Virus genome (UHGV): UHGV-0133874
Origin: a virus
Reading direction: 5' to 3' (one strand)
Length of the DNA stretch: 18,718 nucleotides
Shown: positions 1-18,718 of the stretch, piece by piece
How positions within the stretch are numbered: position 1 is the first letter of the stretch
Layout of the letters: each line of letters begins with the position of its first letter
Made by a program: the position numbers and the translations under genes
The notes under the pieces: generated by a model
Seen by the model: the letters and a program-made list of their open reading frames with translations, nothing else
Told to the model about the DNA's origin: nothing
The model's database searches: none

Positions 1-117
1 GGAACCGCCCGCGCGCTTGATGCGTTTATTGAGGGGATGACGCTGCATTTTGTCACCGACCGTAAGCCGCTATCGCGCGAGGAGATTTTGAGGATGGTTG
101 AGAGGGTTGCAGGGTAG
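1..117 (+). CDS. 3' end (last 38 codons, ...[12 protein letters not shown]) of a flanking gene, probably host; product not recognised
   Basis: Open frame runs in from the window edge to TAG at 115-117; lies outside the att repeat next to int. Confidence 0.4.
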
Positions 118-120
118 TAG

Positions 121-147
121 ATAAATTTTAGATAACAAAAAACCCAT
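121..147. repeat. Int-proximal copy of the 27-bp att core direct repeat (ATAAATTTTAGATAACAAAAAACCCAT)
   Basis: 25/27 identity with 18565-18591; located just past the integrase 3' end, as expected for a tyrosine-integrase prophage junction. Confidence 0.5.
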
Positions 148-162
148 TTATGTAAATGGGTT
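135..162 (-). terminator. Rho-independent terminator downstream of int (minus-strand sense)
   Basis: Perfect 10-bp stem AACCCATTTA / TAAATGGGTT (141-150 and 153-162) with 2-nt loop, followed on the minus strand by a T-run (plus-strand A-run 135-140). Confidence 0.45.
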
Positions 163-221
163 AGTGAAAACAACGACTTGCAAGATAATCAATAAGTTAG
201 GTTGGTGGTCAGTGGTGGTTA

Positions 222-1274
222 TTACGGGGTAATGCCAACCGCTGCCGCCACTTTGTCGCCACTTGGCAGCGTTGCCAGAGGATTGAAACGGAGCGCCGTT
301 TCCAGATGATCCGGTGCCAGATGTGCGTAACGCATAGTCATTTTTATATCGTGGTGTCCGAGAATTTTTTGTAAGGCCAGAATGTTTCCACCCGACATCA
401 TGAAGTGCGCCGCAAACGTATGGCGCAGAACGTGTGTGAGTTGACCGCGAGGGAGCACGATAGACGTTTTTTCCATCACGGATAAAAATTGAAAATAGCA
501 GTCTGTGAAGAAATTGAACCCATCAAGCGCCATGATCTCTTCGTAAAGCTCTTTACTGATAGGGATGCTTCTGTTTTTCTTCCCCTTCGTTCTTACAAAG
601 GTAATTCGGTATTTGGTCACCTGTGAACGAGTAAGATTTACGGCTTCTCGCCAGCGTGCGCCTGTGCTTAAGCATATCTTAACTACCAGTGCCAGAATTG
701 GGTCCTGACGTTTGCAATCAGCCAGTAATTCAACAATCTGCTCATGGGTAAGCCATGCCATCTCTTTTTCTGCGATGGTGAATTTTCGCATGTTCTCCAG
801 TGGGTTCGGATACGACCATTCGCCCAGGCGGGATAGTTCGCTAAAAACACTACTTAGATAGCTTTGCTCCAGGTTAATGGTGACCGGGCTTGCTCCTTTC
901 TTCCATTTCTCGCTGAAGTAGATCTCACCTGTCAGGCGTTTATCTCGATAGTGGGCAAACATTTTAGAGGTTAGATCAGTTGCAAGGGGATTGCCCAGAG
1001 CGTCAACCATCAGCAGCAATTTGTCATAGACATGCTGCCCAGCAGTCAGTGATTTACCATGTAGTTTGAACCATAGCTCAACCACGTCTTTCAGTGTTCG
1101 ACGATCCACTGATTCACCTAGCCAGGGCTTTGCTTCGGTTTCTTCCATCGTGTGACGCTCAAAAGCCAGTGCTTCGCCTTTGGTGGCGAATTGTTTACGC
1201 ACACGACGCCCACTACGTCCGGCGGGGTAACATTCGCAAAGCCATTTTCCTGTGGTGAGTTTTCGTACAGCCAT
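222..1274 (-). CDS. int: Tyrosine-type site-specific integrase (P2/186 Int family)
   Basis: 351-aa product from ATG at 1272-1274 (MAVRKLTTGKWLCECYP...); C-terminal HxxR...Y catalytic region (HVLRHTFAAHF...MRYAHL). The longer ORF-track start at 1352 is probably an upstream extension. Confidence 0.9.
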   Translation of the reverse strand: MAVRKLTTGKWLCECYPAGRSGRRVRKQFATKGEALAFERHTMEETEAKPWLGESVDRRTLKDVVELWFKLHGKSLTAGQHVYDKLLLMVDALGNPLATDLTSKMFAHYRDKRLTGEIYFSEKWKKGASPVTINLEQSYLSSVFSELSRLGEWSYPNPLENMRKFTIAEKEMAWLTHEQIVELLADCKRQDPILALVVKICLSTGARWREAVNLTRSQVTKYRITFVRTKGKKNRSIPISKELYEEIMALDGFNFFTDCYFQFLSVMEKTSIVLPRGQLTHVLRHTFAAHFMMSGGNILALQKILGHHDIKMTMRYAHLAPDHLETALRFNPLATLPSGDKVAAAVGITP

Positions 1275-1462
1275 AAAAAATGCCCTCCAATAGAGAGCAT
1301 TTTTACTGTATGTATAACCAGTGTCAATGTATGAAATCCTGCGACCATACATCTCACTGAAGCCATAATGAAGTAGGCTATTCTTTTTGCTATGTGATCA
1401 TGTAACTTTTGCGGTTAACCTGTGGCTCATTTTTATTTTAGGCGCAGATATAAAAGCAAAAG

Positions 1463-1654
1463 TTATCGTGAGTTTTTAGTACAGATTTTTTTGGATTTAC
1501 TAATAGTTCCATCATTGCAAACGAATTTGCCATCAGAGGTACAGTGAGAAACACCTCCCTTTTTCCCTGAGCAGGGATAATTTCTAGCATAGGTAGCTAG
1601 TGGGTTTAATAACAAAGAACATGACAAAACCACAAAAAATACCTTACCAAGCAT
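1463..1654 (-). CDS. Small (63 aa) predicted secreted peptide with N-terminal signal peptide and 4 Cys in the mature part; unknown function
   Basis: Hydrophobic N-terminus [23 protein letters not shown] with A-x-A-like cleavage site; GGAG 7 nt upstream of the ATG; AT-rich relative to neighbours; sits between cI and int on the same strand. Confidence 0.5.
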
Positions 1655-1669
1655 AATTTTCTCCCGGTA

Positions 1670-2239
1670 CTATTTAACATACTTGACTGTTAAACTTATA
1701 ATTTTACCAATTATTTCAATGTCTTCTATCTTACATTCAAAGGCTCTGTTTCCACCCTCGACGAAGATTCTTCCACCGGGTAAACGAGTAATGTCACGGA
1801 TCGTTATTTCGCCATCAATACTTATTACCCATTTACCATCACGTATATCATCAAATTCCTTATCACAAATAAATTCAGAATTATTATCTGTGATTACAAA
1901 AAGATTCTTGAATGCCGACGGTAGAAATTCTCTATCGAAAATATAAAAACCGTCTTCACACAAGGCCCCATCAGATAATACATATTTAGCAACTTCCATA
2001 GTATTTGTATTACCTGAAGTTTGCTTTGAACCATGCCCGGTTGTGAGCCAATTAAGCGAGGTGCCTGTTTCAAGGGCGCACTGGATTACCCATTCTGCTG
2101 GGAATGAGTCACGCATGTAGCGTGTGGCGAGTGTACTTTTAGAGATTCCTAAATGATCGCACAACGCCTGTCGAGTCTTGAATCCATAAGCTTCTACCAT
2201 GCGCTCTATGGCGCCTCGTCCGCCTTTCTCCAAATTCAT
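1670..2239 (-). CDS. cI: 186-type CI immunity repressor (N-terminal HTH, C-terminal oligomerisation domain)
   Basis: 189-aa product from ATG at 2237-2239 with GGAG 5 nt upstream; size and position (divergent from apl/cII, upstream of int) match the 186 CI repressor. Confidence 0.85.
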   Translation of the reverse strand: MNLEKGGRGAIERMVEAYGFKTRQALCDHLGISKSTLATRYMRDSFPAEWVIQCALETGTSLNWLTTGHGSKQTSGNTNTMEVAKYVLSDGALCEDGFYIFDREFLPSAFKNLFVITDNNSEFICDKEFDDIRDGKWVISIDGEITIRDITRLPGGRIFVEGGNRAFECKIEDIEIIGKIISLTVKYVK

Positions 2240-2263
2240 GGTCACTCCAAGTGAACTTTTATC

Positions 2264-2292
2264 TTGACGATTTCACCGCGCGATCGTATGTT
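2264..2292 (+). promoter_or_regulatory. Candidate lytic promoter pR (-35 TTGACG, 17-bp spacer, -10 TATGTT) in the cI/apl switch region
   Basis: Sigma70-like hexamers read directly from the sequence, oriented towards apl/cII. Confidence 0.35.
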
Positions 2293-2364
2293 TATGGTGT
2301 TCACAAAATACAAACGATCCGTATTCGTCCTGATTAATCATCATTAAACGAGGAATGTTGCATC

Positions 2365-2586
2365 ATGAGACCTAACATTTCAATCACTCTTACCACGCCT
2401 CATGTGACTATTGAACGCTATAGCGAGCTGACAGGGCTATCCATCGATACCATCAATGACATGTTGGCTGATGGACGCCTTATCCGTCACCGTCTGCGCA
2501 AAGATAAAAAACGCGAAAAAGTGATGATCAACATAGCAGCAATGACCGTTGATGCGCTTTCAGAATGCAATCTAAACCTTAATTAG
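2365..2586 (+). CDS. Small HTH protein at the apl/cox position (putative excisionase and repressor of the lysogenic promoter)
   Basis: 73-aa ORF, first gene rightward of the switch region; assignment is mainly positional. Confidence 0.6.
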
Positions 2587-2618
2587 TTCGATTCTGAAAT
2601 ACATCAGAGGCATTGACC

Positions 2619-3128
2619 ATGTTTGATTACCAAGTTTCCAAACATCCACATTTTGATGAAGCCTGTCGTGCATTTGCACTGCGCCACAATCTGGTGCAAC
2701 TGGCAGAACGTGCAGGCATGAATGTGCAGATTCTGCGGAACAAGCTGAACCCAGCTCAGCCTCATTTATTAACCGCACCAGAAATCTGGCTGCTTACCGA
2801 TCTGACTGAAGATTCAACGCTGGTAGATGGTTTTCTGGCACAGATTCATTGTCTGCCATGTGTACCGATTAATGAGGTGGCAAAAGAGAAACTGCCACAT
2901 TACGTCATGAGTGCAACCGCAGAGATCGGGCGTGTTGCTGCAGGTGCGGTGTCTGGCGATGTAAAAACCTGTGCCGGTCGTCGTGATGCTATCAGCAGCA
3001 TTAACTCTGTAACACGACTGATGGCGCTGGCGGCTGTTTCATTGCAGGCCCGTTTACAGGCTAATCCTGCGATGGCGAGTGCAGTTGATACCGTGACTGG
3101 CCTCGGTGCTTCATTTGGTTTGCTGTGA
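2619..3128 (+). CDS. cII: 186-type CII lysogeny-establishment activator
   Basis: 169-aa product from ATG at 2619 (GAGG 8 nt upstream), the same length as 186 CII; positioned after apl. Confidence 0.8.
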
Positions 3129-3135
3129 GGTGCTT

Positions 3136-3336
3136 ATGCTGACGAAAGAACCATCATTTGCATCGCTGCTGGTTAAACAAAGCCCGGCAATGCATTACGG
3201 TCACGGCTGGATCATGGGGGAGGATGGTAAACGCTGGCATCCGTGCCGTTCACAAGATGAATTGCTGGCAGAACTATCTACGAAAAAACGGGGGAACAAA
3301 TGGCTATTGAAGGCACTGCGGCGACTGTTCCATTAA
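3136..3336 (+). CDS. Small early-region protein, unknown function (position of 186 fil/dhr-type genes)
   Basis: 66-aa ORF from ATG at 3136 with GAGG 5 nt upstream, immediately after the cII stop. Confidence 0.5.
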   Translation: MLTKEPSFASLLVKQSPAMHYGHGWIMGEDGKRWHPCRSQDELLAELSTKKRGNKWLLKALRRLFH

Positions 3337-3641
3337 GCCCCGGTGAACGCCTGAATGGACTTAATCACATTGCGGAGTTAAGGGCGAAAGTTTTTGGCCT
3401 GAATATTGAGTCAGAGCTTGAGCGGTTTATTAAAGATATGCGTGATTCACGGGATATTAATAGCGAACAAAATAAACGGGCACTGGCTGCCATATTCTTT
3501 ATGGCAAAAATTCCAGCTGAACGTCATAGCATCAGCATTAATGAGCTGACCACTGACGAAAAGCGGGAGTTGATTAAAGCAATGAATCATTTTCGTGCAG
3601 TGGTGAGCTTATTTCCCAGACGGCTAACCATGCCGAATTAA
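3300..3641 (+). CDS. Early-region hypothetical protein
   Basis: 113-aa ORF, GGGGA upstream of ATG at 3300; overlaps the preceding ORF by 37 nt, so the true start may be further downstream. Confidence 0.5.
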   Translation: MAIEGTAATVPLSPGERLNGLNHIAELRAKVFGLNIESELERFIKDMRDSRDINSEQNKRALAAIFFMAKIPAERHSISINELTTDEKRELIKAMNHFRAVVSLFPRRLTMPN

Positions 3642-3708
3642 CCAACTAATGAAATTAATGGCGTAAACCCGCCGGGCATCCCTTTATCTAAATTCAGGAG
3701 AATTGATT

Positions 3709-3942
3709 ATGCGTAATATTGAAACCCTCTCGACCAAAACCGGACCGGATGACGCAGGGCTTAATATTTTACTGACAGAGGCTCGTCTGGAAGAACGCCG
3801 GGCAAGGGCTGAAGCAATGGCAGCTCGCCTTGATAGCCTGGCGTGTCATATCACATCCCGCCAGCTAACCCACGTCGAAGCGGCAGAACTGCTTCGTGTG
3901 ACTGCTGAAGCAATCCAGAACGAAGCGCAGGAGATCCACTAA
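3709..3942 (+). CDS. Early-region hypothetical protein (77 aa)
   Basis: ATG at 3709 with AGGAG 8 nt upstream; stop overlaps the next start (TAATG). Confidence 0.55.
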   Translation: MRNIETLSTKTGPDDAGLNILLTEARLEERRARAEAMAARLDSLACHITSRQLTHVEAAELLRVTAEAIQNEAQEIH

Positions 3943-4169
3943 TGGCTGATGCAATGGATCTCGTACAGCAGCGCGTTGAAGAAGAACGCCAACGCCATAT
4001 CCGTGCTGCCCGTGCCAAAACGCCGGGCGTGTCCCGCGTGCTTTGCATTGAGTGTGAAGCGCCAATTCCGCCAGCACGCCGCCGTGCCATTCCGGGTGTG
4101 CAGCTTTGCATTACCTGTCAGGAAATCGCAGAGCTGAAAGGCAAACATTACAACGGAGGTGCTGTATGA
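3942..4169 (+). CDS. TraR/DksA-family C4 zinc-finger protein (phage TraR-like)
   Basis: 75 aa with CxxC-N17-CxxC (CIECEAP...CITCQE); AGGAG upstream. Confidence 0.8.
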   Translation: MADAMDLVQQRVEEERQRHIRAARAKTPGVSRVLCIECEAPIPPARRRAIPGVQLCITCQEIAELKGKHYNGGAV

Positions 4170-5023
4170 GCACCATCCTGAAATGGGCGGGAAATAAAAC
4201 CGCCATTATGTCCGAACTGAAAAAACATCTTCCTGCTGGCCCGCGACTGGTTGAACCTTTCGCGGGTTCCTGTGCTGTGATGATGGAGACGGATTACCCC
4301 AGCTATCTTGTTGCGGATATTAATCCTGATTTAATCAACCTCTATAAAAAGGTTGCTGCTGATTGCAAGGCGTTTATATCTCGTGCCAGAGCTTTATTTG
4401 AGGAAGCAAACAGGGATGTGGCTTATTACAACATAAGGCAGGAGTTTAATTACTCCACTGAAATTACTGATTTCATGAAAGCGGTATATTTCCTGTATCT
4501 CAATCGTCATGGTTACCGTGGGTTATGTCGCTATAACAAGAGCGGGCATTTCAACATTCCGTACGGTAATTATAAAAATCCGTATTTCCCTGAAAAAGAA
4601 ATTCGCGCATTTGCAGAGAAAGCCCAGCGGGCAACGTTTATCTGCGCCAGCTTTGATGAAACGCTGGCGATGCTGCAGGTGGGGGATGTGGTGTATTGCG
4701 ATCCGCCGTATGACGGTACGTTTTCCGGCTATCACACTGATGGTTTCACTGAAGATGACCAGTATCACCTGGCATCCGTTCTTGAACATCGATCATCAGA
4801 AGGATATCCGGTCATTGTTTCTAACAGTGACACATCCCTGATCCGTTCGCTGTATCGCAATTTTACTCACCACTACATCAAGGCAAAACGCAGCATCGGT
4901 GTGGCAGCTGGTGAGAGTAAATCTGCAACAGAAATCATCGCTGTTTCCGGGCCGCGCTGCTGGGTGGGATTTGATCCTTCGCGTGGCGTGGATAGTTCAG
5001 CCGTGTACGGAGTACGTGCATGA
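4166..5023 (+). CDS. dam: DNA adenine methyltransferase, Dam family (probably GATC-specific, N6-adenine)
   Basis: 285-aa product aligns along its length with E. coli Dam as recalled: [15 protein letters not shown] (AdoMet motif), [19 protein letters not shown] catalytic motif; GGAGG 6 nt upstream of ATG 4166. Confidence 0.9.
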
Positions 5024-7434
5024 GTCATGCCGATATGAACAACTGCTGCGGCTTTAACGAGGCTGCCGCAGCGTTCTCATGGAACAGCCCGAAAAAGGCC
5101 ATTAACCCTTATCTGGACCCGGCGGAAGTTGCGCCGGTTTCTGCGCTTTCAAACCTGATCACTCTGTACGCTGCCGATAACGAGCAGGAACAACTGCGCC
5201 GCGAGGCACTGAGTGATCAGGTCTGGGAGCGTTATTTTTTTAATGAATCACGTGATCCTGTCCAGCGCGAAATGGAGCAGGATAAGCTCATTAGCCGGGC
5301 AAAGCTGGCGCATGAGCAGCAGCGTTTTAATCCGGATATGGTCATTCTGGCGGACGTCAACGCCCAGCCTTCCCATATCAGCAAGCCGCTGATGCAACGT
5401 ATTGAATACTTCAGCAGCCTGTGCAGGCCAAAGGCTTATTCCCGCTATTTACGTGAGACAATTAAGCCATGTCTGGAACGACTGGAGCATGTACGCGACA
5501 GCCAGCTATCTGCATCTTTTCGTTTTATGGCAAGCCATGAAGGGCTGGACGGCCTGCTTATCCTGCCTGAAATGAGTCAGGATCAGGTGAAGCGCCTGTC
5601 TACCCTTGTCGCTGCGCATATGAGCATGTGCCTTGATGCCGCTTGTGGTGATTTGTATGCCACCGATGACGTTAAGCCAGAAGAAATCCGCAAAACATGG
5701 GAAAAGGTGGCAGCGGAAACCCTGCGTCTGGATGTTATTCCGCCTGCGTTTGAGCAACTCCGTCGGAAAAGAAACCGCCGTAAACCCGTGCCCTATGAAC
5801 TCATTCCGGGTTCGCTGGCGCGTATGTTGTGTGCCGACTGGTGGTATCGGAAATTATGGAAGATGCGTTGCGAATGGCGGGAAGAGCAGTTGCGTGCTGT
5901 CTGCTTGGTCAGCAAAAAAGCATCTCCCTATGTCAGCTATGAAGCCGTGATGCATAAACGTGAGCAGCGCCGTAAGTCGCTGGAGTTTTTCCGTTCTCAT
6001 GAACTGGTGAACGAAGACGGCGACACGCTGGACATGGAGGATGTGGTAAACGCCAGCAGCAGCAACCCGGCGCATCGCCGCAACGAGATGATGGCCTGTG
6101 TTAAAGGCTTGGAGCTTATCGCGGAAATGCGTGGTGACTGCGCCGTTTTCTACACCATCACCTGTCCGTCACGTTTCCATTCCACGCTAAATAACGGCAG
6201 GCCAAACCCGACCTGGACCAACGCGACAGTAAGACAAAGCAGCGATTATCTGGTCGGCATGTTTGCTGCATTTCGTAAGGCTATGCACAAAGCCGGGTTG
6301 CGCTGGTATGGCGTGCGGGTGGCTGAGCCGCATCATGACGGCACAGTTCACTGGCACCTGTTGTGTTTCATGCGCAAAAAAGACCGCCGCGCCATTACTG
6401 CATTGTTGCGTAAGTTTGCCATCCGTGAAGACCGCGAGGAGCTGGGCAATAACACGGGGCCACGCTTTAAGTCTGAGCTGATAAACCCGCGCAAAGGAAC
6501 GCCGACAAGCTACATTGCGAAATATATCAGTAAGAATATTGACGGGCGTGGTCTGGCTGGCGAGATCAGTAAGGAAACGGGTAAATCCCTGCGTGATAAC
6601 GCTGAATACGTTAATGCCTGGGCGTCTCTGCATCGTGTTCAGCAATTCCGCTTCTTTGGCATTCCGGGGCGTCAGGCTTACCGTGAACTGCGATTGCTGG
6701 CTGGTCAGGCGGCAAGGCAACAGGGTGACAAAAAAGCAGGTGCGCCGGTACTGGATAACCCGCGCCTTGATGCCATCCTGGCTGCTGCTGATGCTGGTTG
6801 TTTTGCCACTTACATCATGAAGCAGGGCGGCGTACTGGTTCCCCGCAAATATCACCTCATCAGAACCGCTTATGAAATAAACGAAGAGCCAACCGCCTAT
6901 GGCGATCACGGTATTCGTATTTATGGCATCTGGTCACCCATTGCAGAGGGCAAGATCTGCACTCATGCAGTGAAGTGGAAAATGGTTCGTAAGGCCGTTG
7001 ACGTTCAGGAGGCGGCAGCCGACCAGGGCGCTTGCGCCCCTTGGACTCGTGGCAATAACTGTCCCCTTGCTGAAAATTTGTACCAACAAGGGAAAGACAA
7101 ATCAGCTGATGGGGATACCAGAACGGATATCACCCGTATGGATGACAAGGAGTTGCACGATTACCTGCACAGTATGAACAAAAAAGAACGCCGGGAACTG
7201 GCTGCAAGGTTACGCCTGGTGAAACCGAAACGGCGTAGAGACTACAAACAGCGAATTACAGACCATCAACGACAGCAGCTCGTCTATGAACTGAAGTCCA
7301 GAGGATTTGATGGCAGCGAGAAAGAGGTCGATTTACTCCTTCGCGGCGGCAGTATTCCGTCAGGAGCAGGCCTGCGTATCTTCTATCGGAACCAGCGTTT
7401 GCAGGAAGATGATAAGTGGCGGGATCTGTATTAA
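5020..7434 (+). CDS. A: P2 gpA-type rolling-circle replication initiator (nicking endonuclease)
   Basis: 804 aa; HxH-type metal-binding motif ([10 protein letters not shown]) and tyrosine-containing active-site segment ([11 protein letters not shown]); start overlaps the dam stop (ATGA). Confidence 0.9.
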
Positions 7435-7503
7435 TTACGCGGGTTAACAATTCGTGCTCTTAATAATACCAGGCATATCAGGCTGATGAACGTAAAAAAA
7501 CGT

Positions 7504-7546
7504 TTTACATCAGTAAGATTATTATATACTGTAAATATAAACAGTG
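7504..7546 (+). promoter_or_regulatory. SOS-regulated promoter with LexA operator (CTGTAAATATAAACAG, 7529-7544)
   Basis: Near-consensus LexA box CTGT-N8-ACAG with AT-rich centre and TA/TG flanks, overlapping a -10-like TATACT (7525-7530), with -35-like TTTACA at 7504-7509. Confidence 0.7.
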
Positions 7547-7587
7547 GTTATGTGTACAGTATTGCTTGTGGTGTCATAGGAGGAAAA

Positions 7588-7776
7588 ATGCAGGACTATT
7601 TTTTGGAGTCTTTGAAGCTCCAGCGCATTGATTTTTTTCTTAAGCTTGTAGCGGCTAGTGAGTGTAGTGATGAAGAGAAGGGGCTGGCTCTGCAGTGGGT
7701 TTCTGAATTGACTGATGAACTCATGGCAAAAATCAGAAGCCACGAATACAACCGCTCAATGGATGTCATCAGCTGA
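7588..7776 (+). CDS. 62-aa ORF, first gene after the LexA box; possibly the N-terminal part of a disrupted tum-like antirepressor gene
   Basis: ATG at 7588 with AGGAGG 4 nt upstream; frame ends 10 nt before the DinI-like ORF, which is in the +1 frame. Confidence 0.5.
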   Translation: MQDYFLESLKLQRIDFFLKLVAASECSDEEKGLALQWVSELTDELMAKIRSHEYNRSMDVIS

Positions 7777-7786
7777 GGTGACTTTT

Positions 7787-8020
7787 ATGCGCATTGAAAT
7801 AATGATCGATAAAGAGCAGAAAATTAGCCAGTCTACCCTGGACGCCCTTGAATCCGAGCTTTACCGCAATCTGCGCCCCCTGTATCCCAAAACGGTAATT
7901 CGTATCCGCAAAGGTAGCTCTAACGGTGTGGAACTGACCGGACTGCAACTGGACGAAGAAAGAAAACAAGTGATGAAAATTATGCAGAAGGTGTGGGAAG
8001 ACGACAGCTGGCTGCATTAA
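7787..8020 (+). CDS. DinI-family protein (DinI / 186 Tum C-terminal-domain-like)
   Basis: 77 aa, MRIEIMIDKEQK...LDALESEL...KVWEDDSWLH matches E. coli DinI as recalled (MRIEVTIAK...IDALAGEL...ETWESADDWF); GAGGTG 6 nt upstream of the ATG. Confidence 0.75.
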   Translation: MRIEIMIDKEQKISQSTLDALESELYRNLRPLYPKTVIRIRKGSSNGVELTGLQLDEERKQVMKIMQKVWEDDSWLH

Positions 8021-8525
8021 GAAACGTTGCTGGCGTCTGAACTTGCTTCTGGCGTCAGCAAGGTTGAACAACGAGCTGTGCGAGGCGTTAGCCATCTGAT
8101 CAAAAGACATCAAATATCATATTGTATATCGTGGTCAAACGCTGGAAACTATCATTCCCGGTCAGAGGGGCTTCTTTCAATGTCCAAAAGAGTGAGATAG
8201 AGGATACAGGATGGGAAGAGCTTATGATGATTGTTCTTGGATTGACTTGGAATATTTGATGTCCATTATCTAATGGACTTGGTCTTGATAGTTATCACGA
8301 AAGAGGAAGCCAACGTCATGTATTTGAAGAGTATCTCTTACCTTTTGATTAATTATTGTCCAAGTTTTTCAAAAGCTTCTTATCTGGCGGTCGATACATG
8401 ATTTACTGTTGGATATGGTATTTAAAATTAATCTTTACACTGTGGTATATGCAGAATAGGATATTATCAATACAATCAAACCGTTTTCATACGGTTGTTA
8501 ATATTGCAATGTTATAGGTAATGTC

Positions 8526-9644
8526 ATGTATCTTTTCAAGTATTACCGTCCGGACTTCTTCTTCGAGAAAGCTATTCGTTATAATGAATTATATTTTTCC
8601 GCTCCTGCGCAATTGAATGATCCTAATGATCTCAATATAGATTATCGTTTTGATAATAAATTGAAATTATGGGATATTTTATTGCGTTCTCCTTGCGATA
8701 AATCCTATGAAAATTTGAGTCACATATTAGATTTGAGTAATTTGAAGATACATAAGGGATTGAATCGTATTTTTAGAGGAAAAAAAATAAAAAGTAGCAT
8801 TGAGTCATTAGATAGCCTGTTTGACTCACACGTTGATGAGATACGTAAGATCATAAATGATGGTTTACTACCTATCAATGTGATTAATTCCGCTATTTAT
8901 GGGAATATTCCTGAACCACGCCAATTTTTGGTCTCACTTTGCGAGAACAGTATCAAAGAAAGGTTGTATAGGAAAATAGTTCCTGCAGTATTCAGTGTGT
9001 CATTTTCAGCTAATGCGTTAGATCGTATGATGTGGGCGCATTATGCTGCAGGCTTTAGTGGTTGTGTTGTGATTTATGAAACGCAGGATTTTAATATTAA
9101 TGGCGTGCCACATCCTGGAATGAAGCTAAGAGAAAATTTATTTTCATCAGATAAATTTAATTTTCCAGTTAAGCAAATAAAATATAGTAATCAGGCTAAA
9201 GAGGTTTCACTTCTAGACCCAAGCGCAAATGTTGCAGAGTTATTTTTAACTAAAAATAGATTTTGGAGATATGAAGCTGAATATCGAATGTTTATTCCAG
9301 AGGCAAATGCAGGAATAGGGAGTGAGCGGCATGTTCAAAGACGCGTAAATCGAAATATTGGACATATTTTTCATCATGATGCTAATGTTGTTAAAGGGAT
9401 CATTTTTGGTCCTAGAATGTGTGAAATGAAAAAAGAAAGCATATGGAATTGTATCAAGTCAAATATGGAGAATTCAAATTCAACAATATGTTATTTTTTT
9501 GACTCTGAGTTATCAGCATCAGGAAAGATTACTATTTCAAAAGGGCAACGAGCGGAAAAAATGAAAAATTTCCCTTTGTTCAGGAACAAGTTAAGTCAGA
9601 CGGAAATGGCTAAAGTTTTGAAGGAAATTGGCATTACGAACTAA
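8526..9644 (+). CDS. DUF2971-like protein (372 aa), function unknown; candidate accessory/defence gene
   Basis: N-terminal pattern FKYYRPDFF...NELYFSAPAQLNDPND and central MWAHYAAGFSGCVVIYE resemble what I recall of the DUF2971 signature; gene is markedly AT-rich versus the phage backbone and sits alone between tum and cos. Confidence 0.6.
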   Translation: MYLFKYYRPDFFFEKAIRYNELYFSAPAQLNDPNDLNIDYRFDNKLKLWDILLRSPCDKSYENLSHILDLSNLKIHKGLNRIFRGKKIKSSIESLDSLFDSHVDEIRKIINDGLLPINVINSAIYGNIPEPRQFLVSLCENSIKERLYRKIVPAVFSVSFSANALDRMMWAHYAAGFSGCVVIYETQDFNINGVPHPGMKLRENLFSSDKFNFPVKQIKYSNQAKEVSLLDPSANVAELFLTKNRFWRYEAEYRMFIPEANAGIGSERHVQRRVNRNIGHIFHHDANVVKGIIFGPRMCEMKKESIWNCIKSNMENSNSTICYFFDSELSASGKITISKGQRAEKMKNFPLFRNKLSQTEMAKVLKEIGITN

Positions 9645-9710
9645 CCTAACAACAGTGCATGCCTATGCTGCCTGAATTTGCATGACCGTTTGAGGATCGT
9701 TTTTGCTAAG

Positions 9711-9735
9711 GCCCGCCAGAACTGGCGGGCTTTTG
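9711..9735 (+). terminator. Rho-independent terminator after the DUF2971-like gene
   Basis: GCCCGCCAG-aa-CTGGCGGGC perfect 9-bp GC-rich stem followed by TTTTG. Confidence 0.7.
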
Positions 9736-9779
9736 CGTGGATCAGGCACCTGCATGAAAACCACTACACAAAGCGGGCA

Positions 9780-9798
9780 GGCGTGGCGGGGATACGAG
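9780..9798. other. Candidate cos cohesive-end sequence (GGCGTGGCGGGGATACGAG)
   Basis: First 13 nt match the 186/P2 cohesive-end sequence as I recall it (186 GGCGTGGCGGGGAAAGCAT); lies between the replication/tum arm and the portal gene, where cos sits in 186. Confidence 0.35.
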
Positions 9799-9900
9799 CG
9801 CGCGCTAACTCATAAATCCTAGATTATTAGTGGATTTATCTCATTGAAATGTGCACTATTCCCAGCATTGAGTTGTACCAGATGTCTTTATGGAGGGACT

Positions 9901-11667
9901 GTGGCTTTTGTAACTGATATTCGGCTTGAAGATAATGCTATTGCTGCACCTGCGACAGCACAGGTTATGGCTCAGAGGCTAGGATCTGTATTACGTAAGA
10001 GATATGAAGAATTCATCCATAAAAGAGAGTGTGCACCAGGCCAAGCAGACTATGATGTAAAAATGGCTAGCAGGGCTTTAGCTGCATTCACTATGTATCA
10101 GTTAGGATGTGTGGATGATAAGTATGCAGGGGAGTCTGTATGTGATAGTAGTGAAGATGGTGGTATAGATGGAATAGCAATCAACCATAACGAAAAAATC
10201 GTTGTTGTTGTTCAATCAAAATTTCACCAATCGGGAAACGGCACTTGGACAAGAGCCGATTTTATGTGTTTTAAGGATGCTTGTGAGAAGCTACAAAGTG
10301 AAAGATACGAATTATTTGATTCCATATTGCAAAATAAAAGCGGGGAAATAAGTGCGGCTTTAAGTAGTTTTGAATACAAGTTCATCTTTGCGATGGCGCA
10401 TACAGGTAAAAAAGGTGCTGCAGAGGAAATATTAAATGATATGCGGGAATGGCAATATCAATTAAACGCTGCAGCTTTTACACCTGAGGATGAGCCTAAA
10501 GAGAACTGGGGATTTCAGGTTCATTTAATATCCTCTGAAGATATGATGCATTGGTTACAGAATGGCTCTCGAAATCAAATTGATCTTAACAGGGTTGAAA
10601 TTGAGCGTTTTGGATTTTTGAATGAACCATATCAAGCTTTTTACGGGGCTATTAGTGGTGATCAAGTTGCAGAATGGTGGGAAGAGCATGGTGCTCGATT
10701 ATTTACAAAAAACATAAGGAATATGCTTGGTAAAACAGAAGTGAATGAGGAAATAAAAAAGACAGCTATAGATAATCCTGATATGTTTTGGTTTTATAAT
10801 AATGGGATTACTGTACTGGTTAAGGAAGTTGTTCCTCATAGACGAAACGCAGCTCCTAATATAGAGAGAGGGATTTTTGATTTTCGTGATGTAAGTGTCA
10901 TTAATGGTGCACAAACAGTCAGTAGTATTGGCGCATGTAAAGATGCACTTGGTGAAAACATATATAGACTCAAAGTGCCAGCTAGATTCATTGTTATAGA
11001 TGATGATACTGATAATTTAACTGCAAATGCAATTACAAAAGCTAACAATTTCCAAAATAGAGTATTGGGAAGAGATTTTGCATCGCAGCAGGCAGATCAA
11101 CATAGATTGGCAAGGGAGTTAGTGCTTGAAGGATATCAATATCAGTTACTAAGAACAGATGAAGATCATTCACAGACAAATACGAAAGTCATTGACTTGG
11201 ATGAGGCGCTCAATGCACTCGCATGTTTAAGTAAAAATAATACGGTTGTATCGACACTAAAATCAAATCGCGGTAGGTTTTTTGAAAATTTTGAAGGCTC
11301 TCTATATAAAACTATTTTCAATCCAAGATTAAGTGGTTTAAAACTTATCAATACTGTTCTACATTTTAGAGTTATAGATAAGTTGATCGGTAAAACATTA
11401 CTATCAGTAGATAAAACGACCCATAGTCGCAAGCATTTAATTATTACGCATGGTAATAGATACTATGCGTCTGTACTATTGAGCAACGTTTCTGGGATAC
11501 ATAATAGCTCAGAAATTCTTGTTCCAGATGAAAAAAATCTTTCCGAAGAATTAAGTGCATTAATTCAACGTGCTGAAGAGTACATTGAAGATAATTACCC
11601 GAATGCCTATCCGGCAAGATTTTTTGCAAATCCAACGAAAATACAAGAGTTATACGATAATGTTTAA
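9901..11667 (+). CDS. Protein with N-terminal Mrr-like PD-(D/E)xK nuclease motif and AIPR-like C-terminal region (abortive-infection-type); candidate anti-phage effector
   Basis: Open frame 9844-11667 (607 aa from TTG 9844; 588 aa from GTG 9901 with GGAGGG 3 nt upstream; ATG at 9967 also in frame). DGGIDGIAI...KIVVVVQSKF resembles the Mrr catalytic D...(Q/E)xK motif; WFYNNGITVL and INGAQT resemble AIPR-family motifs as I recall them; AT-rich. Confidence 0.75.
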   Translation: MAFVTDIRLEDNAIAAPATAQVMAQRLGSVLRKRYEEFIHKRECAPGQADYDVKMASRALAAFTMYQLGCVDDKYAGESVCDSSEDGGIDGIAINHNEKIVVVVQSKFHQSGNGTWTRADFMCFKDACEKLQSERYELFDSILQNKSGEISAALSSFEYKFIFAMAHTGKKGAAEEILNDMREWQYQLNAAAFTPEDEPKENWGFQVHLISSEDMMHWLQNGSRNQIDLNRVEIERFGFLNEPYQAFYGAISGDQVAEWWEEHGARLFTKNIRNMLGKTEVNEEIKKTAIDNPDMFWFYNNGITVLVKEVVPHRRNAAPNIERGIFDFRDVSVINGAQTVSSIGACKDALGENIYRLKVPARFIVIDDDTDNLTANAITKANNFQNRVLGRDFASQQADQHRLARELVLEGYQYQLLRTDEDHSQTNTKVIDLDEALNALACLSKNNTVVSTLKSNRGRFFENFEGSLYKTIFNPRLSGLKLINTVLHFRVIDKLIGKTLLSVDKTTHSRKHLIITHGNRYYASVLLSNVSGIHNSSEILVPDEKNLSEELSALIQRAEEYIEDNYPNAYPARFFANPTKIQELYDNV

Positions 11668-11670
11668 ACT

Positions 11671-11697
11671 AAAGGGAGGTTGCCTCCCTTTTTTTTA
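11671..11697. terminator. Bidirectional rho-independent terminator between the AIPR-like gene (+) and portal gene Q (-)
   Basis: AAAGGGAGG-ttg-CCTCCCTTT hairpin flanked by a T-run on the plus strand and an A/T-rich tract on the minus strand. Confidence 0.7.
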
Positions 11698-11698
11698 A

Positions 11699-12727
11699 TT
11701 AGAAATGGTATTCTTGGAATTCAATAACACCTTCTTCTATGAAATTGTTTATTTCTTGTAATCTTTTTTGCAATGGCAATAATTCATTACGTACAAATAC
11801 TTTACTCGCCTTCTCTACATCTCCAAAGCCCCCAACATTATTAGGCATTATCCCCATCATTTGCGGCGGCACACGGTGTGCCGCCATCATGTCGTCCCGA
11901 CTCACGTTCTTGATATTCAGAAACTCATCCTTCGCCGCGACTTCTGACAACGGGATAATCTGAAGCCCGTCCTTTTTGCCGTTAGGAGAGTACATAAACA
12001 GGTTGCGGAAGTTGCCTGGCCCTTTGGCGCTTTTCATTGCGTTGCGGAGGTTGTTCACATCTTCTTGGTTCTGCGCGGCATCGGTCATGTACATGATGAA
12101 ACCTGCATGGCTGCCGTTGATGTAATACTTACGGCGGAACAGTGTGGCGGACTCGTTGAGCAGGGCTGACGGGATGGCAGAAAGATAACCTGGCAGGCCG
12201 TAGATCTCCTGGTTGATGTCCGGTTCCATCAGATGAAAAATGCTGCCTTTCGTGAACTGATACGGCTGGGCTGTCATACCGTATTGCACAAACCAGTAGG
12301 TATCCAGGTCTAATCCGCGTCGGGTGTATTTTGCCAAAGCTGGCTCAAGGGCGATAACTTCACCAAAGCGGTTCGTGCGTTTCTCCAGGTAGGCGTTACC
12401 AAATACCAGATAGTCCTGCACAAAACGCGAAAAAGCCTGCTGGCTAAGCAGCGGATGAGGGATATAGGTACTGGTCAGAATGTTGCACTTTACTGCAATC
12501 GGGGAACTGTGATGCACGGCGGCGCGGAAGGTGCGCGCCAGTCCATTAAAGCTGACGGGCGGCTCATACCAGCGATCCATCTGTACGCATTCCACATAGT
12601 CCAGCAGTTCGCGGCGGTCCAGCACGGGGATGGGATCACCAAAGCTGAAAGCCTCAGCCGTTGGGCCGTTGCTTGGTTTTGTGTCGTGATCAACTGTTAC
12701 CTGCTTGGTGTTTTTACGTTTGCTCAT
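11699..12727 (-). CDS. Q: Portal protein (P2 gpQ / 186 W family)
   Basis: 342 aa, position immediately downstream of the terminase genes on the minus strand; P2 Q is about the same length. Confidence 0.9.
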   Translation of the reverse strand: MSKRKNTKQVTVDHDTKPSNGPTAEAFSFGDPIPVLDRRELLDYVECVQMDRWYEPPVSFNGLARTFRAAVHHSSPIAVKCNILTSTYIPHPLLSQQAFSRFVQDYLVFGNAYLEKRTNRFGEVIALEPALAKYTRRGLDLDTYWFVQYGMTAQPYQFTKGSIFHLMEPDINQEIYGLPGYLSAIPSALLNESATLFRRKYYINGSHAGFIMYMTDAAQNQEDVNNLRNAMKSAKGPGNFRNLFMYSPNGKKDGLQIIPLSEVAAKDEFLNIKNVSRDDMMAAHRVPPQMMGIMPNNVGGFGDVEKASKVFVRNELLPLQKRLQEINNFIEEGVIEFQEYHF

Positions 12728-13431
12728 TCTGCCAGTTCCTTGCTAGCGAGAGGCCATTCGCACATAAACAGCATTTTCCAGTCCTTTTCTGATAATTCTT
12801 TTTTCATATCGTTCAGCCAGTTATCAGTAAACAACATTGCTCCAGATGCTGCTGCGTCATCTGCGGTGAACACCATGCTGGTTACGCTGTTGTTTCTGCA
12901 TAGCTTTTTATATTCCTGCCGTGCCTCTGGGTTAGGGCTGGGAGTGGTGTAGTAGGTGGCGTGGTAGTGTGCGTGCATAGAAATCCCTTTAGCGATGGCA
13001 ATCATATTTCTCGGTGATTCACTCCAGGCATACTCTGACACGTAAACATTTCCACTGAGTGCGGAGGTGAGACTGCTGAGGTCGGTAAAATAAATTACTG
13101 CACCATTCGGAAGCTCCAGATGACTTTTGCCTGATTTTATTTTTCCAGTGTGCGTATAAGCTGCGGCCTGGCTTAAGAATGCTGATACACAGGCTTTGAT
13201 TGCCTGCGCAGATGCTGTGCTGCAGCAGAGGAAAATCTGGTTACGCCCGGTATGCAGTGCATCGTTCAGGGCTTCATAGGAAAAAAAGAAATCCGCGCCT
13301 GCCTGGCGCATTTTTGTGAGTACACGGTTTCTACTCTTTGGGCCAGTGTTCCACTCATACTGGTAAGCAAAGAAAAAGCTATCCACCGGAAGTCCCGCGA
13401 TAGTCATGAGGTTAGTTGGGATTGGGGGCAT
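12724..13431 (-). CDS. Terminase large-subunit ATPase-domain paralog (235 aa), lacking the N-terminal and nuclease domains, with degenerate Walker motifs
   Basis: Aligns by eye to residues ~140-380 of the adjacent P protein (ALNDALHTGRNQIFL vs ALIDALLTGRNQIFL; ELPNGAVIYF vs VLPNGATLYF; TYYTTPS vs TYFSTPS; MLFMCEW vs NLLMCEF); Walker A RQIGAT is RQAGAD and Walker B LYLDEY is VYVSEY; start/stop overlaps with P (TGATG) and Q (ATGA). Confidence 0.7.
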   Translation of the reverse strand: MPPIPTNLMTIAGLPVDSFFFAYQYEWNTGPKSRNRVLTKMRQAGADFFFSYEALNDALHTGRNQIFLCCSTASAQAIKACVSAFLSQAAAYTHTGKIKSGKSHLELPNGAVIYFTDLSSLTSALSGNVYVSEYAWSESPRNMIAIAKGISMHAHYHATYYTTPSPNPEARQEYKKLCRNNSVTSMVFTADDAAASGAMLFTDNWLNDMKKELSEKDWKMLFMCEWPLASKELAE

Positions 13432-15197
13432 CAAAAAATCTCCACAATATTGCTGGTATTGGCGGATTCGCCCTGCAGCGGTTCGTTAAACAGTGCGTGC
13501 ATCGTTGCCCAGGCCAGATCGGCGTGGCTGGCTTCTTCGCTGCGGCTGGCTTCATAGGTTGGGCGGTTGCCGCTCGCGGTGGTGGCGCGACGGATTGCCA
13601 TGAATGACTGCGCTATGTCGGTGTGTCCGGCGTCAAACTCCAGACGGCGGTGGCTGATAATGTCGTAGGCCTTGAGTACCAGGGCGTTTTTAACATTGGG
13701 GTTATAGACAAACTCCCGGACGGCTGGAAAAAACGCTTTCACGTTCTCGTAAACCCCGTGGCCGACACCTGTCGAGTCGATGCCGATGTAGGTCACGTTG
13801 TACTGCTCGGTCAGTTTTTTGATGGCGTCAGCCTGGGCGCGGAAGTCCATCCCACGCCACTGGTGACGCTCAAGAATGCGGAACTTACCACCAGGCACGG
13901 CTGGCGGTGCCACCACTACGCATCCGGCGCTGTCGCCGTTTTGCGTACCTTTTGCCGGGTCATAACCGATCCACACTTCGCGCCAGCCAAACGGGCGCAG
14001 AGCCAGTGCATGAAAGTCGGTCCAGACTTCCCAGCTGTCCACCATGCACGCCTGCAGCTCGCTGAGCGGGAACACGGACGCGAGATCGTCCACAAACTCG
14101 CACATCAGCAGGTTCTGGTATTCGTCCGGGCTGTACTCCATGCGCAACTGGTCAAGGTCGAACAGGTTACAGCCGCCGCGCACCGCATCTTCCACGGTGA
14201 CTATCTGGCGGTATTGCCCGTCTGCGCACAGCAGGCCGGGGGCCAGATTGCTGTGGGACAGGTCGATGTCCACCTTGTCGGCCTTGTTGCGCCCACGGTT
14301 GAACAGCGCACCGGACCAGAACGGATAAGCACTGTGTGTCAGGCTGGATGGCGTGGAAAAATAGGTTTGTCGCCATTTTTTGTGAATAGCCATACCGGAA
14401 GCCACTTTGCGCAGCTCCTGGAATTTCGGTATCCAGAAATATTCATCCAGATACAGGTTGCCGTGATAACTCTGGGCCGTGCGGGCATTGGTGCCGAGGA
14501 AGTAAAGCGTGGCTCCGTTAGGAAGCACCATCGGATCGCCTTTCAGCTCCACCTCGACTTCTTTGGCGAAGTCTATGATGTACTGCTTAAAGACGTGAGC
14601 CTGTGCCTTACTGGCAGAAAGGAAAATCTGGTTACGTCCGGTAAGCAGGGCGTCAATCAGGGCTTCACGGGCAAAGTAAAAGGTCGCGCCGATCTGGCGT
14701 GACTTCAGCAGGTTGCGGATGCGGTTGGTTTTTCCGGCTTCCCACCAGTGGCGCTGGTAGTTGAACATGGAGGAATGGAAAATTTCTTCCAGCTTCTCAA
14801 TCTGTTCATCGGTGAAAACATTCTTTTCCGGCTGACGGCGCGGGCCTTTGTTGCGGTTGGCGACGTTAGGGTTTAAGTCGGCTTCGTTACCGCCATTGTT
14901 AAACTTGCCGATCCGCGCGTGGCGCTCCGACTGGCGCGCCAGCAGGTCAATTTCTTTGAAATCTTTCCCTTCTTTGTGCTCCTTCATAATGAGCTGGCAG
15001 TAGCGTGCGGCGGTGGTGAGCTGCATCTGATCCAGCGGCCCATAGTCACCCCACTTGTCGCGTTTTTTCCAGCTGTGAACGGTTGCAACTTTCTCGCCCA
15101 GCATTTCAGCAATGCGGGCTACGCGGTATCCCTGAAAGTACAGCAGCATGGCCTGCCGACGGGGATCGAGATCTGCGGGTGTCAGTGTGGTGTTCAT
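13431..15197 (-). CDS. P: Terminase large subunit (P2 gpP family), ATPase plus nuclease domains
   Basis: 588 aa; Walker A-like KSRQIGAT, Walker B LYLDEYFW, C-terminal nuclease-type segment IGIDSTGVGHGVYE; P2 P is ~590 aa. Confidence 0.9.
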   Translation of the reverse strand: MNTTLTPADLDPRRQAMLLYFQGYRVARIAEMLGEKVATVHSWKKRDKWGDYGPLDQMQLTTAARYCQLIMKEHKEGKDFKEIDLLARQSERHARIGKFNNGGNEADLNPNVANRNKGPRRQPEKNVFTDEQIEKLEEIFHSSMFNYQRHWWEAGKTNRIRNLLKSRQIGATFYFAREALIDALLTGRNQIFLSASKAQAHVFKQYIIDFAKEVEVELKGDPMVLPNGATLYFLGTNARTAQSYHGNLYLDEYFWIPKFQELRKVASGMAIHKKWRQTYFSTPSSLTHSAYPFWSGALFNRGRNKADKVDIDLSHSNLAPGLLCADGQYRQIVTVEDAVRGGCNLFDLDQLRMEYSPDEYQNLLMCEFVDDLASVFPLSELQACMVDSWEVWTDFHALALRPFGWREVWIGYDPAKGTQNGDSAGCVVVAPPAVPGGKFRILERHQWRGMDFRAQADAIKKLTEQYNVTYIGIDSTGVGHGVYENVKAFFPAVREFVYNPNVKNALVLKAYDIISHRRLEFDAGHTDIAQSFMAIRRATTASGNRPTYEASRSEEASHADLAWATMHALFNEPLQGESANTSNIVEIF

Positions 15198-15243
15198 GGC
15201 ACAAACCTACAGCCTTGAATGAAGGCTTTCCCCGCCTGCGGTT

Positions 15244-15261
15244 TGTGTGGTTGTCGGTACA
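15244..15261. promoter_or_regulatory. Ogr/Delta-type activator binding dyad (TGT-N12-ACA) in the divergent late promoter region between P and O
   Basis: TGTGTGGTTGTCGGTACA fits the P2-family late-promoter element; centred ~87 nt upstream of the O start codon and ~55 nt from the P start codon. Confidence 0.4.
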
Positions 15262-15339
15262 AATACCGCGCATTGTTTCACTGCCCCCATCACCGCAACC
15301 ATAAGGCTCCAGTAAGTTTTTTCTAACGGAGCACGGCTC

Positions 15340-15679
15340 ATGACAGTGAAAGCAAAGCGTTTTCGCATCGGGGTGGAAGGTGCCACCACCGACGGACGCG
15401 AAATCCAGCGTGAATGGCTGGAACAGATGGCAGCCAGCTACAACCCGGCGGTGTATACCGCGCTGATTAACCTTGAGCACATCAAGTCTTATCTGCCGGA
15501 CAGCACCTTTAACCGCTACGGCAAGGTGACGGCGCTGTTTGCTGAAGAAATCACGGAAGGTCCGCTGGCAGGCAAGATGGCGCTGTATGCCGACGTTGAG
15601 CCAACGGAGTCCCTGGTGGAACTGGTGAAAAAAGGCCAGAAATTATTCACCTCTATGGAAGTCAGCCCGAAGTTCGCTG
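15340..15679 (+). pseudogene. O: Capsid scaffold gene O, N-terminal ~110 codons only (truncated by an internal deletion)
   Basis: MTVKAKRFRIGVEGATTDGREIQ...INLEHIKSYLPDSTFNRYGKV...LFTSMEVSPKFAD matches the P2 gpO N-terminus as recalled; after ~15680 the frame reads through tape-measure sequence out of frame to a stop at 15855. Confidence 0.65.
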
Positions 15680-16612
15680 ATATCTGGTCTGTTAGGTGCT
15701 CTGCTCAGTCCGATAGGTCTTGTGGTTACTGCACTGGCGGGCGTGGCGCTGGTTGTCTGGAAATACTGGCAACCCATCACCGCATTTCTCGGTGGCGTGG
15801 TGGAAGGATTCAAAGCGGCGGCAGGTCCCATCAGTGCAGCGTTCGAACCGCTTAAGCCCGTGTTCCAGTGGATTGGCGACAAAGTGCAGGCGCTGTGGGG
15901 CTGGTTTACTGATCTGCTGACGCCCGTTAAGTCGACCTCTGCCGAACTGCAGAGCGCAGCGGCAATGGGGCGGCGATTCGGGGAGGCACTGGCGGAAGGG
16001 CTGAATATGGTCATGCATCCGCTGGACTCCCTGAAATCCGGCGTTTCCTGGTTGCTGGAGAAGCTCGGCATTGTCAGTAAAGAGGCAGCAAAGGCAAAAC
16101 TGCCGGAAAGCGTGACGCGTCAGCAACCTGCGACGGTGAATGCAGACGGTAAAGTGATGATGCCATCGGGTGGTTTTCCATCATGGGGATATGGCTTTGC
16201 GGGGATGTATGACAGCGGCGGGTATATCCCGCGCGGGCAGTTTGGCATCGTCGGTGAAAACGGGCCGGAAATTGTTAACGGCCCGGCAAATGTGACCAGC
16301 CGGAGAAATACAGCTGCACTGGCTGCCGTTGTTGCCGGAATGATGGGCGTTGCTGCCGCGCCAGCAGAGCTTCCACCGTTGCACCCTTTGGCACTTCCCG
16401 CGAAAGGTGGAGAAGCAATTGTGAGTCGCGCAGCCACTGTGCCGCTCGTTCAACGGATTGAGGCACCGACGCAGATCATCATTCAGACGCAGCCAGGACA
16501 AAGTGCGCAGGATATTGCGCGGGAGGTGGCACGCCAGCTTGATGAACGTGAACGCAGGCTGAAGGCAAAAGCCAGGAGTAACTACAGCGATCAGGGGGGA
16601 TACGACGCATGA
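15680..16612 (+). pseudogene. T: Tail tape-measure gene T, C-terminal ~300 codons only (5' portion deleted)
   Basis: Hydrophobic segment (GLLGALLSPIGLVVTALAGVALVV) and C-terminal GQFGIVGENGPEIVNGPANV typical of tape-measure C-termini; in the +1 frame relative to the O remnant, with an upstream in-frame stop at 15626-15628; followed by U and D as in P2. Confidence 0.65.
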
Positions 16613-17094
16613 TGATGGTGCTGGGATTGTACGTGTTTATGCTGCGCACCGTTCCGTATCAGGAACTGCAGTATCAACGCAGCTGGCGACATGCGGCAAA
16701 CAGTCGGGTAAACCGACGTCCGTCCACGCAGTTTCTGGGACCGGAAAACGACATGCTGACGCTTTCCGGTGTTCTTATGCCGGAAATAACAGGCGGCAGG
16801 CTGTCGTTGCTGGCACTGGAGCAGATGGCAGAACAGGGGAAAGCATGGCCCCTGATTGAAGGCAGCGGCACGATTTATGGCATGTATGTGATTGAGGGAC
16901 TGAATCAGACTAAAACGGAGTTTTTCCGCGACGGTATGCCGCGCCGGATTGAGTTCACCCTGTCGCTCAAAAGGGTGGATGAATCATTGTCCGATATGTT
17001 CGGTGATCTCAGTGCGCAACTGAATAATCTGCAGGACACGGCAACATCTGCCTTAAGTGATATCAGTAAAACGGTGGGAGGGCTGCTGTCGTGA
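16609..17094 (+). CDS. U: Tail protein gpU
   Basis: 161 aa (P2 U ~159 aa); ATG overlaps the T stop (ATGA); GGGGGGA 8 nt upstream; T-U-D order. Confidence 0.85.
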   Translation: MMMVLGLYVFMLRTVPYQELQYQRSWRHAANSRVNRRPSTQFLGPENDMLTLSGVLMPEITGGRLSLLALEQMAEQGKAWPLIEGSGTIYGMYVIEGLNQTKTEFFRDGMPRRIEFTLSLKRVDESLSDMFGDLSAQLNNLQDTATSALSDISKTVGGLLS

Positions 17095-18191
17095 ATTTCA
17101 GCTCTGAACTGCTTAACAAAGGCAACAAAACTCCCGCATTCAGCATCAGTATTGAGGGCAGGGATATCACCACAGTGCTGGACAACCGCCTGATGAGTCT
17201 GACGCTGACGGATAACCGGGGCTTTGAAGCGGACCAGCTTGATCTGGAACTGGACGACGCCGACGGAAAAATCGTGCTGCCGCGTCGTGGTGCGGTTATT
17301 ACGCTGGCGCTGGGCTGGAAGGGGCAGCCGCTTTTCCCGAAAGGGGCATTCACGGTGGACGAGATTGAACACACTGGCGCACCGGATCGCCTGACTATCC
17401 GGGCGCGAAGTGCTGATTTTCGTGAAACGCTGAATACCCGCCGTGAAAAATCGTGGCACAAGACCACTGTCGGGGAAGTGGTGAAGGAAATAGCCGCGCG
17501 GCACAAGCTGAAGATGGCACTGGGTAAAGACCTGTCGGATAAGCCCGTGGAGCATATAGACCAGACTAATGAGAGTGACGGCAGTTTTCTGATGCGGCTG
17601 GCGCGACAGTACGGTGCCATCGCGTCGGTGAAAAATGGCAATCTGTTATTCATCCGGCAGGGGCAGGGCAAAAGCGCCACTGGTAAACCACTGCCAGTGA
17701 TCACTATCACACGCAAGGACGGCGACAGTCACCGCTTTACCCTGGCAGATCGCGGAGCCTACACGGGCGTAATTGCCAGCTGGTTGCATACCCGCGAACC
17801 TGCGAAGAAAGAAAGCACCACGGTGAAGCGTAAGCGCAGAACTAAGAAGCAGAAGAAAGAGCCGGAAGCGAAGCAGGGCGATTACCTGGTGGGTACGGAT
17901 GAAAACGTGCTGGTACTTAATCGCACCTATGCCAACCGGGGCAACGCCGAACGGGCAGCGAAAATGCAGTGGGAACGCCTGCAACGCGGTGTTGCGTCAT
18001 TCTCGCTACAACTGGCAGAAGGTCGGGCAGATCTCTACACGGAAATGCCAGTGAAAGTCAGTGGCTTTAAACAGCCGATAGATGATGCGGAATGGACTAT
18101 TACCACCCTGACGCATACTGTCAGCCCGGATAACGGTTTTACGACCAGTCTGGAGCTTGAAGTGAGGATTGATGATTTCGAAATGGAATGA
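17091..18191 (+). CDS. D: Tail protein gpD (late gene D)
   Basis: 366 aa; GTG start overlapping the U stop, with GGGAGGG 8 nt upstream; position between U and ogr. Confidence 0.85.
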   Translation: MNFSSELLNKGNKTPAFSISIEGRDITTVLDNRLMSLTLTDNRGFEADQLDLELDDADGKIVLPRRGAVITLALGWKGQPLFPKGAFTVDEIEHTGAPDRLTIRARSADFRETLNTRREKSWHKTTVGEVVKEIAARHKLKMALGKDLSDKPVEHIDQTNESDGSFLMRLARQYGAIASVKNGNLLFIRQGQGKSATGKPLPVITITRKDGDSHRFTLADRGAYTGVIASWLHTREPAKKESTTVKRKRRTKKQKKEPEAKQGDYLVGTDENVLVLNRTYANRGNAERAAKMQWERLQRGVASFSLQLAEGRADLYTEMPVKVSGFKQPIDDAEWTITTLTHTVSPDNGFTTSLELEVRIDDFEME

Positions 18192-18281
18192 TTCTTCGCA
18201 ATGGAGAACTTTTAAGTTTGCAAAATGGAATAATGCGGTATCATTATTGTGAATTTAGCAAAAATGGGGAGAACTCGAAAA

Positions 18282-18500
18282 ATGATGATTTGCCCACTGT
18301 GTGGAAGTGCCGCCCATACTCGCAGCAGTTTTCAGGTATCTTCATTGACCAAAGAGCGTTACAACCAGTGCCAGAATATTAACTGCAGCCATACTTTTGT
18401 AACCCATGAAACTTTTGTTCGTTCGATTGCAACGCCAAAAGAGTCAAATCCGGTTCAGCCGCATCCAATGAAATCAGGACAGGTGGCGCTCTCTCTTTGA
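18282..18500 (+). CDS. ogr: Ogr/Delta-family zinc-finger late-gene transcriptional activator (186 B equivalent)
   Basis: 72 aa from ATG 18282: MMICPLCGSAAHTRSS...KERYNQCQNINCSHTF matches P2 Ogr as recalled (CPLCQHAAHARTS...KERYHQCQNVNCSATF), with C-x2-C...C-x4-C zinc ligands; the ORF-track start at 18249 is probably too far upstream. Confidence 0.85.
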   Translation: MMICPLCGSAAHTRSSFQVSSLTKERYNQCQNINCSHTFVTHETFVRSIATPKESNPVQPHPMKSGQVALSL

Positions 18501-18564
18501 CTCTGCCGCCAATTTGTCGCCATCATTAAAAAACAGTGCGTCTAACATCCTGATTTTAAAAAGC

Positions 18565-18591
18565 ATAAATTTCAGGTAACAAAAAACCCAT
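18565..18591. repeat. Ogr-proximal copy of the 27-bp att core direct repeat (ATAAATTTCAGGTAACAAAAAACCCAT)
   Basis: 25/27 identity with 121-147; followed by a CCCATCAACC...GGTTGATGGG hairpin (18587-18623) that reads as a minus-strand terminator of a gene lying to the right. Confidence 0.5.
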
Positions 18592-18718
18592 CAACCTTGA
18601 ACCGAAATGGCGGGGTTGATGGGCTCCACAAAATGGGGACATCAAAGAAAAGCAGTGGCACTAATTAAGACTGATGCCCTGCGGAAAAGTTCTGCGGTTG
18701 TGCAAAAAAATTTCATTT

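What the first reader, a model, noticed from the sequence alone, without database searches (positions are those of the whole stretch)
1463..1654. Small secreted cysteine-containing peptide gene embedded in the lysogenic cI-int transcription unit
Between cI and int, on the same strand, is a 63-aa ORF with a good ribosome-binding site, a canonical signal peptide and a ~40-aa mature region with four cysteines. Its local sequence is AT-rich compared with int and cI. In 186-type phages cI and int are co-transcribed in the lysogen, so this gene would be expressed from the resident prophage: a lysogenic-conversion (moron) candidate such as an envelope-acting exclusion factor or small toxin/bacteriocin-like peptide.
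Basis: partly seen in the sequence, partly recalled or inferred. Interest (0 to 1): 0.45.

Follow-up and report, generated by a model that had tools for sequence, protein, structure and literature searches.

The report
Prophage copy of periplasmic mini-protein YdcA
The small gene between the repressor and integrase genes of this E. coli prophage is real and encodes an exported, cysteine-stapled 40-residue protein of the already named but uncharacterised YdcA family; phages have repeatedly placed such a gene right behind their repressor gene, and its function has never been tested.

Summary
Window 1463..1654 (-) is a 63-aa ORF 15 nt after the cI stop, with a GGGAG ribosome-binding site, a signal-peptide-like N-terminus and four cysteines in a 40-aa cationic mature part. 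It is not new as a sequence: RefSeq calls it WP_001513672.1, 'YdcA family protein' (NF007463 above cut-off, PF27300, PHROG 6000), and the cassette is in 704 of 5426 complete E. coli genomes.

Phage 186 has no gene at this position. Diverged copies in Escherichia, Klebsiella, Yersinia, Hafnia, Enterobacter and Haemophilus phage HP2 (unannotated there) all sit directly behind cI. The mature core is under extreme purifying selection: pN is 0.02-0.08 while synonymous sites are saturated, against pN 0.18-0.47 for cI in the same pairs.

Most family members are chromosomal, so this looks like a captured host-type gene. The domain resembles both lobes of Legionella Dis2, an outer-membrane-proximal Dot/Icm T4SS component. 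It also lies next to tssJ in enterobacterial T6SS clusters and is fused to three unrelated secreted nuclease folds.

My best reading is a periplasmic docking module made in the lysogen that changes the envelope, most likely excluding incoming DNA or devices. The function is inferred, not shown.

The parts
1463..1654 (-). YdcA-family gene (63 codons plus stop), identical to RefSeq WP_001513672.1
   Evidence: ORF list. RefSeq annotation 'YdcA family protein'. NF007463 scores 114.6 bits against a cut-off of 93. phrog_6000 E 3e-34. PF27300 precomputed. Purifying selection.
1586..1654 (-). Codons 1-23: predicted Sec signal peptide ([23 protein letters not shown]), with predicted cleavage after A23
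   Evidence: Hydrophobicity profile. In the family alignment this part diverges freely but stays hydrophobic and ends in AxA. pN is 0.5-0.67 here against 0.02-0.08 in the core. The cleavage site is inferred; no SignalP was run.
1466..1585 (-). Codons 24-63: mature 40-aa peptide with 4 Cys, 9 K/R against 2 D/E and a calculated pI of 9.7
   Evidence: Composition. Invariant columns P27 C28 S29 K32 G33 G34 C38 F44 C46 G49 S52 S54 K55 C58. AlphaFold2 pLDDT of at least 90 for residues 31-50, with a beta-hairpin at 35-38/44-46.
1661..1665 (-). Shine-Dalgarno GGGAG, 6 nt upstream of the ATG and inside the 15-nt cI-ORF gap
   Evidence: Read directly from the sequence. Comparable GGAG/AGGA motifs precede the homologues in L009, L012 and HP2.
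1670..2245 (-). 186-type cI repressor gene, immediately upstream in the same transcript direction
   Evidence: PF07022 E 2.8e-33 and PF16452 E 2.7e-27. RefSeq 'phage repressor protein CI'.
1275..1462 (-). 188-nt untranslated, strongly structured spacer between the ORF and int
   Evidence: RNA fold of -58.7 kcal/mol, z = -4.29, with 0 of 200 shuffles as stable. Homology to the int module of the Klebsiella phages ends near 1334, marking a mosaic boundary inside the spacer.
1276..1304 (-). 13-bp hairpin followed by U's directly before the int ATG. It is terminator-like and its 3' arm contains the int GGAGG.
   Evidence: Fold of -17.5 kcal/mol, z = -5.5. The consensus terminator scan did not call it, because the U-run is paired with an A-run.
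222..1274 (-). Tyrosine integrase gene (RefSeq start at 1274; the mechanical ORF extends to 1352)
   Evidence: PF24624 and PF00589. RefSeq CDS of 1053 nt.

Best explanation
The ORF is a functional, prophage-borne copy of a host-type gene family (YdcA, PF27300).

Expression (inferred from anatomy): it is transcribed with cI from the lysogenic promoters and translated from its own GGGAG site 15 nt after the cI stop, so it would be made in the lysogen.

Maturation (inferred): the product is exported by Sec and cleaved after A23. It folds in the periplasm into a roughly 4.3-kDa, strongly cationic mini-domain held by two disulfides.

Mechanism (inferred from homology, gene neighbourhood and fusions; not demonstrated): the domain is a small docking module that sits just under the outer membrane and binds outer-membrane lipoproteins or trans-envelope machines. 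The two homologous lobes of Legionella Dis2 do this in the solved Dot/Icm T4SS outer-membrane cap.

Proposed role: a free copy made by the prophage changes the lysogen's envelope. The role I commit to is exclusion, that is, interference with the envelope-crossing step of incoming phage, DNA or contractile devices.

Confidence by layer:
- Real exported YdcA-family protein: about 0.95.
- Expressed with cI in lysogens: about 0.7.
- Outer-membrane-proximal docking module: about 0.5.
- Exclusion as the selected function: about 0.3.
For: Identity:
- NF007463 scores above its cut-off, the gene matches phrog_6000 and RefSeq names it.
- The family holds 449 clusters at 50% identity with E <= 1e-3.

Real gene under constraint:
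- Core pN is 0.02-0.08 with saturated pS, whereas the adjacent cI has pN 0.18-0.47 in the same pairs. Window versus the Yersinia locus L014: cI is 31% identical, while the YdcA core has pN 0.06.

Export:
- The family has a divergent hydrophobic N-terminus followed by AxA in 172 of 178 proteins.
- K-12 YdcA is described as signal-peptide-bearing and predicted periplasmic (PMC11340327).

Linkage to the repressor:
- Diverged copies sit directly after a 186-type cI in Escherichia, Klebsiella, Yersinia, Hafnia and Enterobacter.
- In Haemophilus phage HP2 the ATG overlaps the cI stop.
- Seven betaproteobacterial loci have the gene downstream of an HTH/S24 repressor.
- The gene is absent at this position in 186 and ESSI2_ev129.
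- No promoter-like site lies between the cI start and the ORF on the minus strand.

Docking module:
- The family profile hits PDB 7muc_AN (Dis2/Lpg0823) at E 8e-6, matching both lobes.
- Foldseek's top hit is the same chain, with probability 0.97 and 38% identity.
- hhalign against a Dis2-like protein gives 88% probability, E 2.8e-6.
- The mature peptide alone aligns to both lobes, and the Dis2-like P0227 carries a precomputed PF27300 hit.
- Dis2 lies next to the outer membrane, is pinned by disulfides, and contacts DotK, DotC and DotD (PMC8486379, PMC12716638).
- In about 17 Enterobacterales species a YdcA-domain protein is encoded inside T6SS clusters, just after the outer-membrane lipoprotein gene tssJ and before vasL, and one family member is fused to VasL.
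- Five members are fused to secreted nucleases of three unrelated folds.
Against: - No experiment or expression data bear on the prophage copy.
- PADLOC has no hit, and there is no sequence link to any known exclusion protein.
- In a one-genome-per-species sample, 71 of 80 loci have no 186-type cI, int or cII within 3.5 kb. The family is therefore mainly a housekeeping-type chromosomal gene, which favours a general envelope role over an anti-phage one.
- E. coli already has a core paralogue.
- Deleting dis2 barely affects the T4SS (PMC12716638).
- Dis2 lacks the basic residues that characterise YdcA.
- The model has a mean pLDDT of 78.7, and I could not read its disulfide pairing.
Confidence: 0.4

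Rival explanations
1. Envelope-fitness factor. The prophage supplies an extra or variant dose of the normal host YdcA activity, for example tolerance of acid, organic-acid or other envelope stress. This would benefit the lysogen without any role against incoming DNA.
For: Most family members are chromosomal and not in prophages, and E. coli has a core paralogue. Deleting chromosomal ydcA made E. coli W sensitive to 300 mM 3-hydroxypropionate, and ydcA is reported to be induced at pH 5 through YdcI (PMC7642389).
Against: The phenotype comes from a single study and was suppressed by a yieP deletion. This reading does not explain why phages of at least three bacterial orders keep the gene immediately behind their repressor, nor the T4SS, T6SS and nuclease associations.
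Confidence: 0.25
2. Periplasmic nucleic-acid binder. The cationic mini-domain binds DNA directly and sequesters free DNA in the periplasm. The result would be inhibition of transformation or DNA uptake, or protection from it.
For: - The only enzyme domains fused to it are nucleases: Endonuclease_NS three times, SNase once and PLDc_2 once.
- The C..C core has a mean net charge of +3.4, and the window's mature peptide has a net charge of +7.
- In HP2 the next gene encodes a secreted protein with an OB-fold 'tRNA_anti-like' domain.
- Phage-borne copies occur in the naturally transformable genera Haemophilus, Moraxella and Acinetobacter.
- Lysogeny was reported to inhibit transformation in H. influenzae (Piekarowicz 1977, as cited in PMC12378983). 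I could not read that paper, and which phage or gene is responsible is unknown.
Against: This reading does not explain the placement in T6SS clusters, which secrete protein, or the Dis2 position, where the lobes contact lipoproteins rather than DNA (PMC12716638). Enterobacterial hosts are not normally transformable. Phage DNA is thought to cross the periplasm inside a conduit (general knowledge).
Confidence: 0.15
3. Secreted toxin or bacteriocin-like peptide, or an outer-membrane lipoprotein.
For: The product is small, cationic, cysteine-rich and exported. Some records name family members 'Lipoprotein' or 'Conjugal transfer protein'.
Against: - The leader is Sec-type, not double-glycine.
- No immunity, processing or export genes lie next to it here or in the relatives.
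- It is a core chromosomal gene in E. coli.
- C12 of the signal peptide is not conserved and lies too close to the N-terminus for a lipobox.
- The two E. coli 'plasmid' records hold chromosomal DNA.
Confidence: 0.03

Closest known systems
E. coli K-12 YdcA (b1419; 57 aa; NCBIfam NF007462 / Pfam PF27300)
   Same: Same architecture: a signal peptide followed by one 4-Cys domain, PCSGxKGG[VI]SHC...GKFVCNDG[ST]xSxSKKxC. tblastn gives 79% identity over residues 27-59. The function of both is unknown.
   Different: The chromosomal gene is a core gene next to cybB and rydC (PMC11340327), whereas this copy is prophage cargo behind cI. It scores below the NF007462 cut-off (68.5 against 118) and above that of the separate model NF007463. 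Its signal peptide is unrelated in sequence.
Legionella pneumophila Dis2 (Lpg0823), a component of the Dot/Icm T4SS outer-membrane cap (PDB 7MUC/7MUD)
   Same: Each Dis2 lobe aligns with the YdcA core (GG[VI]xxC...G..VCN[DN]G..S). It is the top Foldseek hit. It is exported, disulfide-stapled and lies close to the outer membrane (PMC8486379).
   Different: Dis2 has two lobes with five disulfides, is not strongly basic, and is a stoichiometric part of a T4SS. The window protein has one lobe, four cysteines and no secretion-system genes nearby. The Dis2 papers I read describe it as Legionella-specific with no structural relative (PMC8486379, PMC12716638), although a precomputed PF27300 hit on a Dis2-like protein suggests Pfam already joins them.
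T6SS-cluster YdcA-domain proteins of Enterobacterales (about 132 aa; NCBIfam NF007464 type)
   Same: Same N-terminal signal peptide and YdcA domain. The window protein matches NF007464 at E 5.6e-12.
   Different: These carry a basic linker and a conserved C-terminal motif (QPRQPTCAPLYMA.KPGYTHLPICSGNQY). They lie between tssJ and vasL or T5orf172 genes, not in a prophage.
Periplasmic or envelope superinfection-exclusion proteins of temperate phages (for example P1 Sim, T4 Spackle, T5 Llp; from my own knowledge)
   Same: Small exported proteins that are made by the resident phage and act in the envelope. This is the functional analogy I propose.
   Different: There is no sequence or fold similarity to any of them: PADLOC, Pfam and BFVD gave nothing. 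No phenotype is known.
Phage morons / lysogenic-conversion cargo
   Same: Absent from the closest reference phages at this position, lower in GC than the surrounding phage genes, and placed where it would be expressed from the prophage. The cI-int interval holds other cargo in relatives: a KAP NTPase, or proteins of 347 and 349 aa.
   Different: A classical moron brings its own promoter and terminator. This gene appears to depend on the cI transcript, and it is consistently the first gene after cI.

Membership tests
YdcA family (Pfam PF27300; NCBIfam NF007463) | Profile score above the curated cut-off | tested here: met
   NF007463 scores 114.6 bits against a cut-off of 93, covering residues 5-63 and the whole 58-position model. 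PF27300 is precomputed for the identical cluster. My Pfam copy lacks PF27300, so that model itself was not run.
YdcA family (Pfam PF27300; NCBIfam NF007463) | Four conserved cysteines in the motif PCSGxKGG[VI]xxC-x(3-5)-F[VI]CxDGxxSxSKxxC | tested here: met
   All motif positions are present, and C28, C38, C46 and C58 are invariant in the 36-sequence alignment.
YdcA family (Pfam PF27300; NCBIfam NF007463) | N-terminal cleavable signal peptide directly before the domain | tested here: met
   Hydrophobic core plus T-Y-A before R24. 172 of 178 family proteins have the same layout. This is a crude method; SignalP was not available.
Moron (self-contained lysogenic-conversion cassette) | Absent at the same position in close relatives | tested here: met
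   In 186, cI and int overlap by 1 nt. ESSI2_ev129 has a 77-nt gap. Klebsiella phage 4LV2017 has the same int but a different 349-aa gene there.
Moron (self-contained lysogenic-conversion cassette) | Own promoter and own terminator | tested here: not met
   No minus-strand promoter-like site lies between the cI start and the ORF, and no terminator call follows the ORF directly. The only terminator-like hairpin is 160 nt downstream, at the int start.
Moron (self-contained lysogenic-conversion cassette) | Expression from the repressed prophage | not testable with these tools
   Needs RNA-seq or Ribo-seq of a lysogen. The position behind cI makes expression likely.
Dis2 (Lpg0823) of the Dot/Icm T4SS | Homologous disulfide-stapled lobe | tested here: met
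   hmmsearch against PDB sequences E 8.1e-6. Foldseek probability 0.97. hhalign probability 88.4%. BLAST of the mature part aligns to both lobes.
Dis2 (Lpg0823) of the Dot/Icm T4SS | Two lobes with five disulfides, as part of a T4SS outer-membrane cap | tested here: not met
   The window protein has a single lobe and four cysteines. No secretion-system genes are in the window.
Known anti-phage defence / exclusion proteins | Sequence match to a described defence or exclusion family | tested here: not met
   PADLOC gave 0 families at E <= 1. PHROG 6000 is of 'unknown function'. BFVD fold search found nothing at E <= 0.001.
Bacteriocin / microcin | Dedicated leader plus adjacent immunity and export genes | tested here: not met
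   The leader is Sec-type. The neighbours are cI and int only, and the same holds in the relatives.
Bacterial lipoprotein | Conserved lipobox cysteine at the end of the signal peptide | tested here: not met
   C12 lies 12 residues from the N-terminus and is absent from most homologues.

The most novel reading that the evidence does not exclude
The YdcA/Dis2-like mini-domain is a general docking module under the outer membrane for trans-envelope machines (T4BSS, T6SS, port-associated nucleases). Temperate phages of Enterobacterales, Pasteurellaceae and Betaproteobacteria express a free copy from the repressor operon. This would be a previously unrecognised class of periplasmic exclusion factor against incoming phage DNA, contractile devices or transforming DNA.
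Probability: 0.2. Interest if true: 0.7.

Novelty: new member of a known kind. Interest (0 to 1): 0.45.

Why it matters
About 13% of complete E. coli genomes (704 of 5426) carry this cassette, and related prophages in several pathogens carry diverged versions. A protein made constitutively alongside the repressor would therefore be a common, unstudied lysogenic-conversion factor.

The mature peptide is far more conserved than the repressor next to it, which points to a conserved host target. The links found here give a first functional handle on both YdcA and Dis2: the Dis2 papers I read report no relative for it (PMC8486379, PMC12716638), and YdcA has no known function. Those links are Dis2 in a solved T4SS structure, a position next to tssJ in T6SS clusters, and fusions to three nuclease folds. 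The peptide is only 40 residues long, so it is easy to synthesise and test.

Tried and rejected
- Near-identity DNA search of the phage collection found no match, so the cassette is known from prophages and not from isolated coliphages.
- Pfam (my copy lacks PF27300) gave only a sub-threshold GULLO2 hit. PADLOC gave nothing.
- Conserved partner gene: the downstream genes in HP2, Mcat17, the Acinetobacter phage and two small plasmids are not one family. Only the Moraxellaceae ones share a weakly similar single-pass membrane protein. The window has no partner.
- Plasmid or conjugation origin, prompted by the UniRef name 'Conjugal transfer protein': the E. coli 'plasmid' hits are chromosomal DNA. 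Genuine plasmid copies are in Acinetobacter, Psychrobacter and Rhizobium.
- Lipoprotein and bacteriocin readings were rejected (see the membership tests).
- Literature: I found no paper linking ydcA to prophages or to DsbA. The 1977 Haemophilus paper was not held.
- Cluster look-up of the nuclease fusions gave no organism names.

Full report
**1. What is there.**
The window is a 186-type (Peduoviridae) prophage of E. coli integrated next to rcdA. On the minus strand the order is cI (1670..2245), a 63-codon ORF (1463..1654), a 188-nt spacer, then int (222..1274 by the RefSeq start).

Read directly from the sequence, the cI stop is followed by TACCGGGAGAAAATT and then the ATG. That gives a GGGAG Shine-Dalgarno 6 nt upstream of the start codon and only 15 nt between the two genes. 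The product is [23 protein letters not shown]|[40 protein letters not shown].

**2. It is a real gene.**
I codon-aligned the window copy with diverged copies from Escherichia (L009), Klebsiella (L012), Yersinia (L014) and Haemophilus phage HP2 (L002).

- In the 34-codon core, nonsynonymous differences are pN 0.02-0.08 among the enterobacterial copies, and 0.17-0.21 against HP2. Synonymous sites are saturated (pS 0.70-1.0).
- In the same genome pairs the neighbouring cI has pN 0.18-0.47. Window versus Yersinia cI is 31% identical.
- The signal-peptide codons drift almost freely, with pN 0.5-0.67.

In the family alignment the N-terminal region is unalignable in sequence. It is nonetheless always hydrophobic and ends in an AxA-type motif directly before N[YT]PCSG. 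The four cysteines and about ten other positions are invariant. This is the signature of a cleaved Sec signal peptide followed by a tightly constrained folded domain. C12 is not conserved, so there is no lipobox. I had no SignalP, so the cleavage site (after A23) is an inference.

**3. It is already a named family.**
- RefSeq annotates the identical protein (WP_001513672.1) as 'YdcA family protein'.
- It passes the NCBIfam equivalog NF007463 (114.6 bits against a cut-off of 93), matches phrog_6000, and its cluster carries PF27300.
- E. coli has a core chromosomal paralogue, YdcA, of 57 aa. It is described as a small predicted periplasmic protein of unknown function (PMC11340327). Its deletion made E. 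coli W sensitive to 3-hydroxypropionate (PMC7642389).
- The cassette (window 1250-1750) is present in 704 of 5426 complete E. coli genomes, 590 of them with at least 80% coverage. No isolated phage in the phage collection has it at near-identity.

**4. Insertion relative to 186, and a conserved place behind the repressor.**
In phage 186, cI and int overlap by one base, and the record annotates pL as driving the lysogenic operon with a predicted terminator beyond int and orf69. ESSI2_ev129 has a 77-nt cI-int gap. Klebsiella phage 4LV2017 has an integrase 97% identical in DNA to the window's, but a 349-aa gene between int and CI. The homology to that int module ends near window 1334.

Copies with proteins only 54-68% identical overall to the window's lie in the following arrangements:

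| Source | Gene order |
|---|---|
| Escherichia, Klebsiella | cI - YdcA - KAP NTPase - int |
| Yersinia, Enterobacter | cI - YdcA - int |
| Hafnia | cI - YdcA - 347-aa gene - int |
| Pectobacterium | cI - 141-aa gene - YdcA |
| Xenorhabdus | next to ogr, at a prophage end |

In Haemophilus phage HP2 (and S2) an unannotated 60-aa homologue starts at the last base of the cI stop codon. It is followed by a secreted OB-fold-like protein and then int. So the cI-int interval is a cargo site, and the YdcA gene is usually its first occupant, translationally close to cI.

On the minus strand no promoter-like site lies between the cI start and the ORF. Expression therefore probably depends on the cI transcript. 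This is inferred, not measured.

**5. The spacer.**
The 188 nt between the ORF and int fold far better than shuffles (z = -4.3). The last element is a 13-bp hairpin (-17.5 kcal/mol, z = -5.5) followed by U's. Its 3' arm contains the int GGAGG. A promoter-like TTGACA-17-AAAAAT (1327..1299) has its -10 element inside the 5' arm.

Read-through from cI and the YdcA gene into int may therefore be terminated or translationally masked. If so, the ORF could be the last efficiently expressed gene of the lysogenic transcript. This is a side observation and is untested.

**6. Where else the family occurs.**
- The profile finds 449 clusters (at 50% identity) at E <= 1e-3.
- In a one-genome-per-species scan, 157 stretches encode relatives. 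They come from Enterobacterales, Moraxellaceae, Neisseriaceae, Comamonadaceae, Brucella, Rhizobium and others.
- Of the best 80 loci, 7 lie next to a 186-type cI. Another 7 (Betaproteobacteria) lie downstream of an HTH or HTH+S24 repressor on the same strand.
- About 17 (Enterobacterales) lie inside T6SS clusters. There the gene follows tssG, a gp25-like gene and the lipoprotein gene tssJ, and precedes a vasL/impA-like or T5orf172 gene. The rest show no phage markers.
- The T6SS-linked proteins carry a basic linker and a conserved C-terminal motif.
- Phage-borne copies also occur among the structural genes of Moraxella and Acinetobacter phages. Others are on small mobilisable plasmids of Acinetobacter and Psychrobacter.

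The family is therefore mainly chromosomal, and mobile elements have captured it repeatedly.

**7. Clues to mechanism.**
*(a) Structure.* An AlphaFold2 model (mean pLDDT 78.7; at least 90 for residues 31-50) shows a short beta-hairpin. Foldseek against the PDB puts chain AN of 7MUC/7MUD first (probability 0.97, 38% identity over 39 columns, E 0.078).
- The family profile hits the same chain by sequence (E 8.1e-6), matching two stretches of it.
- hhalign against a metagenomic Dis2-like protein gives 88% probability.
- The mature peptide alone aligns with both lobes.
- A Dis2-like fragment carries a precomputed PF27300 hit.

That chain is Dis2 (Lpg0823). It has two similar lobes pinned by five disulfides, lies next to the outer membrane, and contacts DotK, DotC and DotD. 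Its authors found no structural relative and call it Legionella-specific (PMC8486379, PMC12716638).

*(b) Fusions.* Among the 60 longer proteins (100 aa or more) in the 150 best-scoring clusters, the only enzyme domains are nucleases of three unrelated folds: Endonuclease_NS three times, SNase once and PLDc_2 once. There are also PBCV basic adaptor (twice), VasL (once) and DUF4124 (once). Tandem two- and three-domain versions exist.

*(c) Charge.* The C..C core has a mean net charge of +3.4 across the family. The window's mature peptide has 9 K/R against 2 D/E and a calculated pI of 9.7.

**8. Interpretation.**
The reading that covers the most observations is a compact, disulfide-stapled periplasmic docking module that works just under the outer membrane. 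Dis2 shows this directly for a homologous lobe. The tssJ and vasL neighbourhood and the VasL fusion fit it, and the nuclease fusions can be read as localisation.

A free copy made with the repressor would alter the lysogen's envelope. I commit to exclusion of incoming phage, DNA or contractile devices as the selected role, at about 0.3.

Two rivals remain live:
- An envelope-fitness role shared with chromosomal YdcA, at about 0.25. It is favoured by the mostly chromosomal distribution and by the 3-HP phenotype.
- Direct DNA binding, at about 0.15. It is favoured by the nuclease fusions, the charge and the OB-fold neighbour in HP2.

The toxin, bacteriocin and lipoprotein readings are not supported.

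Shown here: the gene, its constraint, its family, its synteny, and the Dis2, T6SS and nuclease associations. Inferred: export, disulfides and co-expression with cI. Speculative: the target and the phenotype.

**9. Novelty and score.**
The protein and its family are already catalogued, so this is a new (prophage) member of a known but uncharacterised kind. I did not find the following in the papers I could search:
- the repressor-linked synteny from E. coli to Haemophilus;
- the unannotated HP2/S2 gene;
- the strength of selection on the mature core;
- the joint link to Dis2, T6SS clusters and secreted nucleases.

Interest is moderate at 0.45. This is a common, cheaply testable lysogenic-conversion candidate, but it has no demonstrated function.

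Noticed in passing
window 1276-1304 (-), with 1299-1327 (-): A 13-bp hairpin followed by U's lies directly before the int ATG, and its 3' arm holds the int GGAGG (-17.5 kcal/mol, z -5.5). A promoter-like TTGACA-17-AAAAAT has its -10 element inside the 5' arm, so transcripts starting there would lack the masking arm. This may uncouple int from the cI transcript.
   Followed up: partly
window 1674-1702 (+): A promoter-like site matching 11 of 12 positions (TTAACA-17-TATAAT) sits at the cI/ORF junction and points antisense into cI. The total number of such sites in the region is no higher than in shuffles.
   Followed up: no
window 8526-9644 (+) and 9844-11667 (+): Two cargo genes lie between the replication gene and the portal gene. 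One is a DUF2971 protein matching the PADLOC candidate PDC-S31 (E 3e-23). The other is an AIPR-domain protein matching AbiU (E 7e-25). These are probably defence genes in the usual P2-type hotspot.
   Followed up: partly
L002 2944-3126 (Haemophilus phage HP2, NC_003315 record positions 2486-2668, complement; also in S2): An unannotated 60-aa YdcA-family ORF has its ATG overlapping the cI stop codon. It is followed by orf1(S), a secreted protein with a tRNA_anti-like OB-fold domain.
   Followed up: yes
L132, L141, L143, L147, L149, L152, L155, L160, L165, L170, L177, L185, L186 and others, around 3486-3896: In many Enterobacterales a roughly 132-aa YdcA-domain protein is encoded inside T6SS clusters. 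It lies after tssG, a gp25-like gene and tssJ, and before vasL/impA-like or T5orf172 genes. It has a conserved C-terminal motif, QPRQPTCAPLYMA.KPGYTHLPICSGNQY.
   Followed up: partly
P0118, P0175, P0196, P0212 (metagenomic proteins): The YdcA domain is fused N-terminally to secreted nucleases of three unrelated folds: SNase, Endonuclease_NS and PLD-like.
   Followed up: partly
L009 and L012 4198-5529; L103 3247-4290; L113 1851-2900: The cI-int interval of related prophages holds further cargo: a 443-aa KAP P-loop NTPase in Escherichia and Klebsiella, and unrelated proteins of 347 and 349 aa in Hafnia and in Klebsiella phage 4LV2017.
   Followed up: partly
L007 966-1697, L008 1281-2240 (-), L017 4186-4884, L003 4123-4575: In Moraxellaceae (two small plasmids, the M. 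bovoculi chromosome and phage Mcat17) the YdcA gene is followed by a weakly related single-pass membrane protein. This may be a two-gene module that is absent from the window.
   Followed up: partly
L121, L122, L134, L140, L171, L175, L182: Betaproteobacterial YdcA genes lie downstream of HTH or HTH+S24 repressor-type genes on the same strand, often with other exported proteins in between. This is a second, independent link between a repressor and YdcA.
   Followed up: partly
L112 (NZ_CP148400.1) and L111 (NZ_CP134663.1): Two PLSDB 'plasmid' records are chromosomal DNA. One carries this prophage next to rcdA, ybjJ and ybjI. The other is a 4.9-Mb replicon.
   Followed up: yes
L005 1158-1409 (-) (phage 186 orf69): The last gene of the 186 lysogenic operon encodes a peptide made of LAPDGTYVGG-like repeats.
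   Followed up: no

Follow-up and report, generated by a model that had tools for sequence, protein, structure and literature searches.

The segment at positions 7504-8020 of the 18,718-nt viral genome UHGV-0133874, which is called the window below, is with high probability the SOS induction operon of a Fels-2-like prophage of the P2/186 family. It is present in its native two-cistron form, with a gene for an antirepressor (tumA) followed by a gene for a DinI-like protein (tumB) under the control of LexA. The arrangement of tumA and tumB in the window is the normal, conserved, and previously described one and represents neither a frameshifted nor a recoded tum gene. The two-gene form of tum in P2-like prophages of the Fels-2/PSP3 type is already known, as it is described in GenBank and by Lemire et al. 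2011. Our analysis yielded direct observations on the anatomy of the module, the homologies of its products, the conservation of the two-ORF layout, the selection acting on the individual reading frames, and the similarity of the operator to known SOS operators.

The gene content of the window is that of a P2/186-family (Fels-2-like) prophage. Two genes on the minus strand encode an integrase (222-1352) and a 186-type CI immunity repressor (1670-2245), the putative target of TumA, which belongs to a PHROG of transcriptional repressors and shares 33% identity with 186 CI over 175 residues (E 8e-38). A CII-like activator and a DNA methyltransferase are also encoded. The tum module begins 70 nt after the gene for the gpA replicase (5020-7434; Pfam Phage_GPA, E 1.4e-127) and has the same direction, a layout that is also found in 186, PSP3, and Fels-2. 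Genes of the DUF2971/PDC-S31 and AbiU-like types are located downstream of the module. The features by which a tum module can be recognized were all found in the window, namely the position after gene A, a promoter with LexA boxes as judged at the sequence level, a part resembling the N-terminal part of Tum, a DinI-like part, and a CI repressor of the 186 type.

The promoter of the module corresponds to 186 p95. Its -35 hexamer TTTACA (7504-7509, plus strand) is invariant in all six aligned relatives and is separated by 17 nt from the sequence TACTGT, the annotated layout of 186 p95 having an 18-nt spacer. TACTGT is the putative -10 hexamer and a poor one, and it forms the first six bases of LexA box 1; the LexA site is therefore placed on the -10 element as annotated for 186 p95. 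A simple promoter scan did not report this promoter. LexA box 1 (TACTGTAAATATAAACAGTG; 7527-7546, unstranded) agrees with the LexA consensus at 17 of 20 positions and is conserved in the relatives while its flanks diverge: 15 of its 20 columns are invariant, compared to 2 of 15 columns in the spacer after the -35 hexamer and 4 of 21 in the 5' untranslated region of the aligned relatives. The core of box 1, CTGTAAATATAAACAG at 7529-7544, is the single exact match to CTGT-N8-ACAG in the 18.7-kb window. As 34 of 200 shuffled sequences contained at least one such match (0.17 expected), the bare 8-base pattern is weak evidence when taken alone. The near-consensus LexA operator that had been proposed at the promoter of the two-ORF module was nevertheless corroborated by the 17 consensus matches, by conservation, and by its location on the -10 element as in 186 p95.

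A second LexA box (CAGTGGTTATGTGTACAGTA; 7542-7561, unstranded) with 14 of 20 consensus matches lies 15 bp downstream of box 1, so that the 16-bp cores of the two boxes have one base in common. A second box is also present in most of the relatives from Enterobacteriaceae. Over 42 nt (7522-7563), the operator shares 85-90% identity with the double SOS operators of ColE1 cea, of the pesticin gene of pPCP1, and of Klebsiella bacteriocin plasmids, and about 840 plasmid records match this 42-nt operator. Judged by its sequence, the operator is a colicin-type pair of overlapping LexA boxes with a 15-bp offset. Like the operators of ColE1 cea, pPCP1 pst, and the Klebsiella bacteriocins, it has two LexA boxes 15 bp apart in the arrangement ...CTGT-N8-(A/C)CAGTGGTTATNTGTACAGTATT, but the operon under its control would encode a prophage antirepressor and not a bacteriocin. 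Compared with 186 and PSP3, which have a single box, the colicin-like double operator suggests that derepression is tighter and occurs later, which is a modest point.

The first ORF of the module, tumA (7588-7776, plus strand), encodes a protein of 62 aa and ends with the stop codon TGA at 7774-7776. Its Shine-Dalgarno sequence, read as AGGAGG at 7578-7583 on the plus strand, is part of a block extending to the ATG (7578-7590) that is invariant at 11 of 13 columns. We used the 62-aa protein as a query for a species set of 33 genomes (Escherichia, Citrobacter, Enterobacter, Klebsiella, Serratia, Pantoea, Tatumella, Erwinia, and others), and the length of 62 aa was conserved in 29 of the 33 loci. 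Gene callers often extend tumA too far, to 84-101 aa, by using ATGs upstream of the promoter. A 96-aa reading from the ATG at 7486 was rejected in the window because this ATG lies upstream of the -35 element. The protein matches PHROG 698 over its full length (E 5.9e-38), and tumA has a pN/pS ratio of 0.07 over codons 1-42 and of 0.17 over codons 43-62. An AlphaFold2 model of TumA shows a two-helix hairpin (pLDDT 88).

The original prediction had left it to an alignment whether 186 Tum matches the upstream ORF, and the answer depended on the method. BLASTP of the 62-aa ORF against 186 Tum gave no alignment. We therefore searched 1.84 billion representative proteins exhaustively with HMMER, using the ORF as the query. 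The relatives recovered were all small stand-alone proteins, and 25 diverse ones were aligned with the ORF to obtain a profile. This family profile aligned residues 4-44 with residues 4-44 of 186 Tum in register (hhalign probability 94.6%, E 6.9e-8). The motif common to the TumA family and Tum is roughly (L/I)xR(I/V)(D/E)hhh(K/R)Lhxxxx-C-xxx(D/E)(K/R)xhAhxWhxEL, where h is hydrophobic and x is any residue. The match of the profile to PSP3 TumA was weak (hhalign E 0.005). On the basis of the profile alignment, the 62-aa ORF appears to be a remote homolog of the antirepressor part of Tum.

The 62-aa ORF might instead be unrelated to Tum, a small gene that by chance precedes a prophage dinI gene. 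This explanation would account for the failure of BLASTP, for the absence of a Pfam family and the annotation of PHROG 698 as 'unknown function', and for the outcome of the search of the AlphaFold2 model against the PDB, which yielded generic helical hairpins, none with E <0.001, and no specific neighbor. We consider it improbable, because besides the in-register profile alignment, the genomic position, the layout of the LexA promoter, the DinI partner, and the type of CI are all as in 186. Moreover, the annotation of PSP3 and PMC3121763 treat the upstream half as an antirepressor, and TumA-like genes were found behind LexA boxes even where a DinI gene is lacking. The latter is the case for 13 of the 33 species loci and also for phages of the ESSI-2 type, which fits the view of TumA, the homolog of the Tum antirepressor part, as a self-sufficient antirepressor.

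Antirepressor activity, that is, binding of CI and prevention of its operator binding, is reportedly known for 186 Tum from work of Shearwin et al. in 1998. For PSP3 TumA, the activity goes back to a personal communication of G. E. Christie; both are quoted in PMC3121763. The antirepressor function of TumA in the window is proposed by analogy with these two proteins, the only ones for which it is known.

The second ORF, tumB (7787-8020, plus strand), encodes a protein of 77 aa and follows the stop codon of tumA after a spacer of 10 nt in the +1 frame. Its Shine-Dalgarno sequence, read as GAGGTG at 7775-7780 on the plus strand, overlaps the TGA of tumA; at this place the relatives have purine runs of the GGGG or AAGG type, with spacers of 3-12 nt. 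The assignment of TumB to the DinI family, already made in the original prediction, was supported by the Pfam DinI match (E 6.6e-23) and by a match to the solved structure of E. coli DinI, 1GHH (E 2.7e-6). TumB also corresponds to positions 71-148 of the 151 positions of PHROG 189. The description of 186 Tum as a protein of about 146 aa with a DinI-like C terminus was equally correct: Tum is 146 aa long, and BLASTP aligns TumB with Tum residues 71-145 (41% identity, E 3e-24). The pN/pS ratio of tumB is 0.11.

Two RNA structures were considered at the borders of tumB. A hairpin at 7765-7782 that might occlude the Shine-Dalgarno sequence of tumB was not adopted, as it folds in the window, in Fels-2, and in Klebsiella phi4.1 but not in SEN8 and SopEPhi. 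A stem-loop after the tumB stop codon (8023-8065, plus strand; RNA fold -29 kcal/mol) is located where 186 has the partial terminator t95a and may represent a weak terminator or a transcript-end hairpin. It was not called a terminator, because it lacks a U tract and has a z-score of only -1.6.

The relationship between the two reading frames centers on a run of five A residues (A5; 7728-7732, plus strand), which in the normal allele belongs to the codons GCA-AAA-ATC (Ala-Lys-Ile) of tumA. The frame of DinI is open upstream to 7712 and has an ATG at 7715, in accordance with the earlier statement that it is open to at least 7715 and overlaps the end of the 62-aa ORF in the +1 frame. Deletion of one A from the run leads to a single fusion with the domain order of Tum; the predicted fusion of the two ORFs thus was right, whereas the predicted size of about 149 aa was not, as the fusion protein has 143 aa. 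Three possibilities had been considered, inactivation of tum by a 1-nt insertion, separate expression of the two halves, and use of a +1 frameshift, and of these only separate expression withstood the analysis described below.

All six phage relatives, Fels-2, PSP3, Yersinia phage MLG42, Klebsiella phage ST437-OXA245phi4.1, SEN8, and SopEPhi, contain two ORFs. The spacers in this order are 10, 3, 12, 11, 11, and 11 nt long and the relative frames of DinI are 1, 0, 0, 2, 2, and 2. The tumA stop codons of these phages are TGA, TAG, or TAA, each with its own restart. Of the 33 species loci, 20 have a DinI gene directly downstream. Spacers of 8-12 nt place this gene in frame 0 at 6 loci, in frame 1 at 5, and in frame 2 at 9, and no locus is fused. 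Both ORFs have their own stop codon, Shine-Dalgarno sequence, and ATG in the six phage relatives and in all 20 DinI-bearing species loci. Two ORFs with stop and restart throughout the homologs were the very observation that the original prediction had named as speaking against a frameshift. The module is present in about 1,125 of 5,426 complete E. coli genomes. The 30 listed E. coli matches that were sampled across the ranking all contained a separate 'hypothetical protein' and/or 'DinI-like family protein' and no gene spanning both. As a population probe for the A run, we searched complete E. coli genome records for the exact 66-nt stretch around it; the A5 version was present in 255 records and the exact A4 version in none.

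The selection acting on the overlapping stretch was frame specific. For the overlap at 7714-7773, the pN/pS ratio is 0.17 in the frame of ORF1 compared to 1.21 in the frame of DinI, and the DinI frame upstream of the ATG contains in-frame stop codons in three of five relatives. One Arg codon in the tail of tumA reads AGA in the window and CGC in three relatives; two bases have changed here without altering the amino acid. Among the aligned relatives, the A run varies by substitution only, being GAAAAAA in MLG42 and GCGAAAA in SopEPhi. An open stretch of 25 codons is expected by chance with a frequency of about 30% ((61/64)^25). That the DinI frame is open for 75 nt before the tumB ATG is fortuitous, and the A5 run is an ordinary coding stretch.

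These data bear on the idea that ribosomes undergo a programmed +1 frameshift at GCA-AAA-A, or that transcription slips there, so that a minor TumA-DinI fusion is made beside the two separate products. Following a +1 slip on AAA-A, re-pairing of tRNA-Lys would be feasible, and in the lineage of the window and in Fels-2 no stop codon interrupts the +1 frame between 7712 and the DinI ATG. However, recoding at this site would require a constant relation of the frames, which is 0, 1, or 2 among the relatives, and the frame of the would-be linker evolves neutrally and carries stop codons in relatives upstream of the DinI ATG, while selection acts on the frame of ORF1. Reading of the sequence beside the run revealed neither a slow codon nor a stop codon nor an upstream Shine-Dalgarno-like stimulator such as known +1 sites employ, and the openness of 25 codons is readily explained by chance. 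A run of five A residues is also shorter than those that support transcriptional slippage. The proposed use of a +1 frameshift is contradicted by these findings, and we regard it as very unlikely.

Still less credible is the assumption that tum was once a single gene of about 146 codons that was broken when one nucleotide was inserted into the A run, so that the prophage can no longer be induced by the SOS response: the restoration of a 143-aa ORF with Tum-like domain order by deletion of one A, the fused Tum of 186 and, in the phage collection, of about 28 close relatives, and the existence of natural fused A4 alleles are consistent with it, but the split A5 form predominates (255 to 0 in E. 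coli, with the two-ORF form and no fusion across the inspected phage records and the 33 species loci), purifying selection maintains the frame of ORF1 over the 15 codons past the A run, as exemplified by the exchange of AGA for CGC, the DinI ORF is likewise conserved and each cistron retains its own Shine-Dalgarno sequence and ATG, stop codons interrupt the DinI frame in relatives, and in relatives with varying frames and spacers of 11 or 12 nt, an identical 1-nt change would not join the two ORFs. A further argument comes from Fels-2, which is 97.8% identical in this region and, according to Bunny et al. 2002 as cited in PMC3121763, makes lexA-null Salmonella inviable; Fels-2 thus appears to be SOS responsive.

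We searched the hypothetical 143-aa fusion against 5.8 billion proteins for naturally fused alleles. One protein (P0183) is identical to the hypothetical fusion; it is encoded by four draft or read-assembled contigs (loci L018-L021) in which the DNA reads GGCAAAATCAG, corresponding to A4. Three other 143-aa fusions (P0184, P0185, and P0187) result from 1-nt deletions a few codons further on. Two A4 fusions (P0189 and P0190) belong to a prophage remnant beside carotenoid genes on at least seven contigs that are separate from the E. coli A4 contigs; this remnant lacks gpA and has a truncated portal gene and a degenerate LexA box. The fused alleles arose sporadically and are derived rather than ancestral; in some assemblies they may instead reflect homopolymer errors, for example at locus L018, where gpA is also fragmented. 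A fragmented gpA is present in the NCTC assembly UGED01 as well and points to indel errors. These rare alleles show that some strains at least tolerate a fused protein. It is conceivable, though we consider it rather doubtful, that the A5 run is a recurrent mutational toggle between split Tum of the Fels-2/PSP3 type and fused Tum of the 186 type, the change from A5 to A4 having arisen at least twice, in E. coli prophages and in the carotenoid-linked remnant.

The closest known system is the STM2728/STM2726.1 pair of Fels-2 in Salmonella Typhimurium LT2 (NC_010463), for which the identity of 97.8% at the DNA level extends over 7440-8018. Fels-2 has a 62-aa ORF with two residue differences, an identical 77-aa DinI protein, the 10-nt spacer, the +1 frame, the A5 run, and the double LexA operator; it differs in its host and in a downstream 243-aa ORF of the size of 186 orf97. 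The tumA and tumB genes of PSP3 (NC_005340) are also separate cistrons behind a LexA-boxed promoter after gene A and encode a TumA of about 60 aa and a DinI-like TumB of 77 aa. The PSP3 record describes tumA as 'similar to 5' end 186 tum; UV induction of prophage' and tumB as 'similar to dinI and 3' end of 186 tum'. In contrast to the window, PSP3 has a very divergent TumA, a 3-nt spacer with both genes in frame, and a single LexA box that matches the consensus at 19 of 20 positions.

The Tum/p95 operon of 186 shares with the window the position after gene A, a LexA box that begins with the -10 hexamer TACTGT, the order of the domains, and a 186-type CI as target, but the domains are fused in one polypeptide with a linker of about 25 residues, the LexA box is single, and orf97 lies downstream. 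The 186 record also annotates a 77-aa DinI-like 'truncated Tum' starting at an internal GTG where the DinI domain begins, and the DinI part may therefore be produced alone even in the fused phage 186. Lemire, Figueroa-Bossi and Bossi 2011 (PMC3121763) described Tum as resembling an antirepressor fused to DinI, tum as split by a stop codon in Fels-2 and PSP3, and the upstream gene of PSP3 as the antirepressor. The dinI-gfoA/gftA operons of Gifsy-1, -2, and -3 treated in the same paper are similar to the module in that they are LexA controlled and combine a DinI homologue with a small antirepressor whose target repressor is not cleaved. They differ in that dinI comes first, that the prophages are lambdoid, and that deletion of dinI had no effect on induction. 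A review of regulatory genes of P2-like phages (PMC3448106) mentions neither Tum nor SOS nor LexA.

From the data described above we infer binding of LexA, co-transcription of the two genes, binding of TumA to CI, and the role of TumB. LexA bound to the two overlapping boxes would keep the sigma-70 promoter with its -35 hexamer TTTACA and -10 hexamer TACTGT shut. DNA damage would lead to cleavage of LexA, derepression of the promoter, and formation of a bicistronic mRNA, from which two separate proteins would be translated, each via its own Shine-Dalgarno sequence and ATG. TumA, corresponding to the N-terminal part of Tum, would bind the 186-type CI and strip it off its operators, so that the lytic genes are turned on, by analogy with 186. 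TumB, corresponding to the DinI-like C-terminal part of Tum, may modulate RecA filaments and in this way tune the SOS response, as would be expected from its relationship to DinI.

The tum module, which is carried by about one in five complete E. coli genomes, determines whether a very common class of P2-like prophages of E. coli, Salmonella, and Klebsiella awakens upon DNA damage. The 62-aa 'hypothetical protein' of PHROG 698 that precedes prophage DinI genes could be named TumA, the antirepressor half of Tum. If the rare fused proteins were functional, they would provide a live example of the origin of 186 Tum by fusion, or of the split form by fission, and the induction behavior could change as well. 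The prophage in the window is best viewed as SOS inducible and as having a tum that is not broken.

The expression signals of the tum operon were compared with those of related phages and of colicin-type genes. By sequence comparison, the SOS operator of the window consists of an overlapping, colicin-type pair of LexA boxes (7527-7561) offset by 15 bp, whereas 186 and PSP3 each carry a single LexA box. Over 42 nt, this operator shares 85-90% identity with those of ColE1 cea, the pPCP1 pesticin gene and Klebsiella bacteriocin genes. An ATG at position 7486 lies in frame with tumA, the ORF of the inferred antirepressor, and gene callers lengthen tumA from there (by 7486-7587) to 96 aa; many tumA-like database entries are 84-109 aa long. 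As this ATG is located upstream of the -35 element of the promoter, the 96-aa version was ruled out as an annotation artefact.

At the junction between tumA and the DinI-family gene tumB, both the stop codon of tumA and the Shine-Dalgarno sequence of tumB lie within a hairpin (GTCATC-AGCTGA-GGTGAC, 7765-7782), an arrangement suggestive of coupled translation of the two genes. Its folding is shared by Fels-2 and Klebsiella phi4.1; among the relatives compared, no folding was found in SEN8 or SopEPhi. The DNA methyltransferase ORF (4106-5023) overlaps the start of the replication gene gpA (5020-7434) by 4 nt. According to the annotation of the 186 record, translation of A needs translation through the end of the preceding orf84, and by analogy the methyltransferase-gpA pair may be coupled in the same way.

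In rare natural alleles, a 1-nt deletion joins tumA with tumB to give proteins of 143-144 aa (P0183 to P0190). These alleles were found in E. coli contigs (L018 to L021) and in a remnant adjoining carotenoid genes (L014 to L017). Shortening of the A5 run to A4 was the fusing change in two separate lineages; the other fusing 1-nt deletions were located at nearby positions, each in single contigs. Some of the fused alleles may be sequencing errors. The protein database search with a hypothetical tumA-tumB fusion also retrieved two proteins of 170 and 210 aa (P0225 and P0270) in which a phage CII-family domain (PF06892) and a DinI domain occur together; these could be products of chimeric prophage genes or of miscalled ORFs.

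The stretch separating the tum operon from the portal gene (11699-12727, minus strand) contains two cargo genes (8526-9644 and 9844-11667), one encoding a DUF2971 protein (PADLOC candidate PDC-S31) and the other a 607-aa AbiU/Abi-alpha-like protein. Judged from their sequences, both resemble anti-phage defence genes. In Fels-2, SopEPhi and others, this position is taken up by different genes.

In an alignment of the TumA family (A1), a C-terminal tail, K-N/S-P-Q-x-GG-x3-5-GG-x-(L/F)-Q, was conserved in distant members (P0147, P0149, P0153, P0156, P0173, P0178, P0180 and P0181); the TumA-like protein of the window has no such tail. TumA-like genes located behind a LexA box and lacking a downstream DinI gene were present in ESSI-2-type phages (L004 and L005) and in 13 of the 33 species-representative loci (L022 to L054), which shows that the antirepressor half also occurs alone.

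Follow-up and report, generated by a model that had tools for sequence, protein, structure and literature searches.

We find that the AT-rich interval at positions 8021-11698 of the analysed viral DNA (hereafter the window, i.e. the whole stretch of 18,718 nt) is the known gpA-gpQ cos-proximal anti-phage hotspot of P2-like prophages, which has already been published, and that it consists of two cargo slots, left and right, parted by a conserved cos core (9655-9805). It very likely represents an occupied instance of the Peduoviridae cos-proximal accessory hotspot, in which the content of both slots is swapped by recombination and in which a DarT-like ADP-ribosyltransferase (ART) and an AIPR nuclease serve as defences. 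This same locus was described as a defence hotspot by Rousset et al. 2022 (PMC9122126), who counted 1,650 different gene arrangements over 18,150 loci; it shares with theirs the location (gene A/DinI to cos to portal), the hypervariable short cargo and the two proteins themselves (WP_021542067 and WP_021542068, both entered in Table S5A of that paper, each with other partners). A later preprint (bioRxiv 10.64898/2026.02.27.708500) extends the hotspot; it names AbiU among the systems that P2 hotspots contain and describes fast exchange between elements whose core genes are identical. The available portions of these texts treat the locus as a single hotspot, whereas we distinguish two independently assorting slots (which their figures may already show), with the invariant cohesive-end segment as the linkage break between them.

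The preliminary description of this DNA had placed about 3.7 kb of AT-rich sequence, with two unrelated cargo genes, between a DinI-like gene and the portal gene. Both points are borne out: the interval is the lowest-GC 3.7-kb stretch of the window (GC 0.367, i.e. 36.7%, vs 0.504 for the remainder), its flanks are identified by Pfam (Table 1), and it holds a DUF2971 gene and an AIPR gene, both of low GC3 (0.29 and 0.25, respectively, as compared to 0.51-0.70 in backbone genes). The RefSeq annotation of an identical E. coli locus (in which the DinI-like gene is WP_001217575) agrees in placing the interval between gene A plus DinI and the portal gene. Furthermore, the DinI-like gene adjoins the hotspot in most sampled loci, and the portal gene is 82-91% identical to those of relatives that carry different right-slot cargo. 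The LexA box preceding the orf62-DinI operon is the sole zero-mismatch match to CTGT-N8-ACAG in the window and the analogue of the SOS promoter p95 of 186. As a separate observation, it marks a transcription unit that heads toward the left cargo slot.

Table 1. Features of the hotspot and its flanks (window coordinates).
Feature	Position	Strand	Description	Basis
Replication gene A	5020-7434			Pfam Phage_GPA 1.4e-127
LexA box	7529-7544	+	perfect, CTGTAAATATAAACAG, upstream of orf62-DinI operon	motif scan
DinI-like gene	7787-8020	+	last conserved left-flank backbone gene	Pfam DinI 1.2e-22
Post-DinI hairpin and 32-nt element	8023-8104	+	GTTGAACAACGAG...GCGTTAGCC; fuzzy edge of left slot	
Left cargo slot	8105-9654 (edge 8030/8105)	+	AT-rich (GC 0.339); DUF2971 gene and ~420-nt upstream region	
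DUF2971/PDC-S31 gene	8526-9644	+	372 aa, WP_021542067; single-gene defence candidate	Pfam, PADLOC
cos core	9655-9805	.	conserved (GC 0.583); TGCAT(G) repeats, hairpin, 19-nt cohesive end, CGCGCGC	
Predicted cohesive end	9780-9798	+	19 nt, GGCGTGGCGGGGATACGAG	alignment to 186/P2 ends
Right cargo slot	9806-11698	+	AT-rich (GC 0.365); carries AIPR gene	
AIPR/AbiU-type gene	9901-11667	+	588 aa, WP_021542068	Pfam AIPR 7e-35
Intrinsic terminator	11671-11691	.	bidirectional, palindromic, between convergent AIPR and portal genes	9-bp stem
Portal gene	11699-12727	-	conserved right flank	Pfam Phage_portal 3.2e-17

A search of 5426 complete E. coli genomes recovered the cos core (~150 bp) from 1249 of them, with a coverage of 80% or more in 1239, and its alignments end at query positions 149-157 (window 9803-9811) in all but one of the matches listed. 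The cos-like sequence pointed out earlier does align to the known cos sites of 186 and P2: the 19-mer matches the 186 cohesive end at 15/19 and the P2 one at 13/19 positions, its flanks (AAAGCGGGCA before, CGCGCGC after) align too, and the cos region is 77% identical to that of 186 over 93 nt (blastn, E 5e-13). The P2/186 ends take the form GGCG(A/T)GGCGGGGAAAGCA(C/T), from which the window departs in the last six bases (TACGAG). Together with CGCGCGC, the 19-mer recurs unchanged in Salmonella phage RE2010 and in 14/14 sampled E. coli loci (15/15 for the sampled loci of the lineage), and it is 18/19 identical to the deduced end of Smp131; by analogy, the cuts would fall at its borders. Conservation reaches about 125 nt upstream of the 19-mer and includes the TGCAT repeats, which align with 186 and P2 (a conserved cos region of roughly 55 bp is described in the literature for P2/186-type phages). 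Sixteen loci were aligned over the cos core; its variable positions track the left cargo (identity of 99.3% in the 6 pairs that share it vs 83.8% otherwise) and do not track the right one (82.1% in the 3 pairs that have the right cargo in common).

These data run against the earlier view that each cargo gene is equipped with its own terminator. The hairpin located 3' of the DUF2971 gene (9705-9736, fold z -3.0) is backbone rather than a cargo-borne terminator, since it sits inside the conserved cos core, and the second one (fold -15.5 kcal/mol, z -3.4; A-run upstream and T-run downstream) is common to the AIPR and portal genes, which lie head-to-head, and occupies the place that tW has in 186 and tQ in P2.

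Alignment with relatives showed conserved flanks around a variable core, as expected of a variable-cargo hotspot around cos, and the interval as such is not conserved across them. On the left, homology stops at 8030, 8104 or 8228, depending on the locus compared, in or near a post-DinI segment whose hairpin folds at -29.7 kcal/mol (with a z-score of only -1.5) and whose 32-nt element (8062-8093) is shared with 186 (90.6% identity over 32 nt). The breakpoints among the compared loci fall at 8030-8228, 9654/9655, 9805-9817 and ~11745, the last being the point, within the portal 3' end, at which homology resumes in relatives with other right cargo. The window and 14 sampled relatives display 14 distinct left/right combinations, drawn (empty state included) from 10 kinds of content on the left and 11 on the right, and 186, P2 and strain 7_33_46A carry nothing in the right slot.

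It had been left open whether the two genes act as one system or two. While 1249 genomes share the cos core, the DUF2971 module is present in only 27 and the AIPR module in only 12 of the 5426 complete E. coli genomes. A single two-gene defence system split by cos would fit the adjacency of the genes, their common strand and AT-richness, as well as their joint occurrence in 4/5426 genomes (~0.26 being expected by chance if they were independent). Against this, 23/27 DUF2971 loci are without this AIPR gene and 8/12 AIPR loci are without this DUF2971 gene; the AIPR gene is also met across cos from DarTG or from a hypothetical protein plus ComF, and the DUF2971 gene from a 557-aa hypothetical protein, a PIN protein or a DUF4145 protein, while eight further loci hold other left/right combinations (including empty/empty and empty/occupied). 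Moreover, homologues of the two proteins found elsewhere are never neighbours of each other, and a strong hairpin and the GC-rich cos core separate the genes. The four genomes with both modules carry near-identical prophages (at least 99.9% identity over 3678 nt), for which reason the excess of co-occurrence is probably due to common descent from one ancestral event. The split-system reading is thus hardly credible: because each gene has several other cross-cos partners and occurs alone elsewhere, DUF2971 and AIPR are two separate single-gene modules, exchanged independently.

As for how the modules move, the sharply foreign composition, the abrupt transitions at either edge of the cos core and an IS5 fragment in the left slot of strain E423 could be taken to indicate that the AT-rich DNA is itself a discrete mobile element, such as an IS, a transposon or an integron-like cassette, that inserted beside cos. 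We regard such an origin as very improbable, as the interval contains no transposase, integrase or recombinase gene (ORF list, Pfam), as its repeats are short, imperfect and attributable to chance, with no target-site duplication or terminal inverted repeat among them, and as the module edges coincide with conserved backbone segments. Furthermore, blocks of high identity cross from cargo into adjacent backbone (in one relative AIPR plus portal up to 12658, in another DinI, DUF2971 and the cos core), as homologous exchange would lead one to expect. The left slot extends from the SOS-controlled DinI operon to cos, and the right one begins 7 nt past the cohesive end and closes at the portal stop codon; the cargo is very likely swapped through recombination in the conserved flanks (DinI, cos core and portal) and not by transposition.

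The left protein is assigned to PDC-S31 by PADLOC (3.1e-23 over residues 3-312) and, marginally, to DUF2971 by Pfam (22.4 bits vs a cutoff of 22). Its predicted fold is closest to the DarT ssDNA ADP-ribosyltransferases, and an ExE-type motif (E250-x-E252) is invariant among its homologues. We describe it as a predicted DarT-like, ADP-ribosyltransferase-fold protein without an antitoxin gene, no macro-domain ORF (DarG) being present in the left slot in the ORF list, the Pfam scan or the annotation. The DarTG of strain E423 occupies the same slot; membership of the left gene in DarTG was rejected, given the missing macro-domain gene and the lack of sequence-level similarity to DarT (hhalign against E423 DarT, 0.2% probability). 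The proteins also differ in build, DarT having ~200 aa and the DUF2971 protein 372 aa, which include large helical insertions and an additional domain at the C-terminus. In gene make-up it resembles Aristaios, which likewise consists of a single DUF2971 gene. The ORF is intact, and its 58 homologues come from many genera, with the full length kept and the putative catalytic residues invariant; those at 35-63% identity are located in a chromosomal islet of Pseudomonas, in a lambdoid prophage and in an island of Lonsdalea (beside SIR2-HerA), and no neighbour is common to these three sites.

The AIPR open reading frame opens at 9844, and the real start is the GTG at 9901 (RBS GGAGGG, conserved N-terminus MAFV). 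The protein matches both family profiles (Pfam AIPR 121.5 bits vs a cutoff of 25; PADLOC AbiU 7.4e-25 over residues 96-582), and it comprises an N-terminal PD-(D/E)xK (FokI/Mrr-like) nuclease, a ParB/DUF262-like core and a C-terminal helical domain. The motif DGQ(H/Q)R belongs to DUF262 and DndB proteins, and the N-G-A-Q-T motif of the core recalls it. GmrSD/BrxU likewise combine a nucleotide-binding-type domain with a nuclease; the GmrSD nuclease is, however, a C-terminal HNH/DUF1524, whereas the present one is an N-terminal PD-(D/E)xK. This ORF, too, is intact; its 422 homologues, again from many genera, retain full length and invariant putative catalytic residues, and those at 52-74% identity stand alone in a Pseudomonas hrpA-rnf gap, a Vibrio integrase island and a lambdoid nin region. 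Salmonella phage RE2010 also has an AIPR protein in this slot, with only 22.6% identity to the present one. An assignment to MzaE of the MZA system was rejected (58.3 bits vs an equivalog cutoff of 1050; the gene is flanked by cos and by the portal gene), and none of the Mza partner genes (mzaABCD) lies beside the AIPR gene in the annotated locus.

Judging from domains, fold and genomic context, we infer an anti-phage role for both proteins: the DUF2971 ART would most likely ADP-ribosylate nucleic acid or protein of the infecting phage, whereby the infection would be aborted, and the FokI/Mrr-like domain of AIPR would most likely cut DNA under the control of the ParB/DUF262-like core, the substrates and triggers of each being putative. 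The left protein presumably also spares its host in some way that needs no antitoxin gene. One or both genes may instead serve other lysogenic conversion, encode a toxin/effector ART, or be selfish or decaying passengers. Such a role is in keeping with the non-defence cargo listed for the hotspot in PMC9122126 (e.g. partition systems and cytolethal distending toxin) and with the fact that an AIPR gene cloned there from a P4 hotspot (pFR77) does not figure among the systems reported active; in addition, about 18% of DUF2971 proteins are predicted secreted effectors (PMC12522546), and PADLOC lists PDC-S31 as no more than a candidate family. We nevertheless consider it unlikely, as both reading frames are intact and preserved over their full length, their homologues reside in defence islands and prophage moron sites, and a DUF2971 single-gene system was shown experimentally to be anti-phage in Lactococcus. 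Moreover, other occupants of these slots are established defence systems (DarTG, retron, DUF262/GmrSD-like and DUF4145 proteins).

The prophage that carries the hotspot is defective, an 18.5-kb remnant located at rybB. Its earlier designation as 186-type stands with regard to the regulatory layout (CI with Phage_CI_repr and CI_C, CII/Phage_CP76, Fil and the LexA-controlled DinI operon), and an extra ORF lies between portal and terminase, as in 186. The designation does not extend to nucleotide closeness: the portal region is 66% identical to 186 at the DNA level, the cohesive end differs at 4/19 positions, the hotspot flanks gave no blastn match to 186 besides cos and the 32-nt element, and the best matches among classified phages are Felsduovirus RE2010 and Wadgaonvirus 500465-1. 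The proposed correspondence with the P2 old/tin locus holds in part. Like the left-slot cargo, P2 old/tin and 186 orf97 are placed between replication arm and cos, where the genome map has its right end; they are accessory genes for exclusion and non-essential. P2, however, displays only half of this architecture, because old and tin (both on the opposite strand) lie on one side of cos and the cos-to-portal gap is empty (~140-180 nt in P2 and 186, as compared to a 1.9-kb module here). Furthermore, 186 orf97 lies upstream of the conserved 32-nt element, whereas the present cargo lies downstream of it. Homology to Old or Tin was rejected, as DUF2971/PDC-S31 and AIPR/AbiU/MzaE were the only profiles that the two cargo proteins matched in Pfam and PADLOC.

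We tentatively put forward, as a possibility to which we give rather low odds, that the 'single' P2 hotspot is in fact two slots that reassort at cos, and that the left one carries an antitoxin-less DarT-like ART that is self-silenced. If so, the slots would be 150 bp apart in the prophage and yet at opposite ends of the packaged linear genome, and it would be at the cos cut (or in the invariant 36 nt that surround it) that left and right defences are shuffled against each other, such that one crossover anywhere in the genome, with cos-to-cos packaging after it, would generate a new defence pair. Moreover, a left nucleic-acid ART silenced by its own extra domains would represent a new mode of control of a DarT-type toxin in E. 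coli.

The interval 8021-11698 is the lowest-GC 3.7-kb stretch of the window (36.7% GC vs 50.4% in the remaining window), and its first and second cargo genes show third-position GC values of 0.29 and 0.25, as against 0.51-0.70 in the replication, portal and terminase genes; both the AT-richness attributed to it in a preliminary description and the DinI-like and portal genes named there as its flanks are confirmed. Positions 1-15682 match E. coli 1008S13 (NZ_CP147053) at 99.987% identity, and the RefSeq gene order of that genome reads replication endonuclease, 62-aa protein, DinI-like, DUF2971 (WP_021542067), AIPR (WP_021542068) and portal. The expectation of conserved flanks around a variable core was borne out by a search of 5426 complete E. 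coli genomes: a 161-nt cos-core query (9655-9815) was matched in 1249 of them (nearly all alignments ending at window 9803-9811), whereas the whole interval was present in just 4. Pairwise comparison with other prophages placed the left breakpoint of homology at 8030, 8104 or 8228; homology picks up at 9654/9655, is lost again at 9805-9817 and, in loci with other right-hand cargo, is back only at ~11745, i.e. ~15 codons within the portal 3' end. Two cargo slots thus lie on either side of a cos core. Insertion of the modules as mobile elements was rejected because a repeat search found neither terminal repeats nor target-site duplications around either one; no transposase genes bound them.

Coordinates of the features in and around the two-slot interval
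Feature	Position	Strand	Remark
Direct repeat, 15 nt	133-147 and 18577-18591		TAACAAAAAACCCAT
LexA box	7529-7544		CTGTAAATATAAACAG
62-aa ORF	7588-7776		phrog_698
DinI-like gene	ends 8020		left neighbour
Hairpin after DinI-like gene	8023-8065
Left slot	about 8030/8105-9654		GC 0.34
32-nt element	8062-8093		GTTGAACAACGAGCTGTGCGAGGCGTTAGCC
DUF2971 gene	8526-9644	+	left-slot gene
cos core	9655-9805		GC 0.58
Hairpin in cos core	9705-9736		z -3.0
Predicted cohesive end	9780-9798		GGCGTGGCGGGGATACGAG
Right slot	9806 to about 11745		GC 0.365
Inverted repeat, 8 bp	9813-9840		ATAAATCC ... GGATTTAT
AIPR gene	9901-11667	+	right-slot gene, GTG start
Terminator	11671-11691		palindrome with A-run and T-run
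Portal gene	11699-12727	minus	right neighbour
236-aa ORF	12724-13434	minus	terminase-like
ORF after junction	15722-16612
RybB sRNA gene	18578-18656	minus	Rfam 105 bits

The 19-mer at 9780-9798 was compared with the annotated P2 cohesive end (GGCGAGGCGGGGAAAGCAC) and with that of 186 (GGCGTGGCGGGGAAAGCAT), sharing 15/19 bases with the latter, and it is one base apart from the end deduced for the P2-like phage Smp131 (GGCGTGGCGGGGAGACGAG; PMC3931495). Its flanks also align to 186/P2 (AAAG(C/T)GGGC(A/G) before, (C/T)GCGCGC after), and window 9714-9805 matches the circularised 186 junction by blastn (77% over 93 nt, E 5e-13). Furthermore, Salmonella phage RE2010 and 14 E. coli prophage loci, chosen to span the range of similarity, all have the 19-mer together with CGCGCGC (26-mer GGCGTGGCGGGGATACGAGCGCGCGC) in identical form. 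As the 19-mer is invariant in the sampled lineage and aligns to the 186 and Smp131 ends, the cos-like sequence first pointed out in the preliminary description is probably a form of the P2-family cohesive end particular to this lineage, with cut positions predicted by analogy.

Whether the two cargo genes act as one system or two had been left open; the distribution of the modules shows that they are two. Among the 5426 genomes, the DUF2971 module was found in 27 and the AIPR module in 12, both occurring together in only 4, and left and right cargo combine freely across the sampled loci (see the table of slot contents). Since the four loci with both modules are at least 99.9% identical across all 3678 nt, their co-occurrence probably reflects a single ancestral event. 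In Table S5A of Rousset et al. 2022 (PMC9122126), the partner of WP_021542068 is a KAP NTPase or an AAA_21 protein, and that of WP_021542067 is another hypothetical protein. Outside P2-like prophages, the homologue loci that we looked at showed no conserved neighbour for either family: DUF2971 homologues occur in an islet of Pseudomonas, in a lambdoid prophage and, next to SIR2-HerA, in an island of Lonsdalea, and AIPR homologues stand alone in the hrpA-rnf interval, within an integrase island of Vibrio and in the nin region of a lambdoid prophage. This clear answer matters for cloning, as the genes are to be cloned separately.

Cargo of the left and right slots in sampled loci
Locus	Left slot	Right slot
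E423	DarTG	AIPR
3090	hypothetical + ComF	AIPR
p10A	DUF2971	557-aa hypothetical
NS-NP030	DUF2971	PIN
L3_E36	DUF2971 (83% identical DNA)	DUF4145
1223	empty	TIGR02391 family protein
7_33_46A	empty	empty
BL21(DE3)	hypothetical	retron St85
FCI51	hypothetical + ComF	DUF262
N17	KAP NTPase	hypothetical
PT109	HsdR-N protein	P-loop NTPase
LF82	two hypotheticals	DUF4145
PCP06171	hypothetical	DprA
RE2010	no annotated gene	different AIPR, 22.6% identical

All right-slot genes annotated in the sampled loci lie on the plus strand, convergent with the portal gene. In P2 (old and tin) and 186 (orf97) the cargo occupies the left slot and the right slot is empty, whereas here the latter is filled. In the BL21(DE3) locus a retron St85-family effector and reverse transcriptase (4719-6767 of that locus) fill the right slot from cos to portal. 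The right-slot P-loop NTPase gene of PT109 (4517-6361 of its locus) is annotated to start within the conserved cos core (4501-4651), probably because its start codon was called wrongly in the public record.

The linkage comparison drew on 112 variable cos-core positions in 15 loci, a small sample. Loci with the same left flank had cores 99.3% identical (6 pairs, whose right cargo always differed) vs 83.8% in other pairs, whereas those with the same right flank were just 82.1% identical (3 pairs); the core tracks left but not right flank identity and therefore travels with the left cargo (15 loci, few pairs). In these 15 loci the left haplotype invariably gave way to the right one inside an unvarying 36 nt (AAAGCGGGCA-GGCGTGGCGGGGATACGAG-CGCGCGC), a position that fits homologous recombination limited to the sole long stretch of perfect identity, and that also fits reassortment coupled to cos cutting. 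In the latter case, one crossover anywhere, followed by cos-to-cos packaging, would reshuffle the two slots, since they are separated by 150 bp in the prophage but come to lie at the two opposite termini once the genome is packaged. In a P4-hotspot fragment cloned in the supplement of Rousset et al. (PMC9122126), the P4 cargo begins directly after cos and TGCGCG, i.e. at the same start relative to cos as the right slot here, of which the P4 satellite hotspot is the positional equivalent.

The claim that each cargo gene has its own terminator did not hold. The hairpin 3' of the DUF2971 gene falls inside the cos core found in 1249 genomes and was rejected as that gene's own terminator (it may nonetheless serve it as one), and the terminator after the AIPR gene is common to the convergent AIPR and portal genes. 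A consensus promoter scan of 7400-12000 yielded 19 sites vs 16.0 +/- 4.9 in shuffled sequence; as this is no better than shuffled sequence, no cargo promoters were assigned. Rfam returned no RNA family within the interval, the sole match in the window being RybB at its far right end. The cos core is immediately followed by an inverted repeat, ~60 nt ahead of the start codon of the AIPR gene; it is kept in other AIPR-bearing loci (L007, and L006 with one left-arm mismatch), and from sequence and alignment it is a possible operator or module boundary. The 32-nt element near the left edge is 90.6% identical to the 186 sequence between orf97 and terminator t95b, and is one of only two non-coding hotspot stretches matching 186. 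A perfect LexA box precedes the 62-aa ORF and the DinI-like gene, an arrangement that resembles the p95-tum SOS operon of 186, here split into two genes; by analogy with 186 orf97, read-through past the hairpin that follows could render the left-slot cargo SOS-responsive. The label '186-type' describes the regulatory layout well but does not describe relatedness: among classified phages, Felsduovirus and Wadgaonvirus are the nearest.

This is a defective prophage, collinear up to 15682 with an intact relative (NZ_CP147053). At 15682/15683 (region 15340-18500) the gpO scaffold gene breaks off after its N-terminal third and is fused to an ORF that the annotation of related genomes indicates to be part of the tape-measure gene, followed by gpU, gpD and ogr; the genes for capsid, small terminase, lysis, baseplate, fibre, sheath and tube are absent. 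This exact junction was found in one piece in none of the complete E. coli genomes of the collection. The BL21(DE3) prophage is similarly degraded and bears the same cohesive-end variant. The 15-nt direct repeat near both ends of the window looks like an att core; if so, a ~18.46-kb element would have integrated at the rybB 3' end, adjoining rcdA. Between the portal and terminase genes lies an ORF of 236 aa that is similar to the ATPase portion at the N-terminus of the large terminase. Most sampled relatives lack it (the portal gene directly abutting the terminase gene), but phage 186 has such an ORF annotated at the same position, and it was rejected as a hotspot-linked anomaly, being a normal 186 feature.

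The left-slot protein (372 aa) barely passes for Pfam DUF2971 (22.4 bits vs a cutoff of 22) and matches the PADLOC candidate family PDC-S31 (3e-23) and phrog_1762 (5e-29); a search of NCBIfam gave no family for it. Its AF2 model is confident (pLDDT 92.5, from 58 homologues down to 30% identity), and the residues invariant in its homologues (R18, S157-x-S159, H172-Y173, E250-x-E252) would fit ART-type motifs. Foldseek against the PDB was negative, phmmer and family-profile searches of PDB chains gave nothing useful, and hhalign of the family against DarT of E. coli E423 gave 0.2% probability. DUF2971 has been classed as ART-like, near DarT and AbiGi (PMC12522546), and in Lactococcus phage infection is aborted by Aristaios, a DUF2971 system consisting of one gene (PMC11381338). 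With moderate confidence, we view the protein as a self-contained ADP-ribosyltransferase that acts on nucleic acid or protein during infection, its helical inserts and a C-terminal domain spanning about residues 290-372 being candidates for sensing or autoinhibition. No macro-domain antitoxin gene lies beside it; it is a candidate DarT-like ART lacking such a partner, and its putative catalytic residues offer concrete targets for mutation.

The right-slot protein (588 aa) matches Pfam AIPR (7e-35), PADLOC AbiU (7e-25) and phrog_1841 ('Abi alpha-like', 7e-173), NCBIfam giving only a sub-threshold MzaE match far under the cutoff. It has 422 homologues; the 120 listed are mostly ~590 aa and include sequences from Gammaproteobacteria and cyanobacteria. 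Invariant D82, D86-G-G-I-D90 and Q105-x-K107 form a PD-(D/E)xK signature, and a second region, which holds an invariant N335-G-A-Q-T339, matches ParB-like domains (PadC 5.7, Pnob8 ParB 5.0, BrxU/GmrSD 5.0; AF2 model pLDDT 84); phmmer against PDB chains found nothing useful. It is reasonably likely that AIPR is a single-chain DNA nuclease controlled by a ParB/DUF262-like module, close in logic to the type IV/GmrSD enzymes; alternatively, it may work in the manner of AbiU, through abortive infection. Activity is not to be assumed, since an AIPR from the P4 hotspot cloned by Rousset et al. is not among the systems reported active in that paper (PMC9122126). The right-slot protein is a candidate single-gene nuclease-AIPR fusion, likewise with specific putative catalytic residues open to mutation.

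Taken together, the observation made in the preliminary description is confirmed and its interpretation supported in part, for a feature that was already known. Rousset et al. 2022 (PMC9122126) describe the hotspot between gpA and gpQ, where they counted 1,650 arrangements among 18,150 loci, many carrying more than one system, and a 2026 preprint (bioRxiv 10.64898/2026.02.27.708500) reports very fast defence swapping in P2 and P4 elements, with AbiU among the P2 systems. As the hotspot, its cos link and both proteins are in the literature, the discovery value is small; what is added is the clear separation into two modules, exact coordinates for the anatomy of the two slots and, for two single-gene candidates, mechanisms proposed at the level of domains. 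Moreover, the split at the cohesive end and its parallel in P4 may help to explain how cos-flanking DNA mixes defence genes so efficiently.

Follow-up and report, generated by a model that had tools for sequence, protein, structure and literature searches.

A DUF2971 gene with a predicted ADP-ribosyltransferase fold is single-gene cargo of a P2/186-like prophage and a candidate anti-phage gene

P2-like prophages carry a published variable defence hotspot between their genes gpA and gpQ (Rousset et al. 2022, PMC9122126). The window analysed here, an 18,718-nucleotide stretch of virus genome UHGV-0133874, contains this region of a P2/186-like prophage of Escherichia coli, with gpA at 5020-7434 and gpQ at 11699-12727. 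Between them an intact open reading frame with ATG start adjoins the cos site, in a slot whose occupancy varies among related prophages. A sequence-only reading had described its product as a DUF2971-like protein and had regarded the gene as AT-rich, lone accessory cargo, possibly with an anti-phage role. What this gene is, whether it works alone and what it may do are the questions raised by the locus.

The composition of the gene sets it apart from its surroundings, as had been claimed: its GC content is 33.5% (GC3 28.7%), compared with 52.9% (GC3 56.8%) in gpA and 56.5% in the terminase gene P. In sequence comparison, the backbone match to P2-like phage 500465-1 stops at 8092 and restarts at 9654; in that phage the slot is empty, with only 5 bp at the corresponding site. 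The intervening cassette of 1.56 kb consists of an upstream leader and the single DUF2971 gene (Table 1). It is shared in its entirety by a Citrobacter P2-like prophage (L014) at 71% nucleotide identity, and it is present in 27 of the 1,249 genomes that match any part of query 8030-9840. No convincing boundary repeats were found at its flanks. A single-gene cassette in a variable hotspot agrees with the view of accessory lone cargo rather than phage core machinery.

Because homology to 500465-1 resumes at 9654, the terminator and cos downstream of the gene are parts of the conserved backbone. The strong terminator noticed earlier does exist, as a hairpin (about 9705-9736) whose GC-rich stem of 11 bp precedes TTTTG and which a simple terminator scan missed, but it is a feature of the backbone and not of the cargo. 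The cos sequence GGCGTGGCGGGGATACGAG is identical to the cohesive end of 186 in its first 13 positions, has no second site in the window and, as predicted, separates the DUF2971 gene from an AIPR-like gene. On the other side of the cassette lies a module resembling tum of phage 186. It comprises a perfect LexA box, CTGTAAATATAAACAG (7529-7544), which is the sole match with 0 mismatches, a 62-aa ORF (7588-7776) and a DinI-like gene (7787-8020; Pfam DinI 1e-22, in agreement with the RefSeq annotation). No LexA box immediately precedes the DUF2971 gene itself.

Table 1. Features of the DUF2971 locus and its surroundings (positions in the window)
Feature	Position	Strand	Details
186 tum-like SOS module	7529..8020	+ (DUF2971 strand)	LexA box, 62-aa ORF, DinI-like gene
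DUF2971 cargo cassette	8093..9653	+	backbone break relative to 500465-1; L014 shares all
AT-rich non-coding part of cassette	8093..8525	+	no conserved ORF; promoter-like site inside
DUF2971 / PDC-S31 gene, predicted ADP-ribosyltransferase fold	8526..9644	+	372 aa
N-terminal core, aa 1-40	8526..8645	+	strand-helix-strand; mean pairwise identity 0.71
Helical insertion, aa 41-150	8646..8975	+	fast-evolving; candidate regulatory/sensor module
Main beta-rich core, aa 151-296	8976..9413	+	SxSF, MWAHY, Y220, K243, WxYExExR, GIIFGP
ExE codons E250-A-E252, candidate catalytic motif III	9273..9281	+	both Glu invariant in A1 and A3
C-terminal alpha-beta3-alpha module, aa 297-372	9414..9641	+	fast-evolving; fold uninformative
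Backbone hairpin terminator, 5' of cos	9705..9736	+	inside block 9654-9805 common with 500465-1
cos cohesive end	9780..9798	+	GGCGTGGCGGGGATACGAG; 15/19 vs 186, 14/19 vs P2
AIPR / AbiU-like gene, separate cassette	9844..11667 (RefSeq start 9901)	+	HMM matches

The gap upstream of the DUF2971 gene measures 505 bp (8021-8525), has 37.8% GC and lacks a conserved ORF. This confirms the earlier remark on some 500 bp of AT-rich non-coding DNA, except that about the first 70 bp of it (8021-8092) belong to the backbone. A promoter-like site, TTTACA-17-TAGGAT at 8434-8462, is a consensus match only. In other E. coli alleles 121 bp of the leader are missing (within 8221-8341 by alignment; 8229-8341 by BLAST). 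The one sizeable leader ORF, 53 codons at 8356-8517 with TTG start, stops 9 nt before the DUF2971 ATG. It was considered as a partner or antitoxin and rejected, because nothing comparable precedes the homologues in Citrobacter, Salmonella, Yersinia, Enterobacter and Pseudomonas or an E. coli homologue of 40% identity, and because the spacer tolerates the 121-bp indel. More generally, no conserved neighbouring ORF accompanies the DUF2971 gene in the 7 contexts compared. Within the Pseudomonas subclade only, a 90-aa ORF co-travels with the gene. As for an RNA element in the leader, there was no Rfam match at E≤1 and there were no tandem repeats, and a small hairpin at 8479-8496 is disrupted by uncompensated substitutions in other alleles. 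The locus thus has neither the small conserved partner ORF nor the tandem-repeat RNA of type II and type III toxin-antitoxin systems.

The remaining potential partner is the gene across cos, which matches Pfam AIPR (7e-35), PADLOC AbiU (7e-25) and phrog_1841 (8e-173). It had been suggested that both genes might act together. However, the same DUF2971 gene faces four different cargos across cos in different genomes, the AIPR gene being swapped for other cargo in L002-L004, and the same AIPR protein is accompanied by other upstream genes in the table of Rousset et al. The two genes therefore assort independently, and a two-gene system is not supported.

The assignment to DUF2971 (PF11185) held up in the Pfam search. 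The match of this protein is marginal by itself (22.4 bits, the cutoff being 22; aa 169-255), but 40 of 40 members of its clade match, with best E of 1e-8. The defence-candidate family PDC-S31 of PADLOC is matched at 3.1e-23 over aa 3-312, by four of the five PDC-S31 models, and again by all 40 clade members (best 4e-27). There is also a match to phrog_1762 (5e-29), and the RefSeq product name likewise reads DUF2971. No housekeeping family matches the protein, so the homology that would have spoken against an accessory role was not found. Exactly this protein, WP_021542067, is listed in the P2-hotspot table of Rousset et al. (PMC9122126), in whose cloned-systems file DUF2971 occurs 0 times. 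The family is very large: an exhaustive search at E≤1e-3 yielded 6,222 cluster representatives, and plasmids with members number in the hundreds in Klebsiella, E. coli and Enterobacter; of the enterobacterial clade of ~370 aa, essentially no copies were found among sequenced phage isolates and plasmids. A literature search for PDC-S31 returned no mention. Across genera dN/dS equals 0.07-0.20, and none of the nine orthologues inspected is disrupted. The DUF2971 gene is hence a working gene under purifying selection.

The former statement that DUF2971 is without assigned function is outdated. A family member, Aristaios, is a validated defence gene, and a survey from 2025 classes DUF2971 among ADP-ribosyltransferases (ARTs) and connects it at the sequence level with DarT, AbiGi and scabin (PMC12522546). 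According to this survey, DUF2971 proteins have a strictly conserved tyrosine, ExE as motif III, a variable motif-I histidine and a sizeable insert of helices that separates strands of the core. Our AlphaFold2 (AF2) model of the protein (pLDDT 92.3) displays the split beta-sheet of the ART fold, and every structure at the top of its neighbour ranking is an ART acting on nucleic acids, either DarT or Tpt1. A Foldseek search of the model against PDB gave nothing below E 0.07. A link to solved ARTs at the level of sequence was also sought, with HMM profiles of two alignments (A1, the close clade; A3, distant relatives of 17-29% identity) against PDB sequences; nothing relevant was retrieved and DarT was not reached.

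Conservation is concentrated in the core of the predicted fold. In its N-terminal part, K5, R8, R18-Y-N-E and L-N-D-P-x-D are invariant in A1, and N31 and D32 in the distant relatives as well. In the main core, W170, Y173, G179, Y220, K243, E250, E252, R254 and G295 are invariant down to the 17-29% identity of A3. E252 starts strand 252-258 of the model, the place of the motif III glutamate in ARTs. The invariance of Y173, Y220, E250 and E252 corresponds to the description of the family in PMC12522546, and H172 varies among relatives as stated there for the motif-I histidine. Candidates for motifs I and II (H/R, Y/S-x-S), taken from the alignments alone, are K/R5, R8, S157-x-S159, H172, Y173 and Y220. 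A competent NAD+ pocket is therefore best called putative.

Two modules are appended to this core, and their rate of evolution exceeds that of the core 1.5-2.5-fold. The helical insertion (helices 46-54, 74-83, 92-112 and 131-148 in the model) has a mean pairwise identity of 0.28, compared with 0.45-0.71 in the core. The α-β-β-β-α topology of the C-terminal module prompted its consideration as a dsRNA-binding domain, which was rejected: a model of the domain only gave no dsRBD match and weak generic matches only. Neither a signal peptide nor a transmembrane segment is obvious on direct reading of the protein sequence.

Prophages of P2-like and lambdoid type, ICEs, islands outside phages and an ordinary chromosomal islet all harbour homologues of the gene. 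In 7 of 13 homologue loci, a small sample without formal background control, there are defence genes, known or candidate, within ~3 kb. These neighbours are Thoeris, Druantia (DruK and a large helicase), Shosta, PD-T4-3 with PDC-S39, PDC-M03, a BnzB-like gene and AbiU. In the other 6 of the 13 loci a recognisable defence neighbour is absent; an eighth locus has just a weak DitB match. The positions of homologues in hotspots of prophages, in ICEs and in islands, next to Thoeris, Druantia, Shosta, PD-T4-3 and PDC candidates, do not contradict the earlier reading, for which a lack of enrichment near defence genes or in phage hotspots would have counted as refutation; association with defence genes is also what defines PDC-S31. 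The slot itself, from gene A to cosR, is that of P2 old and tin, AT-rich cargo adjoining cos and lysogenic-conversion genes that exclude other phages. In P2 both run on the opposite strand; their proteins are unrelated to ours, OLD being an ATPase-nuclease, and they have no homology to this gene. With the P2 old/tin slot, the gpA-gpQ hotspot and the defence neighbours taken together, the anti-phage role envisaged earlier is the best-supported one and very probable.

Several known systems resemble this gene in part. Aristaios, a DUF2971 protein of 316 aa encoded by Lactococcus plasmid pUCCL641_199 (Grafakou et al. 2024, PMC11381338; BioProject PRJNA1086404), is a validated single-gene system which confers protection of abortive-infection type and stops phage transcription and protein production (PMC11381338, PMC13064643, PMC12967558); its established link to our protein is common Pfam family membership only. 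PDC-S31 is, like this gene, a single-gene candidate, defined by computation. DarT, an ADP-ribosyltransferase of thymidine or guanosine in ssDNA, has in contrast ~210-220 aa, lacks both the ~110-aa helical insertion and the 75-aa C-terminal module, and has 8-13% sequence identity to this protein, which matches no DarT model in PADLOC or in Pfam (up to E 10 in the latter). Unlike DarTG, the locus contains no DarG macrodomain antitoxin, the neighbours being the DinI-like gene and, across cos, AIPR. Tpt1/KptA, an NAD+-dependent RNA 2'-phosphotransferase of the ART superfamily, is a housekeeping and RNA-repair enzyme, unlike hotspot cargo, and its Pfam family is not matched; the ExE of our protein presumably differs from the catalytic set of Tpt1. 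PADLOC 2.0 includes models of PD-T4-9, the mRNA ADP-ribosyltransferase system CmdTAC. Only PDC-S31 models of PADLOC match here, with no CmdT match, and the antitoxin and chaperone partner genes of CmdTAC are absent.

What our results establish is the identity of the gene, which stands alone in the hotspot under purifying selection, the predicted fold and conserved motif of its product, and the richness of its relatives' neighbourhoods in defence genes. We consider it probable that the gene encodes a stand-alone cytoplasmic ART-fold enzyme serving as abortive-infection-type anti-phage cargo of the P2/186-like prophage. In the mechanism that we infer, the conserved core would bind NAD+ and use the invariant E250-x-E252 to attach ADP-ribose to a macromolecule on which phage gene expression or replication depends. 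The target would most likely be nucleic acid, DNA or RNA, by analogy to the nearest structural relatives DarT and Tpt1, an argument from nearest fold only. Because there is no antitoxin or partner gene, the enzyme is presumed to be held inactive by its own fast-evolving modules (aa 41-150 and 297-372), until a phage cue would free it.

Abortive infection commonly works through loss of NAD+, and there are NAD+ glycohydrolases among the toxins of ART fold. If the ART-fold core were an NADase that starves infected cells and modifies no macromolecule, it would depend just as much on the conserved ExE and the NAD-pocket-like residues; we regard this form of defence as very unlikely. An anti-phage ART modifying a protein, such as RNA polymerase, a translation factor or a phage protein, in the manner of classical ADP-ribosylating toxins and T4 Alt/Mod, is rather unlikely: protein targets were favoured by the authors of Aristaios, but all top structural neighbours of our model act on nucleic acids, and the sequence ties of DUF2971 in the survey are to DarT, AbiGi and scabin.

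A role outside defence, as a lysogenic-conversion or phage-benefit factor (host-modulating ART, anti-defence, counter-satellite or SOS-induced lytic helper), appears decidedly unlikely. Part of P2-hotspot cargo is indeed not defensive, partition systems making up about 1/4 and CDT toxin about 2% (PMC9122126), and ~18% of DUF2971 proteins are predicted secreted effectors (PMC12522546). Moreover, the gene is located downstream of the LexA-controlled tum-like module and co-oriented with it, with no canonical terminator between, so the gene could be expressed when the prophage is induced rather than during lysogeny. Against such a role, the presence of the clade in ICEs, non-phage islands and a chromosomal islet argues against a function in the phage life cycle, the clade repeatedly adjoins bona fide defence systems, the protein has no obvious export or membrane signal, and Aristaios protects its host. 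That the gene is a catalytically dead or functionless remnant hitch-hiking in the hotspot is hardly credible; the marginal Pfam score would fit, but the low dN/dS across genera, the intactness of every copy and the invariance of the putative catalytic residues down to 17% identity all oppose it.

The DUF2971 family has already been flagged for defence, so the anti-phage ART-fold gene described here is a further candidate and not a new kind of system. New are the invariant ExE, the dN/dS values, the lack of a conserved partner, the independent assortment from AIPR and the defence-gene neighbours. The practical value is that of a prioritised candidate in the P2 hotspot catalogue, with no new concept added. 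Support for DUF2971 in the literature that we found consists of a single functional study, in Lactococcus, and a single bioinformatic survey. The E. coli prophage copy, a short single gene in a defined cassette with a confident model, offers a tractable system in a standard host of phage genetics, and E250 and E252 are the obvious positions for catalytic mutants. Whether DUF2971 ADP-ribosylates, what its target is and how a lone toxic-type enzyme is silenced without antitoxin can be addressed with it. More speculatively, and with considerable doubt, the enterobacterial clade of ~370 aa might represent an antitoxin-free, self-contained immune protein, in which nucleic acid of phage or host would be ADP-ribosylated by a core resembling DarT and Tpt1, both the fast-evolving insertion and the C-terminal module would serve as built-in phage sensors and autoinhibitors, and the position downstream of the LexA-controlled tum module could tie expression to SOS induction. 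If true, a single polypeptide would do what DarTG and CmdTAC need two or three genes for.

The sequence-only reading had described a lone AT-rich DUF2971-like cargo gene between the tum module and cos of this P2/186-like E. coli prophage, and its descriptive statements were all borne out. The ORF is intact, 372 amino acids long, with a GC content of 33.5% (GC3 28.7%) against 52.9% (GC3 56.8%) in replication gene A, and the AT-rich DNA upstream of it comprises 505 bp (37.8% GC) without a conserved ORF. The region is found identical in several complete E. coli chromosomes, where the protein is WP_021542067.1, annotated as "DUF2971 domain-containing protein". No Rfam matches or tandem repeats were detected at the target, and no conserved sequence precedes the start codon outside P2-like backbones.

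Downstream lie a hairpin, whose 11-bp stem is GC-rich and runs into TTTTG, and a single cos-like sequence, which agrees with the annotated cohesive ends (19 nt) of 186 at 15/19 and of P2 at 14/19 positions. Both are present as described, but both are shared with the P2-like phage 500465-1 and are conserved backbone, outside the cargo. Because backbone homology to this phage ends at 8092 and restarts at 9654-9805, the cassette spans the interval between them. In phage 500465-1 the gpA-side slot is empty, 5 bp (L017 3112-3118) versus the 1.56-kb DUF2971 cassette, which provides a natural "empty site" reference for cassette boundaries; its portal side of cos carries a TIR-domain gene. A spacer stretch of 113-121 bp (8229-8341 by BLAST, 8221-8341 by alignment) is missing from the commoner E. 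coli alleles, L003 and L004. Its partial homology to the cassette of a Citrobacter P2-like prophage suggests that the longer version in the window came first and that the other alleles carry a deletion.

Features of the window and regions of the target protein
Feature	Position	Strand	Remark
Replication gene A	5020-7434		Pfam Phage_GPA 1e-127
Perfect LexA box CTGTAAATATAAACAG	7529-7544	+	~45 nt 5' of 62-aa ORF and DinI-like pair
Small ORF and DinI-like gene	7588-8020		between gene A and target ORF
Hairpin past DinI stop	about 8027-8062		without T-run
Cargo cassette	8093-9653		
Target DUF2971 ORF	8526-9644	+	
Terminator hairpin	9705-9736		
cos-like sequence GGCGTGGCGGGGATACGAG	9780-9798		
Second cargo cassette	9806-11745		between cos and portal gene
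AIPR gene	9844/9901-11667	+	across cos from target
Portal Q	11699-12727	opposite to target	late gene
236-aa gene	12724-13434	-	between Q and P
Terminase P	13431-15197	opposite to target	late gene
N-terminal core	aa 1-40		mean pairwise identity 0.71
Helical insertion	aa 41-150		mean pairwise identity 0.28
Main core	aa 151-296		mean pairwise identity 0.45
C-terminal α-β3-α module	aa 297-372		mean pairwise identity 0.30

The tum label is backed by the LexA box; the pair behind it represents a 186 p95/tum-like SOS module. The DUF2971 gene lies downstream of this LexA-controlled pair on the same strand, and since the intervening hairpin lacks a T-run, SOS-induced transcription could conceivably run on into the cargo gene.

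The target sits next to cos in the gpA-gpQ hotspot that Rousset et al. (2022, PMC9122126) described in P2-like phages; in P2, this slot is taken by old and tin. The supplementary table of that study contains the exact protein, in the entry "hypothetical + DinI + DUF2971 + hypothetical", and DUF2971 is absent from its file of cloned systems (PMC9122126). The gene is a solo unit, without a conserved upstream partner: one allele faces four different cargos across cos, namely AIPR (window and prophage L001), a 557-aa protein (L002), Shosta (ShosT/ShosA, DprA-PRTase; L003) and a PIN protein (PIN_12; L004). The identical AIPR protein is paired with other upstream genes in the Rousset table (PMC9122126). 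The AIPR gene belongs to a second, independent cassette, and its product is AIPR/AbiU-like (Pfam AIPR 7e-35; PADLOC AbiU 7e-25; phrog_1841 "Abi alpha-like" 8e-173; weak MzaE similarity). The product of the extra 236-aa gene consists of the terminase ATPase N-domain alone, in diverged form and lacking the nuclease domain: it matches gpP aa 142-368 at 32% identity (E 1e-30) and Pfam Terminase_6N at 8e-16. The gene is absent in L002-L004, where Q and P abut; speculatively, it may encode a decoy or packaging modulator.

Assignment to DUF2971 is marginal for the target alone (22.4 bits vs 22, aa 169-255), but all 40 clade members match the Pfam model (best 1e-8). PADLOC PDC-S31 models likewise match 40/40 members, covering target aa 3-312 at 3e-23; the protein is a member of both families. 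It also matches PHROG 1762, a family of unknown function, at 5e-29, and an NCBIfam search gave no match. The family is very large, and the ~370-aa form is evidently a minor clade of it: with an exhaustive profile search, 6,222 cluster representatives were returned at E≤1e-3 and only 21 at E≤1e-30. The distribution of this form is sparse and scattered. Across 185,579 species-representative genomes 7 loci were found, and among the 1,249 complete E. coli genomes matching any part of the 8030-9840 query, 27 carry the cassette. Essentially no copies occur among 50,697 deposited phage genomes or PLSDB plasmids; plasmids do frequently carry other members of DUF2971.

The view of DUF2971 as a family with no assigned function is outdated. 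Aristaios, a lactococcal single-gene DUF2971 system, is reported to block both the transcription and the protein production of phages (PMC13064643, PMC12967558). A 2025 survey places DUF2971 in the superfamily of ADP-ribosyltransferases (ARTs): its profile resembles those of DarT, AbiGi and Tox-ART-HYD1, a Tyr is strictly conserved, an ExE motif is present, and the His of motif I varies (PMC12522546). An AlphaFold2 model from the 40-sequence alignment is confident (pLDDT 92.3, pTM 0.85). Foldseek and sequence-profile searches of the PDB were negative; structural neighbours included yeast Tpt1 (7.0), KptA (6.3), TreX, an Rhs toxin (6.0), and an NAD-binding effector of Salmonella (5.6). Assignment to the ART fold is consistent, at moderate strength, and depends on a predicted model. 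The C-terminal module, modelled separately, also folds confidently, and no informative structural relative of it was found.

Identity differs strongly between regions of the protein. Clade-invariant residues include K5, R8, R18-Y-N-E21 and L-N-D-P-x-D (30-35); S157-x-S159-F, M-W-A-H-Y (169-173), Y220 and K243; and W247-x-Y-E250-x-E252-x-R254, H283-H284 and G-x-x-F-G-P (291-296). N31, D32, W170, Y173, G179, Y220, K243, E250, E252, R254 and G295 are retained in relatives only 17-29% identical, and E252 begins a modelled β-strand (252-258), like the catalytic Glu of ARTs.

Defence systems, recognised or candidate, lie within ~3 kb at 7 of 13 loci (an eighth gives a weak match), which is guilt by association from a small sample without formal background control. 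The orthologue in the matching slot of the Citrobacter prophage faces PDC-M03A/B across cos. Homologues also occur in conjugative elements (L015, L016, the latter adjoining DruK and a giant helicase), in an AlpA-type island with a BnzB-like gene (L008), beside Thoeris ThsB and ThsA in Thorsellia (L022), and in small chromosomal islets of Pseudomonas. In an E. coli lambdoid prophage (L005 5807-11471), PDC-S39 (DUF7380/EMARD_N, 3.9e-265), a 40%-identical DUF2971 paralogue, PD-T4-3 (GIY-YIG, 6.5e-138) and an HNH_2 protein form a compact four-gene defence cluster between DnaB-type replication genes and the Q antiterminator. Two Pseudomonas genomes (L007 7575-7844, L020 7638-7922) share a ~90-aa ORF (72% amino acid identity) directly 5' of the DUF2971 gene, and the two genes stay together in different flanking DNA. 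The ORF has no Pfam or PADLOC match and no counterpart in the window or enterobacterial loci, and may be a partner or regulator peculiar to that subclade.

The best-supported reading is a stand-alone NAD+-dependent ART that would protect the lysogen by abortive-infection-type defence. The nearest fold favours nucleic acid as what it would modify, and the Aristaios phenotype favours some part of the expression machinery; an ART directed at protein is the foremost, though unlikely, alternative. Since no antitoxin is present, the protein's own rapidly evolving appended modules may hold the ART off until triggered. That the target acts as an NADase is improbable, and a non-defence phage or host-modulating function, to be set against the defence neighbourhoods, only slightly less so. 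A dead remnant is scarcely credible: purifying selection acts on the gene, with a dN/dS of 0.07-0.20 and intact orthologues in 9/9 cases.

Judged by analogy, the proposed ART would work like Aristaios, and it would resemble DarT in predicted fold only. DarTG is ruled out by the lack of a DarT HMM match and of DarG, and the target belongs neither to CmdTAC nor to classical TA modules. Already catalogued and located in a known hotspot, it will not surprise specialists; it does give the very large DUF2971 family, with its unsolved biochemistry, a clean, tractable starting point in E. coli.

Follow-up and report, generated by a model that had tools for sequence, protein, structure and literature searches.

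The gene at 9901..11667 (+ strand) of the analysed stretch, an 18,718-nucleotide window of virus genome UHGV-0133874, belongs to a P2/186-like E. coli prophage that is defective, where it forms swappable cargo beside cos. Its 588-residue product is, as judged from its sequence, typical of AbiU1/AIPR, a known family of single-gene anti-phage proteins. The resemblance to AIPR proteins suspected in the initial annotation is borne out by searches against Pfam and PADLOC, in which the Pfam AIPR model (PF10592) matches residues 268-563 over model positions 1-305 of 308 (121.7 bits vs. a cut-off of 25, E 6.7e-35) and the PADLOC AbiU model (PDLC02357) matches over profile positions 45-512 of 537 (E 6.3e-25); PHROG 1841, “Abi alpha-like abortive infection mechanism,” matches at E 7e-173. 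At E <= 1e-3, 4,026 cluster representatives match, most of them ~550-600 aa long and hundreds of them sharing the full-length architecture, and full-length homologues extend from cyanobacteria to Vibrio at 52-87% identity. The protein had initially not been recognised as a named defence system; however, AbiU/AbiU1 is one, and the exact protein is present in RefSeq as WP_021542068.1, under the name “AIPR family protein,” and in Table S5 (P2 hotspot table) of an earlier survey (Rousset et al., 2022). The public record already covers the gene, the family and hotspot to which it belongs and the prediction that its product is a nuclease, and since the exact protein has been annotated and catalogued, the find is sound but ordinary.

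The AbiU1/AIPR/COG1479 group, frequently found in fusion with other nucleases, has been placed in the ParB superfamily (Makarova et al., 2013). Its founder (PF10592; “AbiU” in PADLOC and DefenseFinder) is AbiU1 (AbiUi) of Lactococcus lactis pND001, with which the present protein shares the same family models, a length of ~570-590 aa and single-gene action. The two differ in setting, AbiU1 residing on a Gram-positive plasmid whereas the gene here lies in an enterobacterial P2-like prophage, and in the lactococcal locus a further gene, AbiU2 (HEPN), weakens the effect, whereas no such gene stands beside the E. coli one. Lactococcus records were absent from the listed plasmid matches (a spread sample, 30 of 115) and from the phage matches. 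Lactococcal AbiU delays phage transcription and reduces plating 10- to 100-fold, a modest effect that does not prove DNA cleavage, and the papers and structure searches covered yielded neither an experimentally demonstrated mechanism nor a solved structure for AbiU/AIPR. A bioRxiv preprint lists AbiU among the Vibrio defences countered by its experimentally characterised phage anti-defence proteins, and names Surt as the one directed at AbiU. PMC3506569 states a HEPN domain for “AIPR proteins”; a HEPN RNase reading (Rx4-6H motif) is unsupported in the present protein, and the HEPN assignment belongs to AbiU2. Membership of the MZA system (as MzaE) was likewise rejected, the NCBIfam model scoring 58 bits vs. 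a cut-off of 1050 over residues 248-396 only, and Mza-like neighbours (MzaABCD) were absent around the gene.

The open reading frame first reported at 9844-11667 (+ strand) is real, with its stop at 11667, and the start that had been left ambiguous is now settled at GTG 9901. Among 31 homologues from many genera (~588-609 aa) the N-terminus is MAFV or MALV in every case, with M1, D11, N12, and T19 invariant; RefSeq places the start of WP_021542068.1 at the same GTG, and a Shine-Dalgarno sequence, GGAGGG, lies at 9892-9897, 3 nt 5' of it. The alternative starts TTG 9844 and ATG 9967 were ruled out, because residues 1-22 are conserved across genera and all homologues begin at the MAFV position. 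The Shine-Dalgarno sequence belongs to a cargo-specific 5' leader (9807..9900, + strand), where a promoter scan of the + strand from cos to the start codon found no convincing sigma-70 site. An AT-rich composition against the backbone had been noted initially and holds, the gene having a GC content of 0.364 (GC3 0.25) vs. 0.53, 0.50 and 0.57 in the replication, portal and terminase genes, respectively; being foreign to the phage backbone, this composition marks the gene as cargo. The gene also has, as proposed, its own strong intrinsic terminator (11671..11700, + strand), of the form AAAGGGAGG-TTG-CCTCCCTTT, with a 9-bp stem at 11671-11691 followed by nine T, directly adjoining the stop codon (11699-11701) of the portal gene, which is encoded on the other strand. 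Internal repeats found within the gene by a repeat search were short and at chance level only, and Rfam families were absent from the gene region.

The gene lies between replication gene A (the replication endonuclease gene, 5020-7434) and portal gene Q (11699-12727, - strand), adjoining cos, and its placement between cos (9780-9798) and the portal gene was correctly described in the initial annotation. That placement had been equated with the position of old and tin in P2; however, these two genes are found across cos from it, in the interval from gene A to cosR. The old/tin position is occupied in the window by a DUF2971 gene (8526-9644), the neighbour across cos. The old and tin genes, which serve lysogenic-conversion exclusion, resemble the present gene as AT-rich, non-essential cargo between gpA and gpQ, but they encode unrelated proteins and, across cos, occupy the right end of the virion DNA, with transcription running leftwards. 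The gpA-gpQ interval is a published P2-family defence hotspot (Rousset et al., 2022), and both the AIPR and DUF2971 genes fall within it. Of the 5,426 complete E. coli genomes, 12 contain the module, all with an intact reading frame and at >=99.5% DNA identity, while flanking sequence is matched by 1,249; the window prophage and the element of strain E423 lack different structural genes, and the reading frame is intact in both. In all 12 genomes cos lies on the left of the module, and the gene sets past cos vary; the identical AIPR protein occurs in E. coli with at least four different neighbours, being paired across cos with DUF2971, DarT plus macro, AAA plus HNH, or ComF-like cargo. A two-gene system of DUF2971 and AIPR was therefore rejected, as cos separates the two genes and they assort independently. 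In P2 and 186 the slot is empty, and since only ~170-180 bp separate cosL from the portal stop in these phages, it is the cos-to-portal slot that the AIPR gene fills; KP12 and strain p10A hold unrelated other cargo there. The view of the gene as variable cargo was thus upheld when the locus was compared across relatives. Three AIPR subfamilies share the slot, in P2-like phages of E. coli, Klebsiella, and Salmonella. These comparisons show the gpA-gpQ hotspot to consist of two independently assorting slots split by cos. Farther afield, Pseudomonas homologues stand alone between housekeeping genes, and those of Pectobacterium and Vibrio lie in unrelated integrase islands; a shared neighbour gene was absent across the Pectobacterium, Pseudomonas, and Vibrio loci, and from its gene neighbourhoods the AIPR gene appears to act singly, without an obligatory partner.

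On its left the cargo slot is anchored for recombination by the conserved cos region (9645..9806, + strand), which contains a GC-rich hairpin at 9705-9736 and the 19-nt cohesive end at 9780-9798. The cohesive end reads GGCGTGGCGGGGATACGAG, matches 186 cos at 15 of 19 positions and is followed by cgcgcgct; the 19-mer and these 8 nt recur unchanged in P2-like E. coli, Klebsiella, and Salmonella phages, with similarity ending at 9806. In genomes that have AIPR but other A-side cargo the match begins at ~9654, and in those that have DUF2971 without AIPR it runs to ~9809. The right-hand recombination junction of the module is probably the AT-rich 3' end of the portal gene (11699..11818, - strand; GC 0.27-0.32 in 60-nt steps), where the last ~20 codons vary with the cos-to-portal cargo in a comparison of portal C-termini from seven phages.

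The protein is laid out in four parts: an N-terminal helical segment, a PD-(D/E)xK nuclease domain, the AIPR core and a C-terminal helical domain. The predicted Mrr/FokI-like nuclease domain (10138..10575, + strand; residues ~80-225) has the PD-(D/E)xK core fold and carries acidic residues with a (D/E/Q)xK triad, conserved among 61 relatives at 24-55% identity. Its putative catalytic residues are D82, D86, and D90 (10144-10170, + strand) and Q105-S-K107 (10213-10221, + strand), with D82, D86, G88, and D90 conserved in 61/61 relatives, K107 in 60/61 and Q105 in 58/61, a near-universal conservation that also supports the AIPR assignment; Mrr-type enzymes typically have Q in place of E/D in the (D/E)xK motif, as in the Pfam Mrr_cat profile. 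The four motifs quoted in the initial annotation are all present, with DGGIDG at residues 86-91, VVQSK at 103-107, WFYNNGITVL at 297-306 and INGAQT at 334-339. The description of the protein as an Mrr-like nuclease stands as to the predicted PD-(D/E)xK fold and the conserved D..D..D..QxK signature but not as to the Pfam family, since Mrr_cat (PF04471) does not match the protein at E <= 0.1; among the 61 relatives, Mrr_cat weakly matches two (best E 0.0034) and Mrr_cat_2 two, and HamA is a weak match in a few. The modification-dependent enzymes AspBHI and MspJI are among the best matches to the nuclease domain, and BrxU and SspE are among the fold matches.

The AIPR core (10576..11175, + strand; residues ~226-425), whose predicted fold is weakly ParB/sulfiredoxin-like, has the invariant motifs N271-x-R273, N300-N301-G302, N335-G336-A-Q338-T and N383-x-Q385-N386, together with F393. 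The NNG, NGAQT, and NxQN motifs and the N-terminal D..D.G.D...QxK are invariant or at least 90% conserved in the 61 relatives, and all occur in the present protein. The GxxR box of ParB and the DGQQR box of DUF262 carry arginine. NGAQT is the invariant motif at the place in the core equivalent to GxxR or DGQ(Q/H)R, and as it has no arginine, nucleotide binding by the core stays putative. Scanned against Pfam at E <= 10, the cores of 26 AIPR proteins gave no match to ParBc, DUF262, or DndB, a profile search with the core recovered no solved ParB-like chain, and profile searches of the PDB with the full family and with the core gave chance matches only, such that no related solved structure of the family is detectable by sequence. 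Foldseek, run with the full predicted model against the PDB, gave no match below E 0.38. The all-helical C-terminal domain (11188..11664, + strand; residues ~430-588) is predicted with high confidence and has a conserved H517-G-N519-R520, and it has no assignable fold match.

Among known systems, the nearest tested E. coli relative is the AIPR protein of pFR77, from the P4-satellite hotspot of strain E1167, which is listed under “additional tested systems” and was not validated, eight phages being used (Rousset et al., 2022, Table S2B). It is 33% identical over residues 22-420, with the same architecture and the same D..D.GID...QSK, NNGIT, NGAQT, and NxQN motifs, and is likewise cos-adjacent cargo of a P2/P4-type element, although it belongs to another subfamily and another element. 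GmrSD, BrxU, and SspE (DUF262 ParB-like NTPase plus DUF1524 His-Me nuclease) are defence proteins without a methylase that join a ParB/Srx-like module to a DNA nuclease in one polypeptide, as the AIPR protein may also do; however, the AIPR nuclease is of the PD-(D/E)xK type and N-terminal, a relation at the sequence level is lacking, and NGAQT, without arginine, stands in place of the DUF262 DGQQR. The Mrr/FokI-type domains compared (the FokI cleavage domain, AF1548, the N-terminal domains of Avs3 and Avs4, and the LlaBIII nuclease domain) are joined to DNA-recognition, helicase or STAND modules, whereas the AIPR nuclease domain is joined to the AIPR core.

These data allow a model to be proposed, which we consider somewhat more probable than all others combined, wherein the gene provides a single-gene, abortive-type defence of the AbiU1/AIPR kind, its product being a self-inhibited nuclease with a ParB-like switch that is carried as interchangeable prophage cargo and protects the lysogen. 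The lysogen would produce the protein in self-inhibited form, with the AIPR core, a divergent ParB/Srx-like module, acting as a sensor or nucleotide-dependent switch, a role modelled on that of the ParB-like DUF262 domain in GmrSD, BrxU, and SspE. Upon infection the core may let the FokI-like nuclease domains pair and cut DNA, whereupon phage gene expression and replication would stop, possibly at the cost of the cell, and the lysogen would be protected against other phages. The protein could instead be a direct, non-suicidal type IV restriction enzyme, a PD-(D/E)xK counterpart of GmrSD, BrxU, and SspE in which the ParB-like module would sense modified or otherwise foreign DNA and the nuclease would cut the invader alone. 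This is considered unlikely: in its favour, AspBHI and MspJI are modification-dependent and the module contains no methylase or immunity partner, but the domain order is reversed, the nuclease fold differs and the likeness to DUF262 is weak and without sequence support. In addition, the P4-hotspot relative is not among the systems validated against the eight-phage panel (Rousset et al., 2022). AbiU has, moreover, been described as transcription-delaying, with features of the abortive type. The eight-phage panel may have included a hypermodified T-even phage.

That same P4 relative, tested and not validated, could also point to a gene that defends E. coli little or not at all, a moron that hitch-hikes or decays and owes its retention solely to its place between two recombination anchors. 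Such a reading, which we regard as improbable, may draw further on the merely 10- to 100-fold effect of lactococcal AbiU, on the rarity of the gene (12/5,426 genomes) and on its defective carrier prophage; yet the reading frame is intact in 12/12 genomes and also in the window and E423 elements, every catalytic-type residue is conserved, full length is kept across the breadth of the family, and the preprint lists Surt as directed against AbiU, one of the Vibrio defences. A function that serves the phage itself, for instance as a ParB-like factor near cos that handles DNA for packaging, in plasmid-like maintenance or to interfere with P4-type satellites, appears very improbable. The three AIPR subfamilies always stand directly at cos and in the same orientation in P2-like phages, an AIPR gene occurs in the cos-adjacent hotspot of P4 satellites as well, and ParB-fold proteins frequently work in partition, all of which would suit such a factor; however, P2 and 186 do without it and other relatives carry unrelated genes in its place, close homologues, remote from any cos, are found on plasmids and in chromosomal islands, and the foreign base composition is that of cargo.

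AbiU/AIPR proteins are widespread, and defence-finding tools call them routinely. What the present analysis adds is a settled start codon, mapped module boundaries, the two slots split by cos, and the three AIPR lineages in the cos-to-portal slot. As a lone, clearly bounded gene in a genetically tractable host, the E. coli copy is convenient for further study; D90, K107, and N335/Q338 are obvious residues for point mutants, and natural isogenic contexts with and without the gene exist. As a more tentative proposal, which we would sooner doubt than accept, AIPR proteins may form a mechanistic class of their own, single-protein immune nucleases in which a degenerate ParB/Srx module, bearing NGAQT where GxxR would stand, gates, by nucleotide or DNA, the dimerisation of two FokI-like PD-(D/E)xK domains, the P2-family cos-to-portal slot having captured three lineages of them. 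If so, AIPR would be a fold-swapped and order-reversed analogue of GmrSD/BrxU, and the P2 family would possess a dedicated slot, one junction of which lies 8 nt from the cohesive end and the other within the portal 3' end.

The 607-codon open reading frame at 9844-11667 (+) named in the initial annotation is present, and all of the motifs quoted there were found in its translation. Where that annotation had left the start ambiguous among TTG 9844, GTG 9901 and ATG 9967, the start proves to be GTG 9901, with the other two rejected, giving a protein of 588 aa. MAFV or MALV opens 31 of 31 full-length homologues at this position (Enterobacterales, Pseudomonas, Vibrio, Aeromonas, Shewanella and cyanobacteria; approximately 588-609 aa), with M1, D11, N12 and T19 invariant among them; the identical RefSeq protein WP_021542068.1 is annotated with the equivalent start, and GGAGGG lies upstream at 9892-9897. 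As had been noticed, the gene is AT-rich (GC 0.364, GC3 0.25, vs. GC 0.50-0.57, GC3 0.57-0.70 in the replication, portal and terminase genes) and has its own terminator, a 9-bp GC-rich hairpin followed by nine T (11671-11700, +). The suggested AIPR resemblance is borne out by Pfam (AIPR, PF10592; E 6.7e-35, residues 268-563) and by PADLOC, which matches AbiU over nearly the full length (E 6.3e-25) and MzaE in part. The protein also matches phrog_1841, ‘Abi alpha-like abortive infection mechanism’ (E 7e-173), while the NCBIfam MzaE model reaches 58 bits against a cut-off of 1050, over the core only. An exhaustive search returned 4,026 cluster representatives at E <= 1e-3, and the top-scoring ones, of approximately 550-600 aa, align end to end; the architecture is therefore standard for the family.

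It follows that the protein is not, as had been supposed, outside the named defence systems: it belongs to the AbiU family, and the exact protein is entered in the P2 hotspot table (Table S5) of Rousset et al. Rousset et al. also cloned a P4-hotspot AIPR protein of the same architecture, with 33% identity to the present one, which appears only under ‘additional tested systems’ and not among the validated ones. According to a 2026 review, lactococcal AbiUi as modelled by AlphaFold can be superimposed on FokI along 146 residues, and the effects of AbiU are a delay in phage transcription and a 10- to 100-fold drop in plating; a 2026 paper assigns AbiU-1 to the PD-(D/E)XK superfamily. A 2024 preprint includes AbiU among the Vibrio defence systems countered by its experimentally characterised phage anti-defence proteins, “Surt” being the one that acts against AbiU. 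The object thus belongs to a known and named family and was itself already catalogued; the original observation and core interpretation were correct, but it makes an ordinary discovery.

The best structural matches of the protein model are PD-(D/E)xK nuclease domains (FokI 8.7, AspBHI 7.7, AF1548 7.6, N.BspD6I 7.2, MspJI 7.0), with LlaBIII, Avs4, HamA and Can2/Card1 scoring lower. These matches are lost when residues 226-588 are modelled alone, which places the predicted nuclease fold at residues ~80-225. D82, D86, G88 and D90 are invariant in 61 relatives of 24-55% identity, in which Q105 (58/61) and K107 (60/61) are nearly so. Pfam Mrr_cat did not match the protein at E 0.1 and was matched weakly by 2 of the 61 relatives. 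The Mrr-like N-terminus of the initial annotation therefore stands as a predicted domain of Mrr/FokI-like fold and motif, for which profile searches do not demonstrate Mrr_cat membership. The AIPR core (residues ~226-425) gave weak ParB/Srx-type matches (PadC 6.3, ParB-N 5.5, BrxU 5.4, sulfiredoxin 5.3, SspE 4.7, KorB 4.4), with unrelated helical proteins scoring similarly; profile searches linked the core neither to ParBc or DUF262 nor to a solved chain, and Foldseek returned no match. Its invariant motifs are N271-x-R273, N300-N301-G302, N335-G-A-Q338-T and N383-x-Q385-N386 plus F393. The C-terminal ~160 residues, confidently predicted to be helical and carrying a conserved H-G-N-R motif, gave no informative match. 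An older statement places a HEPN domain in AIPR proteins (PMC3506569); nothing HEPN-like was found in this protein, and HEPN belongs to AbiU2.

An E. coli prophage of P2/186-like type makes up the window. Its genes run in the order integrase, CI, CII, Dam-like methylase, replication endonuclease, DinI, DUF2971 gene, cos and AIPR gene, with portal and terminase on the opposite strand; positions 1-15682 are 99.99% identical to the full-length prophage of strain 1008S13. Two 27-nt att repeats (121-147 and 18565-18591; 93% identical) enclose 18,444 bp, and the whole prophage is contained in the window. A full-length RybB sRNA gene (18578-18656, -; Rfam 105 bits vs. gathering score 40) overlaps the right att repeat with its 3′ end, making the rybB 3′ end the attachment site. 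Because the att span is only 18.4 kb and the sequence jumps at ~15681 from inside the capsid-scaffold gene to the tape-measure 3′ part, gpU, gpD and ogr, the element is a defective deletion derivative without capsid, lysis and most tail genes; the AIPR and DUF2971 cargo genes are both intact despite this. Between portal and terminase genes lies an extra 236-aa ORF (12724-13434, -), whose sole domain is Terminase_6N (E 8e-16) and which has an 80-nt stretch of 78% identity in common with the terminase gene (14620-14699); a similar ORF occurs in phage 186 and is missing in three other AIPR-carrying prophages among those examined.

The predicted cos site upstream of the gene was confirmed at 9780-9798, where GGCGTGGCGGGGATACGAG shares 15 of its 19 positions with the cohesive end of 186 and departs from it at four. 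E. coli, Klebsiella and Salmonella all have P2-like elements in which this variant is identical (window 9780-9806; comparison loci L005, L012, L013 and L014-L016). Conservation extends ~70 nt to the left of cos but on the right already ends after 8 nt (cgcgcgct), so that similarity among phages with different cargo stops at 9806, where cargo starts. The placement of the gene in the P2 old/tin position did not hold: the place of old and tin is between gene A and cosR and is taken here by the DUF2971 gene (8526-9644), whereas the AIPR gene lies between cos and portal. As only ~170-180 bp separate cosL from the portal stop in P2 and 186, the AIPR gene fills a slot in which the type phages carry nothing. 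Both slots fall within the gpA-gpQ hotspot (Rousset et al., 2022). At the other end of the module, the portal gene is AT-rich (GC 0.27-0.32) over its final ~120 nt (11699-11818, -; ~40 codons), and the C-terminal ~20 residues encoded there (…EINNFIEEGVIEFQEYHF) vary among phages with different cos-to-portal cargo, which probably puts the right junction inside the portal gene; from these sequences, cargo exchange appears to replace the portal tail too.

That the gene is variable cargo was upheld: of 5,426 complete E. coli genomes, 12 carry the module at 9810-11698, every copy with at least 99.5% identity, while 1,249 share at least some of the 8200-11750 query sequence, and slot contents differ among P2-like phages. 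Across cos from the identical AIPR protein lie DUF2971 (window), DarT plus macro domain, AAA ATPase plus HNH, or a ComF-like pair, to which Table S5 of Rousset et al. adds a KAP NTPase; elsewhere, the same DUF2971 gene faces a different cos-to-portal occupant, a 557-aa protein. The DUF2971 and AIPR genes are thus independent modules. Members of two other AIPR subfamilies (27 and 23% identity) are found at this slot, in the same orientation, in Klebsiella P2-like prophages and Salmonella phage RE-2010. The DUF2971 protein (372 aa; 8526-9644, +; gene GC 0.335) matches PADLOC candidate system PDC-S31 (E 3e-23) and phrog_1762. In strain p10A the cos-to-portal slot encodes a 557-aa protein (L018 5201-6874) whose one match, to PADLOC DitB, is weak (E 3e-10), and in Klebsiella phage KP12 it holds three genes without Pfam or PADLOC match (L005 13795-15989); these are candidates in a defence slot. 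Strain E423 carries a second, differently degraded P2-like remnant, whose portal gene is truncated and which has a fused tail gene near it; the AIPR gene is nonetheless intact and adjoins a DarTG-like DarT/macro pair as well as an IS5 fragment. Matches on ~5.6-kb plasmids of Citrobacter (37% identity over 96% of the gene's length) and Salmonella (partial, 41% over 46%; NZ_CP056368.1, NZ_CP063292.1) indicate that AIPR genes are also carried by very small plasmids.

The nuclease-type motif is intact, no partner gene was found at homologue loci in Pseudomonas, Pectobacterium and Vibrio, and the gene behaves as hotspot cargo; the protein is probably a self-contained, self-inhibited nuclease. Cleavage of both DNA strands by FokI-type domains requires pairing, and nucleotide binding causes ParB-type domains to dimerise; the AIPR core could for this reason act as a sensor or switch that licenses cleavage upon infection, a role like that of DUF262, which regulates the nuclease in BrxU and SspE. 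Our confidence in such a switch, proposed by analogy, is moderate, since the NGAQT motif of the core is without arginine and the fold scores are weak. The gene offers a reasonable experimental handle on the mechanism of the AbiU/AIPR family.

Follow-up and report, generated by a model that had tools for sequence, protein, structure and literature searches.

Some P2-like phages carry a small third gene between the genes for the large terminase (P) and the portal protein (Q). This gene, here called X, falls into a conserved but uncharacterised family of stand-alone paralogs of the ATPase domain of the large terminase (TerL), where it is part of a clade in which the Walker motifs, A as well as B, are rewired. 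X is a selectively maintained, non-essential accessory gene in a subset of P2-like phages. We propose, with a probability of about 40%, that X is a nucleotide-bound TerL look-alike that engages the partners of TerL, possibly as an immune decoy. The DNA in which we studied X (the window, 18,718 nucleotides in total) is a 186/P2-like Escherichia coli prophage, and its positions 1-15682 are 99.99% identical to a prophage of strain 1008S13.

In the window, X is an uninterrupted open reading frame on the minus strand (12724..13431) that encodes 235 amino acids from its ATG, or one codon more if the TTG at 13434 is taken as the start. The RefSeq entry is WP_136672174.1 from E. coli 1008S13, named "terminase large subunit domain-containing protein." P lies directly upstream in the same operon (13431..15197, minus strand) and encodes a protein of 588 amino acids with a Terminase_5 HTH, an ATPase domain, and an RNaseH-like nuclease domain. 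Q lies directly downstream (11699..12727, minus strand) and encodes a protein of 342 amino acids that matches Pfam Phage_portal and phrog_68. An earlier note, made from the sequence alone, had described X as an extra reading frame wedged between P and Q and translationally coupled to both, and we confirmed both points. On the P side, the coupling site (13429..13443, minus strand) consists of a GGAG (13443-13440), an 8-nt spacer, and a TGATG overlap, in which the TGA stop codon of P (13433-13431) shares bases with the ATG of X (13431-13429). On the Q side, the genes overlap in an ATGA (12724..12727, minus strand) made up of the TGA stop codon of X (12726-12724) and the ATG of Q (12727-12725). 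A scan for promoters within P gave no sigma-70-like site upstream of X. We also considered whether -1 slippage on the T6 run at the stop codon of P might fuse P and X, and rejected this, as the same run precedes Q in phages that lack X and is absent from PSP3. PADLOC returned matches to AbiU and PDC-S31 among the neighbours of X.

The occurrence of X is patchy. About 20 of the 1,270 complete E. coli genomes that have the P-Q locus carry it; in the remaining 1,250 or so, as in phage Cartapus and many Klebsiella phages, P and Q are directly adjacent. The P and Q genes of relatives without X are about 95% identical at the nucleotide level to those of the window. Breakpoints were read from blastn comparisons with Cartapus and with E. 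coli ES1, SCU-176, and E1620. Homology on the P side extends down to 13429 and on the Q side starts from 12658-12661; that is, it ends exactly at the shared ATG and restarts about 22 codons into Q. The inserted or replaced cassette (12659..13428, minus strand) comprises X and the 5' approximately 22 codons of Q, and the portal protein begins with MSKRKN in phages with X and with MGKSKKNRAAA in phages without it. The Shine-Dalgarno sequence and ATG that serve Q in phages lacking X have been taken over by X. The GC content of X is 47.7%, compared to 56.5% for P, and the GC3 values are 0.51 and 0.70, respectively. The P protein of the window is identical to WP_001098431.1, which occurs together with X in the window, in 1008S13, and in FORC_081 and occurs without X in E1620. 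P is therefore not adapted to X, and co-adaptation of P to X can be ruled out. X is likewise excluded as an essential packaging component. Carriers that form plaques are known, namely Yersinia phage vB_YpM_MLG42, which has an X-type gene, and Salmonella phage PSP3, which has the related orf2.

In IMG/VR we found 64 X loci. All 61 full-length copies are intact and encode proteins of 227-241 amino acids that are 35-100% identical, and all 62 evaluable loci show the order P-X-Q, with the start of X at most 3 nt from the end of P and the start of Q overlapped. The members of the family in protein databases (233-241 amino acids, 50-91% identity to X) come from Escherichia, Salmonella, Citrobacter, Klebsiella, Leclercia, and Phytobacter. 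Genome scans added Pantoea and a copy in Atlantibacter that is 38% identical and also lies in a P-X-Q arrangement. Pairwise dN/dS values (Nei-Gojobori, same prophage pairs for all three genes) were 0.18-0.37 for X, 0.01-0.08 for P, and 0.01-0.12 for Q. X is thus under purifying selection, about five-fold relaxed compared to P, and its rate of evolution is about 5-fold that of P. In two prophages, X alleles that differ by 23% at the protein level are paired with P proteins that are 99.5% identical. Such fast evolution, with divergent alleles beside a nearly constant P, is typical of conflict genes.

These results also bear on whether X is merely what a tandem duplication or recombination event left behind, without a function; a recombination scar was one of the two readings offered in the earlier note. 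The relaxed selection on X relative to P and Q, its GC content below that of P, and its rarity among E. coli prophages would all suit a remnant. However, no full-length copy is broken, the length stays within narrow limits even in copies only 35% identical, dN/dS lies well below 1, the 54 invariant columns of the family cluster in the ATPase motifs, and the overlaps of start and stop codons are conserved. This explanation is hardly credible: X is neither a scar nor a broken duplicate, and a pseudogene is excluded.

As the earlier note had proposed, X is paralogous to the ATPase domain of P and lacks the N-terminal region and the nuclease. BLASTP aligns residues 19-227 of X with residues 142-368 of P (32% identity, E value of 1e-30), and Pfam Terminase_6N (PF03237) matches X with an E value of 8e-16 and 58.7 bits, with a cut-off of 22; phrog_3746 also matches (E value of 1e-83). 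Terminase_5 (PF06056, residues 11-68) and Terminase_6C (residues 410-571) were found in P only, and X has neither the gpP-type N-terminal HTH nor the RNaseH-like nuclease domain (PF17289), as it stops at the boundary between ATPase and nuclease. X matched no NCBIfam model and no PADLOC model. An AF2 model (pLDDT 88.6, pTM 0.88) predicts a complete TerL ATPase fold. A family alignment of 21 sequences gave a pLDDT of 47.6, and the confident model was obtained after 100 distant relatives were added. In a Foldseek search with this model, the top PDB matches were the TerL ATPase domains of T4 gp17 (E value of 1.5e-9, TMq 0.71), P74-26 (0.62-0.70), D6E, HK97, and Sf6. A further match, on which the model superposes, is the PhiV-1 terminase in complex with Avs3 (8dgc_E, TMq 0.70). 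A sequence search of the PDB with P returned nothing relevant, and a profile search gave T4 gp17, weakly, as the sole match in the ATPase region, the remaining terminase matches covering the nuclease part only. X shares with TerL ATPase domains of the P2 gpP/186 gpW type (Terminase_6N) the fold (TMq 0.67-0.73), the YQ that binds adenine, K-x-R-Q-x-G in the P-loop, the catalytic Glu, and the C-motif, but about 40 residues of the lid insertion are missing.

The nucleotide pocket is the best-conserved portion of X, and the remainder drifts. We judged conservation over 21 family members, 52 unique IMG/VR proteins, and 27 cluster representatives. The conserved blocks are YQ, K-M-R-Q-x-G-A-D, TGRNQ, N-V-Y-x-S-E, Y-T-T-P-S, and MLFMCEW. 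The adenine-binding YQ (residues 23-24; 13360..13365, minus strand) is retained, and the profile alignment pairs it with that of T4 gp17; the C (coupling) motif TTP (residues 162-164; 12940..12948, minus strand) is retained as well; Q24, R42, and T162-T163-P164 correspond to the adenine Gln, the P-loop Arg, and the C-motif and are all conserved. The Walker motifs are changed in a specific way. The P-loop reads KMRQAGAD in X (residues 40-47; 13291..13314, minus strand) and KSRQIGAT in P, so that the Thr that serves as Mg ligand is replaced by Asp47 and Lys40, Arg42, and Gly45 are kept. The Walker B strand reads NVYVSE in X (residues 128-133; 13033..13050, minus strand) and NLYLDE in P, so that Asp is replaced by Ser132 and Glu133 is kept. 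Pairwise alignment of X with P thus confirmed the changes from GAT to GAD and from LDE to VSE that the earlier note had pointed out. Asp47 occurs in every unique IMG/VR copy (52/52) and every cluster representative (27/27), and the catalytic Glu133 is likewise found in all 52 unique copies; neither residue varies even where identity falls to 35%. At position 132, 50 of the 52 copies have Ser, with Ala, Leu, Pro, and Gly tolerated and Asp never found. Among 55 full-length P2-type TerLs, the last residue of Walker A is always T or S, and none has Asp at that position or lacks the Walker B Asp.

In a canonical P-loop, Mg is bound by the hydroxyl of Walker A, with which the Asp of Walker B forms a hydrogen bond. 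In the X clade a carboxylate has been gained in Walker A and one has been lost from Walker B, and therefore the Mg site looks rewired rather than decayed. Strict compensation between Asp and Ser is not universal in the wider family, as a few members of the early subgroup described below have Ser at both positions. The loss of ATP hydrolysis that had been predicted from the two substitutions is not established, since the catalytic Glu, the P-loop Lys and Arg, the adenine Gln, and the C-motif are invariant and the change from Thr to Asp in Walker A is coupled across the clade to the loss of the Walker B Asp.

Other motifs are lost from X. We compared it with the same 55 full-length P2-type TerLs, in which the motifs concerned are nearly invariant. 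Residues conserved in at least 85% of these proteins and lost from X-type proteins are S194-A-S..Q199, G220, T236-N..Q242, H288, W294, D326, and R330; S194-A-S..Q199, T236-N..Q242, and R330 are kept in at most 26% of the X-type representatives, and most positions in 0-15%. The SAS..Q motif follows strand 2, the TN...Q loop precedes Walker B, and the WRQ motif lies in the lid. Conservation in X is lowest in the region that corresponds to the DNA-gripping patch. In P74-26, the TerL motor needs the trans-acting Arg139, a DNA-gripping basic patch, and the interfacial lid Arg235 (PMC5389665). The motifs lost from X probably lie in the parts of the fold that correspond to these regions of P74-26 TerL. 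Without SAS..Q, TN...Q, and the WRQ of the lid, X is unlikely to act as a working motor subunit.

X is one of many such proteins. A profile search of 1.8 billion representatives returned 352 proteins at an E value of at most 0.001, and the best-scoring ones after X were about 40 clusters of ATPase-only proteins of 215-285 amino acids, which ranked above the full-length terminases. The stand-alone paralogs form three groups, all of which lack the TN...Q loop. The X-like GAD/SE group is placed between P and Q. The sister subgroup, named "RNK" here (e.g., P0063, P0065, and P0090), is also ATPase-only and shares Asp47, Ser/Pro132, Ala/Ser135, and Pro140, but it is found at another address: in three independent P2-like phages the "RNK" gene closes the early operon, directly following replication gene A, and is encoded on the other strand from Q and P, which are directly adjacent in these phages. 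The third group consists of short proteins with canonical Walker motifs and is also located between P and Q (e.g., PSP3 orf2 and P0053). In a neighbor-joining tree whose exact bipartitions lacked bootstrap support, 37/37 GAD/SE proteins fall within a clade of 38 and 54 of the 57 short paralogs stand apart from full-length TerLs, which only suggests a single origin.

The closest known counterpart is orf2 of Salmonella phage PSP3 (NP_958057.1). It occupies the same slot as X, in the order P-orf2-Q with overlapping starts and stops, and its product of 248 amino acids, like X, matches only the ATPase domain of P. The GenBank record of PSP3 notes it as "similar to 186 W; similar to orf3." X fits the description of the orf2-like P-X-Q paralogs as ATPase-only proteins of 220-260 amino acids that lie between terminase and portal and are coupled to both. 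The two proteins are 32% identical and differ in their motifs, as orf2 has a canonical Walker A (GAT), keeps the Walker B Asp, and carries Asp where the catalytic Glu would be expected (LDD); orf2 is one of the short proteins of the canonical group, and X is one of the GAD/SE clade. The P-orf2-Q arrangement had thus already been seen at the level of annotation, and there is no functional study of it in the literature searched; none of the papers found there that deal with the carrier phages, with PSP3, or with truncated terminases of P2-like phages discusses an X-type gene. A second counterpart is T4 vs.8, which by its published description is, like X, a lineage-restricted stand-alone paralog of the terminase ATPase domain of its own phage (PMC13601566). 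Unlike X, it represents an independent duplication in T4-like phages with conserved canonical Walker A and B motifs, and its gene is not located between terminase and portal.

The placement of X next to P and Q raises the possibility that X is a regulatory pseudo-subunit of its own packaging motor, which would bind P through the conserved ATP-pocket face. Unable, on this view, to donate trans-acting or DNA-gripping elements, X would cap or restrain P oligomers or aid docking on Q, and in this way would tune when cos cleavage and packaging take place or how faithfully they proceed. The strict P-X-Q order with overlaps on both sides in all evaluable loci and in distant clusters supports this, and so does the presence of short canonical-Walker paralogs in the same slot. 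The retention of the pocket together with the loss of the pre-Walker-B loop and the lid Arg points the same way, provided that the comparable TerL regions of P74-26, which carry Arg139 and Arg235 (PMC5389665), correspond to those of X as we assume. On the other hand, there are phages with a near-identical or identical P and a similar Q that do without X, the strongly divergent X alleles beside virtually the same P indicate free re-assortment of X and P, and the sister subgroup belongs to the early operon, at a distance from P and Q. Taken together, we consider a pseudo-subunit doubtful, though a serious alternative.

We tentatively prefer the reading of X as a TerL look-alike. To judge from the conservation of its pocket, X would still bind nucleotide, and it would neither translocate nor cut DNA. 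It would be made with P at equal dose in the late P-X-Q form, or ahead of P in the early-operon sister form, and it would display the ATP-pocket face of the terminase to whatever binds that face. The partners that we favour, speculatively, are factors that target TerL, such as Avs1-3 or Upx, which are immune receptors that sense terminase, or other TerL-binding antagonists, and X would thereby act as a decoy or anti-defence protein. The second most likely partner is P itself, whose oligomers X may cap or modulate. There is precedent for recognition of this face, as the TerL ATPase domain alone activates EcAvs2, which contacts the ATP and the Mg hydration shell of the terminase by way of a bridging ATP (PMC13601566). 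T4 vs.8 engages EcAvs2 and is toxic together with it, and the authors of that study suggested that stand-alone TerL-ATPase-like proteins may be anti-defence proteins (PMC13601566). A decoy would fit the patchy distribution and faster evolution of X, the alteration of its Mg site, and its timing before or with P, and for these reasons it is slightly favoured here, as a speculation. Against it, a faithful mimic of TerL would be expected to trigger Avs and not to block it, so that X could equally be a trigger. In addition, X lies inside the tightly coupled P-Q operon and not in the adjacent accessory hotspot, which argues for a role linked to packaging. The most specific version of the proposal, in which X-type proteins are unrecognised terminase look-alikes whose preserved but rewired ATP/Mg pocket enables them to fill the terminase-binding pocket of Avs1-3, Upx, or another TerL antagonist without triggering it, either before P is made or one-for-one with P, must be regarded as quite doubtful.

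The earlier note had offered another target and suggested that X could be a dominant-negative packaging inhibitor. X would then poison foreign P2-type terminases, either those of superinfecting phages or those used in satellite-directed packaging. An ATPase-only protein without trans-acting elements could indeed spoil a ring ATPase, and the patchy accessory distribution of X would be in line with such a weapon. However, X is co-translated with its own P, and this P is identical to that of prophages without X and shows no sign of being a resistant cognate terminase. X is expressed along with P from the late operon and has no promoter-like site for itself, which makes its production in a lysogen unlikely, and the sister subgroup is placed in the early operon instead. 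Moreover, P4-type satellites rely on the P protein of their helper, so that X could not discriminate. We therefore regard a poison as improbable.

About as improbable is a function that does not involve terminase partners at all, in which X would be a small nucleotide-binding or -hydrolysing protein, for instance a sponge or hydrolase of a signal derived from a nucleotide, or a DNA-binding ATPase of replication or recombination. The concentration of conservation in the pocket while the rest drifts is compatible with this, as is the location of the sister subgroup right after replication gene A, and the isolated ATPase domain of P74-26 TerL binds DNA (PMC5389665). The TerL fold is not known to serve in such roles, though, the equivalent of the DNA-gripping patch is what X has conserved least, and the conserved coupling to P and Q would be left unexplained.

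TerL is the best-documented protein pattern sensed by bacterial NLR-like immunity and also a model ring motor, and X bears on both. It represents a natural experiment in the rewiring of a P-loop Mg site, and it is a candidate terminase decoy or motor regulator. If the most specific version of the decoy proposal is true, X-type proteins would be a decoy for pattern recognition made from the pattern itself. The gene is experimentally tractable, with the plaque-forming carriers MLG42 and PSP3, near-isogenic phages without X, and an identical cognate P. The family to which it belongs comprises dozens of clusters at 50% identity, has two alternative genome positions, and goes by a generic database name only.

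The prophage carried by the window is a deletion derivative, the region concerned being 15340-18382. Up to window position 15682, within the scaffold gene O, it matches the prophage of E. coli 1008S13, which is intact; beyond this break in identity lies a C-terminal 296-aa portion of the tape measure protein (15722-16612), followed by gpU (16609-17094) and gpD (17091-18191). Genes for the capsid, the small terminase and lysis are absent, together with most of those for the tail. Despite this deletion, the P-X-Q arrangement is intact.

ATPase-only paralogs of the large terminase are found in other phages as well. In phage PSP3 (L028), orf2 (1217-1963) lies between P and Q and encodes a 248-aa protein of this kind, whose 2003 annotation notes a similarity to 186 W. 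Its Walker A motif is canonical, and LDD is present where LDE is expected, so that Asp stands in for the catalytic Glu. A sister subgroup to the GAD/SE group of ATPase-only paralogs is encoded in P2-like phages where the early operon ends, directly after replication gene A and not between P and Q (6001-6750 in locus L018, 6001-6738 in L025, and 6001-6681 in L026). In Escherichia phage 500465-1 (L001), the region 2883-4640 is annotated with a truncated X homolog (531 bp) and a portal gene split in two, which suggests either frameshift errors in the assembly or real decay.

The 3' end of P reads ATT TTT TGA TG (window 13429-13439) and contains a run of six T residues. A -1 slip on this run would result in TTG-ATG being read through, into the frame of X. 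The same run is also present ahead of Q in phages without X and is absent from PSP3, and therefore it is probably merely a spacer for the ribosome-binding site. The part of X that codes for Walker A contains a short inverted repeat rich in G and C (GCGCC-TGCCT-GGCGC, window 13294-13310). This repeat was flagged on either strand as resembling a terminator, and it probably arises incidentally from the codons for RQAGA.

Between the replication/DinI genes and Q there is an accessory hotspot (window 8526-11667) with two low-GC genes (33-37% GC). One hotspot gene encodes a DUF2971 protein that matches the PADLOC candidate PDC-S31, and the other encodes an AIPR protein that matches AbiU (PADLOC). 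In other prophages with X, the same hotspot is occupied by DarT/macro, TIR, or DEAD-box helicase genes. An identical AIPR protein is also encoded in a prophage of E. coli ES1 that lacks X.

Follow-up and report, generated by a model that had tools for sequence, protein, structure and literature searches.

The stretch of DNA analysed here, which we refer to as the window (18,718 nt), is the metagenome contig ENA ERZ1744290 NODE_834, assembled from short reads at a coverage of about 10x (9.9), and it holds an entire P2-family (Peduoviridae) prophage at the E. coli site rcdA|ybjL. According to the annotation of collinear genomes, positions 1-117 are the 3' end of rcdA, and ybjL starts just past the window end. 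The prophage is bounded on the left by the attL core TAACAAAAAACCCAT at 133-147 and on the right by the attR core TAACAAAAAACCCAT at 18577-18591, which together form a 15-bp exact direct repeat flanking the element, and the gene for a tyrosine integrase, int (222-1274), adjoins. Pfam profiles for the hallmark proteins of the family were found (Phage_GPA, GPO, Terminase_5/6N/6C, Phage_portal, GpU, GPD and Ogr_Delta), the genes follow the P2-type order of annotated relatives, and DNA identity to Elveevirus/Wadgaonvirus phages is 95-99%. In all the respects tested, the element is a P2-like temperate prophage of the Peduoviridae. P2 and 186 are the classical models of this family, and an earlier, sequence-only reading of the window had taken them as its reference; the family assignment stands, but the nearest relatives are of the Elveevirus/Wadgaonvirus type, together with other prophages at rcdA|ybjL.

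An intact prophage with the same rcdA|ybjL site and att core is present in E. coli MSB1_9D (NZ_LR890349.1, 3284.3-3318.7 kb). The early region of the window (222-8020), which includes int (minus strand), cI (1670-2239, minus strand), cII, fil, a dam methylase gene, the replication endonuclease gene A (5020-7434, plus strand) and a DinI-like gene (7787-8020), is intact and 100% identical to that of MSB1_9D, for which a PGAP annotation is available. It is followed by a cargo island (8526-11667) of low GC content (0.33-0.41), with two plus-strand genes recognised by Pfam and PADLOC: a DUF2971/PDC-S31-like gene (8526-9644), whose product matches the PADLOC candidate system PDC-S31, and an AIPR/AbiU-like gene (9901-11667), whose product matches AbiU. 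At the equivalent position, related prophages carry TIGR02391, DprA with a phosphoribosyltransferase, a KAP NTPase, HipA with HIRAN, DarT with macro, the retron St85 effector or GmrSD. Between the two cargo genes, and not beside Q, the sequence GGCGTGGCGGGGATACGA at 9780-9797 is a presumed cos-like site: it differs at 3 positions from a consensus of the P2/186 cohesive end, and 0.06 matches would be expected by chance. Its location suggests that the defence genes would flank cos on both sides.

Three minus-strand genes, all recognised by Pfam and identical to their counterparts in MSB1_9D, lie to the right of the island and encode the portal protein Q (11699-12727), a 236-aa product (12724-13434) and the terminase ATPase P (13431-15197). 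The 236-aa ORF is an extra one, situated between Q and P; its sole domain is Terminase_6N (ATPase), with 32% identity to the ATPase domain of P, and it is present in the intact MSB1_9D prophage and absent in relatives such as W5-6 and NCTC9041, where Q abuts P. A role as a decoy or as a moron is conceivable. The divergent P/O late-promoter region (15198-15339) contains a TGT-N12-ACA dyad, read directly in the sequence at 15244-15261, a putative Ogr-type activator site of the kind present in P2 late promoters. A consensus scan of 15100-16700 for promoters and terminators gave no sigma-70 site and nothing informative. At the right end of the prophage, the plus-strand genes U (16609-17094; Pfam Phage_P2_GpU), D (17091-18191; Phage_GPD) and ogr (18282-18500; Ogr_Delta) are intact.

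Between the promoter region and U, an ORF of 171 aa begins (15340-15855). Its residues 6-115 match positions 2-111 of the 268-position Pfam Phage_GPO profile (E = 1.7e-54), and the remainder of the ORF, beyond residue 115, is without a Pfam match. Relative to the intact 34.5-kb prophage of MSB1_9D, the window carries a single SNP and lacks 16,032 bp in one clean deletion. Positions 1-15682 are 100% identical to MSB1_9D 3303156-3318837, identity ending precisely at 15682, and from 15680 onwards the window is collinear with MSB1_9D sequence located 16,032 bp further on, inside the tape-measure gene T. From 15683 to 18718, 3035 of 3036 positions are identical, the single mismatch (T/C) being at 16579. 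Breakpoints are given below in the coordinates of the MSB1_9D locus L003, which ends at window position 16650 and is identical to the window at 967 of 968 positions over 15683-16650. A three-way alignment places the junction at 15680-15682, a 3-bp microhomology of sequence ATA that is found on the O side at L003 32680-32682 and on the T side at L003 48712-48714. The aligned junction sequences read ...GTTCGCTGATA|CGGGCAAAG on the O side and ...GTATGCCATA|TCTGGTCTG on the T side, and the two ATA copies correspond to codon 114/115 of the scaffold gene O and codon 716 of T.

Both genes at the junction are left as fragments. The first, O', comprises 114 of the 277 codons of the scaffold/protease gene O (15340-15681, plus strand) and is identical to L003 32340-32681. 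The length of the deletion is divisible by three, yet O and T occupy different frames in the intact phage, so the O' frame runs into T DNA for 57 nonsense codons (15682-15855 with the stop, by translation) and terminates at 15855. The second, T', consists of codons 717-1025 of the 1025 in T (15683-16612, plus strand; about 309-310 codons), lacks a native start codon and ends at the T stop at 16612; the mismatch at 16579 is its only difference from T of MSB1_9D, and it is 99.1% identical to the tape-measure gene of Escherichia phage 500465-1. We infer that O' (15340-15855) and T' are pseudogene fragments, and they should be annotated as such and not as genes, nor should the element be counted as an inducible phage.

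The interval missing from the window contains 24 complete annotated genes in MSB1_9D, besides most of O (everything after codon 114) and of T (the first 716 codons). The genes lost are those for the major capsid protein N, the small terminase (terminase endonuclease subunit M), the head completion protein L and the tail protein X; the lysis genes, namely holin, lysozyme, a DNZ54_00345-family gene, LysB and LysC; R, S, V, W, J, I, H and G; in the part with the fibre-inversion cassette, a second gene for fibre assembly, a gp53-like fragment and an invertase; and the sheath FI, the tube FII, E and E'. None of the 24 was found elsewhere in the window, which covers the entire prophage from attL to attR, so that genes essential for the virion in intact relatives are absent from this one. 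These results bear out the sequence-only reading, which had proposed a defective prophage arisen by an internal deletion of 12-17 kb from O to T, with a junction near 15680, some 110 codons of O and some 300 residues of T (measured here as 114 and 309) followed by U and D, and with the genes in between missing. The mapping of the breakpoint and the search for microhomology that it had called for were achieved with the intact MSB1_9D prophage and yielded the ATA described above.

Given that the window derives from a short-read metagenome contig at about 10x, we considered whether the assembler had falsely joined two pieces of an intact prophage. The rarity of the junction would fit such an artefact: a 300-bp junction query of 5,426 complete E. 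coli genomes did not find it, the single match of at least 80%, in NCTC9041, having 424 extra bases and thus being a different allele, and a junction-spanning 34-mer had no match in GTDB species-representative genomes or in IMG/VR. However, a contig assembled separately from another sample (ERZ1744294 NODE_4501 = OKVL01004501.1, 3,383 bp) has the identical fusion ORF and junction. Its one difference from the window is at 15299, close to the end of that contig, and it was the only hit of the 34-mer in JGI/ENA metagenomes. Moreover, the two sides of the junction have just 3 bp in common, far under any assembler k-mer, gene order and orientation are kept across the join, and the contig reads through from attL to attR without a break. 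Since a 3-bp overlap cannot create a join in a de Bruijn graph and two samples show the same junction, we reject a chimeric assembly as highly improbable. The evidence for the junction thus consists of two metagenome contigs, from samples with accession numbers close to each other, which are perhaps not independent biologically.

We conclude, with a probability of about 0.93, that the window carries a Peduoviridae prophage at rcdA|ybjL that recently underwent a single illegitimate-recombination deletion of 16,032 bp, joined at ATA. Illegitimate recombination is proposed on account of the 3-bp microhomology, and the 16,032 bp could have been removed by replication slippage or by microhomology-mediated end joining at ATA. 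Only short imperfect repeats were found in T, none of them at the junction, and no obvious hairpin was seen there. As only one SNP separates the window from its intact relative over 18.7 kb, the deletion must be very recent, and because it is so young the intact state of int, cI, A, the cargo, Q, P, U, D and ogr is not evidence of selection. The sequence-only reading was right that int, cI, A, P, Q, ogr and the cargo island are kept, and all of them are intact, but its hint of selective retention does not hold at one SNP in 18.7 kb: the integrity of these genes reflects too little time for decay, rather than demonstrable selection.

With no capsid, tail or lysis cassette, the element is expected from its gene content to make no capsids, tails or particles and not to lyse the cell. 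The genes that remain suggest that cI immunity would be maintained and the defence cargo expressed, and excision and replication through int and A are probably retained. U and D, deprived of their native F-operon promoter, would now lie downstream of the O late promoter. For the host, this gene complement would mean keeping superinfection immunity and a two-gene anti-phage cargo while shedding lysis by the prophage.

A co-resident P2-like phage could complement particle formation in trans, and the element might be imagined as a helper-dependent, mobilisable 'mini-P2' of 18.5 kb that such a phage packages. In agreement with this idea, int, A, Q, P and ogr are intact, the cos-like match at 9780-9797 is present (with its 3 mismatches to the consensus), and the contig from the second sample breaks at P/O, which is compatible with another P2-like phage in the community. 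On the other hand, the element shows none of the hallmarks of a satellite, such as a capsid-size determinant of the sid/psu kind, a primase-helicase or helper-derepression genes; it derives from a normal phage by one step and is 1 SNP old, and its junction is absent from the viral contigs of IMG/VR. Its 18.5 kb would amount to approximately 54% of a P2 headful, and stable packaging at that size is not known. We consequently consider mobilisation of this kind very improbable, and the preferred reading is still that of a prophage inactivated by one recent deletion.

To place this deletion among others at the same site, the 5,426 complete genomes were searched with a synthetic query in which the initial 1 kb of P was joined to the final 0.7 kb of T and the start of U. 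The P and T/U segments lay within 1.5 kb of each other in 33 of the 5,426 genomes, in at least 7 configurations. These, together with further compact alleles from the genome search that had matched MSB1_9D to the window, were mapped onto the MSB1_9D prophage (related loci L001, L002, L006-L010 and L015-L020), which gave at least 14 distinct junctions besides that of the window, all at rcdA|ybjL and in the same prophage family. The genome of FDAARGOS_1248 (NZ_CP069542.1 3561374-3579450, L014) was discarded as a compact allele, being a tandem double lysogen of this prophage family at rcdA|ybjL, in which ...T-U-D-ogr is followed by int-cI... and the portal gene of the second copy is frameshifted.

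The left breakpoints of these alleles are spread from P to V, and all the right breakpoints examined are in T or at the E'/T boundary. Within O, the deletion of NCTC9041 starts at codon 260 and ends in T at L003 48725, and those of the W5-6 type (27 genomes) and of EC50 both start at codon 26 and end in T at 48934 and 49169, respectively. The left breakpoints of CPE35 and GF31 are in the P/O intergenic region (right ends in T at 48466 and 47636), and those of FCI51 and D2 are in P (right ends in T at 48950 and 47881). Further to the right, deletions starting in M (LH10-b-1), L (FDN-11), X (CFSAN061772) and S (E94, plus an inserted gene) end in T at 47840, 47542, 48408 and 49221, respectively. 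The deletion of H5 runs from codon 142 of O to E' at 46513 and is accompanied by an internal deletion in T that ends at about 48727, and that of LR-46 runs from V to 47398 in T. The 7.7-kb stretch W to E is free of right breakpoints among the alleles examined. Microhomology at the junctions of the other alleles is 1-4 bp; the overlap is 1-3 bp at those that were followed base by base, with the junctions of CPE35 and D2 blurred by nearby mismatches or an indel.

Some of these loci display further peculiarities. Between S and V, E94 carries an extra minus-strand gene of the DUF6216 family (L018 20305-21111) and LR-46 an extra minus-strand hypothetical gene (L020 20809-21963), and the S-V interval may be a further cargo hot spot in both. 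In E. coli H5, the internal deletion in the tape-measure gene is 354 bp long (L019 17002-17013), and identity to MSB1_9D shifts from 99.7% to 96.6% exactly at this point, which suggests a mosaic or recombination boundary coinciding with a putative hot spot.

The distribution of breakpoints raises the question of whether such deletions are random. Under a null of uniform breakpoints that includes the joining constraint of the search, each allele has a probability of approximately 0.46 of ending in T, and all nine alleles of the less biased list (9/9) do so (p ~0.001). Near-coincident breakpoints also exceed chance: on the right, four pairs are no more than 16 bp apart (p ~0.02), and on the left, two pairs are no more than 4 bp apart (p ~0.005). 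These p-values are suggestive and of modest significance, and come from a small, ascertainment-biased survey that ignores phylogeny, and some alleles are perhaps nested derivatives of others. Three junctions, those of the window, of NCTC9041 and of the internal T deletion of H5, fall within the 16 bp of L003 48712-48727, equivalent to window 15680-15695. The differing cargo islands of the alleles suggest separate lineages.

Taken together, the at least 14 other alleles with different cargo, the convergence of their right ends on T or E'/T from left ends between P and V, and the clustering excess on both sides are what would be expected if prophages of this family were recurrently 'grounded', either by selection or through a hot spot, with the right end in T and with immunity and defence cargo kept. 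Several observations argue against it. Besides the bias of the survey and its disregard of kinship, which leave room for nested descendants among the alleles, no gene on the right side is larger than T, the prophage contains no Chi site that might cause the clustering, the junction has no obvious repeat or hairpin, and the deletion in the window, at 1 SNP, is too young for selection to be deduced. Recurrent grounding of this type is therefore in our estimation doubtful, and it is only tentatively that T can be proposed as a preferred right endpoint of large inactivating deletions, with a micro-hot-spot of about 16 bp at 15680-15695. If true, the preference would imply either illegitimate recombination directed by sequence or structure or selection for a 'grounded' architecture that dispenses with the tail, head and lysis genes but retains immunity, the defence cargo, Q/P and T'-U-D-ogr; a bias of endpoints towards T bears in this way on whether the grounding of prophages is random or directed.

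With respect to known systems, the window shares with the intact prophages of MSB1_9D and of strain 1008S13 the integration site, the att core, the DUF2971 and AIPR cargo and the extra Terminase_6N ORF, and differs from both in that they carry the 16,032 bp from the rest of O to codon 716 of T. Klebsiella phage 4LV2017 (Elveevirus), Escherichia phage 500465-1 (Wadgaonvirus) and Klebsiella phage KP12 have shared genes at 95-99% identity and the same order, int-cI-...-A-cargo-Q-P | O ... T-U-D-ogr; unlike the window, these Peduoviridae have complete particle-forming genomes of 33-39 kb and other cargo. Two other types of element were rejected. The window does not encode an R-type tailocin, since the very genes it would need, for sheath, tube, baseplate, fibres and lysis, have been deleted, and it is not a phage satellite (P4-like or PICI-like), being a P2-type genome minus one block, with helper-type P, Q, O', T', U and D.

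P2-like remnants have long been known in E. coli, for example the ogrK/gpD-like remnant of E. coli K-12. The other deleted P2-like prophages at rcdA|ybjL resemble the window in that the late region is gone, the microhomology is short and T', U, D and ogr are kept, whereas their junctions are all different (none is O114|T717) and their cargo is mostly different. Defective or 'grounded' prophages, in which morphogenesis genes are deleted and regulatory and accessory genes remain, have been described previously (PMC6379469; PMC2669165); our literature search turned up work on defective prophages in general but no study of O-T deletions in particular. The kind of event is thus ordinary and well known, and what is new here is this particular allele. 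In contrast to the classical cryptic prophages, which are old and heavily eroded, the window presents a fresh single-step deletion with the remaining genes intact, and constitutes a cleanly mapped and very young example of the one-step inactivation of a P2-like prophage.
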